In this document: positions 1 to 64,000 of the stretch, one piece after another
How the letters are laid out: the number at the start of each line of letters is the position of its first letter
Numbering within the stretch: position 1 is the first letter of the stretch
DNA from: Rhodospirillaceae bacterium
GTDB lineage: Bacteria; Pseudomonadota; Alphaproteobacteria; MPNO01; UBA2964
Assembly (NCBI GenBank): GCA_038146865.1
Contig: JAYQSL010000007.1
Span: forward strand, 131,190-195,189
Direction of reading: 5' to 3'
Length of the DNA: 64,000 bases
Program-made: the position numbers and the translations under genes
The notes under the pieces: model-generated
Databases searched by the model: none
Told to the model about the DNA's origin: nothing
What the model saw: only the letters and a program-made list of their open reading frames with translations

Positions 1-111
1 TGCATTGTAGCAATTGGTAAACATCAGGAACTGATAGAGCAAAGCGACCTTTACGCGAGGCTTGCTGCTTTGCAATTTGATGTGGAACTGCCGAAAAAAA
101 CCGAATTTTAA
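1..111 (+). CDS. 3' end of an ABC transporter ATP-binding/permease fusion protein (MsbA-like exporter C-terminus, partial)
   Basis: Frame 1 is open from the window edge to TAA at 109-111. The translation ...AIGKHQELIEQSDLYARLAALQF... resembles the typical C-terminal tail of ABC exporters. Confidence 0.5.
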   Translation, partial: CIVAIGKHQELIEQSDLYARLAALQFDVELPKKTEF

Positions 112-136
112 CAGTTTATTGAGCTGTTATACATAA

Positions 137-1495
137 TTAGCGGTTCGTTAGCTTAAATTCTATCCGTCGATTCCTCTGCAGAGCTTCTTTGCTCGATGAA
201 TTTTCAATTGGATGGAATTCTCCAAACCCGGCTGCAACGAGTCTTTCCGGCGGAAGGCCGTTTTGAATTAATAGCTTGATTACCGAGACGGCCCTGGCTG
301 TTGAGAGTTCCCAGTTGGATCGAAATTCTCTATTTCTAATTGGTCGTCTGTCGGTGTGTCCATCTACTCGTAAAACCCAATCGAGGTTGGCAGGGATTTT
401 TGCTCCAATTTCACTAAGCGTTTTTCCTAATTCAGCTATCTTTCTGCGGCCCACTGCTTTTATTTCACTAGACCCTGAACCAAATAGAATTTCTGATTGA
501 AAAACGAACCTATCTCCGACTATTCGAATATCACCACGATCTCCAATGACTTCACTCAATTTACCAAAAAATTCAGATCGATATCTAGCCAGTTCCTCTA
601 CTTTAGCTGCTAGTGCCGCATTAAGTCGTTTTCCAAGATTTATAATTTTCACTTGTTGTCTTTTGCTTTTCTCCTCGTAAGCCTCCAGGGCGGCTGAGAT
701 TTTTTCTAATTTTTGTCGAAGGGCAGCAATCTGTTGATTTAGAAGTTCAACCCTTGCCCGCTCGGTCGCTGACAGATTTTTTTCCTCCAACAGTCCTTTC
801 TCCAAAGCACCAGCGCGAGTCTTCATTTGGCTTAGCAATAATTTGGTCTCTTTTAACTGCTTTTGCGCGAGCAAAGTACGTTCGGTCTCAGTGCTGAGTT
901 TTGCCTCCAGTTCTTTCGATTTGTCTCTCAATGATGAGAGCTTTTTCTCGCTTAATTTTAAGGCGGTTGCGCTCAGGGAAACCTGATTTTCTAGTTTGGT
1001 ACGTAATTTTTTTAGAGCCTCTATATCTCTTTGAAGCTGTTCAAGTTCTCCTAATTGCAACTTAATTTTTTCACGGTCGACTTCAATTTCCTTGTAAGAA
1101 CTTGCAAGCTCTAAAGTTGTTTGATTCAGTTTAGTTTCAGATATCAACAATGCTTCAGCAAGTTTTTGCTTTTCTTGCTTAGACACAACCAGCTGATTTT
1201 TTAGCGCATCTCTCTCCGAGACGGTATTTTCTAGATCTATATCCAGTTGATTTATTTTTGATCTTAGCTCGGCGCTTTCTTTTTTTTCGATGGCAAGTAA
1301 CTCAGATAGCTCAGCAACTTGCTGCGTCAGCCGACTTAAAGCTTGGTCTCGGCCCGAGAGGGTTTCTGTCAGAAAGTGTTGAGCAAGGGTAAACACCATC
1401 AATAAAAATAAAATGATGATCAAAAGAGTTGATATCGCGTCCACAAAGCCAGGCCAAATATTTGTAGGGGAATGACGTCTCATGTGAAGCTGCAA
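137..1495 (-). CDS. MotB-like stator/anchor protein: N-terminal TM and plug motif, roughly 260-aa coiled coil, C-terminal OmpA/MotB peptidoglycan-binding domain
   Basis: A 452-aa ORF. The N-terminus, NIWPGFVDAISTLLIIILFLLMVF, is the MotB-type TM segment with the conserved Asp. Residues about 50-310 are heptad-rich in E, K, L and Q. The C-terminus, RIVGDRFVFQSEILFGSGSSEI...RVDGHTDRRPIRN...SNWELSTARAVSV...RRIEF, is a canonical OmpA_C/MotB_C. It lies 19 nt downstream of a MotA-like gene. Confidence 0.85.
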   Translation of the reverse strand: MQLHMRRHSPTNIWPGFVDAISTLLIIILFLLMVFTLAQHFLTETLSGRDQALSRLTQQVAELSELLAIEKKESAELRSKINQLDIDLENTVSERDALKNQLVVSKQEKQKLAEALLISETKLNQTTLELASSYKEIEVDREKIKLQLGELEQLQRDIEALKKLRTKLENQVSLSATALKLSEKKLSSLRDKSKELEAKLSTETERTLLAQKQLKETKLLLSQMKTRAGALEKGLLEEKNLSATERARVELLNQQIAALRQKLEKISAALEAYEEKSKRQQVKIINLGKRLNAALAAKVEELARYRSEFFGKLSEVIGDRGDIRIVGDRFVFQSEILFGSGSSEIKAVGRRKIAELGKTLSEIGAKIPANLDWVLRVDGHTDRRPIRNREFRSNWELSTARAVSVIKLLIQNGLPPERLVAAGFGEFHPIENSSSKEALQRNRRIEFKLTNR

Positions 1496-1514
1496 AGCGA
1501 TAGTTTACTGGTGC

Positions 1515-2660
1515 TCAGCGGCTATTAGTGCGTTCAGCCGCAGCCGCAATCGTTCGTGATAAAACGCGAATTTCTGCCCTGAGTTCAGATACCATTTCGG
1601 CCCGGCCGCCTGATATTTCGTCGACTAAATTCACCAGGTTTTGCTCTATTTTGTTTAGACCAGACAACAATGCTTGACCTGTTTCGATTTGCTTTGGATT
1701 TCCCTCGCGAATGTCCAGGATGATGGGTTCCAGGGTTTGTTGAACTTTTGCCAGTTGAATCATCGTGTCTTCCGCTGTCCTCATCTGTTCAACTAAAACA
1801 TTTATATTTTCAGCAAATTTGGCGACGACTTGGCTTACAGAAAGACGGCTTTCCTCGCCTCTTTCAAGGGTCCGTTCAAGCCTCTCGAGGCTGTCCGCGG
1901 TTTTTTCAAGGAGAGCCTCAACATATGCGGGAACCCCGACTTCGCCTTCAGATAAATTTATAGGCCCTGACGAAAGCCTTGTTTGTCGCGCTAGCCATTC
2001 CTCAACGTCATTATAAAAATGGTTTTGGGCCTGGCTTGACTGCAGTTCCAGGAAGCCCAACACAAGCGATCCCGCAAGCCCAAAAAGAGATGAGCTAAAA
2101 GCTGTTCCCATTCCTTCGAGCGGCGCCTGAAGACCTTTTTTGAGATCACTGAAAACCGTTGTCATGTCGCCCGAACCAGCACTGAGACCGCTTATGACAC
2201 CAGCTACCGAATTTATTGTTTGGAGTAATCCCCAGAAAGTTCCGAGTAGACCGAGAAAAATCAATAAACCTATCATATATCTCGAGATATCCCGGGTTTC
2301 CTCCAACCTTGATGCCAACCCATCCAGCAATGATCGTTGCGATAAAGCAGATATCGTGGTCACAGTTTTCTGTTCCCCTAACATGGTTGCAATTGGCGCC
2401 AGGAGTTTGGGCGAGCCCCTCGTGTAAAGCCCGTTTTGATTAAAACGATAATCGTCAAGCCACGATGTTTCTTTTAATAGCAGAAGTGGTTGACGGATTA
2501 TGTGGATCACCCCAATTACTAGGACGCCGAGGATGACCCCATTCAGCCCTGGGTTCGATAGAAATGACTTAAAAAGGTCAGAGGAAATTAATAATACAAT
2601 AGCGACTACAATAATAAGAAAGACCACCATTCTTATGAGATATTGCCCTGGTTTTTTCAT
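1515..2660 (-). CDS. MotA/TolQ/ExbB-family proton-channel protein with extended C-terminal cytoplasmic coiled-coil tail
   Basis: A 381-aa ORF with an N-terminal TM pair. It carries the MotA_ExbB signature helices IGLLIFLGLLGTFWGLLQTI and GMGTAFSSSLFGLAGSLVLGFL; compare TolQ in the same window, GLFGTVWGIM...AEALFATALGLVAA. After the last TM there is a helical tail of about 170 aa rich in E, R and L. Confidence 0.85.
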   Translation of the reverse strand: MKKPGQYLIRMVVFLIIVVAIVLLISSDLFKSFLSNPGLNGVILGVLVIGVIHIIRQPLLLLKETSWLDDYRFNQNGLYTRGSPKLLAPIATMLGEQKTVTTISALSQRSLLDGLASRLEETRDISRYMIGLLIFLGLLGTFWGLLQTINSVAGVISGLSAGSGDMTTVFSDLKKGLQAPLEGMGTAFSSSLFGLAGSLVLGFLELQSSQAQNHFYNDVEEWLARQTRLSSGPINLSEGEVGVPAYVEALLEKTADSLERLERTLERGEESRLSVSQVVAKFAENINVLVEQMRTAEDTMIQLAKVQQTLEPIILDIREGNPKQIETGQALLSGLNKIEQNLVNLVDEISGGRAEMVSELRAEIRVLSRTIAAAAERTNSR

Positions 2661-2722
2661 GATAACCTCTCTAGCTATACTGGGCCGAATGGTTTAACCC
2701 GCCATATCTCGCGGCGGTGACG

Positions 2723-3634
2723 CTAATTAATTAGAAGATCAACGCGGTCAGGTGGTACTGTTTGTCCTTTCGACCCAAGGGCGCGAACATCTATCCTCGT
2801 GCTGCGGATACCAAGTCCTATCAGAGAAGCCCGCACTGCAAGCGCTCGAGAAAGAGACAAACGGCGTGCTTGACTCTCTGTGATCCCAGTTGACGAGGCA
2901 TAGGCTCTGACTTCTACCCTGCTTCTTTCTGAGGCCTTTAATTCACTAGCAATATCGCCCAATGTCTTCTGGGCTTGGGCGTTTAAATTAGAAGTTCCAA
3001 TCCCAAAATTAATGGTAAACGGTTTTTTGTCAGTTTTAACAGGTGCTTTGGCCAGAACTGTGCTCTTATTTGCAGTTTTTGGTTTAGTTTTTGTATTTAA
3101 GAGGTCTTTAGGTTTGGGAGCAGAAACCACAGCTTTCCCCGACTTTACAGGGCTTTTGGGTTGTACTGGCGGTGCGCTTTTAGTGAGTATTTTTGGTTCG
3201 ACAGTATCTCTAGAGGATGATCTCGTTACGCTAATGGGTGTCTGTTTTTTTTGACCTAAATTTCTTCTAATTCTTTTTTTAAGATCGGGGGGAGCGGTCA
3301 AGGAGGGATCCCATTTGGATTTCTTCTCATGACCTATCTTCCCGGCTGGGGGTATGAACTTTCCTCCAATTATAATCGGAAACTGGGGTTTTTTACCTCC
3401 AAGAGGAAATGGGACGACCGAAAAAGAGTAATCATTTTGCTCTGCAGTCCTTTTGCCCAAAAGTGCTGACGCTACATTTGGTGGAGCTCCTAATTTTTCG
3501 AGGACCTTGTTATCCACAAAAACGCTTTGAGCATTTGAGGTTCCACTAAATACGATGGCAATACAGCCAAAAAATAAAGTAAAAATAGAATGCATTTTTA
3601 ACAAACCAGCGCTTGGGCGTCTCAGTTTGGTCAT
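2723..3634 (-). CDS. Secreted or periplasmic OmpA-like domain protein with Pro/Lys-rich linker; first gene of the MotA/MotB-like operon
   Basis: The signal peptide is MTKLRRPSAGLLKMHSIFTLFFGCIAIVFSGTSNA-Q. The ATG at 3634 is preceded by GGAGCTGAGGGGGAT, a ribosome-binding site; the ORF tool calls its start at 3679. A central low-complexity region, PKxP/KTKPK, follows. The C-terminal roughly 100 aa fit the OmpA_C pattern (FTINFGIGTSNLNAQAQKTL...RVEVRAYASSTG...ARRLSLSRALAVRASL...DRVDLLI). Confidence 0.75.
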   Translation of the reverse strand: MTKLRRPSAGLLKMHSIFTLFFGCIAIVFSGTSNAQSVFVDNKVLEKLGAPPNVASALLGKRTAEQNDYSFSVVPFPLGGKKPQFPIIIGGKFIPPAGKIGHEKKSKWDPSLTAPPDLKKRIRRNLGQKKQTPISVTRSSSRDTVEPKILTKSAPPVQPKSPVKSGKAVVSAPKPKDLLNTKTKPKTANKSTVLAKAPVKTDKKPFTINFGIGTSNLNAQAQKTLGDIASELKASERSRVEVRAYASSTGITESQARRLSLSRALAVRASLIGLGIRSTRIDVRALGSKGQTVPPDRVDLLIN

Positions 3635-3741
3635 CGATCTATCCCCCTCAGCTCCATCTTTGGTCCTTGAGTAATTCACCAGATCAAACTAGGAATCCCG
3701 TAACCATAACCCAGACACTATAGCCCCACAATGAATTAACG

Positions 3742-4548
3742 TTAAGAGTGTCGTCGGTTCTTTAAGCCCTGCTGGAGTAGATGCTTGATTGGATCGTATA
3801 AGGAACTGTTCGTTGCCAGAATGGAACCGCCCCTGAGAGGATCGTTTCGGCCGTCAATTTCACTTACCATCCCACCCGCTTCTCTTACGATAAGGATTCC
3901 GGCAGCCACGTCCCACGATGAGAGACCAAATTCCCAAAAACCCTCGTAGCGGCCGGCGGCAACAAAGGCCAGGTCTAACGCAGCGGACCCGAAACGGCGG
4001 ATACCTGCTGTGTGCTCCATAACCAGTGGCAACGCAGCCATCATCTCTTCTTTGCCCTCTCGACCCAAAAAAGGGATCCCTGTCGCGAGTATCGACTCTG
4101 AAAGTTTCGATCTTGCAGACACTCTGAGCCGAGTGTTGTTTAAATATGCTCCCTGACCCTTGGCTGCCCAAAAAAACTCCTCTCGAAGGGGGTCGAGGAT
4201 GATACCCTCCAAAATTTCCCCTTTGTGCACATGCGCAATGGAAATAGAGAAATGCGGAATCGCGTGGAGAAAGTTAGTCGTCCCGTCAAGGGGATCAACG
4301 ATCCACTGATCTTCAGCCTTGGCATCACCAATATGTCCTGCCTCTTCCATAATCATAGAGAATTGGGGATAGGCGGCGCTTAGCTCTCTCTGAATTATAT
4401 TTTCGGCACGCCTGTCTGCCTCAGACACAAAATCAGCTGGGCCTTTACGAGAGATTTGTAAATGTTCCACTTCATTAAAATCATGAACTAGACTGCGTGC
4501 AGCTTTGCGGGCTGCGCCATCCATAATATTTATTATTGCTGGCCGCAT
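3742..4548 (-). CDS. suhB: Inositol monophosphatase family protein (SuhB-like)
   Basis: IMPase motifs WIVDPLDGTTNFLHAIPHFSISIA and ILEGIILDP; 268 aa. Confidence 0.85.
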   Translation of the reverse strand: MRPAIINIMDGAARKAARSLVHDFNEVEHLQISRKGPADFVSEADRRAENIIQRELSAAYPQFSMIMEEAGHIGDAKAEDQWIVDPLDGTTNFLHAIPHFSISIAHVHKGEILEGIILDPLREEFFWAAKGQGAYLNNTRLRVSARSKLSESILATGIPFLGREGKEEMMAALPLVMEHTAGIRRFGSAALDLAFVAAGRYEGFWEFGLSSWDVAAGILIVREAGGMVSEIDGRNDPLRGGSILATNSSLYDPIKHLLQQGLKNRRHS

Positions 4549-4587
4549 TATTTTGCTCCTGCACCGGGATCAGGTACTTAGCTGAAG

Positions 4588-5154
4588 TTAGTCTTTTGCT
4601 CGCTCAATATACGAGCTGTCTGAAGTGTTAACGACAATCTTGGTGCCGGCCTGAATGTGGGGTGGCACCATTACCCGAACACCATTTTCGGTGACCGCAG
4701 GTTTATATGAGGAGGAAGCGGTTTGTCCCTTCACGACCGCGTCGGCTTCTGTGACCAAAAGCGTGACTGACGTCGGTGGTGTAAGTCCAACCGGAGTTCC
4801 TTCTACCGTATTTACGAGGACTTCCATCCCGTCAGTCAAAAATATAGCGGCCTCACCAGCCATATTTTTTTCAACGGTAAATTGATCATACGTTTCGGAA
4901 TCCATCAGAGTAACCAGGTCGCCATCCATAAAGAGTATCGTGCACGTTTTTTCATCTGTCGTAAGTTTCTCAACAGTTTCTTGGGTTCTGAACCTCACGT
5001 TAGTTTTTACTCCAGTTGAAACATCACGCATATCTAAGGCAATGAAAGCGTTTCCTTTCCCCGGTAAAATCAAGTCATATTTGAGAATGCTGTAGCGTCT
5101 GCCCTCATGCTCGATAACGTGATTGGGACGAAGTGTATTGGCGTTCACCTTCAT
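4588..5154 (-). CDS. efp: Elongation factor P
   Basis: 188 aa. The N-terminus VIEHEGRRYSILKYDLILPGKGNAFIALDMRD contains the conserved PGKG lysine loop. Confidence 0.95.
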   Translation of the reverse strand: MKVNANTLRPNHVIEHEGRRYSILKYDLILPGKGNAFIALDMRDVSTGVKTNVRFRTQETVEKLTTDEKTCTILFMDGDLVTLMDSETYDQFTVEKNMAGEAAIFLTDGMEVLVNTVEGTPVGLTPPTSVTLLVTEADAVVKGQTASSSYKPAVTENGVRVMVPPHIQAGTKIVVNTSDSSYIERAKD

Positions 5155-5202
5155 GATAAATATCCGAATTTTGGCTGCTGGTTGATTCCTGGCCGGAACC
5201 TA

Positions 5203-6291
5203 TCACTCGGAGTCTAAAGGTTCAATATTGTCCTCGTAATGATGTGTCGCTCCTTTATGGTCTTCGACTATCCAACCCATTCCATCAACGCTTGGAGTAA
5301 TCCAGGTGTCTTCAGCTGAAACTTTCCCGAAACCTCCGGGTATGTCCAACACATATAGAGGTTGTGCAATCCCAGAGAGACGACCCCGAATAGATCGAAC
5401 TAAATTCCGACCGTGCCTCAGTGTGGTCCGAAAATGAGAAGTTCCTTGGGCTAAGTCGCCCTGATGCAAGTAATAGGGCTTTATACGATTTTCAACTAAG
5501 GTACGCATCAGTTTTGTAAGGTCTGTTGAGTTATCATTGATACCTTTTAAAAGAACAGTTTGACTCAGCATTGGGATACCAGAGTCAATTAATTTTCGGA
5601 TCGCTTCCTCTGCTGATTGATCTATCTCTGACGCGTGATTGCAGTGTAGTACAATCCAAAGCGGCTTCTGAATATTGAGCGCTTTTAACATAGCGCTCGT
5701 GATCCTATCAGGATCAAGGGCTGGGACCCGAGTATGAATTCTAATCGTCCCAACATGGTCGATTTTCTCAAGTCTGTTCAGGATATCATTGATTCTTTGA
5801 GGTGCTAATATCAGCGGATCTCCTCCCGATAATATCACCTCCCAGATCTCATTGTTTTGTTTTATGTAGTCGAGGGCTTTGTCGAGTTGGGCCTCGCTTA
5901 AACGGGCCCCTCCAACTGAATTTCTCCGGAAACAAAATCGGCAGTATACCGGACAGGACGATACCGGCATGAGTAAAACGCGGTCTGGATAGCGGTGAAC
6001 GAGACCAAACACTGGAGAATGGTGATCATCGCCGATTGGATCAGACAATTCTTTTTCGGACTTTTCATTTTCATCTGTTGTCGGCACGAATTGGCGAACC
6101 AGAGGATCAGACTTGCTTCTCCCTTTAAGCCGTTCCAGAAGTTTTTTCGGGATCCCGATGGGAAGGGTTCTTGCGGCGTCTTCGCAAGCCTCGGTATCTG
6201 AAAGACATACCAAGTTGGCGTCCACAAGTGCTGAGAGGATTTGCGAATGTTTTTTGCGCTTTCTTCCGGTAAGTTTTTGGATGATATTCAT
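5203..6291 (-). CDS. epmB: EF-P beta-lysylation protein EpmB (lysine 2,3-aminomutase family, radical SAM)
   Basis: Radical-SAM CPVYCRFCFRR motif and KamA-family length of 362 aa. It sits next to efp and diverges from epmA. Confidence 0.85.
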   Translation of the reverse strand: MNIIQKLTGRKRKKHSQILSALVDANLVCLSDTEACEDAARTLPIGIPKKLLERLKGRSKSDPLVRQFVPTTDENEKSEKELSDPIGDDHHSPVFGLVHRYPDRVLLMPVSSCPVYCRFCFRRNSVGGARLSEAQLDKALDYIKQNNEIWEVILSGGDPLILAPQRINDILNRLEKIDHVGTIRIHTRVPALDPDRITSAMLKALNIQKPLWIVLHCNHASEIDQSAEEAIRKLIDSGIPMLSQTVLLKGINDNSTDLTKLMRTLVENRIKPYYLHQGDLAQGTSHFRTTLRHGRNLVRSIRGRLSGIAQPLYVLDIPGGFGKVSAEDTWITPSVDGMGWIVEDHKGATHHYEDNIEPLDSE

Positions 6292-6322
6292 CCGATCAGA
6301 GCCTCATAAATTATAAAATGAC

Positions 6323-7396
6323 ATGAAAACTGACCCAGCTCAAAAACTACTCCCGAAGTGGTGGGATCCAGATCGTATCGCTCTTTTGTTACCAAAGCTT
6401 AGGGCCCGAAATCAAATCTTATCCGTAATAAAAGATTGGTTTAGAAGCGAAGAATTCATAGAGGTAGAAACTCCTGTATTACAGGATTCACCAGGCTTGG
6501 AGCCTCATTTGATAGCTTTTCAAACAACGCTCCTGGAGCCTTTCTCTGCGTCTGGCTCAACAAAGTATCTTCAGAGCTCCCCCGAATACGCGATGAAAAA
6601 GCTTTTGGTTGCCGGTATGACGAAGATTTTTCAAGTAGCCCGATGCTACCGAAACGCAGAACGTTCGATGATTCATCACCCAGAATTTACGATGCTAGAG
6701 TGGTATCGCTCTGGCGCAACTTGGAGGCAGACAGCGAATGACACCGAGGCTTTGATCAAAGCTGCAGCATCTTTGACAGGAAGAAAGGAGGTAAATTTTA
6801 AAAACAACTTATGTGATCTTCGAAAACCGTTTGATTACCTCTCAGTTACTGAAGCATTTTTGAAATTTGCGAAAATAGATCTTCGATTATCTCTAATAGA
6901 TCCCAATTTTCCTGATAGGTCCAAATTGGCGAAGATGGCTAAAGACTCTGGGATTAGGATTGAAAATGAGGATAGTTGGGAGGTAATCTTTGACAGAATC
7001 TTGATTGAGAAAGTTGAACCAAAACTGGGTTTGGGTCGTGGAACTGTTCTTCATGACTATCCATTGCCACTTGCTGCATTAGCTCGAGGATCTTCTGATG
7101 ATCCTCGTGTGGCTGAGCGTTTCGAGGTCTACATCTGCGGTGTTGAGCTGGCCAATGGTTTTGGTGAGCTTTCTGATCCCGTTGAGCAAAGGCAAAGATT
7201 TGAGAGCGATCTTAAGAAAAAAAAGGCATTAGGTATGGCGGTTTATCCAATCGACGAGGACTTTTTAGCCGCGCTCGAAGTGGGTATGCCTAGTTCTTCT
7301 GGTGTAGCTCTCGGTTTGGATCGTTTGGTGATGTTGTTGGTAGGCGCGAAGTGTATCCAAGATGTAATCTGGGCACCTATCATAACAGACTCATGA
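6323..7396 (+). CDS. epmA: EF-P lysine-34 lysyltransferase EpmA (GenX/PoxA, class II LysRS paralog)
   Basis: Class II aaRS catalytic core without an anticodon-binding domain (FQVARCYRNAE...MLEWY...GLDRLVMLL). It lies in the efp neighbourhood. Confidence 0.85.
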   Translation: MKTDPAQKLLPKWWDPDRIALLLPKLRARNQILSVIKDWFRSEEFIEVETPVLQDSPGLEPHLIAFQTTLLEPFSASGSTKYLQSSPEYAMKKLLVAGMTKIFQVARCYRNAERSMIHHPEFTMLEWYRSGATWRQTANDTEALIKAAASLTGRKEVNFKNNLCDLRKPFDYLSVTEAFLKFAKIDLRLSLIDPNFPDRSKLAKMAKDSGIRIENEDSWEVIFDRILIEKVEPKLGLGRGTVLHDYPLPLAALARGSSDDPRVAERFEVYICGVELANGFGELSDPVEQRQRFESDLKKKKALGMAVYPIDEDFLAALEVGMPSSSGVALGLDRLVMLLVGAKCIQDVIWAPIITDS

Positions 7397-7487
7397 GAGA
7401 ATTTTTTTTGGTTTATTAAATTACTATTCTAAGGGTTTGAAACTTAAAAGATGATCCAAAAGTGAAGAGTTAGCCTTTAATTTTTTC

Positions 7488-8177
7488 TTAGCCGTTCTCA
7501 AAATTTAGGAGCACCTTGTTAAATTCTTTAATAGCTTGTGCTGGTCCTCCTTCAAAATTCCAAACGCTTCCTGATACTGCTATAAAATCAGCTCCGGCTT
7601 CGATCAATGGCTGGCAATTATCCGGAGTTATTCCTCCTATTGCCACGCAGGGAACGTTTGTGATTTGAGACCAGACTTCTAAAATGTTTGGCTCGGCAGT
7701 ATGCACCCTTTCTTTGGTTGAGCTCACGTAAAATGCACCAAAGGCCACATAATCAGCTCCTGCTTCACTCGCTTCCATCGCAAGGTGCTTGGAGTTATGA
7801 CAAGTGACACCCACAATAAAGTCATCACCCACTAAGTTCCTCGCTTCGGGATAAGGTGTGTCGTTTTGGCCGATATGCACGCCGTCGCAACCTAACCGGG
7901 CCGCTAACGACGGATTGTCATTAAGGACAAAAGCAATATCTCGATTTTTTGTGACCTCCATCAGTTTGTCAGCTACCCTGCTAACGTTCTCATCCGAATC
8001 TTTAAGCCTAAGTTGGACACATGCAACATTTCCCTCATCCAACGCAGCGGCCAAAAGCTCAGAAAAAGAGGCTTCTATCGTCCTTTCAAAACTTGGCGGG
8101 GTGATCAAGTAAATTTGGCAAGGTGTCCTATTTGCCATTCTTTTTGTTAAACCTTGTTTTCGGAAGCCGGGGAACAC
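7488..8177 (-). CDS. thiE: Thiamine-phosphate synthase
   Basis: TMP-TENI family motifs (IYLITPP, DGVHIGQND, ADYVAFGAFYVSSTK, CVAIGGIT). The true start may be the internal Met at 8138. Confidence 0.85.
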   Translation of the reverse strand: MFPGFRKQGLTKRMANRTPCQIYLITPPSFERTIEASFSELLAAALDEGNVACVQLRLKDSDENVSRVADKLMEVTKNRDIAFVLNDNPSLAARLGCDGVHIGQNDTPYPEARNLVGDDFIVGVTCHNSKHLAMEASEAGADYVAFGAFYVSSTKERVHTAEPNILEVWSQITNVPCVAIGGITPDNCQPLIEAGADFIAVSGSVWNFEGGPAQAIKEFNKVLLNFENG

Positions 8178-8217
8178 AAAGCCATTGTCTAATTCAAAGA
8201 TAATTTTATTGTCTCTA

Positions 8218-9138
8218 TTAAAATTTTCCTTGATATATTTTTATAATATTGTTGAGCATCTCGAGTGCGTCCTCCCGCGGACGCTGAAAAGTGTTTCTAC
8301 CTATAATAGAGCCATTCCCTCCACCATCGCGTATCGCCCGTGCTTCGTTGTATATTCCGTCAAGGTCTTTCGCCTCGCCGCCTGAAAAAACAACAATTCT
8401 GCGTCCAGCAAAGCAACTCTGAACCACATGACTAATACGGGAGGTTAGATCGTGTGTAGGAATGTTCTGGGATACATATACTTTGGCAGCTGCGTCGAGG
8501 AACATCGCGTCGGTTGGGGGCTTCACTTTAATTATGTGAGCACCAATTAAAGCGGCCATATGGGCTGCGTATGCGCAGACATCCATTGCCGTCTCACCTT
8601 CTCTGGTCACCATGCCTCCTCGAGGATAGGACCAAACAACAACGGCGAGGCCACATGATTTCGCTTCCTCTGCCAATTCTCTGATTTCTTCAATTAGTTC
8701 GTATTGATCCTCTGATCCAGGATAAATAGTGAACCCGATGGCTGCGCATCCAAGCTTAAGAGCATCTCCTACACTCGCCGTAACAGCTTGGTCCTTATTA
8801 GATGAAAGGGAGTTTGCACTGTTGCATTTAAGAATTGTTGGCACTGCACCTGCGAACGTATCCGCTCCAGCCTCCAACATGCCTAAGGGGGCTGCGAATG
8901 CAGAAAGCCCGGCATCTACTGCTAATTGATAGTGGTAATGCGGATCATAACCTGCTGGATTAGGGGCAAAGCTTCGCGCAGGTCCATGCTCAAAACCTTG
9001 ATCAACTGGCAGGATCACAAGTTTACCAGTTCCCCCCAAACGTCCATGCATCAGAATTCGAGCAAGATTACTTTTCGTTCCTGGATTATCAGATTCATAA
9101 CCGGAGAGAATTTTTTTAACTCTTTGTGATATTTTCAC
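8218..9138 (-). CDS. fbaB: Class I fructose-bisphosphate aldolase (FbaB/DhnA type)
   Basis: Collinear similarity to E. coli FbaB (GTGKLVILPVDQGFEHGP...YDPHYHYQLAVDAG...IGFTIYPGSE...AHIIKVKPP); 306 aa. Confidence 0.8.
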   Translation of the reverse strand: MKISQRVKKILSGYESDNPGTKSNLARILMHGRLGGTGKLVILPVDQGFEHGPARSFAPNPAGYDPHYHYQLAVDAGLSAFAAPLGMLEAGADTFAGAVPTILKCNSANSLSSNKDQAVTASVGDALKLGCAAIGFTIYPGSEDQYELIEEIRELAEEAKSCGLAVVVWSYPRGGMVTREGETAMDVCAYAAHMAALIGAHIIKVKPPTDAMFLDAAAKVYVSQNIPTHDLTSRISHVVQSCFAGRRIVVFSGGEAKDLDGIYNEARAIRDGGGNGSIIGRNTFQRPREDALEMLNNIIKIYQGKF

Positions 9139-9237
9139 GATGAACCCCTAAATTATAGACCTACACACCTTGTGTGATTATTTTAGATGAAACCTGAGAA
9201 TCAGAAACCATCTGACATAAGCCACAAGAAATAAAAT

Positions 9238-9660
9238 CTAAATACCAAACCAGCGCTTGCAACAAGCCTCAGCATCCAGGCATTTTGCCAAATCTAGCTT
9301 GTGACTGGGGCGCCTGTGAAGATTAACATTAGCCTGATCAGCTATCTCTCTGATACTTCTGAGCGCAGCTGGTTTTGCAGTCAGAGCAAGCGCTTCAACG
9401 CCGGTTTCTATTGCCGCAAGTGCATCACCGGGTTGATCTCCGCAATCCAAAATACCCAATATTTTAAGATTAGGAAATTCGGATCGAACCAGTCTGATGA
9501 TTTCAAAAAACCAACGAGGCCCCATGTAAGAAGACGCGCCAAAAGCACTCCATATAGACACTAATTGACCGTTACCGAGGGCCGCTCTGCAAGAGGCTCG
9601 GGCATGATAAATTCCATGAATTACAACAGGTCGCGCGGTATTTATCTTTTTTTGTGCCAT
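9238..9660 (-). CDS. Hypothetical protein (140 aa, no recognisable motif)
   Basis: An ORF with reasonable coding periodicity between fbaB and the zapA region. I cannot assign a family. Confidence 0.4.
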   Translation of the reverse strand: MAQKKINTARPVVIHGIYHARASCRAALGNGQLVSIWSAFGASSYMGPRWFFEIIRLVRSEFPNLKILGILDCGDQPGDALAAIETGVEALALTAKPAALRSIREIADQANVNLHRRPSHKLDLAKCLDAEACCKRWFGI

Positions 9661-9815
9661 GTACTTTAAAATATTCTAAGCATGAATTTGGTTATTGTCT
9701 CCGGTGATTGTTGCTCGAAAGTTTTTTGGAGATTGCGTCGAGAGGAGGGTGTTTTGTCGGGAATAGGGTTGTAGGGTTTGACCCCAAGGGGATTGTAAGC
9801 CTATCTTTTCAGGAA

Positions 9816-9843
9816 AGGCCCTTGGCCTCACGGGGGTTTTTTT
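9816..9843 (+). terminator. Orphan terminator-like element: AGGCC-CTT-GGCCT hairpin followed by GGGGG and a T7 run, in the 200-nt gap upstream of the DUF4164-zapA operon
   Basis: Seen in the sequence. No plus-strand CDS lies upstream, so it may terminate an unannotated small RNA or act as a 5'-leader element. Confidence 0.25.
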
Positions 9844-9858
9844 CTGGGGGAGTTAGTC

Positions 9859-10080
9859 ATGTCGAATTTGGAGGACGCGCAGAAGAAGCTTGGGTTGGCA
9901 TTAAGTCGTCTAGAAGAGGCTGCAGAGAAACTGGTCGAGCGTGGGTCCGGTCCAGACTTGTCTCAAGAGCTTTCAGAGTTGCGCAAAAGATGTGAATTGC
10001 TAGAAAATCGTTCGATGACAGTTGCTCGTAGGCTGGACGACTCAATCGATCGGATCAAACAAATTATAGGGTCTAAGTGA
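9859..10080 (+). CDS. DUF4164-family small coiled-coil protein (conserved upstream partner of zapA in alphaproteobacteria)
   Basis: A 73-aa helical protein. It overlaps the zapA start by 4 nt (ATGA). Confidence 0.7.
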   Translation: MSNLEDAQKKLGLALSRLEEAAEKLVERGSGPDLSQELSELRKRCELLENRSMTVARRLDDSIDRIKQIIGSK

Positions 10081-10400
10081 TGCCGCAGTTTGAAGTGGCC
10101 ATAAATGGTCGTTCTTACGTTATTTCTTGTGATGAAGGGCAAGACCAGCATTTGAGTCGTTTGGCCGAGTACGTAGATAAACGGGTAAAGGAGTTGGTTT
10201 CCTCGGTTGGCCAGGTTGGTGAAGCAAGGCTTTTAGTAATGGCTAGTTTGTTGATCGCAGATGAACTTTCTGAGACTTTCGCCAAGGTAAGAGACCCAAA
10301 CTCTTTTACTTCGGAGCAGTTAGAAGAGGAAGTTGCTAATGCAACCGAGTCTATAGCTGTTCGCATAGAACATATTGCAGCGAAGCTCGAAGCTGCGTAA
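10077..10400 (+). CDS. zapA: Cell division protein ZapA
   Basis: 107 aa. VAINGRSYVISCDEGQDQHLSRLAEYVDKRV is typical ZapA, and the position upstream of ssrS-ygfA is conserved. Confidence 0.85.
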   Translation: MMPQFEVAINGRSYVISCDEGQDQHLSRLAEYVDKRVKELVSSVGQVGEARLLVMASLLIADELSETFAKVRDPNSFTSEQLEEEVANATESIAVRIEHIAAKLEAA

Positions 10401-10401
10401 T

Positions 10402-10578
10402 TTGGGGATAGCGGTGCTGTGCGGTTCGCGAGGCATATTAATCTCCGGGGCCTATCAACACCTAAAGGGAGCTGTCCCTGTCGGAACCCTGGTTCAGTTA
10501 CACGGCACCCACCTGCTATTGCGGGCCTAGGTGGATTACAGTTCAAACGGCCGTGCGGCTCCGCTATCTCGCAAAAAA
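10402..10578 (+). ncRNA. ssrS: 6S RNA (SsrS), boundaries approximate
   Basis: About 170 nt between the zapA stop and the 5-FCL gene, the conserved ssrS locus. The 5' GGGGAUAGCGG pairs with the 3' CCGCUAUCUC as a closing stem. The 3' end, ggcuccgcuaucuc, resembles the E. coli 6S 3' end. Central asymmetric GC-rich segments are present. Confidence 0.6.
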
Positions 10579-10650
10579 TTTGAATGCGAATTGATTGAGC
10601 GATCCGCAAAAGAAAAGACAATCAAAGCCAAGGAAGCGCTTAGAGCCCGA

Positions 10651-11211
10651 ATGCGACTTGTGCGGCAGGCCGCGTCTAAAATTTTAGGAAAAAGGCAAGC
10701 TCAGCTCATTGCCGCGAATTTTTCCAATGCCTTGGAACATGGACTGAGACTTGATTCAGACAGCGTTGTTTCAGGCTATTGGCCAATTTCGGGTGAAATA
10801 GATATTCGAAACTTGATGGACCAATTGATAGAGAAATCTGTCAAGATCTGCCTGCCAGTAACGGGCAGGCCCGGCGCTCCAATGATTTTTCGTTCATGGA
10901 AAACCGGTGACAAGCTTCAGTTGGGCCAATATGGGGTTCAACAGCCAGAGCAAATTAAAATGAAATTAGAACCTGATACAGTAATCGTGCCTCTTCTGGC
11001 ATTTGATAGGTTTGGAAACCGACTTGGTTATGGCGGTGGCTATTACGACTCGACGATATCGTTTTTGAGGCAAAAACGAGAAATTTTGGCCATAGGGGTC
11101 GCGTTCGATTGTCAGGAGGTTAGTTCAGTGCCATCTAACGAGCGAGATGAGAGGCTCGACTGGGTCATCACCGAAAAAAGAGTTATTCGAATAGGTCTGG
11201 ATCAGAGATAA
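10651..11211 (+). CDS. ygfA: 5-formyltetrahydrofolate cyclo-ligase (YgfA/MTHFS)
   Basis: 5-FTHF cyclo-ligase motifs (GYWPISGEID, PLLAFDRFGNRLGYGGGYYD). I place the start at the internal Met; the ORF tool's start at 10531 would overlap the 6S RNA. Confidence 0.8.
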   Translation: MRLVRQAASKILGKRQAQLIAANFSNALEHGLRLDSDSVVSGYWPISGEIDIRNLMDQLIEKSVKICLPVTGRPGAPMIFRSWKTGDKLQLGQYGVQQPEQIKMKLEPDTVIVPLLAFDRFGNRLGYGGGYYDSTISFLRQKREILAIGVAFDCQEVSSVPSNERDERLDWVITEKRVIRIGLDQR

Positions 11212-11220
11212 AAAATTAAA

Positions 11221-12045
11221 ATGAAGATTCTTATATGTGGGGATGTAATGGGTCGTGCCGGCCGCAAAGTTGTTTGCGAGAACTTGCCACGACTGAGAGA
11301 CACCTTGGACTTAGATTTCATAATAGTAAATGGTGAGAATGCGGCTGGGGGCTTCGGGATAACACCTAAAATCTGCAATGATTTTTTTAACGCAGGAGCC
11401 GATGTCATTACGACGGGAAACCATGCCTGGGATCAAAAAGAAATTTTCCCCCATTTTGCGACTGAAGAGCGGTTGCTAAGACCTGAAAATTATCCCGACT
11501 CAAAGCCGGGGCGAGGCGTGCGGCTCTTTGAAGCTGAAAACAAACGTAAGGTGTTAGTGCTGCATTTTATGGCAAATCTTTTTATGCCGCGGTTGGAAGA
11601 TCCTTTTGATGGGGTAGAAAGAGAGTTGCAGAATTGGCGGTTATCCTCGTCAGCAGATGTCATTATTCTGGATTTTCATGGTGAAGCGACCAGCGAGAAA
11701 ATGGCTATGGGCCACATGCTCGATGGCAGAGTTTCGGCTGTTGTAGGAACTCACAGTCATGTCCCCACAGCTGATGCCCAGGTGTTGCCTAAAGGCACGG
11801 GCTACATCAGTGATATCGGCATGTGTGGAGATTACGATTCAGTCATTGGAATGAAAAAAGAGGCTGCAATTGCGCGTTTTCGCAAACAGATCCCTAACCC
11901 CCGGCTTGAGGCTGCTTTGGGTGAGGCAACACTGTGTGCTGTGTTGGTGGAAACCGAAGATAAGACAGGTTTAGCCAAGAGGTTGGGCCCTGTGAGGATA
12001 GGTGGGAGGTTAAACCTTGAAATTCCTGCTTGGGCGCAGGCTTAG
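11221..12045 (+). CDS. ymdB: YmdB-family metallophosphoesterase (2',3'-cyclic-nucleotide phosphodiesterase, TIGR00282)
   Basis: MKILICGDVMGRAGR...GENAAGGFGIT...TGNHAWDQ...DFHGEATSEK...GTHSHV are calcineurin-like YmdB motifs. Confidence 0.85.
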   Translation: MKILICGDVMGRAGRKVVCENLPRLRDTLDLDFIIVNGENAAGGFGITPKICNDFFNAGADVITTGNHAWDQKEIFPHFATEERLLRPENYPDSKPGRGVRLFEAENKRKVLVLHFMANLFMPRLEDPFDGVERELQNWRLSSSADVIILDFHGEATSEKMAMGHMLDGRVSAVVGTHSHVPTADAQVLPKGTGYISDIGMCGDYDSVIGMKKEAAIARFRKQIPNPRLEAALGEATLCAVLVETEDKTGLAKRLGPVRIGGRLNLEIPAWAQA

Positions 12046-12276
12046 TGGGCAATTAACTGCAATGATGCCCTAAAACCCAATCTATCACTCGTAATTTCAA
12101 GTTGGGGAATCTAAGGACACGTCAGATTTGGGGAGTGAGGTGGCCCCATTGCTGCCACATTTTGAATTATACTCGTCCACCTATAACCCCGTTCGGTGAA
12201 CTCTCCCTAGGGGACGTGCGAGGGAATACTGTATATGGTACGTTTAGGTATTGGATAAACAATTTATAGTAGATTT

Positions 12277-13026
12277 ATGGCCGGTCATTCAAAATTTAAA
12301 AACATTATGCATCGAAAGGGAGCCCAAGATGCTAAACGCGCAAAAGTTTTTACTCGTTTAATAAGAGAAATCCAAGTTGCGGCGAGAATGGGATTACCTG
12401 ATCCCGAGATGAACCCGAGATTAAAAAGCGCAGTCGCTGCAGCTAAGTCGGCGAACATGCCGAATGACAATATCGATAGGGCGATTAAACGGGCTGTAGG
12501 CGACGGTGAAGGAGAAAATTTCGAAGAGATCAGGTACGAAGGCTATGGACCGGGAGGCGTCGCAATAATTGTCGAGGCGCTCACCGATAATCGGAACCGG
12601 ACGGCGAGTGAGGTTCGAGCAGCTTTCACTAAACATGGTGGTTCCCTTGGTGAAACAAATAGCGTGAGTTTTCAATTTAGTAGGGTTGGAGCGATAACTT
12701 TACCGGGCGACTGCGCTGATCCCGACCAGGTATTTGAAATCGCACTTGAGGCAGGCGCCACGGATGTGATCTCAGGCCCCGACTCCCATGAGATTACTTG
12801 CGCTCCGGATGAACTACACACGGTCCGAGCAACAGTCGAAGAAAAATTGGGCCCACCGGAGGAAGCCGCACTCGTTTGGAAACCAAACTCAACGGTGGAA
12901 ATCGAAGAGGGTGTGATCGAAAAACTTTTCAAGCTCTTCGCAGCATTAGACGAGAGTGATGACGTGCAAAGTGTCTCTGCAAATTATGAGGCAGATGATT
13001 CGGTGTTGGCACGTTTAATGGACTGA
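12277..13026 (+). CDS. yebC: YebC/PmpR family DNA-binding transcriptional regulator
   Basis: MAGHSKFKNIMHRKGAQDAKRAKVFTRLIREI is the canonical YebC N-terminus. It lies immediately upstream of ruvC. Confidence 0.9.
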   Translation: MAGHSKFKNIMHRKGAQDAKRAKVFTRLIREIQVAARMGLPDPEMNPRLKSAVAAAKSANMPNDNIDRAIKRAVGDGEGENFEEIRYEGYGPGGVAIIVEALTDNRNRTASEVRAAFTKHGGSLGETNSVSFQFSRVGAITLPGDCADPDQVFEIALEAGATDVISGPDSHEITCAPDELHTVRATVEEKLGPPEEAALVWKPNSTVEIEEGVIEKLFKLFAALDESDDVQSVSANYEADDSVLARLMD

Positions 13027-13044
13027 CAGGAGAAAAATTAAATT

Positions 13045-13548
13045 TTGATTTTAATCGGATTAGATCCAGGATTGCGCAGAACCGGATGGGGGGTCATTCA
13101 AGTTGATGGTAATCATTTGGCGCATTTAGGTAATGGTGTGATTTCAGTCCCAAGCTCTGATGACTTGGCCACTCGTCTTGCTAATTTGCACCGACAGTTA
13201 TTATCAATTCTAACATCATTCGCACCTAATGAGGCCGCTGTTGAGGAGACATTTGTAAATAAAAACCCCAAATCCACGCTTAAGTTGGGGCAAGCGAGGG
13301 GCGTGGTAATGACGGTTCCAGCTTTAGAGGGACTACCGGTATTCGAGTATCCGCCAAACCGAATCAAACAATCTTTGGTAGGTTCTGGTCATGCGACCAA
13401 AAAGCAAGTGGAGGTGATGGTCAGGACCTTGTTGCCTGGGGCCAAGGTCGAGCAAGCAGATGCTTCTGACGCTCTTGCTATCGCGATATGCCATGCCCAC
13501 CACAGACAAAGCGCCTTAAAAATTAGGGTCGCAGGAGTGCAAAAATGA
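13045..13548 (+). CDS. ruvC: Holliday junction resolvase RuvC
   Basis: ILGLDPGLRRTGWGVI is the RuvC N-terminus; 167 aa. Confidence 0.9.
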   Translation: MILIGLDPGLRRTGWGVIQVDGNHLAHLGNGVISVPSSDDLATRLANLHRQLLSILTSFAPNEAAVEETFVNKNPKSTLKLGQARGVVMTVPALEGLPVFEYPPNRIKQSLVGSGHATKKQVEVMVRTLLPGAKVEQADASDALAIAICHAHHRQSALKIRVAGVQK

Positions 13549-14150
13549 TTGCGAAACTGCGCGGTATAGTCGATGAAATAGGCCCAGATTGGGTCATAAT
13601 AGATGCAGGTGGAGTAGGGTATCTGGTTTTTTGCTCATCCAGAACTTTAAGCATTTTGGATGAAAAAGAGGGGCCTGTGTCTGTCTGGATTGAAACGCAC
13701 GTAAGGGAAGACCACATCCATCTTTACGGTTTTTCAAATGTTTCCGAAAAAGACTGGTTTAATTTGTTAACAACGGTTCAAGGTGTAGGAACAAAAGTTG
13801 GGTTGGCCTTGCTTAGTTCTATGTCTGTAGATGACTTAAAAGATGCGCTAATCACACAAGACGCAGCCCTGTTCACACAGGCTCAGGGTGTGGGACCCAG
13901 GCTGGCAGCTAGGATTTTGACAGAACTTAAAGACAAAGCAGGCACGTTATTAGTTGAGAGGGCTGGAAATAATAGAGAATTAGATCCAAAAAAACATCAA
14001 GCTGTTTCTGATGCAGTCTCTGCGTTAGTTAATCTCGGATACAAGCGACCTCAGGCGCTTGAAGCCGTGGGTAGGGCGGCAAAGCATTTATCAGAGGGTT
14101 CTGATATGGAGGAGCTCCTGGTATCGAGCCTAAAAGAGCTCAGCAAATGA
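13545..14150 (+). CDS. ruvA: Holliday junction branch migration protein RuvA
   Basis: MIAKLRGIV...GVGYLVFCS, 201 aa, overlapping both ruvC and ruvB by 4 nt. Confidence 0.9.
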
Positions 14151-15193
14151 CTGAGGGGCGTCTTATCAGTCTTGACACTACAGAGGGCGACGCAGCAGAT
14201 GTTGCGCTGCGTCCAGGGGCATTGGGGGAGTTTGTCGGCCAAGATAAACTCAAGCAAAACCTCAGTGTTTTCGTTGAAGCGGCAAGAAATAGAGGTGAAG
14301 CTTTAGATCACGTTCTTTTCCACGGGCCACCGGGGTTGGGGAAAACAACCCTCGCCCAGATAGTTGCACGGGAACTTGGAGTCGGTTTTCGTGGCACCTC
14401 TGGGCCAGTGATAGCAAAGGCTGGCGATCTTGCGGCAATTCTCACCAATCTTGAACCAAGAGATGTTCTATTCATCGACGAAATTCATAGGTTATCGCCT
14501 GCGGTGGAAGAGATCTTGTATCCTGCAATTGAAGATTTCCAACTTGATTTAATTATCGGGGATGGGCCTGCTGCACGCTCAGTCAAGATCGATCTTCCGC
14601 CATTCACTCTAGTTGGTGCAACAACGCGATCTGGTTTGCTGACAACACCTTTGAGGGAACGTTTCGGTATCCCCTTGAGACTTGAATTTTACCAACCTGG
14701 CGATCTGGAAACCATAGTGCGGCGGGCAGCAGGGTTGATGAAAATGAATATTACCCCCGACGGCGCAATGGAAATAGCCCGAAGGGCCCGTGGAACGCCG
14801 CGGGTAGCTGGCCGATTGCTTAGAAGGGTAAGAGACTTTGCCTCTGTAGAGAACGCAGAAAATATAGATGCAAAGACTGCGGATCTTGCGCTTAATCGGC
14901 TTGAGGTAGACCAGCTTGGTCTAGACGCCATGGATCGTCGTTATTTGACTTGTTTGGCAGAGAACTATGGGGGAGGCCCCGTGGGGGTGGAGACACTTGC
15001 CGCAGCGCTATCAGAACAGCGAGATGCCATCGAAGAGGTAATAGAACCATATCTCATTCAAAGAGGGCTTCTTCAACGTACACCTAAGGGGCGCGTTCTC
15101 ACTAAGACTGGCCTGAATTATGTCGGTGCTGCGTTGCCTGAGAGTGGACCGTTATTCGAACCCCTTTCAAGTGCTGAAAAATTCGATGACTGA
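14147..15193 (+). CDS. ruvB: Holliday junction branch migration helicase RuvB
   Basis: Walker [12 protein letters not shown] and conserved RuvB blocks; 348 aa. Confidence 0.95.
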
Positions 15194-15608
15194 TCCGAAA
15201 GATCAATTTTCTCATAATATTTCTGTGCGAGTTTATTTCGAAGACACCGACGCAGGTGGAGTCGTCTATCATACAAGCTTTCTTCGTTTTGCAGAGAGGG
15301 CTCGAACAGAGTTGCTTCGTTCTTTTGGTATTTCTCACCAAAGTTTAAAGGAAAAAGAGGGAATTATCATTGCTGTTCGGAGTTGCAATGCGGAGTATAT
15401 AAAGCCCGCAAAACTGGATGACATGCTTGAGATAACCTCTGAAAGTATAATACCTGAGGCGACTGGACTTAGGTTAAGCCAAACGATCAGACGTGGAAAA
15501 GAAATTTTGGTTTCGATAGGTGTGAGGCTCGTTTGTGTCAATGAGAGAGGTAAGCCAGTAAGGTTGCCTTTGCGGATACGAGAAAAATTCGAGATATTTC
15601 AGAGTTAA
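15186..15608 (+). CDS. ybgC: Tol-Pal-associated acyl-CoA thioesterase YbgC
   Basis: 4HBT hot-dog fold motif [14 protein letters not shown]. The start MTDPKD at 15186 overlaps the ruvB stop; the ORF tool's start is at 15120. Confidence 0.85.
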
Positions 15609-15635
15609 GTTCGAAAAAGAGGGAAAGAGCTGGAA

Positions 15636-16352
15636 ATGGAACAAGCAGAGGTTGCAGCAGCCGCACTAGCTGGATCACTGGGTCAAGATATGTCGGTTTG
15701 GGGTCTGTTCCTGCAAGCTGATGTCGTGGTCAAAGTCGTCATGATTGTCTTGCTTTTGGCGTCGCTTTGGAGTTGGGCGATAATATTTGAAAAATGGTTT
15801 CGTCTTCGGACTATGTGGGCTCGGGCAGATGCCTTTGAAGAGGCTTTTTGGTCAGGTGGATCACTTGAGGATTTGTTCTACCGAGCCGAGAAGGGGCGTC
15901 CCCATCCTATGTCTTCTATTTTTACCTCTGCAATGCGAGAGTGGCGCAGGTCGGGCACCCGGAATGTTGGCGATGTAGCTGGATTGGCGCAGAGGATAGA
16001 GCGCGTAATGTATGTAACGCTCGGTAGGGAAATGGATAAAGCTGAGAGACATATGACCTTCTTAGCATCGGTGGGATCCACGGCGCCTTTTATAGGATTA
16101 TTTGGCACGGTTTGGGGAATTATGAATAGTTTTCAGGCCATCGCTATGTCAAAAGATACGTCGCTTGCAGTAGTGGCCCCTGGTATTGCTGAGGCTTTAT
16201 TTGCGACAGCTCTTGGCTTGGTCGCAGCCATACCGGCGGTACTTGCATATAATAAATTAAGCTCCGATTTTGGCCGTTACGTAACAAGGTTGGAAGCTTT
16301 TTCCAGTGAGTTCGGAGCGATAATCTCTCGGCAATTGGAGGGTGAAAGTTAG
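15636..16352 (+). CDS. tolQ: Tol-Pal system protein TolQ
   Basis: MotA_ExbB family with three TMs (GLFGTVWGIMNSFQAI, VVAPGIAEALFATALGLVAAIPAV). Confidence 0.9.
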   Translation: MEQAEVAAAALAGSLGQDMSVWGLFLQADVVVKVVMIVLLLASLWSWAIIFEKWFRLRTMWARADAFEEAFWSGGSLEDLFYRAEKGRPHPMSSIFTSAMREWRRSGTRNVGDVAGLAQRIERVMYVTLGREMDKAERHMTFLASVGSTAPFIGLFGTVWGIMNSFQAIAMSKDTSLAVVAPGIAEALFATALGLVAAIPAVLAYNKLSSDFGRYVTRLEAFSSEFGAIISRQLEGES

Positions 16353-16824
16353 ATATGGTGATGATGTCGCCGTCATCAGGAGGAAGCCGTTCCGGGGAGG
16401 TCGCATTAGGCGTCGTCCTATGAGTGAGATTAATGTTACTCCAATGGTCGATGTGATGTTGGTGCTGCTTATTGTTTTCATGGTCACGGCGCCTCTTTTG
16501 ACCGTTGGTGTTCCGGTCGATTTGCCCAAAACGGCTGCAAATCAAATCGGTGGTCAGGACGAACCGCTGGTTGTTACCATCAATAAAAATGGCGATATCT
16601 TTCTTCAGGACTCCAAACTAGAGCTTGATCAGCTAGCCCCTAGGCTTTTGGCGATATCCAAAAATAGGCAGGACGCCCGAATTTTTCTGCGAGGCGACCA
16701 AACAATTTCATATGGAACGATAATGTCGGTCATGGGTAAACTGAATGGATCTGGCTTTAAAAAAGTTGCTTTGATTACTGAGTCGCTTCCTTCGGCGGCT
16801 AGGCGTGCCCGGCGGAGTAGGTGA
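16342..16824 (+). CDS. tolR: Tol-Pal system protein TolR (ExbD family)
   Basis: SEINVTPMVDVMLVLLIVFMVTAPLL is the ExbD/TolR signature. An alternative start is MSEIN at 16420. Confidence 0.85.
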   Translation: MKVRYGDDVAVIRRKPFRGGRIRRRPMSEINVTPMVDVMLVLLIVFMVTAPLLTVGVPVDLPKTAANQIGGQDEPLVVTINKNGDIFLQDSKLELDQLAPRLLAISKNRQDARIFLRGDQTISYGTIMSVMGKLNGSGFKKVALITESLPSAARRARRSR

Positions 16825-16827
16825 GAA

Positions 16828-17776
16828 ATGCCGAAGGCGCTACTTTTTTCGATCCTTCTTCATCTCTCAGTTTTTTGTGCTGCCTGGATTGGGATTCCAG
16901 CACTCTTTTCACCTCCTCCAGTCGTGTCGGCTAATATCCAGGTTGAACTTGTCCCTTCGGTCGAACAAAAAGATAAAAACCGGTTAAGGATAAAAAAGCC
17001 CCTAAGAAATCTGAGGCGAAGCCGATTCTGAAAGAGCCTGTCACCCCCATGATTGACACGAGTGCAAGGGAACCTTTGCCAGAGTTACCACTAAAAAAAA
17101 TGAAAAAGTCTGTTAAATCAGAGTCACTGCCGCCAATCCCGAAAAAAAAGCCACGACCCAAGCAGGTTAAGAAAATAGAAAAAAAGAAACTATCCGCTCT
17201 GATCCCGGCGCCGAAGAGAAAACCAATTCGTAAGTCCAAGCCCAAAAAAAACCACAGAAGTCCAATACGGCCGCTTTTAAATCACTACTGAAAGATCTCA
17301 AGGCTGAGAAAAAAAAGGATGATCAAACGAAATTCACTAAAATCTTAAAAGGCTTGGAAACGGAAAAACGACAATTGAAGGAAACAAATGAAACTAAACA
17401 AGAAATTAGAACTAACTCCCTCGAACAGAGACCAATTTCCTCCTTGGATCGGCGGAAAGAGATTTCCCAGCTAGTCGCAAAGATCCGAAACCAATTGAGC
17501 CGTTGTTGGAACCCGCCCGCGGGGGCGAAGAATTTGGAGAGGTTAAATGTTGAGGTCCGTATTAAGTTAAACCCGGATGGGTCCCTCAGGTCGCCAGCCA
17601 AAATCGGTGATTCATCAATAAAAGGGAAGCACCCAGCATACCAAGTTCTAGCGGAAAGTGCAGTGAGGGCTTTGAATGACCCGGATTGTATGCCTCTAAA
17701 ATTACCTCTTGAAGAATATCAAGACTGGAAAGATATCGCCTTTAACTTTGATCCAAGAGCCGCTTTAGGCCAATAA
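16828..17776 (+). pseudogene. tolA: tolA, disrupted in this sequence by two 1-nt frameshifts in poly-A tracts. N-terminal TM anchor 16828-16980 in frame 1, K/P-rich domain to 17250 in frame 3, TolA C-terminal domain 17252-17776 in frame 2
   Basis: The three consecutive ORFs read MPKALLFSILLHLSVFCAAWIG (TM anchor), KPVKDKKAPKKSEAKP...KPRPKQVKK (Lys/Pro-rich domain II), and ...VEVRIKLNPDGSL...AVRALNDPDCMPLKLP (TolA_C/TonB_C fold). Together they form one TolA in the canonical position between tolR and tolB. The frame switches sit at the A5 run 16975-16979 and the A8 run 17244-17251. Confidence 0.6.
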
Positions 17777-17785
17777 GAGAGAAAC

Positions 17786-19114
17786 ATGTTGAAAATTTTC
17801 ATAAATGGCATCTCGGTAGTCCTTCTGTCCTTCGGCATTTGTCTTGATCCCGGAAGAAGTTTTGCGCAGCTCAGAGTAGATATAACGGATGGAAATCCGA
17901 AGCCATTGCCTATCGCCGTAACAGAATTTTTTGGCGCTGACCCGAACGCTTCTAAGTTAGGAAATTCCATTGTCCGCGTTATTTCAAACGACCTTGAGAG
18001 GTCTGGGCTTTTCAAGTTAATCGATCGCAGGGCATTCATACAAAGCCGAGAGTCTTTGCGTCGGCTTCCTCAGTTTCCCGCTTGGCGCCAAATTAATGCT
18101 CAAGCCCTGGTTGTTGGGACTGCTCAAACGCTTGAAACCGGAAAACTGAGAGTGGATTTTCGTCTTTGGGATGTGTTTTCATCCAAGCAATTAATCGGCC
18201 GAAGGCTTGAGACTGAACCTAGTAATTGGCGAAGAGTGGCGCATATTATTTCCGATTCAATATACAAGAGAATTACCGGAGAGGATGGTTATTTCGATAC
18301 GAGGGTGGTTTATGTTGCTGAAACAGGGCCGGCAAAAAAAAGGGTAAAGCGCCTCGCGATTATGGATCAAGATGGAGCCAATTTACGTTACCTAACCGAC
18401 GGTTCAAATTTGGTTCTTACTCCCAGGTTTTCGCCAACCGCCCAGGAAATTACCTATTTGGCTTATGTAAACAATCGCCCTCGCGTTTATATCTACAACA
18501 TAGATACAGGTCAAAGGGAAGCACTGGGAGATTTTCCGGGGATGAGCTTTGCTCCCCGTTTTTCCCCGGACGGCAATAGGGTGATTATGTCGATAGCAAA
18601 GAATGGAAACTCAGACATATATACAATGGATTTGCCTACCCGTCGGACAAAAAGATTGACCAAACACCCTGCTATAGATACGTCTCCTTCTTTTGCCCCG
18701 GATGGGCGTCGAATTGTCTTTAATTCGGATAGAGGTGGTCAACAACAACTCTATGTCATGACCTTAAGAGATCGTAGGGCACGCCGAATAAGCTATGGGA
18801 CCGGTCGTTATGCGACTCCGGTTTGGTCTCCAAGAGGTGACTTAATCGCTTTTACTAAAATGTTCAAAGGGGAGTTTGCGATTGGCGTAATGCGTCCAGA
18901 TGGGTCTGGAGAAAGACTGTTGACCAAAGGCTTTTTAGTAGAAAGCCCAACTTGGGCACCAAATGGACGAGTTTTAATGTTTTTTCGGAAGGATCGTTTG
19001 GGAAAACAAAGCGGACAACCAAAGCTTTTTTCGATAGATCTCACTGGCTATAACGAGAGGCTGATTCCAACTCCTACATCATCCTCGGATCCAGCCTGGT
19101 CACCTTTAAATTGA
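17786..19114 (+). CDS. tolB: Tol-Pal system beta-propeller protein TolB
   Basis: 442 aa, with a signal peptide and repeated WD-like/PD40 blocks ([17 protein letters not shown]). Confidence 0.95.
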
Positions 19115-19171
19115 TGAGATAGAACAATTTCATGATTAAATAAAAGGATTCTCGAAAAACTTCCTTGAAGT

Positions 19172-19207
19172 TGAGCGCGTCCGCGTTAGTGTAAGAGAGG
19201 ACGCGCT
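19172..19207 (+). promoter_or_regulatory. Perfect 10-bp inverted repeat (GAGCGCGTCC..16 nt..GGACGCGCTC) in the tolB-pal intergenic region
   Basis: A GC-rich stem seen directly in the sequence, followed by a weak TATTGGTTTG. It could be a partial terminator or attenuator, or a processing site, separating tolB from pal. Confidence 0.3.
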
Positions 19208-19241
19208 CTATTGGTTTGAAACAGTGCGAAAGGATGGCCTC

Positions 19242-19790
19242 ATGCGCTTGAAGTTGATTAGTATAATAATTCTTGGCTTTGCCCTATCGGGATGCGAGAC
19301 CTCATCAGATGGAAGTGGGACCCTTGATACCGGTGCTGCCTCTGGGTCTGGTTCAACCAAGGTCTCTGTATTGAAATCGGCGGATATTAATTCAACCGAT
19401 ATAACAGCTCGTCCTTCGGAACCCGTTATTCCTCCTGGGACGCAGGAGGATCTTGTTGTCAATGTTGGCGATAGGGTTTTCTTTTCTACTGATAGTTTCC
19501 AACTTTCTGCTGAGTCCCGCGCCGTTCTCGAGAAACAGGCGAAATGGCTTAAACAAAATTTAGGAACGACCTTTAGTGTTGAGGGACATGCTGACGAACG
19601 GGGAACCAGAGAATACAATCTCGCTTTGGGAGAGCGCAGGGCATCAGCTGTAAGAGATTATTTGGTCGCACTTGGAGTTAATCCAAATCGTATCCAGACA
19701 ATCAGCTATGGAAAGGAAAGGCCGGTTGACCCCAGATCAGTTGCAGAGGCTTGGTCTAAGAACAGGCGCGGCGTATCCGTAGTAAAATAG
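19242..19790 (+). CDS. pal: Peptidoglycan-associated lipoprotein Pal
   Basis: Lipobox LSGC and an OmpA_C domain (VEGHADERGTREYNLALGERRASAVRDYLV). I place the start at MRLKLISIIIL, which has an upstream AAGGA; the ORF tool's start is at 19224. Confidence 0.9.
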   Translation: MRLKLISIIILGFALSGCETSSDGSGTLDTGAASGSGSTKVSVLKSADINSTDITARPSEPVIPPGTQEDLVVNVGDRVFFSTDSFQLSAESRAVLEKQAKWLKQNLGTTFSVEGHADERGTREYNLALGERRASAVRDYLVALGVNPNRIQTISYGKERPVDPRSVAEAWSKNRRGVSVVK

Positions 19791-19835
19791 TAGATCATTG
19801 ACATGAGGTGTCTTTAACGACCAGCGAGTGGGATT

Positions 19836-20675
19836 TTGTTGATCTCTCGGAGATTAGGATTTTGTCTAACCTTTGTTGGTTGCGTGTTGGTCAATGAAGT
19901 GGCAGTCGCGCAGTCGCAGGAGGCCGACGTGGCGTCATTTGCGCGCCAGGCGGTTCGCATTGATCAACTGGAGACTGAAATTAGAAGTCTGACGGGCCAA
20001 AACGAAAATATAAACTTCAAAATTGGTCAATTAGAGAAACAAATTAAAAATCTCAAAGATAGTTTGAGCTCTGCGACGTTACAAATCCAGCGTCTCCAGG
20101 AGTTCAGGTCTTCCGCCCAATCGTTGCCAAACGGCACGTTTGATAAAAGTCCGGTTTCGTCAGGAAAATCAACTTCGTTCGAATCGGCGATGCGTGTCCC
20201 GGGCGCAGAGAAAGGGGCAAAAGCTCTGGGAGTTCTTAGGGTCGGTCAGGGTTCAAGCGCTAAGCCAGTTGATCCCTCCGCAGGCCTCTCACCCAAACAG
20301 CTCTATGAAAAGGCACAAGGTTTTTTAACCAAGGGAAGAGAGTTTGAAAAAGCAGTCGAGCTTCTGCAGATATTTGTAGGCAGATATCCCAAACATAAAC
20401 TGGCCCCGAATGCTCACTACTGGTTGGGACGAGCATATTTTGTTCGTCAAGAATTTCGAAAAGCTTCATTCTCCTTTGCTGAAGGACTACAAAAGTTTCC
20501 AAAGTCGCCAAAAGCATCTGCCAACCTTTTAAATTTGGGTATGGCTTTCCTGAGGCTAGGTAAAAGGCGAGATGCTTGCACAACCTGGGGGCAACTATCA
20601 GTGGCTTATCCTAAAGCGCCTGACGCAATCAAACGGCGAGTAGAACGCGAGCGCAAAAAAGCCAAGTGTCTTTAA
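19836..20675 (+). CDS. cpoB: Tol-Pal system protein CpoB/YbgF (coiled coil plus TPR)
   Basis: Signal peptide, N-terminal coiled coil, C-terminal TPR repeats (YEKAQGFLTKGREFEKAVELLQIFVGRYPKHKLAPNAHYWLGRAYF). It lies directly downstream of pal. Confidence 0.85.
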   Translation: MLISRRLGFCLTFVGCVLVNEVAVAQSQEADVASFARQAVRIDQLETEIRSLTGQNENINFKIGQLEKQIKNLKDSLSSATLQIQRLQEFRSSAQSLPNGTFDKSPVSSGKSTSFESAMRVPGAEKGAKALGVLRVGQGSSAKPVDPSAGLSPKQLYEKAQGFLTKGREFEKAVELLQIFVGRYPKHKLAPNAHYWLGRAYFVRQEFRKASFSFAEGLQKFPKSPKASANLLNLGMAFLRLGKRRDACTTWGQLSVAYPKAPDAIKRRVERERKKAKCL

Positions 20676-20734
20676 AGCCTGGCGTTTTGCAGACAAAAGT
20701 TTCTTCGTCCTTGCAATTTGAATTCAATCGCAAG

Positions 20735-21979
20735 ATGGCCTCCTTAGGCCCTTTCGAGAACTATCCACATATTGCTGTTGCGCTTTCCGGAGGCGCTGAC
20801 AGCACCGCTATGCTCTATCTGCTAAAAGATTGGTCAAAGGCTTATGGGGCTAAAATTACGGCTTTAGTTGTAGACCATAAATTACGCTCAAATTCAACTT
20901 CTGAGGCTCTGCTCGTCCAGAAAAGGTCACAGGACTTAGGTATTAGATGTTATATTTTGACGTGGAACGATAGTAAACCGAGCGGCGGCCTTCAGGCCGC
21001 TGCTCGGGAGGCCAGATACAAACTTCTGGGTAATTGGTGTTTGAGCCATGGGGTGCTGCATTTAGCGGTAGCGCACAACAATGATGATCAAAATGAAACG
21101 GTCCTTATGCGTTTAAAGCATGGGTCAGGAGAATTTGGTCTCGCCGGCATCGCGGCCCAGCGTCAAATGGGCTGGGGGAGACTTATCAGGCCTTGCCTTA
21201 TTTTTTCTCGGTCTTCACTACGTGAATATTTACGAAAAATGGGTGTGGCTTGGATTGAAGATCCCTCTAATCTTGATACAAAATTTGAGCGAGTAAGAGT
21301 TAGAAACGAATTAAACGGTGGTTTAGAGCATGTAGATTTGGAAGCACCGTTTTTAGCCGCTACCAGAATGGAAATAGATTATAAAACAGCGGAATTCTTG
21401 GCTGGCGCTGCGATGATTTCCAATGCAGGGTACGCTCGTATTGATCTGGCGGCTTTACTAAAATTACCGGCTTGTTTGGGTCAGAGGATCTTAGGACATT
21501 TATGTGCGACGATAGGGGGGGCTTCTTATTTGCCTCGTCAGGCCAAATCTTTGACCCTATTGAACTATTTGCACGCTGGAAAATTTCATGGAAGGACTTT
21601 GCACGGGTGCCACTTAATAGAAAAAAATGGTGAATTAGTGATTTTTCGCGAGTGGAGACGTTGTCGGACTCAGAAAATTTCTGGAAACTCTTTTTCTACA
21701 TGGGATAATCGTTTCAGTTTCCGTCTGCCGCCCATGACTGGCGTTTCGGTAGGCCCTTTGGGAGACTTTTACCCAGTAATCAAAAGCAAAAAGTTCAGAG
21801 ATATTTCAATGCCGAGACTAGCAATTATGGCTTTACCAGGATTTTTTCGGGGGAAAACACTTTTAGCGGTGCCTCATTTGGGCTTTGGACGTTCAACCGA
21901 ATATGATAGCCTTAGGCAGTTGGGTATAAACTTTAGACCTCTTAGGCCTGTTACTTGCGCCCCATTTTCTGTTGCTTAA
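20735..21979 (+). CDS. tilS: tRNA(Ile)-lysidine synthetase TilS
   Basis: PP-loop SGGADSTAML. The ORF is open from 20666; the more plausible start is MASLGPFENYPHIAVALSGG. Confidence 0.85.
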   Translation: MASLGPFENYPHIAVALSGGADSTAMLYLLKDWSKAYGAKITALVVDHKLRSNSTSEALLVQKRSQDLGIRCYILTWNDSKPSGGLQAAAREARYKLLGNWCLSHGVLHLAVAHNNDDQNETVLMRLKHGSGEFGLAGIAAQRQMGWGRLIRPCLIFSRSSLREYLRKMGVAWIEDPSNLDTKFERVRVRNELNGGLEHVDLEAPFLAATRMEIDYKTAEFLAGAAMISNAGYARIDLAALLKLPACLGQRILGHLCATIGGASYLPRQAKSLTLLNYLHAGKFHGRTLHGCHLIEKNGELVIFREWRRCRTQKISGNSFSTWDNRFSFRLPPMTGVSVGPLGDFYPVIKSKKFRDISMPRLAIMALPGFFRGKTLLAVPHLGFGRSTEYDSLRQLGINFRPLRPVTCAPFSVA

Positions 21980-22019
21980 TTCATTTTAGGCACCATCTAA
22001 TGGGGAGGTTTCAACATGT

Positions 22020-23993
22020 TTGGGTGAAAGCTCTTTGCCCGAACAAGAGGATGTGGAAGTGGGAAATTTAGGAAAAAATCTAATTTTATGGCTCGTTATT
22101 GGCGCTCTGCTGGTTCTGCTGTTCAATATGTTTCAACAATCAGATGGACGAAATAGTAAAATTGGGATCCCTTTTTCAGACTTCGTTGCTGAGGTTGGAA
22201 ATGGGCAAGTTAGAGAGGTAATGATAACGGGCAAAAGTATTGAAGGCTTTTACACGGATGGGAGAGCTTTCCGGACGTATGCGCCCGACGACCCTAATCT
22301 TGTAGAGAGATTGACGAGCAAGGGGGTGGTGATAAGGGCTAAGCCCATTGAGGATGGCTCACCGAGTTTAGTGCAGATCCTTATTTCTTGGTTCCCAATG
22401 TTGCTGCTTATCGCGGTTTGGATTTTCTTTATGCGCCAGATGCAGTCTGGTGGCGGCAAGGCGATGGGTTTTGGAAAATCAAAAGCAAAGCTTCTCACCG
22501 AAAAAGCCGGTCGCGTTACTTTTGAGGACGTTGCGGGCATAGATGAGGCAAAAACCGAGCTTGAAGAAGTTGTCGAATTTCTTAGGGATCCTCAAAAGTT
22601 TCAGAGGCTCGGGGGGAAAATACCCAAAGGCGTTCTTCTTGTAGGGCCGCCTGGGACCGGGAAAACGCTCCTTGCTAGAGCCATCGCAGGGGAAGCAAAT
22701 GTGCCGTTTTTTACCATCTCCGGTTCTGATTTTGTAGAGATGTTCGTTGGTGTTGGTGCGAGTAGGGTTCGCGACATGTTTGAGCAGGGAAAGAAAAATG
22801 CACCCTGCTTGATATTTATTGATGAGATAGATGCGGTGGGGCGACATCGCGGAGCGGGGCTCGGTGGTGGAAACGATGAGCGCGAGCAAACCCTAAACCA
22901 GCTTTTGGTAGAGATGGATGGTTTTGAGGCAAACGAGGGTGTCATCCTGATCGCGGCCACCAATCGGCCCGATGTCCTAGACCCTGCGTTGCTGAGGCCG
23001 GGAAGGTTTGATCGTCAGGTCGTGGTACCCAATCCTGATATATTGGGCAGGGAGAAAATTCTTAAAGTCCATATGCGCAATGTTCCGACAGCACCAAATG
23101 TTGATGCTCGCGTCATCGCGCGTGGGACGCCCGGCTTTTCTGGAGCAGATTTGGCTAATTTGGTTAATGAAGCGGCTCTTTTAGCAGCGAGACGGAATAA
23201 GCGGCTCGTTACAATGGAGGAGTTTGAGGAAGCGAAAGACAAAGTTCTGATGGGGGCGGAACGGCGCTCGATGGTGATGAGTGAGGAGGAAAAAGAGCTT
23301 ACAGCTTATCATGAAGCCGGGCATGCAATCGTTGGTCTTCATGTCCCTAAGCATGATCCCTTGCATAAAGTGACGATTATTCCGCGGGGCAGAGCACTTG
23401 GGGTCACTATGAATTTGCCTGAAAAAGATCAGTTATCAATGTCAAAAACTCAATTGACGTCGCGGATTGCCTCAATGTTTGGGGGACGTGTGGCCGAGGA
23501 AATGATCTTCGGTAAAGAAAACGTAACTACAGGTGCTAGCAACGACATCATGCAAGCGACAGGATTGGCAAGGAGAATGGTTACCGAGTTCGGGTTTAGC
23601 GAGAAACTGGGACCTTTGCGATACAGTGAAAATCAAGAAGAGGTTTTCCTGGGACATTCTGTCACTCAGCAGAAAAATAATTCAGATGCTACCGCTGAAA
23701 TAATCGACCTGGAGGTTCGGCGCATAGTCGAGGAAGGTGAAGCCACGGCAAGAAGTGTATTGGCTGAATTTAAAGATCAGTTAGAAAGCCTGGCTAAGGC
23801 GCTTTTGGAGTATGAAACTTTATCTGGTGACGAGGTCGACTCGATTCTGAAAGGTGATGGCATTAATCGTCCAACGATCGATGACCCTCCCTCTGATCCT
23901 AGGGGTAGGTCTTCTGTTCCCTCAGCAGGAAGGAGAAAGAGCAATGAAGACGGCGGTGCTTCGGATTTGGAGCCCGAACCGCAGGGGACATAA
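22020..23993 (+). CDS. ftsH: ATP-dependent zinc metalloprotease FtsH
   Basis: AAA Walker [15 protein letters not shown] motif, and the HEAGH zinc site; 657 aa. The true start is probably the GTG/ATG near 22059 ([13 protein letters not shown]). Confidence 0.95.
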
Positions 23994-24295
23994 ATAACTC
24001 GGGTGTCGCCGTCAGTTTTGTTATGGACCCCATCTCGCTATCAGAATTGCCGAGTAAATTCGATTTTGGCGGCACTAAGGATGCCCCAATTGGGCTCCGT
24101 CCGAGGGGACTTTGGAAATCAGCGGTTACGGAGGGTCAACAACTCCCTTTTTTAGGGGGGCCGCATGTTTTTAGCAATCTTGAGATCTTCCTGAAGATCC
24201 GACAACATCTAGCTATTATTGAAGTTGATCATGGACATGCGACCCGGTGGGCGGACACTATGGGAGGTGGGGATCGATTTAGATCGGCTTTGTCC

Positions 24296-25129
24296 ATGTT
24301 GACAAAAAAGCGCTCTCCTTTTGTGGGTCTGAACACACAAAAACCAAACATAATGGGAATAATAAACGTCACCCCAGACAGTTTTTATGCTGGTAGCAGG
24401 TTTGACCCTGTAGAAGCTGTGGATAAAGCTTACCGTATGATTGAGGATGGAGCAGATATTATCGATATAGGCGGAGAGTCTTCTCGTCCCGGTAGTAATC
24501 CTACTCCCAAGGAACAAGAAATGGATCGCGTGTTACCAGTAATAGAGAAGCTGCAAGGCTGTGGCGTTCCATTGTCGATTGACACAAGGCGCTCGGCTGT
24601 CATGCGAGAGGCTATCTCTGCAGGTGTGTCGATCGTAAACGATGTAACGGCGCTATCAGACGAGGGGGCGATTAAAGTGCTTAAAGAAAATCCGCACGTA
24701 TCAGTGGTTTTAATGCACGCTCAGGGTATCCCGAGGAACATGCAAAATAATCCCCGATATAACCACGTCACTTATGAGGTTTTATGTTTTCTTCTCCATC
24801 AAGTCCTTAAATGTAAAGCCGCCGGTATCGAACGTAGCAGGATAGCTGTTGATCCAGGTTTTGGTTTTGGCAAGACTTTTGACCAAAATGTTCAAATGTT
24901 GAGGGAACTTGCCATGCTTCACTGTACTGGTTGCGTTATATTGGCAGGTATCTCGCGCAAGTCTTTTTTGGGTGCTATTACAAACCAAACTGAAGCAGAA
25001 GGTAGATTGTCAGCGTCCGTCGCCGCGTCTATAGCGGCTTTGTCGCAAGGCGCTCAAATTCATAGGGTCCATGATGTCAAAGAAGTCAGGCAGGCCTTTG
25101 CGGTTTACGATCGCGTCAACGCCGATTGA
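24296..25129 (+). CDS. folP: Dihydropteroate synthase
   Basis: Pterin-binding DHPS motifs (IMGIINVTPDSF, DIGGESSRPG, VLMH...G). The ORF is open from 24023, but the roughly 90-aa N-terminal extension has no DHPS similarity, so I call the start at MLTKK. Confidence 0.85.
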   Translation: MLTKKRSPFVGLNTQKPNIMGIINVTPDSFYAGSRFDPVEAVDKAYRMIEDGADIIDIGGESSRPGSNPTPKEQEMDRVLPVIEKLQGCGVPLSIDTRRSAVMREAISAGVSIVNDVTALSDEGAIKVLKENPHVSVVLMHAQGIPRNMQNNPRYNHVTYEVLCFLLHQVLKCKAAGIERSRIAVDPGFGFGKTFDQNVQMLRELAMLHCTGCVILAGISRKSFLGAITNQTEAEGRLSASVAASIAALSQGAQIHRVHDVKEVRQAFAVYDRVNAD

Positions 25130-25204
25130 ATCGCTCGCATTGAAGCTTTGGTTGCGGACAAATTACCAAAGTTGAGTGAATAGACGTCAATCGGGAGTTT
25201 TGGA

Positions 25205-26551
25205 ATGGTAGCAGCATTATTTGGTACAGACGGCGTTCGCGGTGAAGTTAATAAATACCCTATGACACCGGACATAGCGATGCGGATCGCTATAGCGGCT
25301 GGACGGGTATTAATGAGAGGATCACACCGTCACACGGTTGTTATCGGCAAAGATACAAGAATTTCTGGATATATGTTTGAGCCTGCGCTTACTGCAGGCT
25401 TTATTTCGATAGGTATGGACGTGACATTGGTCGGTCCGATGCCTTCGCCGGCTTTGGCTATGCTTACTCGCAGCCTCCGAGCGGATCTCGGCGTAATGAT
25501 CTCTGCTTCGCATAACCCTCATGAGGACAATGGAATTAAGTTTTTCGGTCCTGACGGTTATAAACTTTCTGATGACAAGGAACAAAAAATAGAATCACTA
25601 GTAATTTCTGATTTGGAAAATTCTTTAGCGGAACCTAAACACATTGGTAGGGCGAGGAGACTGGAGGATGCTAGCGGGCGGTATATAGAGTTCGTTAAGA
25701 ATACCTTTCCAAAAGAACTTAGGCTTGATGGGTTGAAAGTTGTTATAGATTGTGCGAACGGGGCAGCCTATAAAGCTGCTCCGCAAGTTTTATGGGAACT
25801 CGGTGCAGAAATAATCTCCATCGGTAATTTGCCCGATGGATTCAATATAAATTTGGGGTGCGGGAGTACTGACACTTCGTTAATGCAAAAAACCGTTGTT
25901 GAGTCAGGGGCGGATCTAGGTATTGCGCTGGATGGCGATGCAGACAGGGTTTTATTATCAGATGAGAAAGGTAATCTTGTTGATGGAGATCAGATAATCG
26001 GAGTAATTGCTCAGTCTTTGCTGGAGGATGATCAATTGCGGGGTGGCGGTGTGGTTGCCACCTTGATGTCAAATTTAGGCTTAGAGAGCTATATTAAAGG
26101 ATTGGGTCTTAAATTTATCCGAACCGACATAGGTGATCGTTATGTAATCCAAGCAATGTTGCGCGATGGCATGAACTTAGGAGGTGAGCAATCTGGGCAC
26201 ATAATTTTGAGTGATTACAATTCGACCGGAGATGGATTGGTCGCTAGTCTCAGAGTATTGTCAACTTTGTTGAAAGCTAAAACGCCCGCTAGCCAATTGT
26301 GTTCTAAGTTTGAGGCCTGTCCACAAAAGCTCGAAAATATTCCCTTCTATGGCGAAAACCCACTCAAGGATACGGCACTTCAAGAAAAAATATTGAAGCA
26401 AAAAGAACGACTTTCTGGCAGCGGCCGTTTGCTTATTAGAGAGTCTGGAACTGAACGTATAATAAGAATTATGTGTGAAAGTGATAATCCCGAGTTGTTG
26501 GATGAGGTGATGGACGAATTAGTCGACGTTATCAGTGGCGCGACGGGGTAA
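25205..26551 (+). CDS. glmM: Phosphoglucosamine mutase
   Basis: Active-site SASHNP, DGDADR, and the GEQSGH loop; 448 aa. The ftsH-folP-glmM synteny is conserved. Confidence 0.95.
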   Translation: MVAALFGTDGVRGEVNKYPMTPDIAMRIAIAAGRVLMRGSHRHTVVIGKDTRISGYMFEPALTAGFISIGMDVTLVGPMPSPALAMLTRSLRADLGVMISASHNPHEDNGIKFFGPDGYKLSDDKEQKIESLVISDLENSLAEPKHIGRARRLEDASGRYIEFVKNTFPKELRLDGLKVVIDCANGAAYKAAPQVLWELGAEIISIGNLPDGFNINLGCGSTDTSLMQKTVVESGADLGIALDGDADRVLLSDEKGNLVDGDQIIGVIAQSLLEDDQLRGGGVVATLMSNLGLESYIKGLGLKFIRTDIGDRYVIQAMLRDGMNLGGEQSGHIILSDYNSTGDGLVASLRVLSTLLKAKTPASQLCSKFEACPQKLENIPFYGENPLKDTALQEKILKQKERLSGSGRLLIRESGTERIIRIMCESDNPELLDEVMDELVDVISGATG

Positions 26552-26602
26552 CTATCTAACTGGTTTGATACTTAAATTGCTAAGTTATTTCGAGGAGGGT
26601 CT

Positions 26603-27397
26603 GTGGTTGGACGTGTTTTAATAGTAGCCGGTTCTGACTCGGGGGGAGGGGCTGGCATTCAAGCTGATATTAAAGCTGTAAGTGCATTAGACTGTTTTGC
26701 TGCTACGGCGATAACCGCGCTTACTGCTCAAAATACTCTTGGGGTCCATGATGTTTATCCAGTCCACGCGGAATTTATTGATAAACAAATAAACGTAGTG
26801 ATGACAGATATTGGTGCCGATTGCATTAAGACAGGGATGTTGCATGATGCGGAAACAATCAAGTGCGTAGTTCGCGCTATTGACAGGGATGGGGCGGGGA
26901 TACCATTGGTAGCTGATCCAGTAATGGTTGCCAAAGGCGGCGCCAGGCTCCTTCTAGAAGATGCGGTGGTCGCTCTCAACGAATATTTGATACCGAGGGC
27001 AACTCTGCTGACCCCCAATATTCCTGAGGCGGAGGCGCTCACGGGTATTAAGGCCTTAGATGAGTCAGCGTTGAGTCAAATTGGAGAGACTTTATTAGAG
27101 AAAGGAGCACAATCCGTCCTGCTCAAAGGCGGACATTTAAACGGATCAACTATTGTCGATAGGCTCTTTAGTTCATCTGGAGTAGAACTTTTTGAGAATC
27201 CAAGAATAAACACCAAACACACTCACGGAACTGGGTGTACTCTTGCTTCTGCGGTAGCAGCAGGCATTTCTGATGGTTTGAGTATTTCAGAAGCTGTTAA
27301 TAGGGCTGAGATTTATTTGCATAAAGCTATTTCAGGAGCTCCAGGCTTTGGATTAGGTCACGGACCAATCGATCATACACATACGGTGCGGAATTAG
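26603..27397 (+). CDS. thiD: Hydroxymethylpyrimidine/phosphomethylpyrimidine kinase ThiD
   Basis: VLIVAGSDSGGGAGIQADIK and the GTGCTLASAVAA motif. Confidence 0.9.
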   Translation: MVGRVLIVAGSDSGGGAGIQADIKAVSALDCFAATAITALTAQNTLGVHDVYPVHAEFIDKQINVVMTDIGADCIKTGMLHDAETIKCVVRAIDRDGAGIPLVADPVMVAKGGARLLLEDAVVALNEYLIPRATLLTPNIPEAEALTGIKALDESALSQIGETLLEKGAQSVLLKGGHLNGSTIVDRLFSSSGVELFENPRINTKHTHGTGCTLASAVAAGISDGLSISEAVNRAEIYLHKAISGAPGFGLGHGPIDHTHTVRN

Positions 27398-27402
27398 TTT
27401 GC

Positions 27403-27951
27403 CTATTCCTCTTTCATACCGTTAGGGCTTTTGACCCGATTAAGAAATTTCCTATGATCAACCGTGTTTATTATGCCTAAAAGGACCTTCTTGTACCCTT
27501 CAACCGCATCGGCTCCGGCTTCCCTGTATGCCCTAGCTACTCTTTCGCGTTGATTTAAGGTCAAACGCCTCTCTAGTTCTTCCCCCTTGATGGTAAGAGA
27601 TAAGAGTCTTTTCCTCCGATCCTGTACTCCTGATTTTTGAGTTATGAAGCCCTCTTGAATGAGTTTGCTCAGGACCCGAGATAAACTTTGCTTGGTAATT
27701 CTTAAGATGGACAATAATTCAGATACATTAATTCCTGGGTTGCGACCCACGAAGTAGATGACCCTATGGTGAGCTCGACCGAGACCGTATTGCGATAAGA
27801 TTGCATCGGGTTCGGAGGTGAAGTCACGGTATGCGTAAAAGATGAGCTCTATTCCCTGACGCAATTCATCATCCCGAAGAAATAGTGGATTCGCCCCGCC
27901 CTTTATGTCAGTCATATTGACATATTTGCAGTGCAATGCTAGCGAAGGCAA
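27403..27951 (-). CDS. MarR-family transcriptional regulator
   Basis: Winged-helix block VSELLSILRITKQSLSRVLSKLIQEGFI...DRRKRLLSLTIKG. An alternative start is at 27915. Confidence 0.75.
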   Translation of the reverse strand: MPSLALHCKYVNMTDIKGGANPLFLRDDELRQGIELIFYAYRDFTSEPDAILSQYGLGRAHHRVIYFVGRNPGINVSELLSILRITKQSLSRVLSKLIQEGFITQKSGVQDRRKRLLSLTIKGEELERRLTLNQRERVARAYREAGADAVEGYKKVLLGIINTVDHRKFLNRVKSPNGMKEE

Positions 27952-28008
27952 CAGTTTTTTTACCAGGCGGCACTTTTTTCTAGGCTTTTCTGTGGAGGCA
28001 TCAGGTAG

Positions 28009-28884
28009 ATGTTAAATTTCGATGATCAGGATGGTCAAATTTGGTATGATGGGGAATTGATCCCTTGGCGCAGTGCCAATTTACATGTTCTCACACACGG
28101 GCTCCACTATGGTAGTTGCGTCTTTGAAGGTGAAAGAGTTTATAACGACAGGGTCTTCAAGCTGCTGGAGCATACGGAAAGGCTACTACAATCTGCCAAT
28201 TACTTAGGTTTTGAAATTCCTTGGTCCCTTCAAGAGGTTGCGGATTTCACTATCCAAACAGTAAAAGCCCAGGGCTATTCAGATGCATATGTACGCCCTG
28301 TAGCTTGGAGAGGCAGTGAAATGATGGGAGTTTCTGCCCAAGACTCAAAAATTCATTTGGCTATCGCAGTTTGGGAATGGCCGTCCTATTTTTCCCCCGA
28401 AGCTCGAATGAAGGGTATCAGACTAGACTGGTCTAAATGGAAACGTCCCTCGCCTGAAAGTGCCCCAGTCCATGCTAAAGCGGCTGGATTATACATGATC
28501 TGTACATTGTCAAAACATGAAGCAGAGTCTAAAGGCTATGACGATGCGCTTATGCTGGATTGGAGAGGCCAAGTAGCGGAGACAACAGGCGCTAATATTT
28601 TTCTAGTTATGGATGGCGCTCTTCATACCCCTAAACCAGATTGTTTTTTGGATGGGATCACCCGCCGCTCTGTGATTGAGTTGGCTAAAAACAGAGGTTA
28701 TGAAATAATAGAGCGGTCAATCATGCCGGAGGAGCTTTCGAAAGCAGACGAAATTTTTGTTACGGGAACTGCTGCTGAAGTTACTCCTGTTGGTTGCATA
28801 GGTAATCAAGACTTTATTGTGGGTCCGGTAACCAAAGAACTATTAGAAGATTATGACCGGCTTGTGAGATCAGCTATTTCTTAG
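28009..28884 (+). CDS. ilvE: Branched-chain amino acid aminotransferase (class IV PLP)
   Basis: IWYDGELIPW...HVLTHGLHYGSCVFEGERVY and the EIFVTGTAAEVTPV motif. Confidence 0.85.
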   Translation: MLNFDDQDGQIWYDGELIPWRSANLHVLTHGLHYGSCVFEGERVYNDRVFKLLEHTERLLQSANYLGFEIPWSLQEVADFTIQTVKAQGYSDAYVRPVAWRGSEMMGVSAQDSKIHLAIAVWEWPSYFSPEARMKGIRLDWSKWKRPSPESAPVHAKAAGLYMICTLSKHEAESKGYDDALMLDWRGQVAETTGANIFLVMDGALHTPKPDCFLDGITRRSVIELAKNRGYEIIERSIMPEELSKADEIFVTGTAAEVTPVGCIGNQDFIVGPVTKELLEDYDRLVRSAIS

Positions 28885-28900
28885 AAGTTGTTATAAGTTA

Positions 28901-29350
28901 TTATTTTAGCCAGCGTTCTGAAGCTGTGTCATCTTCGGCTTTTGACTCTACCCAGTGGCTTCCAGCAGGTGTATCTTCCTTTTTCCAAAATGGAGCACCG
29001 GTCTTTAATCGGTCGATTAAGAACTGGCAGCTTTGAAGGGCGTCTTCACGATGTGCTGATGCTGTAATTACGAGCACGATTTGTTCACCCGGGGTCAATT
29101 CTCCGTATCTATGGATTACCAATACATCCTCTAACCGCCAACGCGTTCGTGCCTCTGATTCTAAACCAAAAAGAATTTTCTCGGTCATGCCGGGATAGTG
29201 TTCTAAGGTCATCGCAGTAATCTGTGACTCTTCATTGGCCCCCCTTACCAAGCCAATAAAGCTTGCAACCCCTCCTACTTCGACATTTTTTGCGCTTATC
29301 CCCCTTATTTCTTGGCCAGCATCGAAATCTTCTTTCTGAACTCGGATCAA
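28901..29350 (-). CDS. moaE: Molybdopterin synthase catalytic subunit MoaE
   Basis: MoaE family; 149 aa; lies downstream of moaD. Confidence 0.85.
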   Translation of the reverse strand: MIRVQKEDFDAGQEIRGISAKNVEVGGVASFIGLVRGANEESQITAMTLEHYPGMTEKILFGLESEARTRWRLEDVLVIHRYGELTPGEQIVLVITASAHREDALQSCQFLIDRLKTGAPFWKKEDTPAGSHWVESKAEDDTASERWLK

Positions 29351-29354
29351 AAGA

Positions 29355-29606
29355 CTAACCCCCAGTCATTGGGGGGAAGAGTGCGACTTCTTTTGATCCG
29401 TTCAAGGGGGTCGCCATGTCAGCCATTTCTTGATCTACTGCGACGCGAATAGCCTTTATATTCTCAAAAGCCGCCCGATAACCATCCCCTTGGTCCCTTA
29501 AAAATTCAATCAAATCTTCAACATTCTCGACGTCGGGAGGTAAACTGATTTCCTCTGTTCCCAGTCCAATGTTAGTTCGAACCCAACCAAAATAAAGGAT
29601 ACGCAT
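29355..29606 (-). CDS. moaD: Molybdopterin synthase sulfur-carrier subunit MoaD
   Basis: An 83-aa ubiquitin-like protein ending in GG. Confidence 0.8.
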   Translation of the reverse strand: MRILYFGWVRTNIGLGTEEISLPPDVENVEDLIEFLRDQGDGYRAAFENIKAIRVAVDQEMADMATPLNGSKEVALFPPMTGG

Positions 29607-30859
29607 TAGCTCATCTCAGAAAAGGGTATAAAATTCAAGATGGTCCCGGCCCTTATATCTGTCAACTCTTCCGGTAACTCCAAAAGGCCGGACGTGTTTG
29701 CCATGGATGAGAGTACACCTGCCCCATCCTTGTGATATTTTTCTGCTCCAAATTGACCATCGGTGCCGGACGTAATCGATGCCCGTATCCACTCTTTCCG
29801 CCCAGCTTTCTTATTGTATGAAAAAAGTGCGGGAACCCTGAAAGTTAAGGGCGCCGTATCAGCGCAGCCGGCTAATGTCAAAAGCGCAGGTCTGGCAAAT
29901 ATCATAAATGTTACAATCGCTGCGACGGGATTACCTGGCAATCCTATAAACGGTTTCTTGCCAACTTGACCTAAAGCCAGAGGCCGACCAGGTCTGATGG
30001 CTAACCGCCAAAAATAGAGATTTCCAAGCGCTTGAACGGCAGAACGCACGTGATCCTCTTCTCCCATCGAAATACCTGCAGAGGTAATTATGACATCAAA
30101 ATTAGGTTCAGCATTAGCAAGTGCTTTCTCAAGAATTTTTGGGCAATCCGGAACTATCCCTAAGTCACCGACTGTGCAACCCAGGCCTGTTAAAAGCGCT
30201 GAGATTGCATATCGATTAGAATCATAGATACATCCGCTATCGAGTGTATCTCCGATATCACGAACCTCATCACCGGTAGAAAATATTGCAACACGCAATC
30301 TCTCAAACACATTCAATTCTAATTTTGAAATGGATGCAGCATGCCCAATATGTTGCGCTTTAATTCTTTGACCAGATCGAAGTATTACAGCGCCCTTGCA
30401 CACGTCTTCTCCCGCTCGCCGACAGTTTATACCCCTCCTGATCCCCTTTGGCAGAAATACCTGGTGCCCATCATATCGACAATCCTCTTGCATTATGACC
30501 GTATCATGACCAACCGGCATTGGGGCCCCGGTGAAGATTTGCCAGGCCTCATCTTGCAATGCCGCCCTAGAAGCCGGATGGCCGGCAGCAATTCTACCTG
30601 CCACTGGGAGTGCACTGTCTTTATCTGGATTTAAACCGTCAAAACTTACCGTATAGCCGTCAACTGCCGCATTGTCATATGGTGGAACTTCCCTGGACGA
30701 TATGATGTCTTCAGCTAAAATCCTTCCAAGGGCCCTGGATAAGGGCACTTTCTCTGTCCCTTTAATGGGATGGAGGCGTTCCCGCATTATAGACAGAGCT
30801 TCCCCGGCTGTCGTAAGGGTATCTCCAAAGGCGAAGCAATTATCAATAAGTTGGGCCAT
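29606..30859 (-). CDS. moeA: Molybdopterin molybdotransferase MoeA
   Basis: MoeA N, linker and C-terminal blocks (PPYDNAAVDGY, GLPGNPVAA); 417 aa. Confidence 0.9.
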   Translation of the reverse strand: MAQLIDNCFAFGDTLTTAGEALSIMRERLHPIKGTEKVPLSRALGRILAEDIISSREVPPYDNAAVDGYTVSFDGLNPDKDSALPVAGRIAAGHPASRAALQDEAWQIFTGAPMPVGHDTVIMQEDCRYDGHQVFLPKGIRRGINCRRAGEDVCKGAVILRSGQRIKAQHIGHAASISKLELNVFERLRVAIFSTGDEVRDIGDTLDSGCIYDSNRYAISALLTGLGCTVGDLGIVPDCPKILEKALANAEPNFDVIITSAGISMGEEDHVRSAVQALGNLYFWRLAIRPGRPLALGQVGKKPFIGLPGNPVAAIVTFMIFARPALLTLAGCADTAPLTFRVPALFSYNKKAGRKEWIRASITSGTDGQFGAEKYHKDGAGVLSSMANTSGLLELPEELTDIRAGTILNFIPFSEMS

Positions 30860-30860
30860 A

Positions 30861-31382
30861 TTATCTTAGAGAACCTGATAGGTCGGTTACAGACATCGCT
30901 TGCCTTATAACGAAGTCCGCTATCCTGAAAATATCTGAAAGAAGATGAAACTCCTTGTTTAGATCCAATGGCTTGGTATCACTTGCTACTGCGATCACAG
31001 TATCATCAGTCCTCCACAAGGGTGGTTTTCCGACAGAGTCACGAAAGACTTCAAGTTTTGGGTATGGCTCATTTTTGAAGCCTTCAACCAGGACTAAATC
31101 ATTTCTTTGGAGTTTCTTTAATAACTCCCCGAGGGACGGTTCATTGTCGTTGTTGTTCTCATGCATAAGCACCCAACGTTTTGACGAGGATATAAGGACT
31201 TCGCAGGCGCCAGCCCGACGGTGTTCGAAGGAGTCTTTGCCGGGTTTATCCACGTCAAAGGTGTGATGGGCATGTTTGATTGTTGAAACCGAAAAGCCTC
31301 GCGCTTTAATTTCTGGTATTAGACTTTTAATTAGTGTGGTTTTTCCACTTCCGCTCCAACCAGTAATTCCAAAGACTTTCAT
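30861..31382 (-). CDS. mobB: Molybdopterin-guanine dinucleotide biosynthesis adaptor MobB
   Basis: P-loop VFGITGWSGSGKTTL; 173 aa. Confidence 0.85.
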   Translation of the reverse strand: MKVFGITGWSGSGKTTLIKSLIPEIKARGFSVSTIKHAHHTFDVDKPGKDSFEHRRAGACEVLISSSKRWVLMHENNNDNEPSLGELLKKLQRNDLVLVEGFKNEPYPKLEVFRDSVGKPPLWRTDDTVIAVASDTKPLDLNKEFHLLSDIFRIADFVIRQAMSVTDLSGSLR

Positions 31383-31957
31383 GGGTGTGTGTCGTCGCTA
31401 TCAATTCGGTCAATATGTTTAAGACCAGAACGAAGATAATCATAACCGGTGCATAAAGTTATGATCGCTGCTATCCACAGACACCATTCCCCTATAGCAC
31501 GTGTGGGTATGAATTCTGGACCATGTTGGCCAACGATTAAGAACCCAATGGCAACCATTTGCAAAGCGGTTTTCCATTTGGAAAGTTTAGTCACAGGGAT
31601 TCCTATAGCTACTCCGGCAAGAAACTCTCTCAAGCCAGATACAACAATCTCCCTGCACAATATGACTACCGCTGGCAGTAAGGTGCTACCTGAAATTTGT
31701 CCAAAACCCGCCAGAAGAAGTATCGTTGCTGCGACCAGCAATTTATCTGCGACAGGGTCTAGGAATTTTCCAAAAGCCGACTGTTGACTCCAGGCTCTCG
31801 CGAGGTACCCATCTAGGAAATCTGTTAATGCTGCGATCGTAAAAAGGCCGCATGCCAACCACTGACCCAGAGGTGAGTCTAAGTAGAACAAGGCAACAAT
31901 TCCCGGAATTGCTATTATCCGTCCTAGGGTTATCATATTAGGAATACTGGATAGCAT
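31379..31957 (-). CDS. pgsA: CDP-diacylglycerol--glycerol-3-phosphate 3-phosphatidyltransferase
   Basis: CDP-alcohol phosphatidyltransferase motif DFLDGYLAR...G...DPVADK. The uvrC-pgsA synteny is conserved. Confidence 0.9.
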   Translation of the reverse strand: MLSSIPNMITLGRIIAIPGIVALFYLDSPLGQWLACGLFTIAALTDFLDGYLARAWSQQSAFGKFLDPVADKLLVAATILLLAGFGQISGSTLLPAVVILCREIVVSGLREFLAGVAIGIPVTKLSKWKTALQMVAIGFLIVGQHGPEFIPTRAIGEWCLWIAAIITLCTGYDYLRSGLKHIDRIDSDDTHP

Positions 31958-32028
31958 AATATGAGTTTGTTCTAGATTTTTGCTGACTTCATATTAGAGG
32001 TATAAAACACTCAGCCAATTAAGCCAAA

Positions 32029-33927
32029 TTATCTGGTCGCATGAAAGAAATCGTATATTTTCTTTGCAAGAGAATTACTGATGCCTTTAACAGTGCCTAG
32101 GTCCGTTTCCCCTGCTTCGCCCACTGCTTTTGCTGATCCAAAGTGGTTGAGAAGGGCTTTCTTCCTAGAGCTTCCGATGCCCTCAATTTGATCCAATAGA
32201 GACTTGGTGATTTTTTTCTGTCTTCGAATTTTATGGCTCCCAATTGCAAAGCGGTGTGCTTCGTCTCTTAGCCGCTGAAGATAATATAATGCTGGATCGT
32301 CGGGTTTCATAATAAATGAAGGCTGGGTTTCGGTGTGAAATTGCTCACGTCCCGCATCTCTGTCAGGTCCTTTGGAGATCGCGACAATCGGGATCTTAAG
32401 CCTTAAATCGGCTAACACCTGGGCGACTGCTGTTAGGTGGCCTTTTCCACCATCTATTAATAAAAGATCTGGCCAATTTTTTGAAGTTAGTGAAGGGTCT
32501 TCTCTGAGGGCCCGTTTGAATCTTCGCGTTATGACCTCCTTAATCATGGCGTAATCGTCCCCTGGAGATATCCGATCATTTTTTATATTAAATTTTCGAT
32601 AGGAGGATTTTGCGAAACCCTCTGAGGTGGCGACGATCATAGCTCCCACAGGATTTTCGCCCGAAATATGACTATTATCATAAACCTCTATTCTGTTTGG
32701 AGAGGCATGTAACTGAAATTTTCTAGCTATTTGAGCCAGGATCTTCTCCTGATTCTCATTTTGTGACAGGCGTCTTGCAAGTTCTTCACGAGCATTCTCC
32801 GCGGCTCGTTTGACAAGCGTAACCCGGGGTCCACGAGATGGCTTGTATAGAGAAACTTTACGATTAGCTCTGCAAGTTAGTGCTTCCTCAAGTAGATTCT
32901 TTTCAGATGGCAACAGGTTTACCATTATTAAAGGTGGTGGGGTTTTATTGGCATAGAATTGTCCTAGGAAGGCTGAAATAATATCCTCTCTTTTTTGATT
33001 GGCAGTTCTAGATGGGAAATAAGTACGGTTGCCGAAATTTTGGCCGTTCCGAAAAAAAAATACTTGCACGCAAGATAATCCCCCCAGATTTTCTAATGCG
33101 ATGACGTCAGCGTCCCCTAAAGCGGTTATATTAATATCTTGGCGTGCCTGTATTTGGGTCAATGCATGGATACGGTCTCTCAGGGTTGCGGCCTCTTCAA
33201 AGTCTAGGTTTTCAGAAGCCTCTTCCATGCGGATAGAGAGTTTTTCTTGCAGTTTTCTTGTTTTTCCTGATAAAAATTGCTGTGCGTCTTCAACGATCGT
33301 TTTATAGTTGCGTTCGCTGATTTTTCCAACGCATGGACCAGAGCACCGTTTTATTTGGTACTGTAGACAGGTTCGGGTGCGTCCCCTGAAGACAGAGTCT
33401 GAGCAATCACGAAGTGGGAATGCTCGCTGTAAAGCGGCTAACGTTCTATTAACTGAGCCAGCCGAGGCGAAGGGGCCATAATATTCTCCGCCCTCATTTT
33501 GCGTGCCTCTATGTTTTAAGAGCTGTGGCCAATTACTTGCTGTGGTTAGACGAATATACGGAAAGGATTTGTCGTCTCTCAGCAAGATATTATATAGAGG
33601 TTTCAGCCGTTTGATCAGATTACTCTCCAGAAGCAAAGCTTCCGCTTCTGTATGTGTCTCTATGAACTCCAACTTGTGGGTTGCGGCGATCATCCGCTGT
33701 ATTCTCACGGGATGCTTACTGGGTCGAGTATATGCAGCAACTCGGCGCTTCAGGTTACGTGCTTTGCCAACGTACAGAACCGATTCGCTATCATCTATCA
33801 TTCGGTAGACGCCAGGACTTGAAGACAATGTCTTAACTGCCCTTTTGATGGTCTCAGCTCCGTTAGTGAGGTTTGGACTACCGACCTCAAGCCGAGTATT
33901 TTTCAATATTTTTTCTTTTTCTCCCAT
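32029..33927 (-). CDS. uvrC: Excinuclease ABC subunit C
   Basis: GIY-YIG (PGVYRMIDDSESVLYVGKARNLKRR), UvrBC and RNase H-like domains, and a C-terminal HhH; 632 aa. Confidence 0.95.
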   Translation of the reverse strand: MGEKEKILKNTRLEVGSPNLTNGAETIKRAVKTLSSSPGVYRMIDDSESVLYVGKARNLKRRVAAYTRPSKHPVRIQRMIAATHKLEFIETHTEAEALLLESNLIKRLKPLYNILLRDDKSFPYIRLTTASNWPQLLKHRGTQNEGGEYYGPFASAGSVNRTLAALQRAFPLRDCSDSVFRGRTRTCLQYQIKRCSGPCVGKISERNYKTIVEDAQQFLSGKTRKLQEKLSIRMEEASENLDFEEAATLRDRIHALTQIQARQDINITALGDADVIALENLGGLSCVQVFFFRNGQNFGNRTYFPSRTANQKREDIISAFLGQFYANKTPPPLIMVNLLPSEKNLLEEALTCRANRKVSLYKPSRGPRVTLVKRAAENAREELARRLSQNENQEKILAQIARKFQLHASPNRIEVYDNSHISGENPVGAMIVATSEGFAKSSYRKFNIKNDRISPGDDYAMIKEVITRRFKRALREDPSLTSKNWPDLLLIDGGKGHLTAVAQVLADLRLKIPIVAISKGPDRDAGREQFHTETQPSFIMKPDDPALYYLQRLRDEAHRFAIGSHKIRRQKKITKSLLDQIEGIGSSRKKALLNHFGSAKAVGEAGETDLGTVKGISNSLAKKIYDFFHATR

Positions 33928-34152
33928 GCGTTGGGCGCCACTGTTTTTGAGTAATTAATGATTGCCTAAAATTTAGCATCGGTTATTCAAAAATTCTCGT
34001 AAATTTTTTATTTAACCGGGCCTTATCGGGTGTAATGCCAGAACTCTTCTAAAACCTCGAAGAGGGTCTACGAAATTAAGGTAAACCGGGTCTGGCTTTT
34101 CTTGAGAGATAGATATCAAGGGTATTCCAGGGCTAGTTCAAAACTTTGGAGT

Positions 34153-34593
34153 TTAAGGTTGTCTTATCCTATTAATTTCTACCCCAACGCTTGCCGTTTC
34201 TTTAAAAACATCCAGTTTTTCTACGCGCACGATTACTGCACTTACTTTTTCATATGATAGGCATAGTCCAGAAATCTTCTCTGCTAATGTTTCAACCAAA
34301 TTGATGTGGCCGCCTGACACTAGCACCTTCACTGCCTCAACTATTTCTTCATAGTTAAGTACCTCCGAGATATGGTCCTTCTCTATGGGACTATTCTCAG
34401 CGACCGATATGTCTAGATTGACCCGCACTCGCTGAGGTCGCTCTTTTTCATGCTTATGAATACCAATGCGTGCCGACAAGATTAGGTCATTAATCAGCAC
34501 GTGTCTGATTGTGTGGCTTGACGACTGTGTCACCAGGTTGTGTATTTTTTTAGTACTATTCATATCAACGTTGTTAACAGATGCGAATTTCAC
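34153..34593 (-). CDS. folB: Dihydroneopterin aldolase FolB
   Basis: T-fold motifs ILSARIGIHKHEKERPQRVRVNLDI...DYEEIVE. The true start is probably at 34563. Confidence 0.75.
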   Translation of the reverse strand: MKFASVNNVDMNSTKKIHNLVTQSSSHTIRHVLINDLILSARIGIHKHEKERPQRVRVNLDISVAENSPIEKDHISEVLNYEEIVEAVKVLVSGGHINLVETLAEKISGLCLSYEKVSAVIVRVEKLDVFKETASVGVEINRIRQP

Positions 34594-35360
34594 TCTTTAG
34601 GGCATTTGGGGGCGAGTGGGTATTCCCAACCCAAATGCTGTCCGCCATCTAAAGCGATCATTTGTCCCGTCATTGACTCTGCAGACAATATAAATTCAAC
34701 CGCTTTTGCTATTTCTTCAGGAGGAGCGCCTCGTTTAAGTGGTGTACTTGCTTCTTGTTTAAGAAAATCCTCTCGGCTTTGCCTTGGAGATGGAAGGGTC
34801 GGACCAGGTCCAATTCCATTAACTCTCACGCGAGGGGCCATTGCGAGGGCTAAAGTCTGTGTTAATGACCAAAGACCTGATTTGCTGACTGAATATGAAA
34901 CAAACCAAGGGGTCGGGTTCCATACCCTTTGATCTATTATGTTAATAATGTTCCCATCCTGGCCTTGTGGAAGGTTTTTAGACAGGGCTTGTGATAGAAA
35001 AAAAGGAGCTCGCAGGTTAACTGCTAAATGGCGATCCCAGGTGTCAAAAGTCGCTGATTCTAAAGTGTCGAGTTCGAACATGGACGCGTTATTTATTAAA
35101 CAGGTTATCGGCCCGATGGCCTCTGCAGCAGCTGGGAAAAGACCGGCTATGTCACAGTCTGAATTCAGGTTTCCCCTAACAGGAACTGCTTTAATACCAT
35201 CTTTGGATAGCTGGTTCGTCAGGTGTTCGGCCTCATCCTTGGAGTTGAAGTAATGGATAGCAATATTCCATCCCATTCTAGCTAATTTTTCAGCAATTGA
35301 TCGCCCGACTCTTTGAGAGCTACCAGTAATGAGCACGTTTTTTAGGGGTTGGTCTGCCAT
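34590..35360 (-). CDS. SDR-family oxidoreductase, possibly a pteridine/dihydromonapterin reductase-like enzyme adjacent to folB
   Basis: Rossmann motif TGSSQRVGRSIA, NNAS, and a YSVSK catalytic tetrad; 256 aa. Confidence 0.75.
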   Translation of the reverse strand: MADQPLKNVLITGSSQRVGRSIAEKLARMGWNIAIHYFNSKDEAEHLTNQLSKDGIKAVPVRGNLNSDCDIAGLFPAAAEAIGPITCLINNASMFELDTLESATFDTWDRHLAVNLRAPFFLSQALSKNLPQGQDGNIINIIDQRVWNPTPWFVSYSVSKSGLWSLTQTLALAMAPRVRVNGIGPGPTLPSPRQSREDFLKQEASTPLKRGAPPEEIAKAVEFILSAESMTGQMIALDGGQHLGWEYPLAPKCPKE

Positions 35361-35527
35361 ATCATCACAATGTTTGAATCTTTCTAATTTATCAAGGTTG
35401 AAGCAGGATGCGAAAGCCTGGAACTAAGATTAGTTTTTACTCTCTGGGTTAGATATATAACTTGAGCGCACTAGGCAATGAACTATTCAGTATCGTTTGT
35501 AAGAAAAAAGTTGGAGACATTCTTTAG

Positions 35528-37636
35528 TTAACTTAGAGCTGTTTTTTTTCTTTTACCTGCGGCATTTAATCGGGCTGCTAGGCGTTTTGGCCCGATGGGT
35601 CTTTTAGGCGCTATGCCTAGGTCTACAGTTTCAAGCCTTTTGATTTCGTCCCTTAGTTGTGCAGCTTCTTCAAATTCCAGATTTGATGCTGCTTCTCTCA
35701 TTCGATCATTAAGGCTTTCAATATGTTTTGCTAGATTTTGTCCTACAAGATGTTTCGAGTCTGTATCCGCAAGGTCAACTGTAAAATGATCGTGTTCGTA
35801 AACAGACTCTAAAATATCCCCGATCTTTTTTTTGACTGTTTGCGGGGTGATGCCGTTAGTACGGTTGAAATCTTCTTGTTTTTCGCGACGCCTATTTGTC
35901 TCTTCTATGGCATATTTGAGGGACTTGGTCATAACGTCAGCGTATAAAATAACTTCACCGTCTATATTCCGGGCTGCTCGACCGATTGTTTGAATAAGAG
36001 AAGTTGCGGATCTAAGGAAGCCCTCTTTATCCGCATCCAGAATCGCCACTAGTCCGCATTCTGGAATATCCAAACCCTCTCTCAGTAGGTTAATGCCTAT
36101 AAGGATATCAAAAGCTCCCAAGCGTAAATCTCTTATGATTTCAATCCGCTCTAAGGTATCGATATCTGAATGAAGGTAGCGCACGCGGAGCCCCGCCTCC
36201 TGCATGTATTCGGTCAGATCTTCTGCCATACGTTTTGTTAGTGTTGTAACTAGGACCCGCTGGGCTTTTTTAACTCTTTCTCTGCATTCATAAAGTAAAT
36301 CATCAACTTGGGTCTCAACAGGTTTGATTATGCATTTTGGGTCTATCAGCCCAGTCGGGCGAATAACTTGCTCAACAAATATCCCGCCGGTTTGCTCCAG
36401 TTCCCAGGGCCCGGGTGTCGCTGATACAAAAATCGATTGTGGTCTCATTCCATCCCACTCTTCAAACTTTAGCGGTCGGTTGTCTATGCAAGAGGGTAAA
36501 CGGAAACCAAATTCTGAGAGTGTGGTTTTCCTATTGTAATCGCCTCGATACATTCCCCCCAACTGTGGCACTGTTACATGGCTTTCATCTACAATAAGAA
36601 GTGCGTCATCGGGGAGATATTCAAATAACGTCGGAGGCGGCAAGCCCGGGGCTCTGCCCGTCAAGTAGCGTGAATAATTCTCAATACCAGCGCAATGGCC
36701 CGCCGTTTCCATCATTTCCAGGTCAAATACGGTGCGCTGTTCTAACCGCTGCGCCTCCAACAGCTTGTTCTGCGCCCGAAGCTCCGCCAATCGTTTCTTT
36801 AGATCTATTTTTATGCTTTTTATGGCTTGCTGTAATGTTGGTCGTGGGGTGACGTAGTGGCTGTTAGGATAGATACGCACTTGGTCAAGCGCCATTGTTT
36901 TTTCACCGGTTAGGGGATCAAATTCGCTTATAGACTCCAATTCATCCCCAAAAAAAGAGAACCTCCAGGATCTATCCTCATAATGGACAGGGAATAATTC
37001 CACCAAGTCGCCTCGGACCCTGAAAGATCCGCGGTGAAAATTTTGATCGTTTCGACGATATTGAAGTTCGACGAGTCTATTGAGTAGCTGATTTCTATCC
37101 GCTATTTGCCCGACCTGCAGGAGGATAGTCATCTCCGAATAGGTTTCAACGGAGCCGATCCCATAGATACATGAGACAGACGCAACAATAATAACATCTC
37201 TCCGTTCGAGTAATGCTCGAGTCGCCGAATGACGCATTCGATCAATTTGTTCATTTATGGATGCATCTTTCTCGATATAGGTGTCGGTGCGCGGCACGTA
37301 TGCTTCCGGTTGGTAATAATCGTAATAGGAAACGAAGTACTCAACAGAATTTTTAGGAAAAAACTCCTTCATTTCCCCGTATAGTTGGGCCGCAAGAGTT
37401 TTATTAGGTGCCAATATAAGTGCCGGTCGCCCTAGCCTTTCTATTGCGTTTGCCATTGTGAAGGTTTTTCCTGATCCAGTCACACCCAGTAAAACTTGTT
37501 CTCGGTCACCCTCCTTCACACGGTCTACAATTTGTTTGATTGCATCGGGTTGGTCCCCTGCCGGTTTATAGTCAGACGATAGAGAAAATTTCACACGCCC
37601 GGCAGGGACAGGCTTTTTGTCTAAAAATTGTTTCAT
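35528..37636 (-). CDS. uvrB: Excinuclease ABC subunit B
   Basis: Helicase motifs ([12 protein letters not shown]), a beta-hairpin region, and a C-terminal UVR domain. I place the start at MKQFLD; the ORF is open to 37672. Confidence 0.95.
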
Positions 37637-37732
37637 TTCAAAATAAAATATTATAGCCCCCGCGAGGGTCAATATGACCAGAGTATTTGTTCAAACGGAG
37701 GTTTTTTCGTGCAGGTCTCTAGTTTCCTTGTT

Positions 37733-39214
37733 TTATGAGAATAACAGGGACTTTATAACGATAGGGACTGCGGCAGATTGCAATAAAGGACTGCCAATAT
37801 CGATATAATCGAATTCTGCCAAATCAATGCTGTCGATTGATACTATCGGCTCTTTGAATAGGAGTTCCTCTCTGGCATGCCTTCCAAATATTCGTCCGAT
37901 GTCTCCTGTGGATATTAAAATGAGTGCTCTTCCTCCAGAAAGGACGGGGTTCATGCCTATTATGACGCCTTTCAAAAAAGAATTTATCCTCTCAAACGTT
38001 GCCGAACCTTCCCATTCGAAGCAAATTGCTACAGCTTGTTGGCTTGTTTCTAAACCAAAAAAAGCCAATCTCTCACGTACCATTTTAGCGACTAAATTCT
38101 CTTCAATCGGTCCTGTGCCCAACGAAAGCGCGGGTCTAATCACCGGAATGTTTCGAAGAGGCAAGCTTTCCATCGGGCTGATGAAAACCGTCGTGCCGGA
38201 TAGTTGGGAAGAGTATTGTGATGCGCCGATGACTGTGGCGCGAATACTCTCTACAGGCTCCTTGATCGTGAAATTGGTTTTGGCCAGTTTATCCCTCAAA
38301 GACGCTGCGATGATAGCCCCCATATCGGTTTGGTGGTCAGAACCATATCCATAAAAATACTCTGCGACACCCCCGGAAAAAGTAATTGCATCTATCGGAC
38401 TCCGCCAATCAAGTGGGGGAATTCGATGTAGATTTTTGATTTCATCTTCCAGTTTTTGCTGCGAAATAACCGCGAAAAGCACCTCGGTCATCTGTGAAGC
38501 AATTTTTTCTATTTTATTCTTCGATGCTTTGCTTCCGATGGAGAGATTTGCCCCAACCTTTTCGGCGAAATATTCGCCTGTCTTATCAAGTCTTCTGATT
38601 TCCCAATTTTGGTCCCAAGAAATTAGTCGGGCTCCAATTTCTAAAGCTGTAACGCCCATAATCTTACCGTTTCGGCAAATGGATATTTTTGTGGTGCCTC
38701 CCCCAATGTCGATATTCATTATGGTGGCGCCCGTTAATTGCGAATTAGTAACTGCCCCTGATCCGAATGCGGATAACGCGGCCTCCAATCGATCACCTGC
38801 GGACACCGAAACAAAATTGCCCGTCTCTAGTGAGAAAAGATCTCCAATAGCGCGAGCGTTTTTTTGCATCAACGCAACGCCGGTCATTATAACCGCTCCC
38901 GTATCTATATCTGCGGGAGAGACCCCCGCCCATCGGAATTGTTCATGTATGAATTTTCTCAGGGAATTAACGTCGATTAACTGATTTCCCGAGTAGGGTG
39001 TAAGAATGATTTCCGACTCAAAAAATACACCTCTATCCGCGACGACATATTTGCCTGCTTCTTGCTCTAGCCGTATATCCGAGATTATTAAGTGGGTGGT
39101 CGTTGAGCCGATATCGATGCCGATGCTTCTAAGATTAGTTTTTTGTTCTACTGATAGGTTGCGTGTCGGATTTGCAAAAAAAATCCGTCCAGTTAATTCA
39201 GCTTGATCACTCAT
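37733..39214 (-). CDS. EutA-family ASKHA ATPase (homolog of the ethanolamine ammonia-lyase reactivating factor)
   Basis: GIDIGSTTTHLIIS and NIDIGGGTTKISI are actin-fold phosphate loops. Blocks are collinear with E. coli EutA (AIIITGESAKTRNA / SAGPHLESVIAGHGAGA / NIDIGGGTSN). 493 aa. Confidence 0.7.
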   Translation of the reverse strand: MSDQAELTGRIFFANPTRNLSVEQKTNLRSIGIDIGSTTTHLIISDIRLEQEAGKYVVADRGVFFESEIILTPYSGNQLIDVNSLRKFIHEQFRWAGVSPADIDTGAVIMTGVALMQKNARAIGDLFSLETGNFVSVSAGDRLEAALSAFGSGAVTNSQLTGATIMNIDIGGGTTKISICRNGKIMGVTALEIGARLISWDQNWEIRRLDKTGEYFAEKVGANLSIGSKASKNKIEKIASQMTEVLFAVISQQKLEDEIKNLHRIPPLDWRSPIDAITFSGGVAEYFYGYGSDHQTDMGAIIAASLRDKLAKTNFTIKEPVESIRATVIGASQYSSQLSGTTVFISPMESLPLRNIPVIRPALSLGTGPIEENLVAKMVRERLAFFGLETSQQAVAICFEWEGSATFERINSFLKGVIIGMNPVLSGGRALILISTGDIGRIFGRHAREELLFKEPIVSIDSIDLAEFDYIDIGSPLLQSAAVPIVIKSLLFS

Positions 39215-40447
39215 TTATCCGCCGCTTGAAAAATTCCAAGTGGTTCCCTCCCTGAAATAATGATCCTCCATAAAGCTGTTTGATTTATTTTTCGCACATT
39301 CACTCTCAAAGGTTAAACGGACCGCAGGGTCTTCCATCCAATAGGGTATGGAGGTTCCTCCTGGCTTGTCGACTTCCAAAACCCCTTCATCCGCAATCAT
39401 TTCTCCTGGAACTCCGGCTTTTTGCGCCCGGTGATTGTTAGGGCCATACCAAGCCAGCAACCTCAATGGATCACGGCCCGAATTAAAATGTTGGTGGAAC
39501 CAGCGCAACCTTGGCATAGGGCATGCGGAGATCATGCTAGCAAATCCATACTCTATTCTTAGCACTTCGTCTTGAGATCCGGTTTTCCAAGGTGTTGGTC
39601 CGATGTCCTCTGGCCAAGAATTACAATAGCCTACGCCACCAATGGAGATAAATACTGCGGCCTCGCCGGGGTAATAGGCTCTAGAATAGTGCCCAGCCGG
39701 GTATTCACCGATATACTGGTAAAATATGTTTTCAGCCATTTTTGGCTCTAGCCGGCGATAACCCGGCGTTCGGCGATTATCGAGATAAAGTTCGGTTGCA
39801 AACACATCGGGAATAATGTTTGTCCGACGCATTGCTAATCCTCGTGCCTCATCCTCCTCTAAACCATCTTTTGTTTCAAAATTATTTCCTTGGGTATTGA
39901 AACGTTTCGGAAAACTAACATCGCTTTTAAAGATTACATGTTGATCATTTAAAAGGTTGAATATGTTTGGTGCCGAGGTCCCAGCAAGTAATAACGCGGG
40001 GTTTGATGACGAATTAACAATTCTATGAAAACTATTCAGTGGAATAGAGAAAAGACTGCCTCTTTCCCATTCGAAGATTTCAGGAGGATCCCCATCAGTG
40101 GCCCAGATTTCTGTGGTACCTCTACCCTCGAGAACTAAAAAAATTTCCTCATATAAGTGCCTCTCTGCGTTCAAGGCGCCAGCTCCTGGCACTTCGACCA
40201 AATATGAGCCCCAGAGACCCTCAGTGCCAAATAGCTGGATGAAAGCTCCGCGGCCTCCCATATCAGGCCAGTTTCCGAGAGCAACATTTTGTAAATCTGG
40301 AATTGCAATGTCGCGAATAATTGGTACGTCTTGTGCAGCCATGAATCTGTCGTACGGGGTGGCCCGTCGGTTCCAAGCAGCGGTCCCGGCATACGTGTTG
40401 CCATTTGGCTCATGCCAATGCGGTTCGCCCGTTATATCATGCGGCAT
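39215..40447 (-). CDS. Bicupin-domain protein (gentisate-dioxygenase-like fold, function unknown)
   Basis: 410 aa with two cupin beta-barrel segments (YEEIFLVLEGRGTTEIW...GSLFSIPLNSFHRIVN, and a second barrel around AVFISIGGVGY). Its stop abuts the EutA-like start, so the two are probably co-transcribed. Confidence 0.6.
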   Translation of the reverse strand: MPHDITGEPHWHEPNGNTYAGTAAWNRRATPYDRFMAAQDVPIIRDIAIPDLQNVALGNWPDMGGRGAFIQLFGTEGLWGSYLVEVPGAGALNAERHLYEEIFLVLEGRGTTEIWATDGDPPEIFEWERGSLFSIPLNSFHRIVNSSSNPALLLAGTSAPNIFNLLNDQHVIFKSDVSFPKRFNTQGNNFETKDGLEEDEARGLAMRRTNIIPDVFATELYLDNRRTPGYRRLEPKMAENIFYQYIGEYPAGHYSRAYYPGEAAVFISIGGVGYCNSWPEDIGPTPWKTGSQDEVLRIEYGFASMISACPMPRLRWFHQHFNSGRDPLRLLAWYGPNNHRAQKAGVPGEMIADEGVLEVDKPGGTSIPYWMEDPAVRLTFESECAKNKSNSFMEDHYFREGTTWNFSSGG

Positions 40448-40619
40448 TTTCTACCCTTTTTTCGAAAAAAATGATCAAAGCTGACCAATGCGTCAAGTTT
40501 ATTCCTCCGAACATCAATTAGTTTTGCATTAGCGAATATTACCGGAAAGCATTTGCGATAGGTCTTGCCAAAGGTCTATCCTGGGTCGGATAATATGATC
40601 AAAATGGGGAGTAGGAAAT

Positions 40620-41519
40620 ATGGCCACTCAGCTCAGGATTCCTGATGACATTGATACGGTTCCTCTGCACGATGCGATCGGTGCCGAGGTCCGGGGGATT
40701 GATCTCACAAAACCTTTGGAAGAGCCAACTCAGCAAATGCTCAGGGAGTTGATTGGTGAATATTCTATTTTGTTGATCAGGGGTCAGGATATTTCCGAGG
40801 AGCAGCAATTTGCTTATGCCCGCAGTTTTGGACCAATCGCGGAGCGGATGAAACCCGCTAGCGCAAAGCAAGCAGCGGAACAAGAGTCGAAGCGGTCAAA
40901 ACACTTTGATCCAAATAATAAAATGCAAATGATCAGCAACAAGAGGGACGAAGACGGTAAGCTGATCGGTGCCCTAGGTGATGGGGAAATGTGGTTTCAT
41001 ACCGATAAATGCTATCTGCAGAAGCCCTATCATGTCTCTTTTCTTTACCCCACGGCATTGCCGACAACAGGGGGGCACACAATGTTTGCAAGTTTGTATA
41101 GGGCCTATGACCTCATCCCAAAGAAATTAAAAGAAACCCTTCAAGGACGAAAAGTTCTTCAAGTTTATGATTATGGCAAAGAAGGTAAGCCTGATTTGGC
41201 CACTAAATCTTTGGATGATGTGCTTCATTACTGGCAACCCTTATTTTTGAAAAATCCTTTTTCGGGAAAAACAGCGGTCTATGTAAGCCGTCTAATGTCA
41301 GCAAAAATAGAGGGTATGGATGATGATGAAAGTCGCCGAGTGCTCGACGATATTTGTGATATCATAGAAGATAAATCAAACTTTTATGAGCACACTTGGA
41401 AGATTGGGGACATTATCGGGTGGGATAACTACTCGACTTTGCACGCTAGAACTGATTGGCCGCGTCAGCAGGAACGAACCTTTCGGCGTTGTTTGACGCA
41501 AGGTGATCGGCTCTATTAG
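40620..41519 (+). CDS. TauD/TfdA-family Fe(II)/2-oxoglutarate-dependent dioxygenase
   Basis: GAEVRGIDL...LIRGQD...WHTDKCY...HARTDW; 299 aa. It diverges from the bicupin operon. Confidence 0.8.
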   Translation: MATQLRIPDDIDTVPLHDAIGAEVRGIDLTKPLEEPTQQMLRELIGEYSILLIRGQDISEEQQFAYARSFGPIAERMKPASAKQAAEQESKRSKHFDPNNKMQMISNKRDEDGKLIGALGDGEMWFHTDKCYLQKPYHVSFLYPTALPTTGGHTMFASLYRAYDLIPKKLKETLQGRKVLQVYDYGKEGKPDLATKSLDDVLHYWQPLFLKNPFSGKTAVYVSRLMSAKIEGMDDDESRRVLDDICDIIEDKSNFYEHTWKIGDIIGWDNYSTLHARTDWPRQQERTFRRCLTQGDRLY

Positions 41520-41629
41520 ATTTTCGAGCGCAGAGACTTCTCAACCTCATTTGAACGATACTGAACCGCATAAATTTGCGTTACAGCGGTGATTTGATTT
41601 GGGTTGAATTAAAAAAACCAAGAATTTTA

Positions 41630-42244
41630 TTATCTGTTAGTCGGCAACTTCGGATCAGGTTTGACGTTAAGAATTACGTTTAGGTCGCCCGGCTCGCCTC
41701 CGCCAAAACCCTCAACTCCAAATCCATTGATTTTGACCTTTTGTCCGTGGACGGACCCACTTGGTATATCAACCGCAACGGTTAATCCCGTCATAGTTGT
41801 TACCAGCTTACATACACCACTTTTGGCTTCTGAAGCCAATAAGTCCAATCTGACGGCAATATCTTGACCCTTCATAACCATAGACGTGGCCGCAGCGCCT
41901 TTTACACGTCCTAAGCGCGTACCAGCAATATCTCCAAACAAATCTATAAGTCGTTCTCCTGTGCTTTCGTCAATTTCAAAATCAAACCATGCTCCACCTT
42001 TTTCCCAGCCCTCTGGGTGTGGTTGAGACGGATCAGATTTAAATTGTTTAAAGTCGTATTCTTTTCTAGTTTTACTATTTGCGAGCACATTATAGGCAGC
42101 TGTTATCTTTTTGAACATTTCGGTCGCGGCCTCATCGCCTGCGTTTAGATCTGGATGAAGTTTTTTTGCTAGCTCTCGATAAGCTTTTTTTATTGCGTCA
42201 TGCTCAGCAGTAGGCTCTATGCCCAACAATTCATATGCATTCAT
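41630..42244 (-). CDS. J-domain co-chaperone (CbpA/DnaJ-like, lacking the zinc-finger region)
   Basis: An N-terminal J domain, YELLGIEPTAEHDAIKKAYRELAKKLHPDLN, followed by a DnaJ_C-like beta domain. Confidence 0.8.
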   Translation of the reverse strand: MNAYELLGIEPTAEHDAIKKAYRELAKKLHPDLNAGDEAATEMFKKITAAYNVLANSKTRKEYDFKQFKSDPSQPHPEGWEKGGAWFDFEIDESTGERLIDLFGDIAGTRLGRVKGAAATSMVMKGQDIAVRLDLLASEAKSGVCKLVTTMTGLTVAVDIPSGSVHGQKVKINGFGVEGFGGGEPGDLNVILNVKPDPKLPTNR

Positions 42245-42381
42245 ATCAGTTACGTCCCGTTTCAGAGCTTGTCCCCAAACTCTTTAATAAAACCTCAAGT
42301 TTAAAAATTTGGAATTAATTGAGTTGGAGCTTAATTATTTAATACAAGGGTGAAAAACAGATTCCATATTGATTAACATGA

Positions 42382-43713
<1,332 letters not shown>

Positions 43714-43971
43714 GTGGCTGGTTTTTGAATGGCTATCCCGATCGAACCGGTGATCTGTTTGCGAAAGAGTTTAAAATTTTTACAGCTGCAGAAACCCCAA
43801 CGGAAGGCATTCGGTAGGTTCGGAAAAAGCTGAAAGCCCTTCGATCAATCAGACTTCCTAAAATTTACTCCAAAAATATAACTCCATGCGCAGGGATTAA
43901 GATAGGCCTCAGTCAGCCAAATCATTTCTGGGAATGATCTATAATATAACCAATCTTGGCGTCTGCTGTTT

Positions 43972-44733
43972 TCAATGGGGACAGAGAGCCGCCCCATTTA
44001 AATGGATGGTTTGACCACTCAAGTAAGTAGAGCCAGGGCCCACAAGAAAGCGGATTAAATTAGCCATATCCTGAGGGGTACCCATCCGTCCCAAGGGGAT
44101 ATCGGGTTCTTGAGTAAACCCGTGGGTGGGGGCGTTTGCGCTTCGCAAGGTATCAAACCTACCCACAACTGCGGTGTTTGCTCGAATATTTACAGGGCCA
44201 AATTCAATCGCTAGGCCACGGGTAAGTCCCATGAGTGCTTCTTTCGCGGCCATTACATGGGATCTCCCCGCATTCCCTTTATATGACGACATCCCTGCGA
44301 GAGAGACAATTGCGCCGCCACCCCGTTTTATCATCAGAGGTATGCAAAGTTTCGAGAGATTAAACGAGCCTTTCACGCAAGTTTCGGCTATCCGATCCCA
44401 TTCTATTGTATCAACTTCAGATAGAGGAAGATTGGAGCGCACCGCGGCGTTATTTACCAGAATGTCTACAGTACCAAAGGCGCCAACGGCTGTCTCTACG
44501 ATTGATGCAGCCGTTTGAGGGTCACCAATATTTCCCATAGCGATGGCAGCACTACCTCCATTATCTTCAATTTCTGTTTTTACTTCATGACACAAATTTT
44601 CAGATGAACGAGAGTTGACGATCACAGATGCTCCCGCTCGCGCTAATTCTATGGCTGTTGCTCTACCGATATTGCGCGCGCTTCCCGTTACTATGGCTAC
44701 TTTCCCTGACAGTTCGTTGATCAGGTCTACCAT
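43972..44733 (-). CDS. SDR-family oxidoreductase (FabG-like)
   Basis: TGSARNIGRA, NNAA, and a YKGNAGRSHVMAAK catalytic block; 253 aa. Confidence 0.8.
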   Translation of the reverse strand: MVDLINELSGKVAIVTGSARNIGRATAIELARAGASVIVNSRSSENLCHEVKTEIEDNGGSAAIAMGNIGDPQTAASIVETAVGAFGTVDILVNNAAVRSNLPLSEVDTIEWDRIAETCVKGSFNLSKLCIPLMIKRGGGAIVSLAGMSSYKGNAGRSHVMAAKEALMGLTRGLAIEFGPVNIRANTAVVGRFDTLRSANAPTHGFTQEPDIPLGRMGTPQDMANLIRFLVGPGSTYLSGQTIHLNGAALCPH

Positions 44734-44866
44734 CTGTTGCTCCTATAAAATTACTGAAATTCTGCTCAGTATTGCAAAGTTTAAAAGCCTTGACGATGGG
44801 GAGAAGCACCTTTAAAAACCGCTTTTTGAGAGTTATAGCTAATCTTTCGGGGATAAAGGTGGAATT

Positions 44867-45151
44867 ATGTCACGTCGTTGCGAGATATCCGGTAAAGGGG
44901 TGTTAACTGGAAATAATGTTAGTCACGCCCAAAATAAAACGCGTCGTCGTTTTCTGCCGAACCTTCAAGTGACCACTTTTTTGTCTGATGCTCTAGGTGA
45001 AAAAGTAAAGTTGAAATTATCCACTCGAACCATCCGATCTATAGAAAAAAACGGCGGCCTGGACTCTTACCTGTTAACATGTCCGGATGATAAGCTAACC
45101 GACAAAGCGATAAAACTTAAAAGTAAAATTCGTAAAGCTGCTGCTGCCTAG
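44867..45151 (+). CDS. rpmB: 50S ribosomal protein L28
   Basis: [33 protein letters not shown] is the canonical bL28; 94 aa, typical of alphaproteobacteria. Confidence 0.9.
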
Positions 45152-45181
45152 ACTTTTTGGAACCTGTCTCCCCAAATCACT

Positions 45182-45778
45182 CTAGGGTATGTCCCTGCAT
45201 GCCATCAAAACCGAATAAGCATGGTTGATTGATTTCAATTTTTCCTCTGATCTTTTATCGCCGCCGTTGGAGTCCGGGTGGTTTTCTTTTACCAGTTTTT
45301 TATATTGAGATTTAATTTCTTGCACAGTCACGGGCGGAGAAATTGTCAAAATTTTAATTGCTTCCTCCTCCGGGGATCGTGGTCTTGGACGCCACCCTGT
45401 TTTTTCAGGCTGATTCTCTAATTTTACCTCGGTATCCCAATTGCCAATCCCAAAAGGTCCCAGAGTGAATTCCGACGCCCCGTTCTTACGTTTCCCAGTG
45501 AATGGCCAGGTGGGTCGCTGCCAGGTAATATCAAGACGGATGTGACGTTCTATCTCCTCTTCACTCATTCCCTCATAATAATTCCAGGACCGATTATATT
45601 CCCGAACGTGTTCGAGGCAGAACCAAAAGTATTCCTCCAGCCGGTCCGGCGATTGGGGCGCCCTAAACTCCCCAACCTCATTGCATTTGGCGAAATCACA
45701 AATTTTTAACCCATCTTTTCTTTGATTGGAGTCCGATGTATCGGTGAACAGTTCTGAAGGAGATCTTTTTTGCTTCAT
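45182..45778 (-). CDS. J-domain protein with N-terminal Cys-rich region and C-terminal J domain
   Basis: C-terminal QEIKSQYKKLVKENHPDSNGGD...HAYSVL (the HPD motif). N-terminal Cys cluster CDFAKC...FCLEH. Confidence 0.7.
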   Translation of the reverse strand: MKQKRSPSELFTDTSDSNQRKDGLKICDFAKCNEVGEFRAPQSPDRLEEYFWFCLEHVREYNRSWNYYEGMSEEEIERHIRLDITWQRPTWPFTGKRKNGASEFTLGPFGIGNWDTEVKLENQPEKTGWRPRPRSPEEEAIKILTISPPVTVQEIKSQYKKLVKENHPDSNGGDKRSEEKLKSINHAYSVLMACRDIP

Positions 45779-45821
45779 GTCACCATTATCGTTTGTAGGA
45801 TTTTTGAATACAAGAAAACCT

Positions 45822-46388
45822 TTAGTCGCCAGTATAAAGATCAGGCCACCGAGATTTCACAATCGGTCCGGCGCTGGATAACGCATGACAGGTATTAATT
45901 TGATAAGGAGACTTATCTTTGCGGTCCTCTTTGAGAGTACTATCCTGCCCAGCTTCACGTTTGACTGTTTTAAAACCTATTGTGCCGACTGGACGAAGTA
46001 AATCAACTACATGAACGCACCCATTTACCCCTCCAACAATTTCTTTAAGCTTTCTATTCCAACCCCGCTCAATTTTCTCGCCTTTTAGTTTTTTGAAAGA
46101 AGGGATCACGCCTGGGCAAACCTCGTAAGGATGTGCATCCATGTCTAACTGAATATCAATTATTTCAACTTTGGAATTAAGCGTTATCCTTATTTTCATA
46201 TCATGAATGGGCGTTCCGGCTGGGATGATACCGCGGTAACCATTTGGAATGTCGTAAGCAGCAAGATCAATCAGGTGACCTTCTATGTCCCAATTATTGT
46301 CCTCCCGACGAAATGCCGAAACGGTTATCTCTCGGGTCTGGATTGGATTGCGTTTGACTGGGGTTGGTAGCGGCATGATGTTTCTCAC
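45822..46388 (-). CDS. Conserved hypothetical protein (188 aa)
   Basis: An ORF with consistent coding signal. I see no recognisable catalytic motif. Confidence 0.5.
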   Translation of the reverse strand: MRNIMPLPTPVKRNPIQTREITVSAFRREDNNWDIEGHLIDLAAYDIPNGYRGIIPAGTPIHDMKIRITLNSKVEIIDIQLDMDAHPYEVCPGVIPSFKKLKGEKIERGWNRKLKEIVGGVNGCVHVVDLLRPVGTIGFKTVKREAGQDSTLKEDRKDKSPYQINTCHALSSAGPIVKSRWPDLYTGD

Positions 46389-46447
46389 TTGGGATTATGG
46401 GCTTTAATGTATTTAGACCGATAATATGGTAGCTTTTTAAGAATTGA

Positions 46448-47728
46448 TTATTCTTTTTTCTGCACTCTAGGCGGTGTGACCCTAATCATGGCGAGTCGAT
46501 TTTGACGCCGACTCATAATTTCAAAGCGGAAACCTTCCTGATTAAAGATTTGTCCCTCCTCCGGAATAACCTTGCCAATCTCAATTACTAACCCCGCTAG
46601 AGTAGCTGCTGTTTGATCGGTAAGTCCCCAGTCGAAACGACGGTTAAGATCACGAATTGTGACGCGCCCGTCTACAATATAAGAGCCATCAGTTTGAGGG
46701 CGCACTCCTAAGGGGACGACATCATGTTCATCGGCGATATCCCCCACAATTTCTTCAAGAATATCTTCGAGGGTAACCACTCCCATTAATGATCCATACT
46801 CATCTACCACCAATGCAAAGTGTTCTCGTCTTCTTCGAAAAGCTTGTAATTGGTCTAGGAGAGAGGTCGATTCAGGTATAAACCACGGGGGGGATGAGAC
46901 ATTGTCGATGTTAATACGGTTTGGATTATCTAAATTTGCACTCACCTGCCGAAGCAATTCCTTTACGTGTAAAACACCAATAATATTGTCCATTTCCGAG
47001 CGCCAGACGGGGATCCTGGTGTAAGGCGCATTTACGATCTGTTTAATAATTTCAGCTGGGGGGAGATCACCGTCAACCATTACGAGATCTTGGCGATGAT
47101 GCATAACTTCAGAGACATCAACATCAGACAAGTCCAATATACTTCTCAGCATTACTCGTTCGTGTTGTATGTCAGAGTGATCACCCTGATGGAGTTCTAT
47201 TGCTCCCCGCAATGCTTCCACGGCTTCTGCTTTGTCCGAAATATCAACAAAGTTAATTCCAATAACGCGCATTGCGTTTGCTATCATCCAATTTATGGCT
47301 TGTGTAACTGGGGATAGAATAAAAATTAGAACTCGGAATAGAGGGGCTACGGCGAGTGAAACGCGGTCCGAGTGATAAAACGCATATGTCTTAGGCGCGA
47401 TTTCGCCAAAAATAAGAACCAGGAAGGTCATTGCTAGCGTCGCATAGACCACACCATTCTTGCCAAAAAAAGAGATCAAAAGGCTGGTCGCTAATGCGGA
47501 TGCCAAGATATTTACTAGGTTATTTCCAAGAAGGATTGCCCCGATCATCTTTTCTTTATTTTTAACGAGTGAATTTACGAGGCGGGCCCGGTCATCGCCT
47601 TGACGTTCTAGAAGATGCATTCGGGGTCGAGAGAAAGCAGTAAGAGCTGTCTCAGAGCCTGAAAATAACCCCGAAAGGATCAGTAGGACCAAAATTCCAA
47701 CAAGTGTCGCTATAAGTTCTGTTTCCAT
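46448..47728 (-). CDS. HlyC/CorC (CNNM) family transporter: DUF21 plus CBS pair plus CorC_HlyC
   Basis: An N-terminal 4-TM DUF21 domain, tandem CBS domains, and a C-terminal transporter-associated domain; 426 aa. Confidence 0.85.
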   Translation of the reverse strand: METELIATLVGILVLLILSGLFSGSETALTAFSRPRMHLLERQGDDRARLVNSLVKNKEKMIGAILLGNNLVNILASALATSLLISFFGKNGVVYATLAMTFLVLIFGEIAPKTYAFYHSDRVSLAVAPLFRVLIFILSPVTQAINWMIANAMRVIGINFVDISDKAEAVEALRGAIELHQGDHSDIQHERVMLRSILDLSDVDVSEVMHHRQDLVMVDGDLPPAEIIKQIVNAPYTRIPVWRSEMDNIIGVLHVKELLRQVSANLDNPNRINIDNVSSPPWFIPESTSLLDQLQAFRRRREHFALVVDEYGSLMGVVTLEDILEEIVGDIADEHDVVPLGVRPQTDGSYIVDGRVTIRDLNRRFDWGLTDQTAATLAGLVIEIGKVIPEEGQIFNQEGFRFEIMSRRQNRLAMIRVTPPRVQKKE

Positions 47729-47731
47729 CGA

Positions 47732-48856
47732 TCAACTATTCAAGTTTTTATCAATGATAGCTTTTACATCAGCCATGTGAACATCTTCGCAAACGAAAGC
47801 CTTCCCAATCCCTTTTGTCAGAACAAAATTAATATTTCCGTTTCGGACTTTTTTGTCTCTAGCCATATGAGAAATTAAACGATCGCTGCTCCAGTCAATT
47901 CCTTCTATGGACTTTAATGCTACTGGAAGTCCAATCTTTTTTAGGTGACTTGTTGCACGTCTCGCTTCTATTCCTGGACACAAGCCCATTCTAACAGAAA
48001 GATCGAATGCCATAGTAATCCCGATGGAAACAGCCTCACCGTGGAGAAGCGTTTCACTAAATCCGGTTTCAGTTTCTAAAGCGTGACCAAAGGTGTGACC
48101 CAAATTTAGCAGCGCCCTAACTCCACCTTCTCTCTCATCTTTGGTCACAATTAAGGCCTTGGAACGGCAGCTAGTCGCAACTGCATGCGCGATCGCAACT
48201 GGGTTGCAATCGATTACTTTATCCCCATTCTCCTCTAGCCATTCAAAAAAAAGGGCATCTCCCAGTAGGCCATACTTTACTATTTCGGCGTACCCTGACA
48301 GCAACTCTCTATTTGGTAAGGTTTTCAAACTCGCAGTATCTGAGATTACCAGCCGAGGTTGATAAAAAGTTCCTACCAAATTTTTCCCTTGAGGGGTGTT
48401 AATGGCAGTCTTACCGCCAACAGAGCTGTCAACCATCGCTAAAAGGCTTGTTGGAATTTGAATAAGGTGGATGCCTCGCAAAATCGTACTTGCTGCGAAA
48501 CCGGCGATATCCCCAATAACACCGCCGCCGAGAGCGATTAAACATGTATCCCGATCGACTCCCAGTTTAAGAATAGATTCTAGTAACTCGCGCAATCCCG
48601 AGAATGATTTTGTTTGTTCTCCTGGCTTTAAAATAACGTCAACCGGATCGTGACCCCCATTTTCTAGAGCCTTCCGCAGACTAATGAGATGATTCCTGGC
48701 AACATTTTGATCGGTAACGATAATTTTTTTCTTGCCCAATCGGAGCGGAGCTATCAGCTTGTCAGCTTCGCTGATTATCTCTTCCCCAATAATAATTTGA
48801 TAGGAGCGATCACCCAAATCTACGTCAACGAAATGCCTGCTCCCCGCTTTATTCAT
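47732..48856 (-). CDS. aroB: 3-dehydroquinate synthase
   Basis: GGGVIGDIAGFAA NAD-binding motif and the metal ligands HTFGHALE; 374 aa. Confidence 0.95.
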   Translation of the reverse strand: MNKAGSRHFVDVDLGDRSYQIIIGEEIISEADKLIAPLRLGKKKIIVTDQNVARNHLISLRKALENGGHDPVDVILKPGEQTKSFSGLRELLESILKLGVDRDTCLIALGGGVIGDIAGFAASTILRGIHLIQIPTSLLAMVDSSVGGKTAINTPQGKNLVGTFYQPRLVISDTASLKTLPNRELLSGYAEIVKYGLLGDALFFEWLEENGDKVIDCNPVAIAHAVATSCRSKALIVTKDEREGGVRALLNLGHTFGHALETETGFSETLLHGEAVSIGITMAFDLSVRMGLCPGIEARRATSHLKKIGLPVALKSIEGIDWSSDRLISHMARDKKVRNGNINFVLTKGIGKAFVCEDVHMADVKAIIDKNLNS

Positions 48857-49406
48857 TTGGTTGGTCTTTAACTTTGTAATTTTTTAGGGCCTGAAGAAGT
48901 TTGGTTACCGTAACTTTAGGTGCTTCGTTTCCGCTCTTCACGACCAGGTCGGCCGTTGCATATATAGGTTCCCGCTCAGTTAGAAGTCTTTGAAGAGTGT
49001 CTCTATGATTATTTCCTTTCAATAACGGTCGGTGATCGCGGCGCATCGTCCGTGAAACGAGCACCTCTAGGTCGGCCCTAATCCAAATTGAGATTGCAAA
49101 CTGTCTGATAAATTCTCGGGTTTGATCGTCCATAAAAGCGCCACCACCGGTGGCAATAACTTGAACTGGTTGGATCAGAAGGCGTTTGATGACTCTCCTT
49201 TCACCCGATCGAAATTCTTTTTCCCCGTATAACTCAAAGATTTCCTGTATCGAGCAGCCCGCTGCTTTTTCGATTTCTTCATCTGCATCAACAAAAGGCA
49301 AAGATAATCGCTTGGCCAGTAATTCGCCGATGCAAGTTTTGCCCGCGCCCATCAAGCCAACAAGAACAACTGATTTTTTAAGGTTGAAGTTTAGCAATGG
49401 TACCAT
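48849..49406 (-). CDS. aroK: Shikimate kinase
   Basis: P-loop GLMGAGKT; overlaps the aroB start; 185 aa. Confidence 0.9.
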   Translation of the reverse strand: MVPLLNFNLKKSVVLVGLMGAGKTCIGELLAKRLSLPFVDADEEIEKAAGCSIQEIFELYGEKEFRSGERRVIKRLLIQPVQVIATGGGAFMDDQTREFIRQFAISIWIRADLEVLVSRTMRRDHRPLLKGNNHRDTLQRLLTEREPIYATADLVVKSGNEAPKVTVTKLLQALKNYKVKDQPNE

Positions 49407-49735
49407 TTAGAGTTTTGAGATTCTTGCCTGGCGAAGGCAACTCAACATTGAAAGAGATCTCGCTTACAATTAAAATATTTAGCCATTATAGCTGGGGAAA
49501 CTCTAAATTTCTCTCCAAATTGCCGGTAATAGGAATAATTATTATGTCCCAGAAAATAGAAACTTTTCAAGTGGATAGGCAGGGTTTATTAAATTAGGCC
49601 AGAAAGGGTCTTTCGGCAAAAATAGGAAGCTTATGAATCGTTTGACTTTAATTGCTTTGTGCCTTTCGGCATTTTTTTTGCTGTTAGGGACAATTTTTTT
49701 ATCTAGCACTAAAATACCCGCACCATCATCTTCTG

Positions 49736-51535
49736 TTGAAAGGCTCTTGTCCAATGACCGTTTTCCTGACTGACCTCAAGTCGGTCTCTTTCTCGGCCAT
49801 ATGCTGCGCTGTAGGTTTAGTGCTAGCAGTCGGCCACGCGGCTTCACAGGAGCTGATCAAGGGAACCTCTGATCGGGTTGTCCCTGATGCCGAGCCCATC
49901 AGATTGGTTCCTTCGGTCGATAGTCCGGTGAAAACAGAAAAAAATTCCAATAAACCAAAAACGAAGACCGAAGCTGCCGTTAAGCTGAAAAAGCTAGATT
50001 TGGTTGATCCAGACTCCACCGGCATTCTGGATGCTGATGATGGAGGTTTCAAACCTGGCATGTGGGCGGGTTCAAGCAGGCCGTTAATTACCAATCTTCT
50101 TGGTTTGTTGCCTATAAAAATGACTTCGTCCAGCCAAAGGCAGCTGTTTAGGCGTCTTCTGCTTACAAGGGCTGACCCCCCTGTTGGTGAACAAATAAAT
50201 AAATCCTTATTGTCACTTCGGATCGCAGCCCTTTTCGATGCTGGTGATTATACGTCCGCGAACAAACTGATCGACGCGGTGGGTCATTCAAATGAGCAAT
50301 ACTCGAAAATAAAAACCGAGATACTTTTCCGTCGGCACGATCCGAAAAAGGCTTGTGGCATTGTTCAAGGCAAGGGGGAAGATTATAACGCGATCTACTG
50401 GAAAAAAGCAGAAGCCTATTGCCTCGCGATGGACGGTCAGAATGAAAAGGCATTGCTAATATCAGAAATTCTATCAGAACAGAGCGGTTCGGTAGAGCCA
50501 GCATTTTTAGTTGGTATCGAAGCGTTAACCGGCAGCAAGACTAGCGTGTTGACAAGAATTGAGTCATTCAATGGGTTATTAATATCTCTTTTGCAGTCTG
50601 GAAAAGTCGCTTTACCGGATACTTTGCCCCTAAGCTCTAAAATTGGAGACTTAGCTGCCCTCGCTTTTTCGGAGGCTCGGCCTCCAACGAGGCGAATCCT
50701 TGATGGAGAAATTGCAATGTTGGGCGGGGCCATTACCCCCTATCAACTTGTTGGGCTTTATAAAATCAAGAAAGCAAAAAATACAGATTTGTTGCGAGTT
50801 GCTGAGGATAAGAAAATAACATGGAATGCGGAAAATCGCTCTTTCGTATTGCAGGCGGCGCTCGCGGAGGCACTGCCAGCAAAAAGGGCTAGGATTGTAG
50901 AACGGGCACTTTTATTAGCTCGCTTGCATAAAACCTTTGCTCTTACCGCGCTGGTGATGATGCCGGTCATGGATGAAATTGAACCATCCGCTGAATTATC
51001 GTGGTTTGCCCCTTGGGCTGTCCGTGCCTACGCTATCGGTGGCAACATGATAGCGGTTAGAAAGTGGCGTGATCTGATATCCAAGTCATCAGATACCTCG
51101 GTTTTGCCCTTAACTGTGTTGTCCGGTAGTTCAGCAAATGAAATTATTTCGGAAAAGACACTCCATCAGTGGTATTTGTCGCGAGAGAAGGCTGATCAGG
51201 AGGAGTTTGGAAACCAGGCGAGACTCTTTTATTCATTATTGCAAGCTCTCGACATCCCAGTGGCGGGGTCTTTATGGTCCGATGTCATAAATAGGGAAAA
51301 TATAGACGAGCCGCTGCCAATGATAAGCGGTGTTTTGTCGCTTTTGTCAGATGCGGCCTCGAGAGGCAGGGTGGGAGAGACTGTCGCTTTGGCAATCATT
51401 TTATTAGGCGAGGCCGGGACAGAGCGTTCTAATCATTACGCCGTGGTTCAGGTGGTGAAGGCATTACACATGGTGGGTCAAGGCGAAATTGCTAGACAGT
51501 TGGCTCTTGAAGCAGCCGTCGCCGCTGGTCTGTAA
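49736..51535 (+). CDS. Large secreted or periplasmic alpha-helical hypothetical protein (599 aa)
   Basis: The N-terminus has a hydrophobic signal-like segment (SFSAICCAVGLVLAVGHAASQ). The protein is all-helical and has no recognisable catalytic motif. It lies directly upstream of xerD. Confidence 0.6.
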   Translation: MKGSCPMTVFLTDLKSVSFSAICCAVGLVLAVGHAASQELIKGTSDRVVPDAEPIRLVPSVDSPVKTEKNSNKPKTKTEAAVKLKKLDLVDPDSTGILDADDGGFKPGMWAGSSRPLITNLLGLLPIKMTSSSQRQLFRRLLLTRADPPVGEQINKSLLSLRIAALFDAGDYTSANKLIDAVGHSNEQYSKIKTEILFRRHDPKKACGIVQGKGEDYNAIYWKKAEAYCLAMDGQNEKALLISEILSEQSGSVEPAFLVGIEALTGSKTSVLTRIESFNGLLISLLQSGKVALPDTLPLSSKIGDLAALAFSEARPPTRRILDGEIAMLGGAITPYQLVGLYKIKKAKNTDLLRVAEDKKITWNAENRSFVLQAALAEALPAKRARIVERALLLARLHKTFALTALVMMPVMDEIEPSAELSWFAPWAVRAYAIGGNMIAVRKWRDLISKSSDTSVLPLTVLSGSSANEIISEKTLHQWYLSREKADQEEFGNQARLFYSLLQALDIPVAGSLWSDVINRENIDEPLPMISGVLSLLSDAASRGRVGETVALAIILLGEAGTERSNHYAVVQVVKALHMVGQGEIARQLALEAAVAAGL

Positions 51536-52465
51536 TTGGTTTTGATAGAGATAAGTTTCGCTGGGGTCATAGAAGACTTTGTCGAGATGATGTTGGTTGA
51601 ACGTGGTGCGACAGGAAATACGATAGACGCTTATTCGAGAGATCTTAAAAGATTCTCTGATAGAGCTGGTGAAGCCGACTTGGGACCCAAAGATGTTACA
51701 ACCAAGTTTGTTCGTGATTATCTTGCTGATCTCAGTAATGCTGGCTTTTCCTCTTCAACACAAGCTCGGCATATATCTACACTTCGGCAATTTTTCGGCT
51801 TTTTGGTAGAAGAGAAAATTCGTTTTGATGATCCTATGATAGCTATCGATACACCAAAACGAACCTATCATCTGCCAAAACTTTTGACTGAGAAAGAAGT
51901 GCAGACGATTCTTGTTTTCTGTTCAAGAGATCAAACTGCCGAAGGGCTTCGGACGAGCGCGATCATAGAGATTTTATACGGGTCTGGACTGAGAGTATCC
52001 GAACTTGTCTCCCTTCCTATGGATGGTATTTCTCTCGGAGAGAGATATATAAGGGTCAGGGGAAAAGGCGGCGTGGAAAGGATAGTTCCCCTCAATGATT
52101 CCGCCATAAATTCCCTAAAAAGGTGGCTCGCGGTAAGAAAAAAATTTATCCCAGATGGTCAGAATTCGAAATTTTTATTTCCCGCCGTTAAATCTAAATT
52201 AGGTCACCTATCGAGGGTGTCTGTTAGCTTGATGTTGAAAAAGGCGGCATGGGCCTCTGGCATTGATCCTGCTAGAGTTTCTCCGCACGTTTTTCGTCAT
52301 GCTTTTGCGAGCCATTTATTGGCAAATGACGCGGATCTTCGGTCAGTTCAGCAAATGCTGGGACATGCGGATATCTCTACTACGCAAATTTATACCCACG
52401 TTTTAGAAAATAGACTAAGATCTGTCGTTGAGAAATATCACCCTTTGGCTGAGAGAAAAGATTGA
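51536..52465 (+). CDS. xerD: Tyrosine recombinase XerD
   Basis: The catalytic box RHAFASHLL...[15 protein letters not shown] carries the R-H-R-Y tyrosine. It sits in housekeeping context, so it is not an integrase island. Confidence 0.9.
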
Positions 52466-52472
52466 GAACCCA

Positions 52473-53432
52473 ATGCTAAGCTTTTTTGACTTTGAAAAAA
52501 ATATCGCAGAATTAGAGGGACAGTTGGAAGAGTTGCGGCATTTATCTGATATCGGGGATATAAAAATAGCGGATGAAGTCTTAAAACTTCAGACGCGAAT
52601 TGATAAAGCACTTGGTTCCACCTATTCAAAGCTTACTGCTTGGCAGAAAGTACAGGTGGCTCGTCATCCCGAGAGACCGCACTGTATAGATTTTATCAGT
52701 GCGTTAATCGATGATTTTGTTCCTTTGGCAGGCGATCGAACCTTTTCCGAAGATGCAGCCATCCTGGGAGGGATAGGTCGGTTCCGCGGTGGTTCCGTGG
52801 TGGTTATTGGGCAAGAAAAGGGAAGTGATACTGAGACAAGGATAAAGCATAGTTTTGGGATGCCAAAACCCGAAGGTTACAGAAAGGCCGTAAGACTAGT
52901 AGAGCTTGCCGATAAATTTAACTTACCTGTTATTACCTTTGTAGATACTCCTGGTGCTTATCCTGGGATTGGGGCAGAGGAAAGAGGACAATCTGAAGCT
53001 ATAGCGAGGTCGATTGAGAAATTTCTTTCCGTTGGTCAGCCTGTAGTTAGTGTAGTAATTGGTGAAGGAGGATCCGGGGGTGCTATAGCGTTGGCGACCG
53101 CTAATGAAGTTATGATGATGGAACATTCGATATACTCTGTCATCTCTCCTGAGGGGTGTGCTTCAATTTTGTGGCGCAGTTCCGATCATGCAGAGCAAGC
53201 CGCCGAAGCTTTGAAATTAACAGCCCAAGACCTTCTAAAATTTGGGGTAATTGATAGGATTGTCCCAGAGCCTCTGGGAGCAGCTCATAGATCTCCTGAA
53301 AAGGCAATTCAAGCTGTGGGCGGTGCGATCGCGGAGGCCCTCCGTCAATTGATCGGCATGGACCCAAATCAATTAATTAAGGAACGACAAGAAAAGTTTT
53401 TGAGGATGGGAGATGAGGCACTCTTAGATTGA
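52473..53432 (+). CDS. accA: Acetyl-CoA carboxylase carboxyltransferase subunit alpha
   Basis: Collinear with E. coli AccA ([14 protein letters not shown]...[22 protein letters not shown]...[10 protein letters not shown]). The start is MLSFFDF; the ORF is open from 52428. Confidence 0.95.
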
Positions 53433-53549
53433 GTTTTGTTTATCGATTGCCCACTGAGTTTCCCTAAAAACACACTGCCGAGTCGTGATCTTCAAGCAGT
53501 CGTAATTAATGATTCAAGGAACTTAACTGCTGACTTTTTTGGGCCGCCG

Positions 53550-56357
53550 TTATGCAATTTTCCCGTGACAACGTTTGAATTTCTCGCCTGACCCGCATGG
53601 GCATGAGACGTTTCGCGGAACTTTCCCCCAAGTAGATGCGTCGTCAGGGTCAATCCATTTACCAAGGGGCTCGTGGAATATCCATCCTTCTGGTGCTTGG
53701 TCCGTGTCCTTATCGGTTAAAAAATCATTTCGACTGACGTCCATAGCTTGGAGTTGGGCTGCTGGATGAACTGAATCGAGTGTAACAGAGTTTTCAGGGA
53801 ATGCTGGATCTTCACGCGACTCAAATGTCGTCTGTCCCGCATAAGACATGGAATCTTCTATATTAGTATCAGAGATTTCCATATGGCAGAGGACCATTGA
53901 AACGGTGTCCCGCAATGACTCTGTCATTTGTTCAAATAAGTTAAAGGCCTCGTGTTTGTATTCGTTCAGTGGGTCTTTTTGAGCGTATGCACGAAGGCCA
54001 ATTCCTTGTCGCAAATGGTCCAAAGCAAGCAAGTGTTCTTTCCAGGTCTGGTCAAGTACTTGGAGCAAGACGCTCTTTTCGGCTAGCCGAATCAATTCCG
54101 GTCCATAATTAGCCACTTTCTGGGCCATTTTGCGATCAATAGCGTCAACTAGTCTCGAGCTGATCTCTTCATCAGCGATACCTTCTTCGGCTGCCCAATC
54201 TGATATGGGGAGATCCAAACCGGTCAGGCGAAGAATTTCGTCATGCAGTGCTTCCGTTTCCCATTGTTCCGAGTAAGCACTTTCTGGTATGTACCGCGCG
54301 ACCATGTCGTCTAAAACTTCATGTCGCATGTCAATGATTGTTTGTGAAACGTCCTCTGACTTCATAAGCTCTTTACGCTGTTCGTAAATAACTTTGCGTT
54401 GATCATTCATGACATCGTCGAATTTCAGGAGATTTTTCCTGATTTCGAAGTTACGTTCCTCAACTTTGCGTTGGGCTTTCTCGAGTGCTTTGTTAATCCA
54501 AGGATGGACAATCGCTTCTCCCTCCTCGAGACCCAATTTCTGTAGCATTCCGTCGAGACGATCTGAGCCAAAAATACGCATAAGGTCGTCTTCCAAAGAG
54601 AGAAAAAATTTTGAAGCCCCGGGATCGCCTTGGCGTCCCGAACGCCCCCTTAATTGATTGTCAATGCGTCGCGCCTCATGCCTTTCTGTTCCAATAATAT
54701 ACAGGCCGCCGGCTTCTAAAACGGTTGCCCGATGAGCGGCCACTTCTAACTCAATTTTGTCTGTTAGTTCAGCCTCTTTTGATTTTTTGTCCTTTGCAGA
54801 TTTAATCTTTGCCAGTTCATTTATTAAGCGCATCTCCACATTTCCGCCCAACTGAATATCTGTTCCGCGTCCTGCCATATTTGTAGCTATAGTTACTTGG
54901 CCGGGCATTCCTGCCTGAGCGATAATATAAGCTTCTTGTTCATGGTAGCGCGCATTTAACACATTGTGCGGTATTTTATCTTGTTTCAGCCGAGCAGATA
55001 ATTCTTCCGATTTCTCAATGGAAACGGTTCCTACAAGAGCCGGCTGTTGTCGCTCACGGCACTCTTTGATCAGCTTTACAATGGCTGAATATTTTTCTTC
55101 AGAGGTTCGATAAACCTCATCATCCTCATCTTGTCTGCGTGTTGGTTGGTTTGTTTCTATTTCAACAACTTCTAAATTGTAAATATCACTGAATTCTCCC
55201 GCTTCAGTCATTGCCGTGCCAGTCATGCCAGCGAGTTTGGGATATAACCTGAAGTAATTTTGAAATGTTATGGATGCGAGAGTCTGATTTTCGTTTTGCA
55301 CAGAAACATTTTCTTTGGCCTCTAAAGCTTGATGTAGGCCCTCTGAAAACCGTCTCCCCTCCATCATACGGCCAGTAAATTCATCAATTATGATGACCTG
55401 GTTATCTTTTACAATATAGTCTTTGTCGCGCTCAAATAAAGTGTGGGCACGAAGAGCAGAATTTACGTGGTGCACTAGTCCGATGTTTTGAATATCATAG
55501 AGGCTGGCGCCCTCGAGAAGGTTATTTTTAGAGAGAAGTTGCTCTATTTTCTCGGTTCCCGGTTCGGTCAATGACACTGAGCGCTGTTTTTCATCCTTCT
55601 CATAGTCATCTGTGGTCAATTCGTTCATTAAAGAATCGATCTGGCGATACAATTCAGAAGAGTCCTCAGTGGGGCCCGATATAATCAGGGGGGTTCGTGC
55701 CTCATCGATCAGGATAGAGTCCACTTCATCAACTATTGCGAAGTTGAATTCTCTTTGAACCATCTCTTCTAGAGAAAATTTCATGTTGTCTCTGAGATAA
55801 TCAAAACCAAACTCGTTATTGGTTCCGTAAGTTATGTCAGCGGCGTATGCCTTGGTACGCTCTTCGTCAGTCAATCCATGGGTAATGCAAGCTACCGAGA
55901 GGCCAAGGAATTCGTATATCCGTCCCATCCATTCTGAGTCTCGCTTGGCCAAGTAATCATTGACGGTAACCACGTGGACACCCTTGCCCTCGAGAGCATT
56001 CAGATAGCAGGCCAAAGTGGCGACCAGCGTTTTTCCCTCGCCAGTCTTCATTTCAGCGATTGCTCCTCTGTGCAATACAATTCCGCCCATAAGTTGGACA
56101 TCATAATGGCGCTGCCCTAGTGTGCGCTTTGCTGCTTCCCTCACTGTTGCAAAAGCTTCAGGAAGGATGTTTTCAAGCGTTTCCGCGCCTTTTAGACGGT
56201 CACGAAACATTTCAGTCCTGGACCTTAAGTTTAAGTCATCGAGAGCCTCGAGTTCAGCCTCCAGAGAATTGATTTGTTCTATCGTGCTTCGTAATTGTTT
56301 AAGGTATCTTGAATTGGCAGAACCAAAAAAACGACTCGCAATTTTACTGATTAACAT
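53550..56357 (-). CDS. secA: Preprotein translocase ATPase SecA
   Basis: 935 aa, with DEAD motor motifs and the C-terminal zinc finger [14 protein letters not shown]. Confidence 0.97.
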
Positions 56358-56546
56358 GGACTATATTTTTCCCAAGTTTTTCGGTAGTTCGGACGAAATG
56401 TTTACCATTTGTAAAGACGGCAGTCACTAAGGCATGTAGTTCGCTTATGTCAAAGAATTATTACATAAGTGTGACCTAGATTTTATAAAAAATTACCCCT
56501 AAGACAGAAGTCTATAGCCTAGCAATTCAAAGCAGAAGCGATCAAA

Positions 56547-57776
56547 ATGAGCCAAAAGTCACCGTTAGCTCCAAAAAGATTTCCCAAAATGCCGTCGATA
56601 GAGGGTCTGACTATGGCCTCAACGGCATGTGGATTGCGCTATCGGGGTCGTAAAGATGCTATGCTCGCAATCTTAACCCCGGGAACTACAGTCGCTGGTT
56701 GTTTTACAAAGTCATTGACCGCGTCAGCTCCTGTCGATTGGTGCAAAAGCGCTTTGAAAGGAGGCTTCGCTAGGGCGCTAATAGTGAACTCTGGTAACGC
56801 TAATGCCTTTACAGGCTTCCAGGGTGATAAAGCTGTTATTCAGACCGTCAACGGTATCGCTGAAATTCTTGGATGCGATCAAAAAAATGTCTTCGTGTCC
56901 TCAACGGGAGTTATAGGTGAACCACTTCAAGTAGATAAATTGCTCAAAGCAATACCTCGATTGGTGAAAAAGGCAAAACCTGGAGGTTGGCTAGATGCTG
57001 CTAAAGCGATTATGACCACTGATACATTCCCTAAAGGCGCAGTAGCCCAATCCAAGATTGGAGATAAACGCGTAACAATTTGTGGCATATCGAAGGGTTC
57101 GGGGATGATTGCACCCGATATGGCGACTATGCTGGGCTATATTTTTACCGATGCGAAAATAGATCAAAAAATCCTTCAGTCTTGTTTGAAGTCTGCGGTC
57201 TCAAGGTCCTTCAATTCGATCTCGGTAGATAGCGACACATCAACCAGTGACTCTGTCTTGCTTTGCGCCACTGGAGCGGCAAAAAACCGTTCACCTCAGT
57301 CAGCACGGGATCCAATTCTTAAAGGTTTTAGAAATGCATTGAATGCTGTAGCGCTCGATTTGGCACAGCAGATTGTGCGTGATGGTGAGGGCGCTACCAA
57401 ATTCGTATCCATTTCAGTTACGGGAGCCTCCAATCATTCCTCCGCCAGAGTTATTGCTCTAGCAATAGCGAACTCCCCATTGGTAAAAACAGCGATTGCT
57501 GGGGGAGATGCGAATTGGGGCAGGATTGTAATGGCTGTTGGGAAGTCTGGAGAAAAGGCAAATCGTGATGCGTTAGCAATTAAGATTGGTGGTGTGCAAG
57601 TCACTAAAGATGGCTTCCGAGTACCTGGCTACGATGAGGCACCAGTCTCCCAGCACATGGCGGGTGATGAGATAGCGATAGAGGTTGATGTCGGCGTGGC
57701 GCAGGGAATTGCTAAAGTGTGGACCTGCGATCTTACTCATGAGTACATTAGAATTAATGCCGACTATAGAAGTTGA
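56547..57776 (+). CDS. argJ: Bifunctional glutamate N-acetyltransferase/amino-acid acetyltransferase ArgJ
   Basis: ArgJ family with the autoproteolytic ATML-type site (MATMLGYIFTDA); 409 aa. Confidence 0.9.
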   Translation: MSQKSPLAPKRFPKMPSIEGLTMASTACGLRYRGRKDAMLAILTPGTTVAGCFTKSLTASAPVDWCKSALKGGFARALIVNSGNANAFTGFQGDKAVIQTVNGIAEILGCDQKNVFVSSTGVIGEPLQVDKLLKAIPRLVKKAKPGGWLDAAKAIMTTDTFPKGAVAQSKIGDKRVTICGISKGSGMIAPDMATMLGYIFTDAKIDQKILQSCLKSAVSRSFNSISVDSDTSTSDSVLLCATGAAKNRSPQSARDPILKGFRNALNAVALDLAQQIVRDGEGATKFVSISVTGASNHSSARVIALAIANSPLVKTAIAGGDANWGRIVMAVGKSGEKANRDALAIKIGGVQVTKDGFRVPGYDEAPVSQHMAGDEIAIEVDVGVAQGIAKVWTCDLTHEYIRINADYRS

Positions 57777-58182
57777 GGACCCAATTCCAATGGTTCTTGT
57801 GGTCGCGGCTGCACTCATTGACTCAGATGGTCGTGTTCTGATAGCGAGGCGTCCCTCGGGGAGAAAAATGGCAGGTCTTTGGGAATTCCCCGGAGGTAAA
57901 GTTGAGCAAGGCGAAACACCCGAAAGTGCTTTAATCCGAGAGCTCAGAGAGGAACTAGGAATTGATGTAACTGAAAATTGCTTGGCACCCTTAACTTTTG
58001 CATCGCATCCCTACCCCGAATTTCATCTTTTAATGCCTCTTTATGTGTGTCGAGTTTGGGAAGGTCAGGTCAAGGGAAACGAGAAACAAGCATTGAAATG
58101 GGTTTTCCCGAGGGATTTGAGAGATTTCCCGATGCCCGAGGCGGACAAACCTCTAATACCGACTCTACGAGATCTTCTCTAG
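57757..58182 (+). CDS. mutT: NUDIX hydrolase (MutT-like 8-oxo-dGTP diphosphatase)
   Basis: Nudix box GGKVEQGETPESALIRELREELGI. The start is uncertain; the ORF is open from 57685 and overlaps argJ. Confidence 0.8.
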   Translation: MPTIEVEDPIPMVLVVAAALIDSDGRVLIARRPSGRKMAGLWEFPGGKVEQGETPESALIRELREELGIDVTENCLAPLTFASHPYPEFHLLMPLYVCRVWEGQVKGNEKQALKWVFPRDLRDFPMPEADKPLIPTLRDLL

Positions 58183-58292
58183 TTAACTAAATGTAATTCC
58201 TATCTAGTCGCTCTTCTTGCCCTCATTGATTTCATGCAAAAAATTAAAGGCTAATATGTTGTCTCTTTCTCTCGGAACAGCTCAAAAATGGA

Positions 58293-59573
58293 TTGGCCAA
58301 TCATCGAATTCGCAATCGCATGGAAAGAGTTTTAATGGCTGAGGGGAAAGTAGATTATAGGGCATGGACCATCGTAGCCGTGATGTTTTTGGCTCTCGGG
58401 CTGGCGTTTACGGGTCGGGCGTCCTTGCCTGTTTTGATGACTGCTTGGGAAAATGATTTTGGTTGGACAAGGACTTTCATGGCATCAGGGGGCGCTGTGA
58501 TACTCATTGTAATGGCTGTTAGCGCGCCCGTGGTTGGAAATTTACTCGATAGACATGGTCCCCGATTTATAGTGGGGGCCGGTCTTATTCTCAGCGGCCT
58601 CTCGATTTCGTTGACTGGAATGATGGAGACCAAGTGGGCTTTTCTTATTTTATTTTGTATCTCTGCAGCAATTGGGTACGGGGTGGTTAGCATCCCTATC
58701 GCGGCCGCCACGATCTCCCGAAGATTTGATCACAATCGAGGTTTTGCCAGCTCAATTGGAATGGCAGGAGTAGGAGGAGGGCAAGCAATATTTCTCCCTT
58801 TGATCGCATGGGCGATTAGCATGTATGGGTGGAGAATGGCCCTTGTTGTTTTTGGAATAGGCCTAATCGTCATTGGCTTTTTGTCCATGTTTTTCATGGA
58901 TAACGAGGTTAAGGTTTCGCAGAGCCCTGCCGATCAGCAAAATATCAGTGCTGGTTTTAGAACAAAATTATATTCGGTTATTAGAAATAAAATTTTTTGG
59001 CTACTAGGCACAGCGTATATAATTTGTGGGTTTACTACGGCCGGAATTGTAAAAGTTCATTTTGTACCATTCGCAAACCTGATTTGTGGGTTTTCCCTAA
59101 ATGAAAGTGCTACGGCTTACGGGGTCTTGGCCTTATTTGATGCTGTAGGTTTGTTAATCGCCGGTTATTTGTCTGACCGAGTGCATAGACCGCTCTTGCT
59201 GGGGTTAATTTATTTTCTTCGGGCTTTGACCTTTCTGATGCTGTTCTTTGTGCCAACAGAGTATTGGGTTTTGCTCGCATTTGCCGTGCTATTCGGTAGC
59301 TTAGATTTTGCAACAGTCCCTCTAAATGCAGGTCTTGTGGGTGATCATTTGGGTCTTCGAACAATGGGTCTATCGATGGGACTGATGTTCGCAGGTCATT
59401 CCTTCGGTGGTGCGCTAGGTTCTCTCTTCGGCGGAGTAGCGTATGATTATATTGCCTCATATGATTGGGTGTGGTTGGCTGGCCTGGCGCTTGCTTTTAT
59501 TGCCTCAATTCTTGCTTGGTCCGTTCCTGAAGCCCGTCGAGCTCGACCTCATGTGGGGAATGCAGGCAACTAA
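58293..59573 (+). CDS. MFS transporter
   Basis: Twelve predicted TM helices and the MFS motif GxLxDRxGxR (GNLLDRHGPRF). Alternative starts are at 58320 and 58335. Confidence 0.85.
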   Translation: MANHRIRNRMERVLMAEGKVDYRAWTIVAVMFLALGLAFTGRASLPVLMTAWENDFGWTRTFMASGGAVILIVMAVSAPVVGNLLDRHGPRFIVGAGLILSGLSISLTGMMETKWAFLILFCISAAIGYGVVSIPIAAATISRRFDHNRGFASSIGMAGVGGGQAIFLPLIAWAISMYGWRMALVVFGIGLIVIGFLSMFFMDNEVKVSQSPADQQNISAGFRTKLYSVIRNKIFWLLGTAYIICGFTTAGIVKVHFVPFANLICGFSLNESATAYGVLALFDAVGLLIAGYLSDRVHRPLLLGLIYFLRALTFLMLFFVPTEYWVLLAFAVLFGSLDFATVPLNAGLVGDHLGLRTMGLSMGLMFAGHSFGGALGSLFGGVAYDYIASYDWVWLAGLALAFIASILAWSVPEARRARPHVGNAGN

Positions 59574-60352
59574 TTTGATTTTTTTAGCACTTCAGCGAGG
59601 TTTTTAAGTCCGCTACCTGGTCTTAGTGGCTGAGGCTGTGAACTATGAGGTGACCATCCAGTCAAAAAAACAATATCAAAAGTCGCACGAAGTCGTTGCT
59701 GGTGATCAGAGAAGTTTTTTCGGTATAGTCTTTTCATTTCAGAAAAAACATCTTTTCTAGAAAAATTTTTTTTCCGGTCTCTTAGAGAATTTGTCTCGCC
59801 CATTCCCCTTAAATCAAACATAAGTGAATCAACGCTCCTATACGTAACAATTATGCGGTCCTGGTCCGCGACAGGCAGTTTGAAACCAGTTCTCTGCAAA
59901 AGTGCTGCAGCATCTGCTAAGTCAACGAAAGGAGAGATCCTTGGCGATGCACCTCCCGTTAATTTGGATTCGGCCTCTATAAATGATTGACGCAGTTCTC
60001 CCAGAGTCTCTCCCCCGGGAAATGCAGCAAGGAATAACCCATTTGGTTTAAGTGCCTGGCGTATTTGAATTAAAATCCCGGGCAGATCATTCGCCCAATG
60101 GATGTTTCCGGTACATGTGATTAAATCGGCGCAGTTTCCAACAAGATCCAGTTTATCCGTTAACCCAAAAAAATCATCGTAGGCATCTATTGCGATAGGA
60201 GCATCGAAATCTTTTCGAACATCTTTTAGTCGATCTTCCAAACGGCTTTTGATTTCCTGGTGCAGAAAGTTGTGACTGCTAAACATTTGTTTTGCTCGCC
60301 GTCTGTGAGCCTTGATTGCTGATGGATCAAATATTTGCTTTGGTGGGGACAT
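59570..60352 (-). CDS. Class I SAM-dependent methyltransferase
   Basis: Methyltransferase fold blocks (DLITCTGNIHWAND..., ...LKPNGLFLAAF); 260 aa. Confidence 0.7.
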   Translation of the reverse strand: MSPPKQIFDPSAIKAHRRRAKQMFSSHNFLHQEIKSRLEDRLKDVRKDFDAPIAIDAYDDFFGLTDKLDLVGNCADLITCTGNIHWANDLPGILIQIRQALKPNGLFLAAFPGGETLGELRQSFIEAESKLTGGASPRISPFVDLADAAALLQRTGFKLPVADQDRIIVTYRSVDSLMFDLRGMGETNSLRDRKKNFSRKDVFSEMKRLYRKNFSDHQQRLRATFDIVFLTGWSPHSSQPQPLRPGSGLKNLAEVLKKSN

Positions 60353-60456
60353 AAGCGATAGCTTAACCTATGTCAGCTTCAGTGGTAAACACGACGTGAA
60401 TGTTCGATCTTTCGGTCGTTATAAAAGCCGGTTTCAATTTTTAGTGGGAGCAATAA

Positions 60457-62058
60457 ATGATCAAATCCGTGGAATCTCGGGAGCTTAGAAATTGGATTGT
60501 GGATGGCTCGGAACTTGCTTTGATTGATTTACGGGAGGAGGGAGAATTTAGTGCTGAGGGACATCTGCTTTTTGCGATCTGTTTACCGATTAGTCAGCTC
60601 GAAATTAGAATAAGAGAACTTGTACCACGGAAATCCGTGAGGCTGGTTTTATGCGACGGTGGCGACACAATTACTCAAATTGCTGCTGAACGTTTAGTGC
60701 AATGGGGCTATTCTAATATTTTCATACTTTCCGGTGGTTCCAAAGGCTGGGAAACGTCTGGCAACGTGCTTTTCAGAGGTGTAAATGTTCCCAGCAAAGC
60801 TTTTGGTGAATATGTAGAGCATCATTCTGGTACTCCTTCAGTAAGCCCTGAAGAACTTAAAATGCTTTTGGAACGGGGCGAAGATTTGATTGTGTTAGAT
60901 AGCAGGCCCTGGGTAGAGTATCAGCGAATGAATATCCCAACAGGCGTTGATTGTCCCGGGGCGGAACTGGCATATCGTATATATGATCTCGTTGATAATG
61001 ATCAAACAACCATAGTTGTTAATTGCGCAGGGCGAACCAGAAGCATTATTGGAGCCCAATCTCTAATAAATTTTGGTGTGGAGAATAAAGTGGTGGCTTT
61101 GCGTAATGGCACTATGGGCTGGGCTTTGGCGGGCTTTGATTTAGAACAAGGCGGGGATAGAAAATTTCCTCCGATATCCGAGAAGTGCCTTGAGGCAGGG
61201 TTATCTCGGATAGACAACGTTGTTACCAGATTTGGTGTCCAGTCAATTGATCAAAATATTGTCGAAGAATTGATCCGAAAATCAGAGGAAATATCTCTAT
61301 TTCTTCTCGATGTCCGGAACGTTGAAGAGTATGAAGCCGGGCATTTCCCGGGGTCCGTGCATGCGCCAGGGGGGCAGCTAGTGCAAGCCACAGATCGTTG
61401 GGTGGGCGTGAAAGAAGCAACCCTGATCCTATTTGATGATACGGGTATCAGGGCAAAGATGACAGCCTCTTGGCTCATTCAGATGGGATGGCGAAATATC
61501 TTTGTTATGTCTGATGTGACAGCTTTGGATAATTTGGAAAAAGGTCCGGCAATGTCTATTTTGTTGCAGCCGAGTGCTGAGGTGGCTGGCTTGTCGGTGG
61601 ATCAGGTGAAGTCTGCGATTGATCAAAGAGCAGTTGTCCTGGATTTTTCTTCGAGCCTAGATTATAAAGCGGGACATATTCCTGGAGCGTTTTGGGCTGT
61701 CAGATCTCGTCTCAAGGAGTGTTTGGCAGCAATACCGGACACGCATCAAATAATTTGCGCATGTACCGATGGTGTTCTTTCTGCTTATGCAGCTGCAGAT
61801 TTATTAGAGTTGACGGATAAGACTGTAAGCCGTCTGATCGGAGGCAATGCAGCTTGGCTTGCCTCGGAGCGGCCAATGGAAACTGGATTTCAAAATTTAA
61901 CTACGCTTAATAACGATATCCAATACAAAGCCTATGACTTTGACGAAAATATCGAAGAGCATATGCAAGAATATCTTAGTTGGGAGATTGGGCTGATAGA
62001 CCTGATCAAAGCTGATGGCACCTCGCGTTTTGTCAATTTACCAAAGGAATCCTATTGA
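60457..62058 (+). CDS. Multi-domain rhodanese-like sulfurtransferase (about four tandem rhodanese modules)
   Basis: Repeated rhodanese active-site-loop contexts (LCDGGDT, VVNCAGRTRS, ICACTDGVLS) spread over 533 aa. Confidence 0.75.
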   Translation: MIKSVESRELRNWIVDGSELALIDLREEGEFSAEGHLLFAICLPISQLEIRIRELVPRKSVRLVLCDGGDTITQIAAERLVQWGYSNIFILSGGSKGWETSGNVLFRGVNVPSKAFGEYVEHHSGTPSVSPEELKMLLERGEDLIVLDSRPWVEYQRMNIPTGVDCPGAELAYRIYDLVDNDQTTIVVNCAGRTRSIIGAQSLINFGVENKVVALRNGTMGWALAGFDLEQGGDRKFPPISEKCLEAGLSRIDNVVTRFGVQSIDQNIVEELIRKSEEISLFLLDVRNVEEYEAGHFPGSVHAPGGQLVQATDRWVGVKEATLILFDDTGIRAKMTASWLIQMGWRNIFVMSDVTALDNLEKGPAMSILLQPSAEVAGLSVDQVKSAIDQRAVVLDFSSSLDYKAGHIPGAFWAVRSRLKECLAAIPDTHQIICACTDGVLSAYAAADLLELTDKTVSRLIGGNAAWLASERPMETGFQNLTTLNNDIQYKAYDFDENIEEHMQEYLSWEIGLIDLIKADGTSRFVNLPKESY

Positions 62059-62209
62059 GCCGTTAGTCAAGATCCTTGGCCATTCCTCCGAGAAATAACA
62101 GTTCTTAATTCTTTTCAAGATCTGTCTGTCTCTCGACTAGTTGTATTGGATTTGGGCTTGGAATAGGTTGTAAGAGTGTTCGGTACTAAGAGAGGTTTAG
62201 AGGAAAAAT

Positions 62210-62479
62210 TTGGCGGTAATTGAGATATATACCACGCGGTTGTGCCCGTTTTGTATCAGAGCCAAAAGCTTGCTTAGGTCCAAGGGGGTGGAATTTACTG
62301 AAATAGCCGTGGATACAAATATGGAGCTTCGTCGTGAGATGACCGAAAGATCATGCGGCAGGAGTACCGTTCCACAAATTTTTATAAATGATGAATCGAT
62401 AGGCGGTTCCGATGATTTGGCCGCCCTCGAGAGGGAAGGACGTCTCGACGACCTGTTAGCGGCTCAACCAGGCGAATGA
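62210..62479 (+). CDS. grxC: Glutaredoxin 3
   Basis: CPFC active site and TVPQIFI...GGSDDL; 89 aa. Confidence 0.9.
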   Translation: MAVIEIYTTRLCPFCIRAKSLLRSKGVEFTEIAVDTNMELRREMTERSCGRSTVPQIFINDESIGGSDDLAALEREGRLDDLLAAQPGE

Positions 62480-62740
62480 GAGTGTGCGATGAAGAATTTT
62501 CCTCGATTTGCGCATAACGTTCTATTGGGGAGCTGTGTGGAGGCCTAATTTGATCACCTTTGAGATATAGTGTCGGAGATGTGGAGCTTAGGACTTTAAA
62601 TTAAACAATTAACGAATTATCGTTTACGTTGAAAAACTAAATAAAGTAACCATATTTTAATTGGTAAGTTTGCCAAAGTAGCTTGGTAGAGAAAGGCTTT
62701 CGATCAGGAGTAAAGCCTTTGCCAGGAGTTTAGGTGCCAT

Positions 62741-63166
62741 ATGATAAGTTTTGACCTTAAGTGTTCAAGTGATCATGAATTCGAGTCATGGTTTCAAAGC
62801 AGCGATGCTTACGAGAAATTATTAAAAGCAAAGCAGGTTAACTGTCCAATTTGTGGAGATACCAAAATATCAAAGGCTTTGATGGCACCTGCCGTCAGTG
62901 GAACAAAGAAAAAAGGGGCAGATAAATCGGCAATGGCAACAAATGCAGCCGATTATATGAAGGCAATGCGATCCATTCGTCGCAAAGTTGAAGAAAACTG
63001 TGATTACGTAGGGACCAATTTTGCCGAAGAAGCGCGGAAAATTCATTATGGCGAGGCTGATGAAAGGAATATTTATGGAGAGGCCACAGTTGACGAAGCC
63101 AAGGGGCTGAAGGATGAGGGTATTGCGTGTGAGAGGATTCCTTGGGTCCCAGAACATGACGCGTAA
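62741..63166 (+). CDS. DUF1178-family protein
   Basis: MISFDLKCSSDHEFESWFQSS...CPICGD is the characteristic DUF1178 N-terminus. It is a conserved neighbour of grxC and ubiG in alphaproteobacteria. Confidence 0.8.
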   Translation: MISFDLKCSSDHEFESWFQSSDAYEKLLKAKQVNCPICGDTKISKALMAPAVSGTKKKGADKSAMATNAADYMKAMRSIRRKVEENCDYVGTNFAEEARKIHYGEADERNIYGEATVDEAKGLKDEGIACERIPWVPEHDA

Positions 63167-63169
63167 AAA

Positions 63170-63970
63170 CTAATTTTTTTCTTTCTGTGCACAGACCATA
63201 TAATTTACCAAAGTATCGTTGCTTAAGGCCCAATCCCTTGTGAAGGGTTGGTAACTTAGTCCCGTGATACCCTTAATTCTGAGGGAATGGTCTCTAAAGA
63301 CCGAGTCGAGTTCTGAAGGCTTAATAAATTTTTCCCATTGGTGAGTCCCCAGCGGCAACATCCTCATTATTATTTCAGCGCCGATAATCGCGAAAAGAAA
63401 TGATTTTGCCGTTCGGTTTATTGTAGAGAGAATTACCGACCCACCAGGCTTTATTAGTCGCGAAAGCGCCTCGATAAAGACTGACAAGTCTGCAACGTGC
63501 TCCGCGACCTCAAGTACTAAAAGTACGTCAAATTGTTTTTTTTCTTTTACTAATGCCTCTGCAGACGTGCACTGATAATCGATGGAGATCCCTGTGGCGA
63601 TTGCATGTGATTTCGCGATTTGGATATTATTTTCGGAGGCATCGATACCCGTCACGTTTGCTCCCATCCTATGAATGGGCTCCGCTATGAGTCCGCCGCC
63701 GCACCCCACATCTAGAACTGAAAGTGATGAAAAAGGAGTCGTTTCGCTCTCATCTAGCTTGTATTCAGTGCAAATGGTTTTTCTGATCCAGTTGAGTCGA
63801 GTGGGATTTAAATCGTGCAAAGCCCTGAATTTACCGTTGTGGTCCCACCACTCATCAGCCATCGATGAGAAATGTGCAATTTCTCTCGGATCTATCGAAC
63901 GGCTTACATCATTTCGGTCAGTCAAATTAATCCTCCCGGCTGGCCTTAACACTTGCGTTTTTTTTAACAT
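63170..63970 (-). CDS. ubiG: Bifunctional 2-polyprenyl-6-hydroxyphenol methylase / 3-demethylubiquinol 3-O-methyltransferase UbiG
   Basis: SAM motif VLDVGCGGGLIAEP and UbiG family blocks; 266 aa. Confidence 0.9.
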   Translation of the reverse strand: MLKKTQVLRPAGRINLTDRNDVSRSIDPREIAHFSSMADEWWDHNGKFRALHDLNPTRLNWIRKTICTEYKLDESETTPFSSLSVLDVGCGGGLIAEPIHRMGANVTGIDASENNIQIAKSHAIATGISIDYQCTSAEALVKEKKQFDVLLVLEVAEHVADLSVFIEALSRLIKPGGSVILSTINRTAKSFLFAIIGAEIIMRMLPLGTHQWEKFIKPSELDSVFRDHSLRIKGITGLSYQPFTRDWALSNDTLVNYMVCAQKEKN

Positions 63971-64000
63971 ATAGAGTATGTAAAAGCGCGCTGCACGCGG

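What the first reader, a model, noticed from the sequence alone, without database searches (positions are those of the whole stretch)
137..3679. Three-gene proton-motive-force stator-like module: OmpA-like periplasmic protein, MotA/ExbB channel with cytoplasmic tail, and MotB-like anchor with a 260-aa coiled coil
The minus-strand operon (3634 to 137, with gaps of 62 and 19 nt) encodes three components. The first is a signal-peptide protein with a TonB/TolA-like Pro/Lys-rich linker and an OmpA_C-like domain. The second is a four-TM MotA/TolQ/ExbB-family channel carrying an unusual C-terminal helical tail of about 170 aa. The third is a MotB-type protein, with the conserved TM Asp, whose plug/TM region and OmpA_C domain are separated by a heptad coiled coil of about 260 residues. 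The window also contains a complete, canonical Tol-Pal cluster (tolQ, tolR, tolA, tolB, pal, cpoB), so this is a second, non-orthologous energised envelope complex. It has no flagellar, gliding, TonB-receptor or T1SS genes beside it. A MotA with a long cytoplasmic tail plus a MotB, outside motility context, is the hallmark of Zorya-type anti-phage stators and of poorly characterised 'stator-like' modules. Here the long coiled coil sits on the B subunit and a third OmpA-domain partner is present, which does not match any system I can name.
Basis: partly seen in the sequence, partly recalled or inferred. Interest (0 to 1): 0.78.

Follow-up and report, generated by a model that had tools for sequence, protein, structure and literature searches.

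The report
Orphan stator-like motor of alphaproteobacteria
The three genes are real and encode a membrane ion channel of the flagellar-stator/Tol/Zorya kind, a cell-wall anchor with a long rod-like stalk, and an optional periplasmic partner; the channel-anchor pair is an inherited, widespread alphaproteobacterial core gene pair whose function is still unknown.

Summary
Three co-directional minus-strand genes encode C (signal peptide, Lys/Pro linker, OmpA-like domain), A (a very divergent four-TM MotA/ExbB/TolQ/ZorA-type subunit with a 176-aa helical tail) and B (MotB-type TM with an invariant Asp, about 280 residues of helix, canonical OmpA domain).

It is a second, non-Tol, non-flagellar stator-like module, and its nearest HMM relatives are ZorA and ZorB. 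It is not a Zorya defence system and not an unnamed oddity:
- A-B is adjacent in 27 of 27 alphaproteobacterial genomes sampled, in a conserved housekeeping neighbourhood (efp-suhB-[C]-A-B, then a convergent MsbA-related ABC gene).
- It has no effector genes, no phage hits and no true plasmid hits.
- B belongs to NCBIfam PRK09039.
- The 'motA/motB' studied in non-flagellated Komagataeibacter hansenii are the same family. There the GFP fusions are polar, overexpression elongates cells, and knockouts are viable.
- C is a dedicated but optional partner, present in 8 of 27 genomes.

New here: B's coiled coil changes length only by whole heptads (112 of 118 close homologs in one phase), while A's length stays constant.

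Best model: a PG-anchored, proton-driven 5:2 motor or gated channel whose output partner is unknown.

The parts
2723..3634 (-). Gene C: secreted periplasmic protein of 303 aa. It has a signal peptide, a conserved SVxVDxxVLxxLG motif, a Lys/Pro-rich linker and a C-terminal OmpA-like domain. It is an accessory partner of A-B.
   Evidence: ORF. RBS before the ATG at 3634. Pfam OmpA 8e-13. Family alignment. Found upstream of A in 8 of 27 genomes. 4 of 4 distant homologs lie at suhB-C-A-B.
3527..3634 (-). C signal peptide, about residues 1-36, ending in SNAQ|S.
   Evidence: Hydropathy peak at residues 11-35. An A-x-A-Q motif is conserved at the same place in homologs. Cleavage itself is inferred.
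2768..3007 (-). C OmpA-like domain, a degenerate variant. It has AYA in place of GH(T/A)D and keeps the Arg of SLSRA.
   Evidence: Pfam match. Alignment with the window's Pal.
1515..2660 (-). Gene A: 381-aa, four-TM, MotA/ExbB/TolQ/ZorA-superfamily channel subunit (the presumed pentamer).
   Evidence: ORF. RBS. Pfam MotA_ExbB sub-threshold. PADLOC ZorA1 7.6e-16. Foldseek top hits are all 5:2 A subunits. More than 8000 homologs and 536 clusters at 50% identity with E below 1e-30.
2046..2324 (-). A channel core, residues 113-205: TM3 (GLLGTFWG, Thr141), a periplasmic loop, and TM4 (GMGTAFSSS, Thr186/Ser189/Ser191).
   Evidence: Invariant columns. Most conserved block across 33 divergent sequences. 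The only stretch alignable to the window's TolQ.
1518..2045 (-). A cytoplasmic tail, residues 206-381, with predicted helices 245-319 and 329-379.
   Evidence: AF2 model. Conserved motifs VPAY..ALLE.TAD and GR.E..ELR.EIRVL.RT. A's length stays at 344-399 aa across loci.
137..1483 (-). Gene B: 448-aa MotB-type anchor, a member of NCBIfam PRK09039. The start could instead be the TTG at 1495.
   Evidence: ORF. NF006543 437 bits against a cutoff of 305. The exact 448-aa product is in public gene calls.
1382..1456 (-). B N-terminal TM with the invariant WPGFVD (Asp15), residues 10-34.
   Evidence: Invariant columns W10-D15. Hydropathy peak at 16-34. The motif was found in the B protein of every locus.
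545..1381 (-). B periplasmic heptad coiled coil, residues 35-313. It has a conserved membrane-proximal part (35-110), a variable insert (about 110-225) and a conserved OmpA-proximal part (230-313).
   Evidence: Continuous heptad register. AF2 helices 11-195 and 201-313. Indel positions. Heptad quantisation.
140..529 (-). B OmpA-type peptidoglycan-binding domain, residues 319-448. It has the canonical GHTD and NWELSxxRA motifs and ends in the family signature IEFKLTNR.
   Evidence: Pfam OmpA 1e-15. Closest PDB sequences are flagellar MotB C-domains 6ysf and 6ysl, about 2e-15. C-terminal motif present in 118 of 120 homologs.
3742..5154 (-). Conserved upstream neighbours: a suhB-like inositol monophosphatase gene (3742-4548) and efp (4588-5154). 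These are context, not part of the machine.
   Evidence: ORFs. suhB-like gene: NCBIfam. efp: identified by tblastn homology and by the Pfam EFP domains on the called genes of related loci; it was not scanned in the window itself. The same order is seen in most related loci.
1..111 (+). 3' end (last 36 codons) of a convergent MsbA-related ABC transporter gene. It is a conserved downstream neighbour.
   Evidence: Translation matches the C-terminus of the L001 ABC protein. That protein is TIGR02204 MsbA_rel, 849 bits against a cutoff of 780. The same neighbour is seen in L029, L030 and S. meliloti.

Best explanation
A and B form an inner-membrane, ion-driven (most likely proton-driven) complex of the 5:2 MotAB/ExbBD/TolQR/ZorAB kind.

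Proposed working:
1. Five A subunits surround two B transmembrane helices that carry the essential Asp.
2. The two B chains leave the membrane as one uninterrupted parallel coiled-coil rod. In this organism the rod is about 280 residues, roughly 40 nm if fully extended.
3. The rod ends in a dimeric OmpA-type domain that fixes the complex to peptidoglycan.
4. With B held by the wall, ion flow through the A/B interface turns or conformationally cycles the A ring.
5. A's 176-residue cytoplasmic helical tail, whose length is conserved, is the output element. It acts on a cytoplasmic partner encoded elsewhere and not yet identified.
6. C, where present, is a secreted periplasmic accessory that binds the periplasmic face of the complex or the wall.

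The machine is a vertically inherited housekeeping component of the alphaproteobacterial envelope, not a mobile defence system. The only experimental data, from Komagataeibacter, point to the cell pole and to cell elongation or separation.

Shown: the gene content, the motifs, the synteny, the family membership and the heptad quantisation.
Inferred: the 5:2 stoichiometry, the ion specificity, rotation, the parallel dimeric rod, the tail as output, and the physiological role.
For: Superfamily:
- The invariant TM3 motif GLLGTFWG and the polar TM4 (T186/S189/S191) match the positions of the Thr/Ser ion filter described for ZorA (Thr147/Ser184, PMC11946911).
- The structure search returns only ExbB, TolQ, ZorA and MotA chains.
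- PADLOC ZorA1 scores 7.6e-16 and ZorB3 2e-24.
- B has the invariant WPGFVD Asp and a canonical OmpA domain most like flagellar MotB C-domains.

Obligate pair:
- A-B is adjacent in 27 of 27 genomes.

Rod:
- The register is continuous and proline-free over residues 31-290.
- The Asp-to-GHTD spacing is congruent to 2 mod 7 in 112 of 118 close homologs, over 14 distinct lengths from 345 to 443.
- 27 divergent genomes fall into two phase classes, 2 and 5 mod 7, over a 240-558 range.
- Whole-heptad indels between two conserved flanks are what an uninterrupted supercoil requires.

Housekeeping rather than mobile:
- The efp-suhB-(C)-A-B-|MsbA_rel synteny runs from Rhodospirillaceae to Rhizobiaceae and Pelagibacterales-labelled MAGs.
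- A and B identities track those of efp and suhB.
- There are no phage hits and no true plasmid hits.

Not flagellar:
- The pair is present in non-flagellated Komagataeibacter (PMC6570709).
- S. meliloti's copy sits in this housekeeping neighbourhood (thiE-sel1-suhB-A-B), with no flagellar gene in the 12.7 kb shown.

Physiology (PMC6570709, PMC7347698):
- GFP fusions are polar, and bipolar in long cells.
- Overexpression gives elongated or chained cells and more colony spreading.
- Knockouts are viable and make denser cellulose.

Link to this family:
- The cloning primers encode MTRPTTY (MotA N-terminus) and ...EFRLTDR* (MotB C-terminus).
- The paper's BLAST hit WP_086640501.1 is in the cluster of P0177, itself a 4e-76 hit of window A.
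Against: - No direct evidence here for stoichiometry, ion flow or rotation.
- A is so divergent that Pfam MotA_ExbB is below threshold. A family profile finds no solved MotA, ExbB or ZorA chain by sequence.
- The A model is only medium confidence (pLDDT 66), and the Foldseek E-values are weak, about 2e-3.
- A rod of 24-70 nm is far longer than the usual inner-membrane-to-wall distance (established knowledge). It cannot simply stand perpendicular, so its geometry is unexplained.
- The AF2 monomer model breaks the helix at 196-200, which could mean a hairpin rather than a straight rod.
- No cytoplasmic partner is identified.
- The Komagataeibacter phenotypes come from overexpression and biotechnology-oriented assays, and are not mechanistic.
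Confidence: 0.55

Rival explanations
1. It is a Zorya-type (or Zorya-derived) anti-phage defence stator. A-B senses envelope perturbation by phage and signals through the A tail to effectors encoded elsewhere.
For: - The best hits among known systems are ZorA and ZorB models: PADLOC ZorA1 7.6e-16 over residues 124-329, including the start of the tail, and ZorB3 2e-24. NCBIfam ZorA_4 and ZorA_2 match weakly.
- A has a cytoplasmic helical tail and B a PG-binding domain, as in ZorA5B2 (PMC11946911).
- Some A-family representatives are 557-614 aa. The two of these that were scanned have no OmpA domain, so they probably carry longer tails.
Against: - NCBIfam Zor scores are far below cutoffs: 19.8 against 500 and 17.5 against 100.
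- There is no ZorC, D, E, F or G-like gene next to the pair in the window or in any of the related loci examined (L001-L032). The neighbours are efp, suhB, thiE and an MsbA-related ABC gene.
- The pair was found in every alphaproteobacterial genome the scan returned, at the same chromosomal place, with divergence like its housekeeping neighbours. Defence systems are patchy and mobile.
- No phage or true plasmid copies.
- The tail is 176 aa with constant length, against about 500 aa (about 70 nm) in ZorA. The long coil is on B in the periplasm instead.
Confidence: 0.07
2. It is a flagellar stator paralog (an extra MotAB set), as the public annotations 'flagellar motor protein MotA' and 'chemotaxis protein MotB' say.
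For: - Source annotations.
- Four-TM MotA-like topology.
- B's OmpA domain is closest to flagellar MotB C-domains in the PDB.
- Increased colony spreading on overexpression in K. hansenii.
Against: - The family is present in non-flagellated Komagataeibacter, where it is the only Mot-like pair (PMC6570709).
- It is present in Pelagibacterales-labelled MAGs.
- It is never beside flagellar genes in the loci examined.
- All NCBIfam flagellar MotB, MotD and MotS models are far below cutoff, for example 102 against 283.
- Pfam MotA_ExbB is below threshold. MotA chains are weaker structural matches than ExbB, TolQ or ZorA.
- The tail and the long coil have no counterpart in MotAB.
Confidence: 0.04
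3. It is a Tol/Ton-like energy transducer in which C plays the TolA/TonB role. A-B energises C, whose Lys/Pro linker spans the periplasm to act on the wall or outer membrane.
For: - C has a Lys/Pro-rich extended linker and a C-terminal globular domain, and is always immediately upstream of A where it occurs.
- ExbB and TolQ are the top structural matches of A.
Against: - C has a cleavable-type signal peptide (A-x-A-Q) rather than an N-terminal membrane anchor that could dock on the A ring.
- C is absent from 19 of 27 genomes that keep A-B.
- B is MotB-like with its own PG anchor, unlike TolR and ExbD.
- C evolves much faster than A and B: 70% against 92-94% identity to the closest genome.
Confidence: 0.08
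4. It is not a motor but a static inner-membrane-to-wall tether or a gated ion channel (mechanosensor). Tension on the long B coil opens or closes the A/B ion path, and the signal is ion flux or a tail conformational change, without sustained rotation.
For: - The rod is very long and variable in length, which seems a poor rigid torque anchor.
- Conserved heptad phase would also be needed to transmit a pull or twist to the TM helices.
- The knockout is viable.
- Zorya itself is proposed to be gated by the membrane-to-wall distance (PMC11946911).
Against: - Every structurally characterised relative that turned up here is described as a 5:2 rotary motor.
- The universally conserved Asp and the Thr/Ser ring are retained.
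- Nothing in the sequence distinguishes gating from rotation.
Confidence: 0.2

Closest known systems
ZorA/ZorB of Zorya anti-phage systems (ZorA5B2; PMC11946911)
   Same: - Best HMM relatives of both A and B.
- A-type subunit with a helical cytoplasmic tail after the last TM.
- B-type subunit with an essential TM Asp and a dimeric PG-binding domain.
- No obvious MotB-like plug.
- Thr/Ser polar positions in the last two TMs.
   Different: - No ZorC-G effectors.
- Core-genome, syntenic and class-wide rather than patchy and mobile.
- Tail is 176 aa against about 500 aa.
- B carries a 165 to more than 450-aa periplasmic coiled coil that ZorB lacks.
- Scores are far below the Zor family cutoffs.
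- An optional secreted OmpA-like partner, C.
Flagellar stator MotA/MotB (PomA/PomB)
   Same: - Four-TM A subunit.
- B with W...D TM motif and an OmpA-type PG anchor.
- B's OmpA domain is closest to MotB C-domains in the PDB.
- Adjacent A-then-B gene order.
   Different: - Not in a flagellar context and present in non-flagellated genera.
- The cytoplasmic loop between TM2 and TM3 is only about 70 aa.
- Has a C-terminal tail.
- A long coiled coil replaces the short plug and linker.
- All flagellar NCBIfam models are below cutoff.
TolQ/TolR(-TolA) and ExbB/ExbD(-TonB)
   Same: - Top structural matches of the A model.
- The GxxGTxWG TM motif aligns with the window's own TolQ.
- PMF-dependent envelope machines.
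   Different: - The window has a separate, complete Tol-Pal cluster.
- B has an OmpA domain and a coiled coil rather than the small TolR/ExbD periplasmic domain.
- No membrane-anchored TolA/TonB-type transducer.
- A has four TMs plus a tail.
NCBIfam PRK09039 'peptidoglycan-binding protein' (NF006542-NF006546), with its unnamed MotA/TolQ/ExbB-family neighbour; equal to K. hansenii 'MotA/MotB' (Jacek et al. 2019, PMC6570709)
   Same: - This is the family itself. Window B passes NF006543, S. meliloti B passes NF006544 full-length, and the K. hansenii pair maps to it.
   Different: - The window's B is about 100 residues longer than the canonical 343-350-aa form because of extra heptads.
- The window lineage also carries gene C.
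- The family has a name but no assigned mechanism. A is covered by no Pfam or NCBIfam model above threshold.
GldL/GldM (PorL/PorM) of gliding and type IX secretion
   Same: - A 5:2-type motor whose B-type subunit carries a long periplasm-spanning dimeric extension (my knowledge of the published structures; not tested here).
   Different: - GldM is made of globular domains and is thought to rotate and reach the outer membrane.
- Here B ends in a PG anchor and is an alpha-helical coiled coil.
- No sequence relationship was detected.

Membership tests
MotA/ExbB/TolQ/ZorA superfamily (A subunit of 5:2 ion-driven motors) | Last two TMs carry the G-x-x-G-T-x-x-G motif and a polar Thr/Ser-containing helix that face the B-subunit Asp. 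| tested here: met
   GLLGTFWG (T141) and GMGTAFSSSLFGLAGS (T186, S189, S191) are invariant in 29 sequences. The motif aligns to the window's TolQ.
MotA/ExbB/TolQ/ZorA superfamily (A subunit of 5:2 ion-driven motors) | Passes the curated Pfam MotA_ExbB (PF01618) threshold. | tested here: not met
   17.3 bits against a gathering score of 22.9. The family profile finds no solved homolog by sequence.
MotA/ExbB/TolQ/ZorA superfamily (A subunit of 5:2 ion-driven motors) | The fold resembles solved A subunits. | tested here: met
   All 50 listed Foldseek PDB matches are ExbB, TolQ, ZorA or MotA chains. E is about 2e-3 to 1e-1 and TM-score to target up to 0.58. The model pLDDT is only 66, so this is supportive rather than strong.
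MotA/ExbB/TolQ/ZorA superfamily (A subunit of 5:2 ion-driven motors) | Assembles as a pentamer around a B dimer and conducts ions. | not testable with these tools
   No multimer prediction or experiment was available.
MotB-type B subunit | Single N-terminal TM with a conserved, essential Asp. | tested here: met
   W10-P-G-F-V-D15 is invariant. TM at 16-34. The motif was found in the B protein of all 27 genome loci and of the further loci aligned.
MotB-type B subunit | C-terminal OmpA-type PG-binding domain with GH(T)D and N..LS..RA motifs. | tested here: met
   Pfam OmpA 1e-15. VDGHTD and NWELSTARA are present. PDB MotB C-domains match at 2e-15.
MotB-type B subunit | Short plug helix and flexible linker between the TM and the PG domain. 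| tested here: not met
   A continuous heptad helix of about 280 residues follows the TM directly.
Flagellar stator (MotAB/PomAB/MotCD/MotPS) | Passes the NCBIfam flagellar MotB, MotD or MotS equivalog cutoffs. | tested here: not met
   Best is MotD at 102.3 bits against a cutoff of 283. All others are lower.
Flagellar stator (MotAB/PomAB/MotCD/MotPS) | Occurs in flagellated organisms and in a flagellar gene context. | tested here: not met
   Housekeeping neighbours in all loci examined. The family is present in non-flagellated K. hansenii.
Zorya defence system | ZorA and ZorB pass the Zor family models. | tested here: not met
   NCBIfam ZorA_4 19.8 against 500 and ZorA_2 17.5 against 100. PADLOC matches are partial, covering profile positions 106-285 of 683.
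Zorya defence system | Adjacent effector genes: ZorC and ZorD, ZorE, or ZorF and ZorG. | tested here: not met
   None in the window or in any of the related loci examined (L001-L032). C has no PADLOC hit.
Zorya defence system | Long ZorA tail (about 500 aa, about 70 nm) required for function. | tested here: not met
   The tail is 176 aa, and A's length is 344-399 aa across loci. Zorya values are from PMC11946911.
Zorya defence system | Confers phage resistance. | not testable with these tools
   Needs a plating assay.
Tol-Pal / Ton energiser | B subunit of TolR/ExbD type, plus a membrane-anchored TolA/TonB transducer. | tested here: not met
   B is OmpA-type. C has a signal peptide rather than an anchor. 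The true tolQRAB-pal-cpoB cluster is elsewhere in the window.
NCBIfam PRK09039 'peptidoglycan-binding protein' | Whole-protein score above the curated cutoff of an equivalog model. | tested here: met
   NF006543 437.1 bits against 305, and NF006544 369.8 against 362.
NCBIfam PRK09039 'peptidoglycan-binding protein' | Family C-terminal signature and an adjacent A-type gene. | tested here: met
   IE[FL]KLTxR ends 118 of 120 homologs, and the window B ends IEFKLTNR. A-B is adjacent in 27 of 27 loci.

The most novel reading that the evidence does not exclude
A-B is a fifth functional class of 5:2 ion-driven motor, beside flagellar, Ton/Tol, gliding/T9SS and Zorya. It would be a vertically inherited housekeeping machine of Alphaproteobacteria, possibly the chromosomal sister or ancestor of ZorAB. 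Its stator axle is a heptad-phased periplasmic coiled-coil rod anchored in peptidoglycan. Its rotor tail acts on a cytoplasmic process at the cell pole, such as division, elongation or polarity.
Probability: 0.35. Interest if true: 0.8.

Novelty: new variant of a known kind. Interest (0 to 1): 0.6.

Why it matters
Each 5:2 ion-driven motor characterised so far (flagellar stators, Ton, Tol, GldLM, Zorya) turned out to power a distinct and important process. Here is a branch that is:
- conserved in position and sequence across much of a whole bacterial class, including rhizobia, acetic-acid bacteria, marine Rhodospirillaceae and MAGs labelled Pelagibacterales;
- routinely mis-annotated as 'flagellar motor protein MotA' or 'chemotaxis protein MotB';
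- without any known output.

It is the closest housekeeping relative of Zorya's sensor-motor found here. It could therefore show what ZorAB evolved from and what such a motor does in an uninfected cell.

The strict heptad quantisation of B's stalk, next to an invariant-length A tail, is a clean and testable structural constraint. It says that the angular register between the membrane axle and the wall anchor matters while the length does not.

Tractable hosts exist: S. meliloti carries the pair, and K. hansenii knockouts are already viable. The question is therefore directly testable.

Tried and rejected
1. Sequence search of the PDB with a 29-sequence A profile found only spurious coiled-coil hits (apolipoprotein, stathmin). 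No 5:2 subunit appeared.
2. Profile comparison of A with the window's TolQ aligned only 20 residues, the GxxGTxWG motif.
3. Literature searches for the family found nothing:
   - PRK09039; stator-like, MotAB-like and ZorAB-like terms; MotA/TolQ/ExbB with model alphaproteobacteria.
   - Targeted reads of the 5:2-motor review (PMC9389320), the MotAB phylogeny paper (PMC12505986), the S. meliloti Rgs/Tol-Pal paper (PMC7327166), the Caulobacter BAM paper, the Zorya modularity paper and the periplasmic force-transducer paper.
   - Only the Komagataeibacter papers touch it.
4. The precomputed Pfam domains on B homologs (PF24161 CCDC39, PF19220 crescentin rod, PF28175, ATG16) are generic coiled-coil noise below thresholds.
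5. The promoter and terminator scan gave no more sites than shuffled sequence, so it says nothing about operon structure.
6. A regex attempt to measure two 'arms' around the STETERT motif failed because that motif is clade-specific. It was replaced by alignment-based indel mapping.
7. Hairpin model for B, suggested by the AF2 break at 196-200: considered but not favoured. Whole-heptad indels between conserved flanks argue for a continuous supercoil, and the break motif is absent from short family members. It is not excluded.
8. A-B fusion: one of 150 A representatives (P0204) contains B's TM after A. This may be a read-through call. The 557-aa and 581-aa forms (P0121, P0126) were scanned against Pfam and have no OmpA domain. 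BLAST of B's OmpA domain against all 150 representatives found no match.

Full report
**1. What is in the sequence**

Three co-directional minus-strand ORFs occupy 137-3679.

- C runs 2723-3634 from an ATG preceded by GAGGGGGA. The mechanical ORF list extends it to a GTG at 3679.
- A runs 1515-2660, with GAGAGG before its ATG.
- B runs 137-1483 (ATG, 448 aa; this exact product is in public gene calls) or to the TTG at 1495. Neither start has a clear Shine-Dalgarno sequence.
- The intergenic gaps are 62 nt (C-A) and 19 or 31 nt (A-B).
- Upstream on the same strand lie a suhB-like gene, efp and an epmB-like gene, with epmA divergent.
- Downstream, window 1-111 (+) is the last 36 codons of a convergent MsbA-related ABC transporter (TIGR02204).

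**2. The three proteins**

A (381 aa):
- Three strongly hydrophobic helices at 8-26, 37-55 and 128-146, and a polar fourth at 183-205.
- Invariant GLLGTFWG and GMGTAFSSSLFGLAGS motifs.
- A 176-residue tail predicted as two long helices.
- It is extremely divergent. Pfam MotA_ExbB reaches 17.3 bits against a cutoff of 22.9. No NCBIfam model applies. A 29-sequence profile finds no solved 5:2 subunit by sequence. Only 20 residues align to the window's own TolQ.
- The superfamily assignment therefore rests on three things: the motifs; the PADLOC ZorA models (best 7.6e-16 over residues 124-329); and a structure search whose listed matches are all ExbB, TolQ, ZorA or MotA chains. That search has modest statistics and the model pLDDT is 66.

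B (448 aa):
- The invariant WPGFVD Asp and one TM.
- Predicted helices 11-195 and 201-313.
- A canonical OmpA domain with GHTD and NWELSTARA, closest in the PDB to flagellar MotB C-domains.
- It passes NCBIfam NF006543, PRK09039.1-2 'peptidoglycan-binding protein', at 437 bits against a cutoff of 305.

C (303 aa):
- A signal peptide ending A-x-A-Q.
- A conserved SVxVDxxVLxxLG motif at the mature N-terminus.
- A Lys/Pro-rich linker of variable length.
- An OmpA-like domain in which GH(T/A)D is replaced by AYA while the Arg of SLSRA is kept. Canonical wall binding by C is therefore doubtful.

**3. Distribution and context**

- A has more than 8000 close database relatives of about 380 aa and 536 clusters at 50% identity with E below 1e-30.
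- In 27 species-level genomes recovered from GTDB, A is immediately followed by B in all 27. All those that carry a class-level label are Alphaproteobacteria: Rhodospirillaceae, Stellaceae, Geminicoccaceae, a Rhizobiaceae MAG, MarineAlpha9 and Pelagibacterales-labelled MAGs. Two records are labelled only 'Pseudomonadota bacterium' and 'Bacterium HR40'.
- The neighbourhood (aldolase)-thiE-efp-suhB-[C]-A-B, then a convergent gene, recurs widely. In many marine lineages suhB abuts A directly.
- In S. meliloti the order is thiE-sel1-suhB-A(368 aa)-B(342 aa)-|MsbA_rel.
- A and B identities fall in step with those of efp and suhB, as expected for vertical descent.
- tblastn of A finds nothing in 50,697 phage records. 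In the plasmid collection it finds only five records of 3.5-4.6 Mb, at least one of which (S. meliloti CP090106) is clearly the main chromosome under a plasmid label.
- C is found upstream of A in 8 of 27 genomes.
- Four distant C homologs chosen from the protein search, including Candidatus Terasakiella magnetica, all sit at suhB-C-A-B.
- So C is a dedicated but dispensable partner, and it evolves faster than A and B: 70% against 92-94% identity to the nearest genome.

**4.

- The distance from B's TM Asp to the GH[TS]D motif of the OmpA domain takes 14 distinct values from 345 to 443 among close homologs. It is congruent to 2 mod 7 in 112 of 118 of them. The window's value is 359.
- Across the 27 divergent genomes it ranges from 240 to 558 and falls into two phase classes, 2 mod 7 (14 genomes) and 5 mod 7 (12 genomes), with one outlier.
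- Indels are concentrated in a central segment, around reference positions 114 and 168-225. This segment lies between a conserved membrane-proximal coil (35-110) and a conserved OmpA-proximal coil (230-313).
- In the window's B the a/d register is continuous and proline-free from the end of the TM to about residue 290.
- Whole-heptad indels between conserved flanks are what a single uninterrupted supercoil demands. A hairpin with a flexible turn would not impose them.
- The canonical family length is about 343 aa: S. meliloti B matches NF006544 end to end at 692 bits. The window's 260-280-residue coil is therefore a lineage-specific expansion.
- A's length, in contrast, is held at 344-399 aa.
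- Inference: the angular phase between the membrane axle and the wall anchor is under selection. The stalk length is not, and the tail length is.
- Unexplained: even the shortest coil (about 165 residues, about 24 nm) exceeds the usual inner-membrane-to-wall distance, so the rod's orientation is unknown. The AF2 monomer model breaks the helix at 196-200.

**5. Link to experiments**

Jacek et al. 2019 (PMC6570709) studied 'motA' (348 aa) and 'motB' (321 aa) of Komagataeibacter hansenii. They describe the genus as non-flagellated and these as its only motility-like genes.

Three observations place the pair in this family:
- Their cloning primers encode V/M-T-R-P-T-T-Y for MotA and ...E-F-R-L-T-D-R-stop for MotB.
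- A-family representative P0123 begins MTRPTTYLIRM, and 118 of 120 B homologs end IE[FL]KLTxR.
- Their Table 1 BLAST hit WP_086640501.1 (Acetobacter tropicalis, 63% identity to their MotA) is a member of the cluster of P0177, itself a 4e-76 hit of the window's A.

Reported phenotypes (review PMC7347698):
- Overexpression gives elongated or chained cells, more colony spreading and looser cellulose.
- GFP fusions are polar, and bipolar in long cells.
- Disruption mutants are viable and make denser cellulose.

This is the only functional information I found. It is not mechanistic.

**6. Interpretation**

Best model (confidence about 0.55): a wall-anchored, proton-driven 5:2 complex.
- B2 is a rod-like stator axle.
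- A5 is the moving ring.
- The A tail is the cytoplasmic output.
- It serves a housekeeping envelope or cell-pole function.

Rivals:
- A gated channel or tether without sustained rotation: about 0.2.
- A Tol/Ton-like system with C as transducer: about 0.08. C has no membrane anchor and is absent from 19 of 27 genomes.
- Zorya-type defence: about 0.07. There are no effectors, the pair is core-genome and syntenic, it is absent from phages and plasmids, and scores are far below the Zor cutoffs.
- A flagellar paralog: about 0.04. It is present in non-flagellated genera, has no flagellar context, and is far below the flagellar cutoffs.

- The TM Asp is present.
- The pair is orthologous to a named family and to genes that have been manipulated, but not to a system whose mechanism is characterised.

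**7. Verdict**

- The finding is real and correctly described in anatomy.
- Its framing as a Zorya-like or unnameable trio should be replaced. It is the widespread alphaproteobacterial PRK09039-type A-B stator-like pair, here with its optional C partner and an expanded, heptad-quantised stalk.
- I class it as a new variant of a known kind: 5:2 ion-driven motors. The variant is already catalogued by annotation pipelines, mis-named as flagellar, and functionally open.
- Interest is 0.6. A motor specialist would want to know what this conserved orphan does. However, the instance in this window is one ordinary member of a large family, and nothing here yet reveals its output.

Noticed in passing
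window 137-1483 (B), with homologs P0271-P0390 and loci L001-L027: B's coiled coil changes length only in whole heptads. The Asp-to-GHTD spacing is congruent to 2 mod 7 in 112 of 118 close homologs (345-443). Two phase classes, 2 and 5 mod 7, cover 26 of 27 divergent genomes (240-558). A's length is meanwhile fixed at 344-399 aa.
   Followed up: yes
window 1-111 (+); L001 8550-10367; L029, L030, L032: A convergent MsbA-related ABC transporter (TIGR02204, 849 bits against a cutoff of 780) ends 25 nt from B's stop. It recurs downstream of B in distant lineages, including S. meliloti. This may be conserved synteny only, or a functional link to envelope lipid export.
   Followed up: partly
L006 8808-12413, L008 8468-11461, L014 4853-8236: In one clade, a giant paralog-like protein of 1000-1200 aa lies just downstream of B. 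It has an N-terminal TM, about 900 aa of SMC-like coiled coil, and a PRK09039-type OmpA end (NF006543 at 144 bits, below cutoff).
   Followed up: partly
window 2768-3007 (C OmpA-like domain): C's OmpA-like domain has AYA where Pal and MotB have GH(A/T)D. The Asp that normally contacts the peptidoglycan stem peptide is therefore missing throughout the C family, while the mature N-terminus carries a conserved SVxVDxxVLxxLG motif.
   Followed up: partly
window 5203-7396: A lysine-2,3-aminomutase-like gene (TIGR03822 AblA_like_2 above cutoff; EpmB below cutoff) and a divergent epmA sit next to efp. This is an EF-P beta-lysylation-type cassette inserted into the thiE-efp-suhB-A-B synteny. Many of the related loci lack it.
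   Followed up: no
public annotations of homologs: The family is systematically annotated 'flagellar motor protein MotA' and 'chemotaxis protein MotB'. One C homolog in Candidatus Terasakiella magnetica is labelled 'putative Lysophospholipase'. These names are not supported by the family tests.
   Followed up: yes
P0204 (502 aa; A-family representative): One of 150 A representatives carries B's N-terminal TM region (66% identity to B residues 8-60) at residues 398-450. This is either a rare A-B fusion or a read-through or frameshifted gene call.
   Followed up: no
PLSDB records CP090106.1, NZ_CP069303.1, NZ_CP104131.1 and others: Five 3.5-4.6 Mb replicons are in the plasmid collection. CP090106.1 is titled 'pSymB' but carries housekeeping genes (purE, purK, rpmE, thiE, suhB), so it looks like a mislabelled main chromosome. 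The other four were judged by size only.
   Followed up: partly

What the first reader, a model, noticed from the sequence alone, without database searches (positions are those of the whole stretch)
137..1495. MotB-like protein with a 260-residue coiled-coil ruler between membrane anchor and peptidoglycan-binding domain
Canonical MotB/TolR/ExbD linkers are short. Here residues about 50-310 are almost pure heptad coiled coil (ELxxLxxE/K repeats). Fully extended, that could span about 35-40 nm, well beyond the inner-membrane-to-peptidoglycan distance. This suggests either a folded or bundled stalk, or a reach to the outer membrane or outside the cell. In Zorya the long tail is on the MotA-like subunit, not here.
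Basis: seen in the sequence. Interest (0 to 1): 0.55.

Follow-up and report, generated by a model that had tools for sequence, protein, structure and literature searches.

The report
MotB-like anchor with rigid periplasmic rod
This gene encodes a flagellar-stator-like membrane protein in which about 250 residues of unbroken two-stranded coiled coil (about 37 nm) sit between the membrane helix and the cell-wall-binding domain; it belongs to a widespread, unstudied alphaproteobacterial motor-like gene pair in which the rod's length changes between species almost only by whole seven-residue steps.

Summary
Window 137..1495 (minus strand) encodes a 452-aa protein (448 aa from the ATG). It has a MotB-type transmembrane helix with an invariant Asp, then 36 uninterrupted heptads (residues 46-298, about 37 nm), then a MotB-type OmpA-like peptidoglycan-binding domain.

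It is neither low complexity nor a fusion. Thousands of homologues share the architecture, and the coil sequence itself is conserved. It passes the curated cut-off of NCBIfam NF006543 (PRK09039, "peptidoglycan -binding protein"), an annotated family on which I found no paper.

It always follows a 381-aa MotA/ExbB/ZorA-like gene of fixed length. The block EF-P, SuhB-like, OmpA-like, MotA-like, MotB-like is conserved across Alphaproteobacteria. A complete Tol-Pal cluster lies in the same window, so this is an additional system.

Across the family the rod spans about 120-540 residues (18-80 nm). 92 of 122 diverse members differ by exact multiples of 7, and most exceptions by +4 or +3. Selection therefore keeps an unbroken rod, not a length, and the "ruler" reading fails. 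Sequence signatures favour a parallel dimer, not a folded bundle.

Best reading: the peptidoglycan-anchored axle of a non-flagellar, Zorya-related 5:2 ion-driven motor, tied to the wall by a tilted or in-plane rod. Its physiological output is unknown.

The parts
137..1495 (-). Gene for the MotB-like coiled-coil peptidoglycan-binding protein (452 aa from TTG at 1495; alternative ATG start at 1483 gives 448 aa; stop codon 137-139)
   Evidence: ORF list. NCBIfam NF006543 scores 437 bits against a cut-off of 305. A 100%-identical 448-aa protein, P0001, is in the database. The sequence around the start was read directly.
1376..1450 (-). Single transmembrane helix (about residues 16-40) with the invariant Asp19 (codon 1439-1441), the counterpart of MotB Asp32 / ZorB Asp26
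   Evidence: W14 P15 G16 F17 V18 D19 are invariant in alignment A1. AF2 starts a helix at residue 15 and runs it unbroken into the coil. The role of the Asp in ZorB and MotB is taken from PMC11946911.
602..1360 (-). Uninterrupted heptad coiled coil, residues 46-298 (36 heptads, about 37 nm); the helix continues to about residue 317 (nt 545)
   Evidence: Heptad table, per-position composition and Fourier test. A dynamic-programming register trace finds 0 shifts. Parallel-dimer signatures are present.
863..928 (-). Conserved motif R190-D191...E205-R206-T207-x-L-A-Q211 inside the coil; AF2 places its only helix break at 201-204. Specific to this subfamily and absent from the short family members.
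   Evidence: Invariant columns in A1. AF2 break and low pLDDT at 199-206. The motif is found in 115/120 close homologues but only 15/65 distant ones. Short members lack the central region.
140..529 (-). MotB-type OmpA-like peptidoglycan-binding domain (residues 323-452), with G379-H380-T381-D382 and N394..L397...R401 invariant
   Evidence: Pfam PF00691. PDB sequence hits are to MotB/PomB/MotS. Foldseek top hits are 3khn, 9ljl and 3s0y with TMt 0.7-0.8. Invariant columns are listed.
1515..2660 (-). Partner gene: 381-aa MotA/ExbB/TolQ/ZorA-like four-helix membrane protein with a conserved C-terminal helical tail of about 175 residues (predicted cytoplasmic)
   Evidence: PADLOC ZorA1 E 7.6e-16. 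Pfam MotA_ExbB scores 17.3 bits, below its cut-off. Homologues are 378-386 aa. The GLLGTFWG motif and TM4 are invariant. All top 50 Foldseek hits are ExbB, TolQ, MotA or ZorA, but the model is weak. The gene lies directly upstream of the MotB-like gene in 79/80 genomes.
2723..3679 (-). [quoted passage not shown] A functional link is not shown.
   Evidence: Pfam OmpA E 8.2e-13 at residues 225-304. A homologue lies upstream of the pair in 54/80 genome loci. Its length (236-578 aa in full ORFs) does not correlate with rod length.

Best explanation
The protein is the B subunit (central axle and wall anchor) of a non-flagellar MotAB/ZorAB-type ion-driven '5:2' membrane motor. The motor is conserved as a chromosomal gene pair in Alphaproteobacteria.

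Shown here:
- One TM helix carries the invariant channel Asp.
- That helix is predicted to continue, without a plug or a flexible linker, into about 250 residues of uninterrupted heptads.
- The heptad composition is that of a parallel two-stranded coiled coil.
- The coil ends in a MotB-type peptidoglycan-binding domain whose binding motif is intact.
- The upstream partner is a fixed-length MotA/ExbB/ZorA-like protein with a conserved tail.
- In the family the rod varies from about 120 to 540 residues, almost only by whole heptads.

Inferred:
- Two B chains form the rod, inside a pentamer of the partner.
- The tip binds peptidoglycan, so B is the fixed part. Proton flow through the Asp sites then turns the partner ring, with its cytoplasmic tail, around B.
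- The rod is rigid and much longer than the inner-membrane-to-wall gap, and its length is free to drift. It therefore cannot stand perpendicular as a spacer. It must lie tilted or nearly in the plane of the periplasm, as a tie-rod or leash joining the motor to a wall site tens of nm away.

The physiological output is unknown. The conserved housekeeping synteny, the neighbouring exported OmpA-like protein, and the existence of motor-less secreted copies of the rod-plus-wall-binding module all point to a cell-envelope role rather than motility or phage defence.
For: Architecture.

Family membership: NF006543 scores 437 bits, above its 305 cut-off.

Coil reality and regularity: there are 36 unbroken heptads, and 0/5000 shuffles reach the observed periodicity. 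85/134 diverse members fit a single register along the whole coil.

Heptad-quantised length:
- 110/116 close homologues share one residue class mod 7.
- 50/65 species genomes do so.
- 92/122 representatives at 50% identity do so, binomial p = 5.5e-52. 38/65 distinct lengths are multiples of 7, p = 2e-16. Of the 27 other distinct lengths, 19 are +3 or +4, the classical stammer and stutter.

Parallel-dimer signature: I+V is 25.5% at a against 5.6% at d, g-e' pairs are 7 opposite to 1 same charge, and e/g hydrophobicity is at most 0.14.

Partner: ZorA1 profile E 7.6e-16, and ZorB3 2e-24 for this protein. Partner length is fixed at 378-386 aa. Its structural neighbours are exclusively ExbB, TolQ, MotA and ZorA.

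Synteny: the partner is upstream in 79/80 genomes, and the order SuhB-like < OmpA-like < MotA-like < MotB-like holds in 43.

Not Tol: a complete ybgC-tolQRA-tolB-pal-cpoB cluster lies at 15.1-20.7 kb of the same window.

Gap size: about 90 A from inner membrane to peptidoglycan in E. coli, as cited in PMC11946911.
Against: - No experiment or multimer model supports the 5:2 stoichiometry, rotation or ion flow here.
- The partner's Pfam MotA_ExbB score is below threshold. Its AF2 model is poor (pLDDT 60), and its Foldseek E-values are only about 1e-3.
- Its profile aligns to the window's own TolQ only over the 21-residue GLLGT motif, at 43% probability.
- AF2 breaks the helix at 201-204, at a conserved motif, so a hinge or hairpin is not excluded.
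- Secreted family members have a signal peptide and no MotA-like neighbour. The rod plus wall-binding module can therefore work without any motor.
- The in-plane geometry is a deduction from lengths. The width of the periplasm in these organisms was not measured.
Confidence: 0.55

Rival explanations
1. Passive structural staple. The rod plus wall-binding domain is a periplasmic structural element that ties the inner membrane to the peptidoglycan or organises the periplasm. The MotA-like partner is only a membrane base, with no ion-driven movement.
For: Family members with a cleavable signal peptide in place of the MotB helix keep the same coil and wall-binding domain (E about 1e-124 to 1e-138) and have no MotA-like neighbour. 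A further exported OmpA-like protein often sits next to the pair. The unbroken regularity resembles structural rods such as tropomyosin (my own knowledge).
Against: Asp19 and the surrounding WPGFVD motif are invariant. The partner's channel-lining helices (GLLGTFWG; PLxGMGTAFSSS) are invariant. Pairing with the partner is near-universal, at 79/80. Such conservation is hard to explain without ion translocation.
Confidence: 0.2
2. Perpendicular molecular ruler or spacer. The coil stands upright and sets or measures a fixed distance between inner membrane and wall, or reaches the outer membrane.
For: In this protein the coil is rigid and about 37 nm long. Periplasmic coiled coils such as Lpp and the stalks of OmpM/SlpA-type proteins are known to set envelope spacing (my own knowledge).
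Against: The distance between anchor motifs ranges from 154 to 574 residues among 122 members, and from 203 to 406 among species genomes, roughly 18-80 nm of rod. This is far more variable than any plausible periplasm and exceeds its width. There is no co-variation with neighbour lengths. The tip binds peptidoglycan, not an outer-membrane component.
Confidence: 0.07
3. Folded stalk. The chain forms a helical hairpin at residues 201-204. A dimer then gives a four-helix bundle about half as long, which places the wall-binding domain near the membrane.
For: The AF2 monomer breaks the helix at 201-204 with low pLDDT, at an invariant E205-R206-T207 motif. The arm after the motif has near-constant length, 103 residues in 108/115 close homologues.
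Against: The heptad register is the same on both sides of the break. The hydrophobic stripe is a/d only, with charged e/g positions. Beta-branched residues at a and opposite-charge g-e' pairs point to a parallel dimer. The two arms are unequal, and the first arm varies by up to about 200 residues with no matching change in the second. Short family members lack the central region and the motif altogether. AF2 monomers commonly fold long single helices back on themselves (my own knowledge).
Confidence: 0.1
4. A Zorya-type anti-phage system. The pair is a ZorAB sensor that activates effectors on envelope perturbation.
For: The best profile hits in PADLOC are ZorB3 (2e-24) and ZorA1 (7.6e-16). The partner has a helical C-terminal tail.
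Against: NCBIfam ZorA models score 19.8 and 17.5 bits against cut-offs of 500 and 100. No ZorC/D/E-like gene or other conserved gene lies downstream. The pair sits in a conserved housekeeping block (efp, suhB-like) across many alphaproteobacterial orders, not in variable islands. The tail is about 175 residues, against a ZorA tail of about 70 nm. ZorB's wall-binding domain is fused to its TM helix without a linker.
Confidence: 0.05
5. Artefact: low-complexity sequence, or a frameshift that fused two genes.
For: None was found. The composition is biased (L 19%, E 14%, K 13%, A 10%).
Against: More than 8000 homologues have the same end-to-end architecture. There are many invariant residues within the coil. 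There is no internal repeat beyond the heptad: the best self-match scores 37, against a null of 38 +/- 5. Identical proteins were assembled independently from several metagenomes.
Confidence: 0.01

Closest known systems
Flagellar stator B subunits MotB / PomB / MotS
   Same: An N-terminal single TM helix with the essential Asp. [quoted passage not shown] The gene lies immediately downstream of a MotA-family gene.
   Different: MotB has a plug helix plus a flexible Pro/Gly-rich linker of about 50-60 residues (PMC12505986). Here there is no Pro over 350 residues, and a rigid 250-residue coiled coil continues straight from the TM helix. NCBIfam MotB/MotS/MotD equivalogs score 54-102 bits against cut-offs of 250-312. 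The partner has only about 60 residues between TM2 and TM3. There are no flagellar genes nearby.
ZorA-ZorB of the Zorya anti-phage system (5:2 motor; PMC11946911)
   Same: Closest profile relatives of both subunits. The B subunit has the Asp and a peptidoglycan-binding domain. The A subunit carries a C-terminal helical tail.
   Different: The long element is on the other subunit and in the other compartment. The ZorA tail projects about 70 nm into the cytoplasm, and the ZorB wall-binding domain is fused to its TM helix without a linker. Here B carries the rod in the periplasm and the A tail is short. There are no effector genes. The pair is conserved in the core genome rather than scattered in defence islands.
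TolQ-TolR-TolA-Pal and ExbB-ExbD-TonB
   Same: A 5:2-type inner-membrane motor coupled to a long, largely helical element that crosses the periplasm. ExbB and TolQ are the best structural neighbours of the partner. The envelope-related context is similar.
   Different: In Tol and Ton the long element is a separate protein (TolA, TonB), and the B subunit (TolR, ExbD) is short. Here rod and wall-binding domain are part of B itself. The window has its own complete Tol-Pal cluster.
GldL-GldM gliding / type IX secretion motor
   Same: A motor in which the dimeric central subunit carries a long periplasmic extension (my own knowledge; PMC8986121 was listed but not read).
   Different: The GldM periplasmic part consists of globular domains and does not end in a peptidoglycan-binding domain. 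No sequence similarity was seen here.
OmpA-family proteins with coiled-coil stalks (e.g. Capnocytophaga gingivalis OmpA, PDB 5wtl) and periplasmic spacers such as Lpp
   Same: [quoted passage not shown] 5wtl appears among the sequence and structure hits through the OmpA domain.
   Different: Those proteins are anchored in the outer membrane, have much shorter coils and are not motor subunits. What is known of their stalks comes from my own knowledge and was not tested here.
Tropomyosin (as a physical analogue only)
   Same: About 280 residues of uninterrupted heptads forming a parallel dimeric rod of about 40 nm (my own knowledge).
   Different: It is eukaryotic, cytoplasmic and unrelated. It is cited only to show how unusual an unbroken 36-heptad run is.

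Membership tests
NCBIfam NF006543 / PRK09039 'peptidoglycan -binding protein' (annotated family with no characterised member found) | Whole-protein score above the curated cut-off | tested here: met
   437.1 bits against a cut-off of 305. The match covers residues 158-452 against profile positions 56-350 of 350, in two stretches, because this protein's coil is about 100 residues longer than the model.
Flagellar MotB/PomB stator subunit | [quoted passage not shown] | tested here: met
   D19 is invariant. PF00691 matches at E 1.1e-15. MotB/MotS/PomB are the best structural matches.
Flagellar MotB/PomB stator subunit | Plug helix followed by a flexible Pro/Gly-rich linker; curated MotB family score | tested here: not met
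   There is no Pro between residues 16 and 367, and the helix is continuous over 15-200. MotB/MotS/MotD equivalogs all score far below their cut-offs. The plug plus linker definition is from PMC12505986.
Flagellar MotB/PomB stator subunit | Flagellar gene context and a MotA partner with a large torque-generating cytoplasmic loop | tested here: not met
   The neighbours are efp, a suhB-like gene and an OmpA-like gene. The partner's TM2-TM3 loop is about 60 residues. No flagellar family appeared among the 29 window ORFs scanned; the remaining window ORFs were not scanned.
Zorya (ZorAB plus effectors) | ZorA with a long coiled-coil tail; curated ZorA family score | tested here: not met
   NCBIfam ZorA_4 scores 19.8 against 500, and ZorA_2 scores 17.5 against 100. 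The tail is about 175 residues, against a ZorA tail of about 70 nm. The PADLOC ZorA1 and ZorB3 hits show relatedness only.
Zorya (ZorAB plus effectors) | Adjacent ZorC/ZorD, ZorE or ZorF/G genes | tested here: not met
   Downstream genes are not conserved: an ABC transporter on the opposite strand in 21 loci, an MFS transporter in 11. The called genes in a near-identical contig include no helicase or nuclease partner.
5:2 ion-driven motors (MotA/ExbB/TolQ/ZorA superfamily with a B-subunit dimer) | A-subunit fold and channel-lining motifs | tested here: inconclusive
   The GLLGTFWG motif and TM4 are invariant. ZorA1 matches at E 7.6e-16. All 50 top Foldseek hits are ExbB, TolQ, MotA or ZorA. 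Against this, Pfam is below its cut-off, the model pLDDT is 60, and hhalign to TolQ gives only 43% probability.
5:2 ion-driven motors (MotA/ExbB/TolQ/ZorA superfamily with a B-subunit dimer) | A5B2 stoichiometry and ion-driven rotation | not testable with these tools
   No multimer prediction or experiment was available.
Parallel two-stranded coiled coil | Heptad periodicity; an a/d core with beta-branched residues at a and Leu at d; charged e/g positions with g-e' complementarity; indels in whole heptads | tested here: met
   for this protein and alignment A1. for indel quantisation. The oligomer state itself is inferred, not measured.
Tol-Pal system | TolQ/TolR/Pal equivalog scores | tested here: not met
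   The true tolQ, tolR, pal, ybgC-like and cpoB genes of this genome lie at 15.1-20.7 kb. tolQ, tolR, pal and cpoB pass their cut-offs. The proteins studied here do not match those models.

The most novel reading that the evidence does not exclude
The pair defines an unrecognised class of housekeeping, vertically inherited 5:2 ion-driven motors in Alphaproteobacteria. The class would be a sister of the Zorya motor. Its axle is a tropomyosin-like periplasmic rod, anchored to the wall tens of nm from the motor. Through it, proton-motive force would be turned into torque or tension between inner membrane and peptidoglycan, or into rotation of a conserved cytoplasmic tail, for an envelope function not yet described. 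The strict heptad quantisation of rod length would then reflect the mechanical need for an unbroken torsion or tension element.
Probability: 0.3. Interest if true: 0.8.

Novelty: new variant of a known kind. Interest (0 to 1): 0.55.

Why it matters
Five classes of 5:2 motor are understood to some degree: MotAB, ExbBD, TolQR, GldLM and ZorAB. Each has revealed a different way of exporting proton-motive energy from the inner membrane.

This family is abundant. It gives 1432 clusters at 50% identity with E below 1e-30, and it matched at least 590 stretches in a collection with one genome per species. It is core-genomic in many alphaproteobacterial orders and carries a curated NCBI model, yet I found no paper about it.

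Its architecture is the mirror image of Zorya, with the long rod on B in the periplasm rather than on A in the cytoplasm. Its natural length series in exact heptad steps is a ready-made experiment on what a rigid periplasmic rod is for.

If the pair is an active motor, it adds a new mode of mechanical coupling between membrane and cell wall. If it is passive, it is a new kind of inner-membrane-to-wall tie. Either way, it shows that this 'linker' cannot be read as a distance ruler.

Tried and rejected
Literature. Seven full-text searches found no paper on the family. They covered PRK09039, MotAB-like or MotB-like with coiled-coil and Alphaproteobacteria, 5:2 motor surveys, stator-like or non-flagellar, and ZorA-like or ZorAB-like.
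- The two PRK09039 hits are incidental listings, judging by their titles and abstracts.
- The 2025 mBio survey of MotAB homologues does not describe coiled-coil B subunits.
- The S. meliloti Rgs/Tol paper and the R. rubrum PapS paper concern other proteins.

Internal repeats. The coil has no repeat beyond the heptad. The best 28-residue self-match scores 37, against 38 +/- 5 in heptad-preserving shuffles. It is therefore not a tandem-repeat expansion.

Length co-variation. Rod length does not correlate with the neighbouring OmpA-like protein (Spearman rho -0.14, p 0.33) or with the partner (rho 0.03).

PDB sequence search with the partner profile. It gave only spurious coiled-coil hits, apolipoprotein and stathmin.

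AF2 of the partner. Confidence was low (pLDDT 60), so the Foldseek result is used only qualitatively.

Promoter and terminator scan. Hits were at chance level. One sigma-70-like site lies just upstream of the OmpA-like gene, at 3745-3717 on the minus strand, and I give it no weight.

Hairpin model. Considered because of the AF2 break, and judged less likely (see the rival explanations).

Dimer prediction. I could not obtain model coordinates or run a dimer prediction.
Full report
**What is at the coordinates.**
Window 137..1495 holds a single ORF on the minus strand. It gives 452 aa from a TTG. An in-frame ATG four codons downstream (nt 1483) gives the 448-aa product that gene callers reported for identical and 92-94% identical proteins in marine metagenome assemblies. 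No clear ribosome-binding site separates the two starts. The TTG version matches the N-terminal length of more distant homologues, so the start is left open.
- Pfam finds one significant domain, OmpA (PF00691, residues 337-443, E 1.1e-15).
- NCBIfam places the whole protein in NF006543 (PRK09039.1-2, 'peptidoglycan -binding protein') at 437 bits against a cut-off of 305. The flagellar MotB, MotS and MotD models stay far below their cut-offs.

- The N-terminus has basic residues followed by one hydrophobic helix. W14-P15-G16-F17-V18-D19 is invariant in 24 homologues. Asp19 is the counterpart of the channel Asp of MotB and ZorB.
- There is no proline from residue 16 to 367.
- Written in sevens, residues 46-298 form 36 consecutive heptads with no register change.
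- Across homologues, large hydrophobic residues occupy 72% of a and 53% of d positions, but at most 16% of b, c and f. The e and g positions are mostly charged.
- The 3.5-residue periodicity of hydrophobicity is about 15 standard deviations above shuffles, and 0 of 5000 shuffles reach it.
- AF2 predicts helix 15-200 and helix 205-317, then an OmpA fold, at mean pLDDT 77. The best structural neighbours of that fold are the periplasmic domains of MotB-like DVU_2228, MotS, H. pylori MotB and PomB, with TM about 0.7-0.8 on the target.
- 252 residues at 0.1485 nm per residue give 37 nm.

**Not an artefact.**
- The search returned 8000 scored homologues, which is the cap. The best 120 are all full-length with the same architecture.
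- The coil itself carries many invariant or near-invariant residues: R190, D191, E205, R206, T207, Q211, and the stretch LNxQIAALRQQLxxISAALEASE...NLGxRLNAALAxKVEELARYRSEFFG.
- There is no internal repeat beyond the heptad.

**The key new fact: length varies in whole heptads.**
I measured the distance between the N-terminal anchor motif and the EFFG motif just before the wall-binding domain.
- Among the 120 closest homologues the values are 246, 253, 260... 344. 110 of 116 share one residue class mod 7.
- Among one-genome-per-species loci the distance runs from 203 to 406, and 50 of 65 are multiples of 7.
- Among 122 representatives that share less than 50% identity with each other, it runs from 154 to 574. 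92 are multiples of 7, 16 are +4 and 6 are +3.
- The excess of the zero class has binomial p = 5.5e-52 over proteins and 2e-16 over distinct lengths. The exceptions are enriched for the classical stutter (+4) and stammer (+3), p = 9e-5.
- A register trace finds no shift at all along the coil in 85 of 134 members. The longest unbroken run is 536 residues.
- Most variation lies N-terminal of the conserved ERTxLAQ motif. The arm after it is 103 residues long in 108 of 115 close relatives.
- The shortest members keep only the membrane-proximal and domain-proximal parts of the coil.

Selection therefore preserves an unbroken rod and is indifferent to its length, across about 18 to 80 nm.

**Consequence for the 'ruler' idea.**
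A perpendicular spacer should have a conserved length that matches the envelope. The inner-membrane-to-peptidoglycan gap is about 9 nm in E. coli, as cited in PMC11946911. Whole periplasms are a few tens of nm wide (my own knowledge). A rigid rod of 37 nm, and up to 80 nm in relatives, that ends in a peptidoglycan-binding domain cannot stand upright. It must be tilted or lie roughly in the plane of the periplasm. Rod length does not co-vary with the length of the partner or of the neighbouring OmpA-like protein.

**Extended dimer or folded bundle?**
AF2 places its only break at 201-204, inside an invariant motif, which raised the hairpin possibility. Several points argue against it:
- The heptad register is the same before and after the break.
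- The hydrophobic stripe is limited to a and d.
- Ile and Val are 25.5% at a against 5.6% at d.
- Seven of eight charged g-e' (i, i+5) pairs are of opposite sign.
- The two arms are unequal, and only the first arm varies in length.
- Short relatives lack the central region.

These are the textbook marks of an in-register parallel two-stranded coiled coil. That fits the two B chains of a 5:2 motor. The inference is from sequence only. I could not run a dimer prediction.

**The partner and the neighbourhood.**
- Nineteen to 31 nt upstream on the same strand lies a 381-aa protein (1515..2660).
- It has four hydrophobic helices. It carries an invariant GLLGTFWGLLQT helix and an invariant PLxGMGTAFSSSLFGLAGS helix. 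It ends in a conserved helical C-terminal tail of about 175 residues.
- Pfam MotA_ExbB is below threshold. PADLOC ZorA1 matches at E 7.6e-16 over residues 124-329, and the B protein matches ZorB3 at 2e-24.
- Its AF2 model is poor (pLDDT 60). Even so, all 50 best Foldseek hits are ExbB, TolQ, MotA or ZorA chains.
- Its homologues are 378-386 aa long, in sharp contrast to the variable B protein.
- In 80 genomes, mostly Rhodospirillales, Kiloniellales, Sneathiellales, Acetobacteraceae, Azospirillum, Dongiaceae, Geminicoccaceae and unclassified Alphaproteobacteria, the partner precedes the B gene in 79. The remaining locus has no upstream sequence.
- An exported OmpA-like protein precedes the pair in 54 of the 80. 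A SuhB-like inositol monophosphatase is found in 57 and EF-P in 52.
- Downstream genes are not conserved, and no Zorya effector is present.
- The same window carries a complete ybgC-tolQ-tolR-tolA-tolB-pal-cpoB cluster at 15.1-20.7 kb. The pair is therefore an additional system, not the cell's Tol motor.

**A motor-less form of the module.**
Several family representatives (P0314, P0364, P0375, P0379) replace the MotB helix with a signal peptide but keep the coil and a nearly identical wall-binding domain. In the two contigs with enough flank there is no MotA-like neighbour. The rod plus wall-binding module can therefore act on its own in the periplasm. This keeps a purely structural role alive as the main rival.

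**Most likely mechanism.**
Shown:
- a MotB-type TM helix with the Asp;
- a predicted continuous rigid parallel-dimer-type rod;
- an intact MotB-type wall-binding domain;
- an obligatory MotA/ZorA-like partner with conserved channel helices and a conserved tail;
- core-genome synteny.

Inferred:
- The pair forms an A5B2 complex.
- The wall-bound rod makes B the fixed axle.
- Proton flow turns the A ring and its cytoplasmic tail.
- The rod acts as a tilted or in-plane tie-rod or leash, not as a distance gauge.
- The output is envelope-related.

I put this at about 0.55. A passive staple gets about 0.2, a folded stalk about 0.1, a perpendicular ruler about 0.07, Zorya-type defence about 0.05, and an artefact about 0.01.

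**Comparison with known systems.**
- The protein works most like a MotB/ZorB anchor, but it fails the MotB membership tests for plug plus linker, curated score and context.
- It fails the Zorya tests for tail length, curated score and effectors.
- It is a bona fide member of the annotated PRK09039 family, on which I found no paper.
- Its closest conceptual relatives are Zorya (long rod on the other subunit and the other side of the membrane), Tol and Ton (rod supplied in trans by TolA or TonB) and GldLM (central dimer with a long periplasmic extension).
- The 2025 survey of MotAB homologues does not describe such B subunits.

**Verdict.**
The gene is an ordinary member of an existing annotated family, so it is not categorically new. 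The family as a system is an undescribed variant of 5:2 motors. Its heptad-quantised rod length is a clean finding that I did not see reported, and it overturns the ruler reading. Interest 0.55.

Noticed in passing
window 15120-20675 (+): Complete Tol-Pal cluster: ybgC-like thioesterase, tolQ, tolR, tolA, tolB, pal, cpoB/ybgF, preceded by ruvB (14147-15193) and followed by tilS-like and ftsH genes. It shows that the MotA-like/MotB-like pair is additional to Tol-Pal in this genome.
   Followed up: yes
window 10411-10565 (+): 6S RNA (Rfam RF00013, 70.6 bits against a gathering score of 46.4), the only Rfam match in the window. ARAGORN found no tRNA genes in the 64 kb.
   Followed up: no
proteins P0314, P0364, P0375, P0379; loci L085 3670-5238, L086 787-2478: A subgroup of the same family has a signal peptide in place of the MotB transmembrane helix, keeps the long coil and a nearly identical wall-binding domain, and has no MotA-like gene next to it. 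It is a motor-less secreted version of the rod module. L085 also carries transposase and integrase genes upstream.
   Followed up: partly
window 2723-3679 (-): [quoted passage not shown] Its full-length ORFs range from 236 to 578 aa, unrelated to rod length. Whether it is related to PapS of Rhodospirillum rubrum (PMC11369160) was not tested.
   Followed up: partly
window 4588-7396: EF-P (4588-5154, -) with both genes of its beta-lysylation pathway next to it: an EpmB-like radical SAM lysine aminomutase (5203-6291, -) and an EpmA/GenX-like truncated lysyl-tRNA synthetase (6323-7396, +). The efp and suhB-like genes travel with the motor pair in most genomes.
   Followed up: no
window 49736-51535 (+): A 599-aa ORF with no Pfam match at E 1e-5, the only large ORF scanned that had none.
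   Followed up: no
loci L009, L020, L038, L055, L062, L069, L075, L078: A few genome bins labelled Beta-, Gamma- or Deltaproteobacteria, Nitrospirae, Patescibacteria or Thauera carry the pair at 39-46% identity. This could be real spread outside Alphaproteobacteria or mis-binned contigs.
   Followed up: no
locus L018 7857-10667 (+): In a Geminicoccaceae bin, a second, 936-aa ORF with similarity to the coiled-coil MotB-like protein lies just downstream of the regular copy. The representative set also holds members of 926 and 953 aa.
   Followed up: no

Follow-up and report, generated by a model that had tools for sequence, protein, structure and literature searches.

A gene for a two-barrel cupin (bicupin) together with a gene for an EutA-type ATPase is a widespread, uncharacterised two-gene unit, one copy of which lies in the 64,000-nucleotide stretch of Rhodospirillaceae DNA analysed here (hereafter the window). 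We found no literature on the function of such a pair. It may well be a two-gene operon in which the ATPase is a (re)activase or metal-loading factor for the bicupin, which in turn probably works as an oxygenase in the breakdown of aromatic acids. The pair and its surroundings are arranged as follows:

37733..39214, minus strand: EutA-family ASKHA ATPase gene, 493 aa, second of the pair
39215..40447, minus strand: bicupin gene, 410 aa, first of the pair
39212..39217, minus strand: TAA-ATG junction of bicupin stop and EutA-like start, read from the sequence
40448..40619: divergent intergenic region of 172 nt, presumed to contain promoters for both the pair and TauD
40620..41519, plus strand: TauD/TfdA-family Fe(II)/2-oxoglutarate dioxygenase gene, 299 aa, outside the conserved module
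35528-37672: UvrB, flanking
41630-42244: DnaJ-domain protein, flanking

On re-examination, the positions of all three ORFs matched those of the preliminary description exactly. The same holds for the 172-nt divergent spacer before the TauD gene (40448-40619), for uvrB and the dnaJ-like gene on the expected sides of the trio, and for the abutment of bicupin and ATPase, which reads ...GGA TAA ATG AGT... with zero spacer between stop and start. The family assignments (EutA, bicupin, TauD) were borne out by Pfam, and the second cupin barrel by AlphaFold2 and Foldseek. Given their length, their strong profile matches and their hundreds of homologues, the three ORFs are real genes and not chance occurrences. 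The window had also been said to hold no eutBC, microcompartment gene or B12 enzyme; in agreement, a Pfam survey of 38 further ORFs (nearly all ORFs of at least 250 aa) returned housekeeping genes only, with no eutB/C, BMC shell or B12-binding enzyme among them.

The ATPase had been described as an orphan, a view we reject: its constant genomic partner across a large subfamily is the bicupin family, not a B12 enzyme. With the EutA-like gene as anchor, 50 metagenome loci were testable, and in 46 of them a bicupin gene on the same strand immediately precedes it, with gaps ranging from -30 to +333 nt. With the bicupin as anchor, an EutA-like gene on the same strand follows directly downstream in about 60 of 80 genome loci. 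The pair is found in Alpha- and Betaproteobacteria, in Gemmatimonas and in a 'Deltaproteobacteria' MAG; paralogous EutA-like genes adjoin paralogous bicupins, and the stop/start abutment of the window is also present in its closest genome, L001. Within a plasmid collection, cupin-linked members share 44-46% identity with the query, compared with 29-32% for canonical eut-operon EutA. As to the earlier idea of a universally conserved core with an assigned pathway, wide conservation holds for the pair, and an assigned pathway is absent.

The Pfam model for EutA (PF06277) covers residues 27-492 of the 493-residue ATPase with 389.5 bits (E 3e-116). Hydantoinase_A reaches 16 bits, under that model's cut-off, and the protein is therefore EutA-like rather than hydantoinase-like, as had been proposed. 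Aligned over residues 27-492, it shares 30% identity with E. coli EutA (b2451), and it scores under every NCBIfam EutA equivalog cut-off (best 344 vs 598). Its AlphaFold2 (AF2) model (pLDDT 79.8) consists of an ASKHA core and a C-terminal domain; Foldseek matches to known structures are confined to the core and include Ppx/GppA, HgdC, PilM, MreB and EutJ. The main elements are:

39098..39115, minus strand: ASKHA phosphate-1 motif D34-I-G-S-T-T39, with D34, G36 and T39 invariant, also in E. coli EutA
38693..38710, minus strand: ASKHA phosphate-2 motif D169-I-G-G-G-T174, invariant
38369..38377, minus strand: ASKHA adenosine motif S280-G-G282, invariant
37736..38197, minus strand: EutA-specific C-terminal alpha/beta domain, residues ~340-493, from AF2 and alignment

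E. coli EutA shares 87 of the subfamily-invariant residues, those of every ATP-binding motif and of the C-terminal acidic motif included (C-terminal invariants common to both are D438, G440, D461, D469, D472, K488, S489, L490 and F492), while 53 are subfamily-specific, C180, H41 and H446 among them. These sequence comparisons place the ATPase in a large subfamily that is sister to EutA, the reactivase of ethanolamine ammonia-lyase. It resembles EutA in fold, length, ASKHA motifs and C-terminal acidic motif, and its gene likewise adjoins that of the presumed client. However, its partner is a bicupin instead of EutBC, the B12 context is missing, and it bears an extra conserved N-terminal extension.

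In the 410-aa bicupin, Pfam recognises Cupin_2 at residues 86-154 (30.2 bits) and the second barrel goes undetected by HMMs; the AF2 model (pLDDT 86.5) displays two beta-barrels. The bicupin has 1562 homologues and is present in at least 573 GTDB species. No sequence relative was retrieved from the PDB, profile search included, and Foldseek returned generic bicupins only (such as MncA, OxdC, vicilins and quercetinase) at TM 0.4-0.5. The strict HxH...E...H triad is indeed not present in the cupin, as previously noted. The N-terminal barrel carries instead the variant motif E95-x-H97-x-x-E100...H141, and invariant candidate ligands occur in both barrels, as they do in the N-terminal tail:

40025..40165, minus strand: N-terminal barrel candidate metal site E95, H97, E100 (E101), H141, from the alignment
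39488..39676, minus strand: C-terminal barrel site Y258, P260 ... W316, H318, H320, from column counts (212 and 145 sequences)

H97 and E100 never vary in the alignment, H141 is present in nearly every sequence and E95 in 90% or more of them. This site can be aligned to the Zn-ligand region H57/H59/E63/H106 of auxin-binding protein 1, and its residues E95/H97/E100-101/H141 are equivalent to H95/H97/E101/H140 of OxdC, with the first His replaced by Glu. OxdC and MncA, both Mn bicupins, are the best Foldseek matches, but at TM 0.42-0.49, rmsd ~10 Å and 11-12% identity, and their genomic contexts are unlike that of the bicupin. In most family members the C-terminal barrel has a four-His site, H258-x-H260 ... 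H318-x-H320. The marine clade of the window has YxP in place of the first HxH and keeps H318-x-H320; with two of the four C-terminal His lost, its metal chemistry may differ from that of the rest of the family. The suggestion that the cupin is non-oxidative for want of a metal triad is not upheld, considering its invariant candidate ligands and its link to Ni/Co uptake genes.

Both proteins of the pair begin with a conserved tail:

40403..40447, minus strand: bicupin N-terminal tail, residues 1-15 (MPHDITGEPHWHEPN), from alignment and AF2
39146..39214, minus strand: EutA-like N-terminal extension, residues 1-23 (..GRIFFANPTRNL..), from alignment and AF2

The bicupin tail follows the pattern MPHD-x5-HWHEP in the window; H3, D/E4, H10, W11, H12, E13 and P14 are invariant in the alignment, and residues 1-15 are predicted to be disordered (pLDDT <50). 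A corresponding MHD-x4-5-HxH motif stands at the N-terminus of EutA-like proteins whose partner bicupin is without it. ATPase tails of this MHD…HxH type, with up to 13 His, occur in sister subfamilies, and in all four informative look-ups the bicupin adjoining a His-tailed ATPase lacked this tail. Among 136 full-length EutA-family representatives, the extension preceding the ASKHA domain contains at least three His in 58 and at least six in 26, and starts with M(P)H[DE] in 20; His accounts for 8.4% of the residues of these extensions vs 1.9% of the remaining protein. In canonical EutA (E. coli, Listeria, Haladaptatus) there is no comparable extension, only 5-9 residues preceding the ASKHA motif. 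In the subfamily of the window, F13 and R18 of the ATPase extension are conserved, and this GGRxxF-type tail co-occurs with the HWHEP tail of the bicupin. Minority 'type II' pairs combine MDH..KWQEP in the bicupin with ASFSNANRHM in the ATPase, neither tail being markedly His-rich. The co-variation of the two tails could stem from shared descent instead of contact.

Permeases of the HupE/UreJ (Pfam 188 bits) or HoxN type accompany the pair in 16 loci, as immediate neighbour in 12 and as first gene of the operon in three (L028, L049, L052). A Phyllobacterium zundukense plasmid has the order cupin, EutA, HoxN/NixA, NikR; a palindrome resembling a NikR box separates HoxN/NixA from NikR. The ~10% of loci with Ni/Co permeases belong mostly to one Xanthobacteraceae-like lineage, plus Phyllobacterium and Sinorhizobium; the 64-kb window has no such permease. 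Taken together, the permeases beside the pair, the invariant His-rich tail of the bicupin and the tails of sister-subfamily ATPases point to metal handling.

The genes of nickel metallochaperones and insertases lie next to those for their client and for Ni permeases, and metal delivery depends on nucleotide; HypA (MHE motif), HypB, UreE, CooJ and SlyD carry a His-rich tail or an M-H-[DE] motif at the N-terminus. In its tails, and in having Ni/Co permeases and NikR as neighbours, the pair is like these systems. The likeness is functional only, with no homology: the Ni insertases known so far are P-loop proteins of the G3E GTPase or MinD-type ATPase kind, not ASKHA proteins, and we know of no ASKHA-fold metallochaperone. 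Zn and Co chaperones also bear His-rich tails, so that nickel is not proven.

As for the reaction, Rieske VanA/LigXa-type oxygenases lie near the pair in 35 loci. Other recurring neighbours are a salicylyl-CoA 5-hydroxylase-like FAD enzyme, FAA hydrolase, class II aldolase/decarboxylase and Amidohydro_2, along with TctABC transporters and IclR/LysR regulators; in the window, TauD alone provides an oxygenase-type context. The sole named-family likeness of the bicupin, a weak one, is to 5-aminosalicylate and gentisate 1,2-dioxygenases. With these and salicylate 1,2-dioxygenase, itself among the Foldseek matches, it has in common the bicupin fold, the size and the context (hydroxylases, FAA hydrolase, IclR). 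However, the HMM matches are weak and motif-level (16-36 bits vs cut-offs of 442-650), and the ligand pattern differs, being ExH..E..H for the N-terminal barrel of the bicupin family and four His for its C-terminal barrel. To our knowledge, no ring-cleaving bicupin of the gentisate type needs an ATPase partner. Judging from genomic context only, the bicupin is most likely an oxygenase.

We propose that the bicupin and the translationally coupled EutA-family ATPase would form a functional unit in which the ATPase acts like EutA: driven by ATP, it would bind its client and open it for exchange of a spent or missing cofactor. DdrAB and GdrAB reactivate diol and glycerol dehydratase: as ATPases of the Hsp70/actin fold, they force the client enzyme open so that damaged cofactor is released. 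They may serve as a mechanistic model by analogy, though their domain architecture is another and their client a B12 enzyme. Here the client would be the bicupin and the 'cofactor' its active-site metal ion, with nickel the likeliest metal and cobalt or iron possible. The His-rich N-terminal tail may act as a metal hand-over arm, placed on the bicupin in the window and on the ATPase in sister subfamilies. Gene neighbourhoods elsewhere suggest that the bicupin is likeliest a C-C or ring-cleaving oxygenase, whose substrate would be a carboxylated, probably aromatic compound coming from a neighbouring hydroxylase or demethylase.

Alternatively, the two proteins could be the components of one ATP-dependent enzyme of catabolism, with the ASKHA protein as a kinase or ATP-dependent substrate activator (on the model of acetate/sugar kinases or hydantoinase/acetone-carboxylase-type enzymes) and the bicupin as an isomerase, lyase or decarboxylase acting on the activated intermediate. 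Intact ATP-binding motifs and catabolic neighbourhoods are compatible with such an enzyme, and tight operon coupling fits two subunits equally well as a chaperone and its client. We nonetheless hold it to be unlikely: the homology to EutA extends end to end, EutA-specific C-terminal domain included, hydantoinase and kinase models stay under their cut-offs, and this reading leaves unexplained both the partner-swapping His-rich tails and the presence of Ni/Co permease and NikR genes nearby.

The preliminary description had joined EutA-like protein, bicupin and TauD into one cassette for an organosulfonate, a quaternary amine or a DMSP-type osmolyte, with a non-oxidative cupin, which now appears improbable. 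The TauD-family protein matches PF02668 with 176.4 bits and contains H127-x-D129...H275; it falls under all NCBIfam equivalog cut-offs, and the PDB entries closest to it are dioxygenases for 2,4-D and phenoxypropionate (~98 bits). The trio is contiguous in the window, as it is in environmental contigs identical to it, and in L001 TauD lies within 3 kb of the pair, with a histidine kinase and a Rieske/VanA gene in between. Its link to the pair is confined to the window population and L001, with no TauD beside the pair in L002-L004 or ~160 other loci, and the trio thus does not stand as one unit. Moreover, the aminotransferase that the window has on the far side of TauD and dnaJ directly adjoins the bicupin in L002, so that these two genes have the look of an insertion. 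Genes for sulfonate, betaine or DMSP do not recur around the pair, the informative contexts being aromatic or carboxylate catabolism, and the invariance of the candidate metal ligands speaks against a non-oxidative cupin. In our reading the TauD gene is a neighbour specific to this lineage, and its product may or may not supply the bicupin enzyme.

There is little probability that the bicupin is a non-enzyme cytoplasmic metal-binding or buffering protein (cf. MncA, CucA), loaded and unloaded by the ATPase for Ni/Co homeostasis. The dominant neighbourhoods are catabolic operons (oxygenases, decarboxylases, transporters, IclR/LysR) and the occurrence of several paralogous bicupins in a locus suggests that their substrates have diversified, even if MncA is among the best structural matches and such a role would suit the His-rich tails as well as the adjacent Ni/Co permease and NikR genes.

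The bicupin could also be a new cobalt- or corrinoid-dependent enzyme, with the EutA-like protein still exchanging a damaged cobalamin-type cofactor. All EutA-family clients known to us use adenosylcobalamin, and HupE and NiCoT permease families transport cobalt too. This reading is nevertheless highly improbable: we know of no cupin that binds corrinoids, the loci examined have no B12-binding domain, cobalamin riboswitch or cob gene, and NikR in L170 points to nickel. Finally, annotation pipelines name such genes 'ethanolamine ammonia-lyase reactivating factor EutA', but a genuine B12-enzyme reactivase with its client elsewhere in the genome and a merely coincidental bicupin is very unlikely, verging on untenable, in view of the adjacency across phyla, the zero EutB matches in 170 related loci (1.93 Mb in total) and the NCBIfam equivalog cut-offs, all of which are missed.

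As to the 172-nt divergent region, no Rfam element was found in it, and its number of sigma-70-like matches is not above the shuffled expectation, with none on the minus strand; the one match lies on the plus strand at 40565-40594, pointing to TauD.

The pair is read from the minus strand, with a TauD-family gene divergent from it. ORF calls place all three genes where the preliminary description had put them:

37733-39214, minus strand: EutA-like ATPase gene, 493 aa (ORF; Pfam EutA)
39215-40447, minus strand: bicupin gene, 410 aa (ORF; Pfam Cupin_2)
40620-41519, plus strand: TauD gene, 299 aa (ORF; Pfam TauD)

The family calls made there hold as well (PF06277, 389.5 bits; Cupin_2, 30.2 bits; TauD, 176.4 bits), as do the contact of the bicupin stop with the EutA-like start (GGA TAA ATG), the 172-nt spacer between the divergent bicupin and TauD genes, and the flanking genes, which encode UvrB and a DnaJ-domain protein. 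A Pfam survey of 38 further ORFs of the window likewise turned up no eutB/C, microcompartment shell gene or B12 enzyme. The genes it identified are housekeeping only: ruvB, tolB, ftsH, folP, glmM, thiD, moeA, uvrC, folB, aroB, xerD-like, accA, secA, argJ and others. Promoter and terminator scans of the region gave matches no more numerous than in shuffled sequence, and Rfam showed no riboswitch close to the pair, whether in the window or in the eight related loci scanned. The sole Rfam match within the window is a 6S/SsrS RNA (RF00013) at 10411-10565 (+), which at 70.6 bits clears the gathering score of 46.4.

Judged by its sequence, the 493-aa protein is a genuine full-length member of the EutA family. 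The PF06277 match (cut-off 27 bits) covers residues 27-492, a stretch 30% identical to residues 5-465 of the experimentally characterised EutA of E. coli. The phosphate-1, phosphate-2 and adenosine motifs of the ASKHA fold are kept (D34xGxT, D169xGGGT and S280GG), and 87 subfamily-invariant positions, the C-terminal acidic motif among them, are identical in E. coli EutA. The earlier preference for EutA over the hydantoinase family proved sound: Hydantoinase_A (PF01968) scores 16 bits, under its cut-off of 22.9 and with no significant stretch, and on this ground a hydantoinase, oxoprolinase or acetone carboxylase beta identity was rejected. In the AlphaFold2 model (pLDDT 79.8) the predicted ASKHA core resembles, at the level of the fold only, Ppx/GppA, HgdC, PilM, MreB and EutJ. 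Foldseek against the PDB returned no match for the C-terminal alpha/beta domain, and the PDB copy searched holds no EutA structure. Sequence and profile searches found no useful PDB relative for either member of the pair.

The model of the 410-aa protein (pLDDT 86.5, pTM 0.87) is that of a two-barrel cupin, with predicted jelly rolls at about 60-157 and 231-336; HMMs detect the N-terminal barrel only (Cupin_2, residues 86-154, cut-off 27.2). Foldseek retrieves MncA, OxdC, vicilins and quercetinase with probability 1.00. The likeness to known bicupins is at fold level only: TM scores are 0.4-0.5 and identities 10-14% for these proteins (OxdC being oxalate decarboxylase) and for salicylate 1,2-dioxygenase. 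Beyond a motif-level match to auxin-binding protein 1, sequence and 38-sequence profile searches gave no solved relative. Homologues number 1562 in a set of 5.8 billion proteins and come from at least 573 GTDB species.

Three groups of bicupin residues are invariant or nearly so. The first lies in a predicted-disordered N-terminal tail (H3, D/E4, H10, W11, H12, E13, P14); the others form candidate metal sites, E95-x-H97-x-x-E100...H141 in the N-terminal barrel and H258-x-H260...W316-x-H318-x-H320 in the C-terminal barrel. The exception to the C-terminal four-His set is the marine clade of the window (about 28 sequences), in which H258 and H260 are replaced by Y and P and H318xH320 is kept. It is literally true, as the preliminary description had it, that a strict HxH...E...H motif is absent, but a metal-free or non-oxidative protein does not follow from this, given the conserved variant. 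The ligand set also differs from those of characterised bicupins. Oxalate decarboxylases and oxidases have HxH..E..H Mn sites in both barrels and match only at the fold level (TM about 0.45), and none of their family HMMs matches the window bicupin. In gentisate and 5-aminosalicylate 1,2-dioxygenases the N-terminal barrel binds Fe(II) through three His, where the window bicupin has E/H/E/H; the MabB model gives it 15.7 bits against a cut-off of 650.

A paralogue, 'bicupin2' (about 375 aa, about 32% identical to the main bicupin), lacks the N-terminal tail and combines a degenerate N-terminal barrel (QQ for ExH) with a four-His C-terminal barrel. Its gene often lies directly upstream of the main bicupin gene and overlaps its start, by 8 nt (as in L032, 6851-8005 / 7998-9215, and L074, 6779-8005 / 7998-9215), which suggests a heteromeric alpha/beta bicupin in such taxa.

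The association of bicupin and ATPase is widespread. Among 80 genome loci fetched via the bicupin, about 60 have the EutA-like gene immediately downstream on the same strand, most exceptions being contig ends; the EutA-like proteins of these loci are 41-58% identical to that of the window. Eighty metagenome loci were fetched via the EutA-like protein: 50 have at least 1.4 kb upstream, and in 46 of the 50 the bicupin gene immediately precedes the EutA-like gene, the gap ranging from -30 to +333 nt. A partial bicupin is present on every shorter metagenome contig that reaches upstream of the EutA-like gene. The pair is found in many alphaproteobacterial families, Betaproteobacteria, Gemmatimonas and one 'Deltaproteobacteria' MAG, and second EutA-like paralogues accompany bicupin paralogues. 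Because this adjacency recurs across loci, the ATPase is not the orphan it had been called: the bicupin is its partner.

In a plasmid collection, the EutA family splits cleanly by identity to the query: cupin-linked members (three from Sinorhizobium, one from Phyllobacterium) are 44-46% identical to it, against 29-32% for the canonical EutA of E. coli, Klebsiella, Listeria, C. difficile and haloarchaea, encoded in eut operons beside eutBC. Three cluster representatives of the family stand apart, and natural fusions in general yielded little. P0310 (892 aa) is a EutA-like protein fused to an MFS transporter, and at the locus of P0373 (L179, 5678-8443) an MFS_3 transporter gene lies directly upstream of the EutA-family gene, with no cupin nearby; both hint that some members of the family have yet another kind of partner. 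P0385 (606 aa) is a EutA-like protein with an N-terminal 'MHDIDGGHIHEM' whose C-terminal segment is a single cupin barrel, the C-terminal one of the bicupin2 type (…YKKADRHAADYHV…MFHQHFNT…). Whether naturally fused or a chimera of the assembly, and so possibly an artefact, this lone representative was given no weight.

The surroundings of the pair point to metals. After neighbourhood genes of the related loci had been re-called with a GC3 filter and clustered, 16 loci proved to contain a Ni/Co permease gene, of the HupE/UreJ family (Pfam, 188 bits) in 14 and of the HoxN/NixA family in 2. Twelve of the 16 genes directly adjoin the pair, either convergent, 63-302 nt from the end of the EutA-like gene, or as the first gene of a hupE-bicupin2-bicupin-eutA-like operon (the order seen in L049, 6060-10938). 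Sixteen such genes in about 1.44 Mb of flanking DNA is far above expectation from one or two per genome, although several of the loci are phylogenetically related. On an annotated Phyllobacterium zundukense plasmid (L170, NZ_CP104971.1), genes for a ferredoxin and then a class II aldolase precede the cupin-'EutA' pair; straight after it come HoxN/NixA, encoded on the opposite strand, and then NikR, the two together at 14745-16347. The hoxN-nikR spacer holds a NikR-box-like palindrome, GTATGA-N16-TCTTAC (15888-15915); this is the sole box, none being found upstream of the cupin. No urease or hydrogenase gene occurs within the 62 kb examined.

The tails of the two proteins point the same way. 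A phmmer search of 1.84 billion cluster representatives with the EutA-like ATPase gave 2423 hits at E <= 1e-3 (709 at E <= 1e-30), and tails were counted in the best 150 of the 2423, of which 136 are full-length. In these 136, the extension preceding the ASKHA domain has at least three His in 58 and at least six in 26, as in HEHEHEHGHEHGHGHGHEHGHDHDD, MHDHHHAHEHDHE and MHDDHDHDHDHDHG; the His content is 8.4% in the extensions and 1.9% in the rest of the proteins. Canonical EutA, in contrast, has only 5-9 residues before the ASKHA motif, with no His there. M(P)H[DE] starts twenty of the His-counted extensions, and the pattern MHD-x4-5-HxH, which in the window belongs to the bicupin, is found in many. 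In four of four informative look-ups of His-tailed ATPases (P0289, P0277, P0287, P0311) the adjacent bicupin is tailless; the ATPase partners of HWHEP-tailed bicupins have a His-free 'GGRIFF' extension, a combination present in 93 pairs. The other 18 concordant pairs form a third type in which neither partner is markedly His-bearing, and six apparent discordances were regex or truncation artefacts. It is difficult to see why a metal-binding-type tail should sit on either partner if the two proteins did not work jointly on a metal.

In this third type, designated type II (L087, L097, L098, L101, L104, L111, L122, L132, L138 and L155), the tail reads 'MDHxPExKWQEP' on the bicupin and 'ASFSNANRHM' on the ATPase, and neither is markedly His-rich. 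Types I and II share only W11, E13 and P14 in the bicupin tail.

Permeases, the NikR of L170, His-rich extensions and the tail swap are four lines that converge on metal handling. Nickel metallochaperone systems combine a His-rich or M-H-[DE] metal-binding tail, linkage to a Ni permease or NikR and nucleotide-dependent metal delivery; of this class the pair is a candidate, with such tails present and the linkage seen in 16 loci, though not in the window. EutA and the diol-dehydratase reactivases provide the model for a mechanism: the ATPase would bind the bicupin and open it with ATP, a missing, wrong or oxidised metal ion would be replaced in the opened protein, and the His-rich tail would deliver the ion. 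The proposal draws on the conserved operon pair, the EutA-type ATPase machinery, the candidate metal ligands, the His-rich tails swapping between partners and the recurrent Ni/Co uptake neighbours. Three points weigh against it: permeases occur near the pair in only about one-tenth of the loci, and none within the 64-kb window; the clade of the window is without half of the His site in the C-terminal barrel; and we know of no ASKHA-fold metallochaperone. On balance, we give ATP-driven metal exchange on the bicupin with delivery by the tail, taken as a whole, about an even chance. That the conserved pair would instead form a two-component ATP-dependent enzyme seems unlikely to us, though it deserves to be kept in mind.

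The preliminary description had joined the TauD gene to the pair as one catabolic cassette. The TauD protein has the HxD...H facial triad (H127-T-D129 and H275) of PF02668. It misses every equivalog cut-off, that of taurine dioxygenase TauD sensu stricto included (NCBIfam, 101 bits against 313), and among PDB entries it is closest to 2,4-D and phenoxypropionate dioxygenases. Environmental contigs identical to the window also have the gene beside the pair; in L001, the closest genome, the distance is 2.7 kb, with a histidine kinase gene and a split Rieske/VanA gene in between. TauD is absent beside the pair in L003, L004 and all other loci, and in L002 the aminotransferase gene that lies beyond TauD and dnaJ in the window directly abuts the bicupin. 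Hence the trio is not a conserved unit. We rejected that reading; a functional cassette of all three genes is improbable. In L001, the Rieske/VanA_C oxygenase between TauD and bicupin (5366-6621 (-)), next to the GAF histidine kinase, is broken into ORFs of 253 and 142 aa, as a frameshift, loss of function as a pseudogene or faulty assembly would produce.

Two further readings keep a metal in view: a bicupin that would serve as a metal buffer, which has little to recommend it in our estimate, and a cobalt or corrinoid enzyme, which we regard as very improbable. A canonical B12 reactivase with a distant client is barely credible, and we rejected the identity of a canonical ethanolamine ammonia-lyase reactivase: the ATPase misses all NCBIfam EutA equivalog cut-offs (344 against 598 bits at best, then 248/952, 219/769 and 186/799), the window has no eutB/C, and no EutB homologue occurs in 170 related loci totalling 1.93 Mb.

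As for the bicupin, the proposed client of the ATPase, neighbourhoods are, where informative, catabolic and oxygenase-rich. Rieske oxygenases of VanA or LigXa type with ferredoxin and reductase lie near the pair in 35 loci, and a class II aldolase or decarboxylase in 18. Other recurring neighbours are a salicylyl-CoA 5-hydroxylase-like flavoenzyme, FAA-family hydrolase, Amidohydro_2, OCD/mu-crystallin and Ldh_2 reductases, TctABC or ABC uptake systems, and IclR and LysR regulators; the window itself offers no such context apart from TauD. The sole similarity of the bicupin family to a named family is weak, to 5-aminosalicylate and gentisate 1,2-dioxygenases. From this context and this similarity, the most economical guess is that the bicupin is a ring- or C-C-cleaving oxygenase.

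Full-text searches found no literature linking EutA-family proteins with cupins, nickel or His-rich tails. We take the ATPases to be reactivase-family proteins whose probable clients form a new class outside the B12 enzymes, and the chance that the pair stands for a novel kind of system for assembling or repairing metallocentres is substantial. Tentatively, and with the balance of our judgement still somewhat against it in this full form, cupin-linked EutA-like proteins may be the first non-B12 reactivase branch: actin/Hsp70-fold ATPases that would supply bicupin oxygenases with their metal, probably nickel, or renew it, via a His-rich 'MHD...HxH' arm that evolution has placed on either partner. 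Public annotation labels thousands of such genes 'ethanolamine ammonia-lyase reactivating factor EutA', with the lyase not encoded nearby in the examined loci. If a bicupin-serving branch were shown, this annotation would be corrected, the reactivase concept would reach beyond B12 enzymes, and there would be a testable candidate for a new mechanism of metal delivery or repair and for a new, metal-dependent, possibly nickel-dependent, family of catabolic enzymes. Were the nickel reading true, metallocentres would here be assembled and repaired by a kind of system not recognised before, and this would point to a new Ni-dependent catabolic enzyme family, widespread in soil and marine Proteobacteria. 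The idea is directly testable in carriers that are already in culture, namely Sinorhizobium mexicanum, S. terangae, S. chiapasense and Phyllobacterium zundukense.

Some observations concern the window beyond the pair. About 60-100 nt beyond the EutA-like gene lies uvrB, on the same strand and without a predicted terminator in between; L002 and L003 keep this synteny. The uvrB ORF (35528-37672 (-)) is listed with a TTG start; an in-frame ATG (MKQFLDKK) 13 codons further downstream looks more likely. Two ORFs are without a Pfam match, one of 599 aa at 49736-51535 (+) and one of 381 aa at 1515-2660 (-), the latter flanked by two OmpA-domain proteins. Finally, two small J-domain proteins are encoded less than 4 kb apart (41630-42244 (-) and 45182-45778 (-)): one of 204 aa has DnaJ and DnaJ_C domains, and one of 198 aa has a C-terminal J domain and adjoins a DUF2889 protein (region 45822-46388 (-)).
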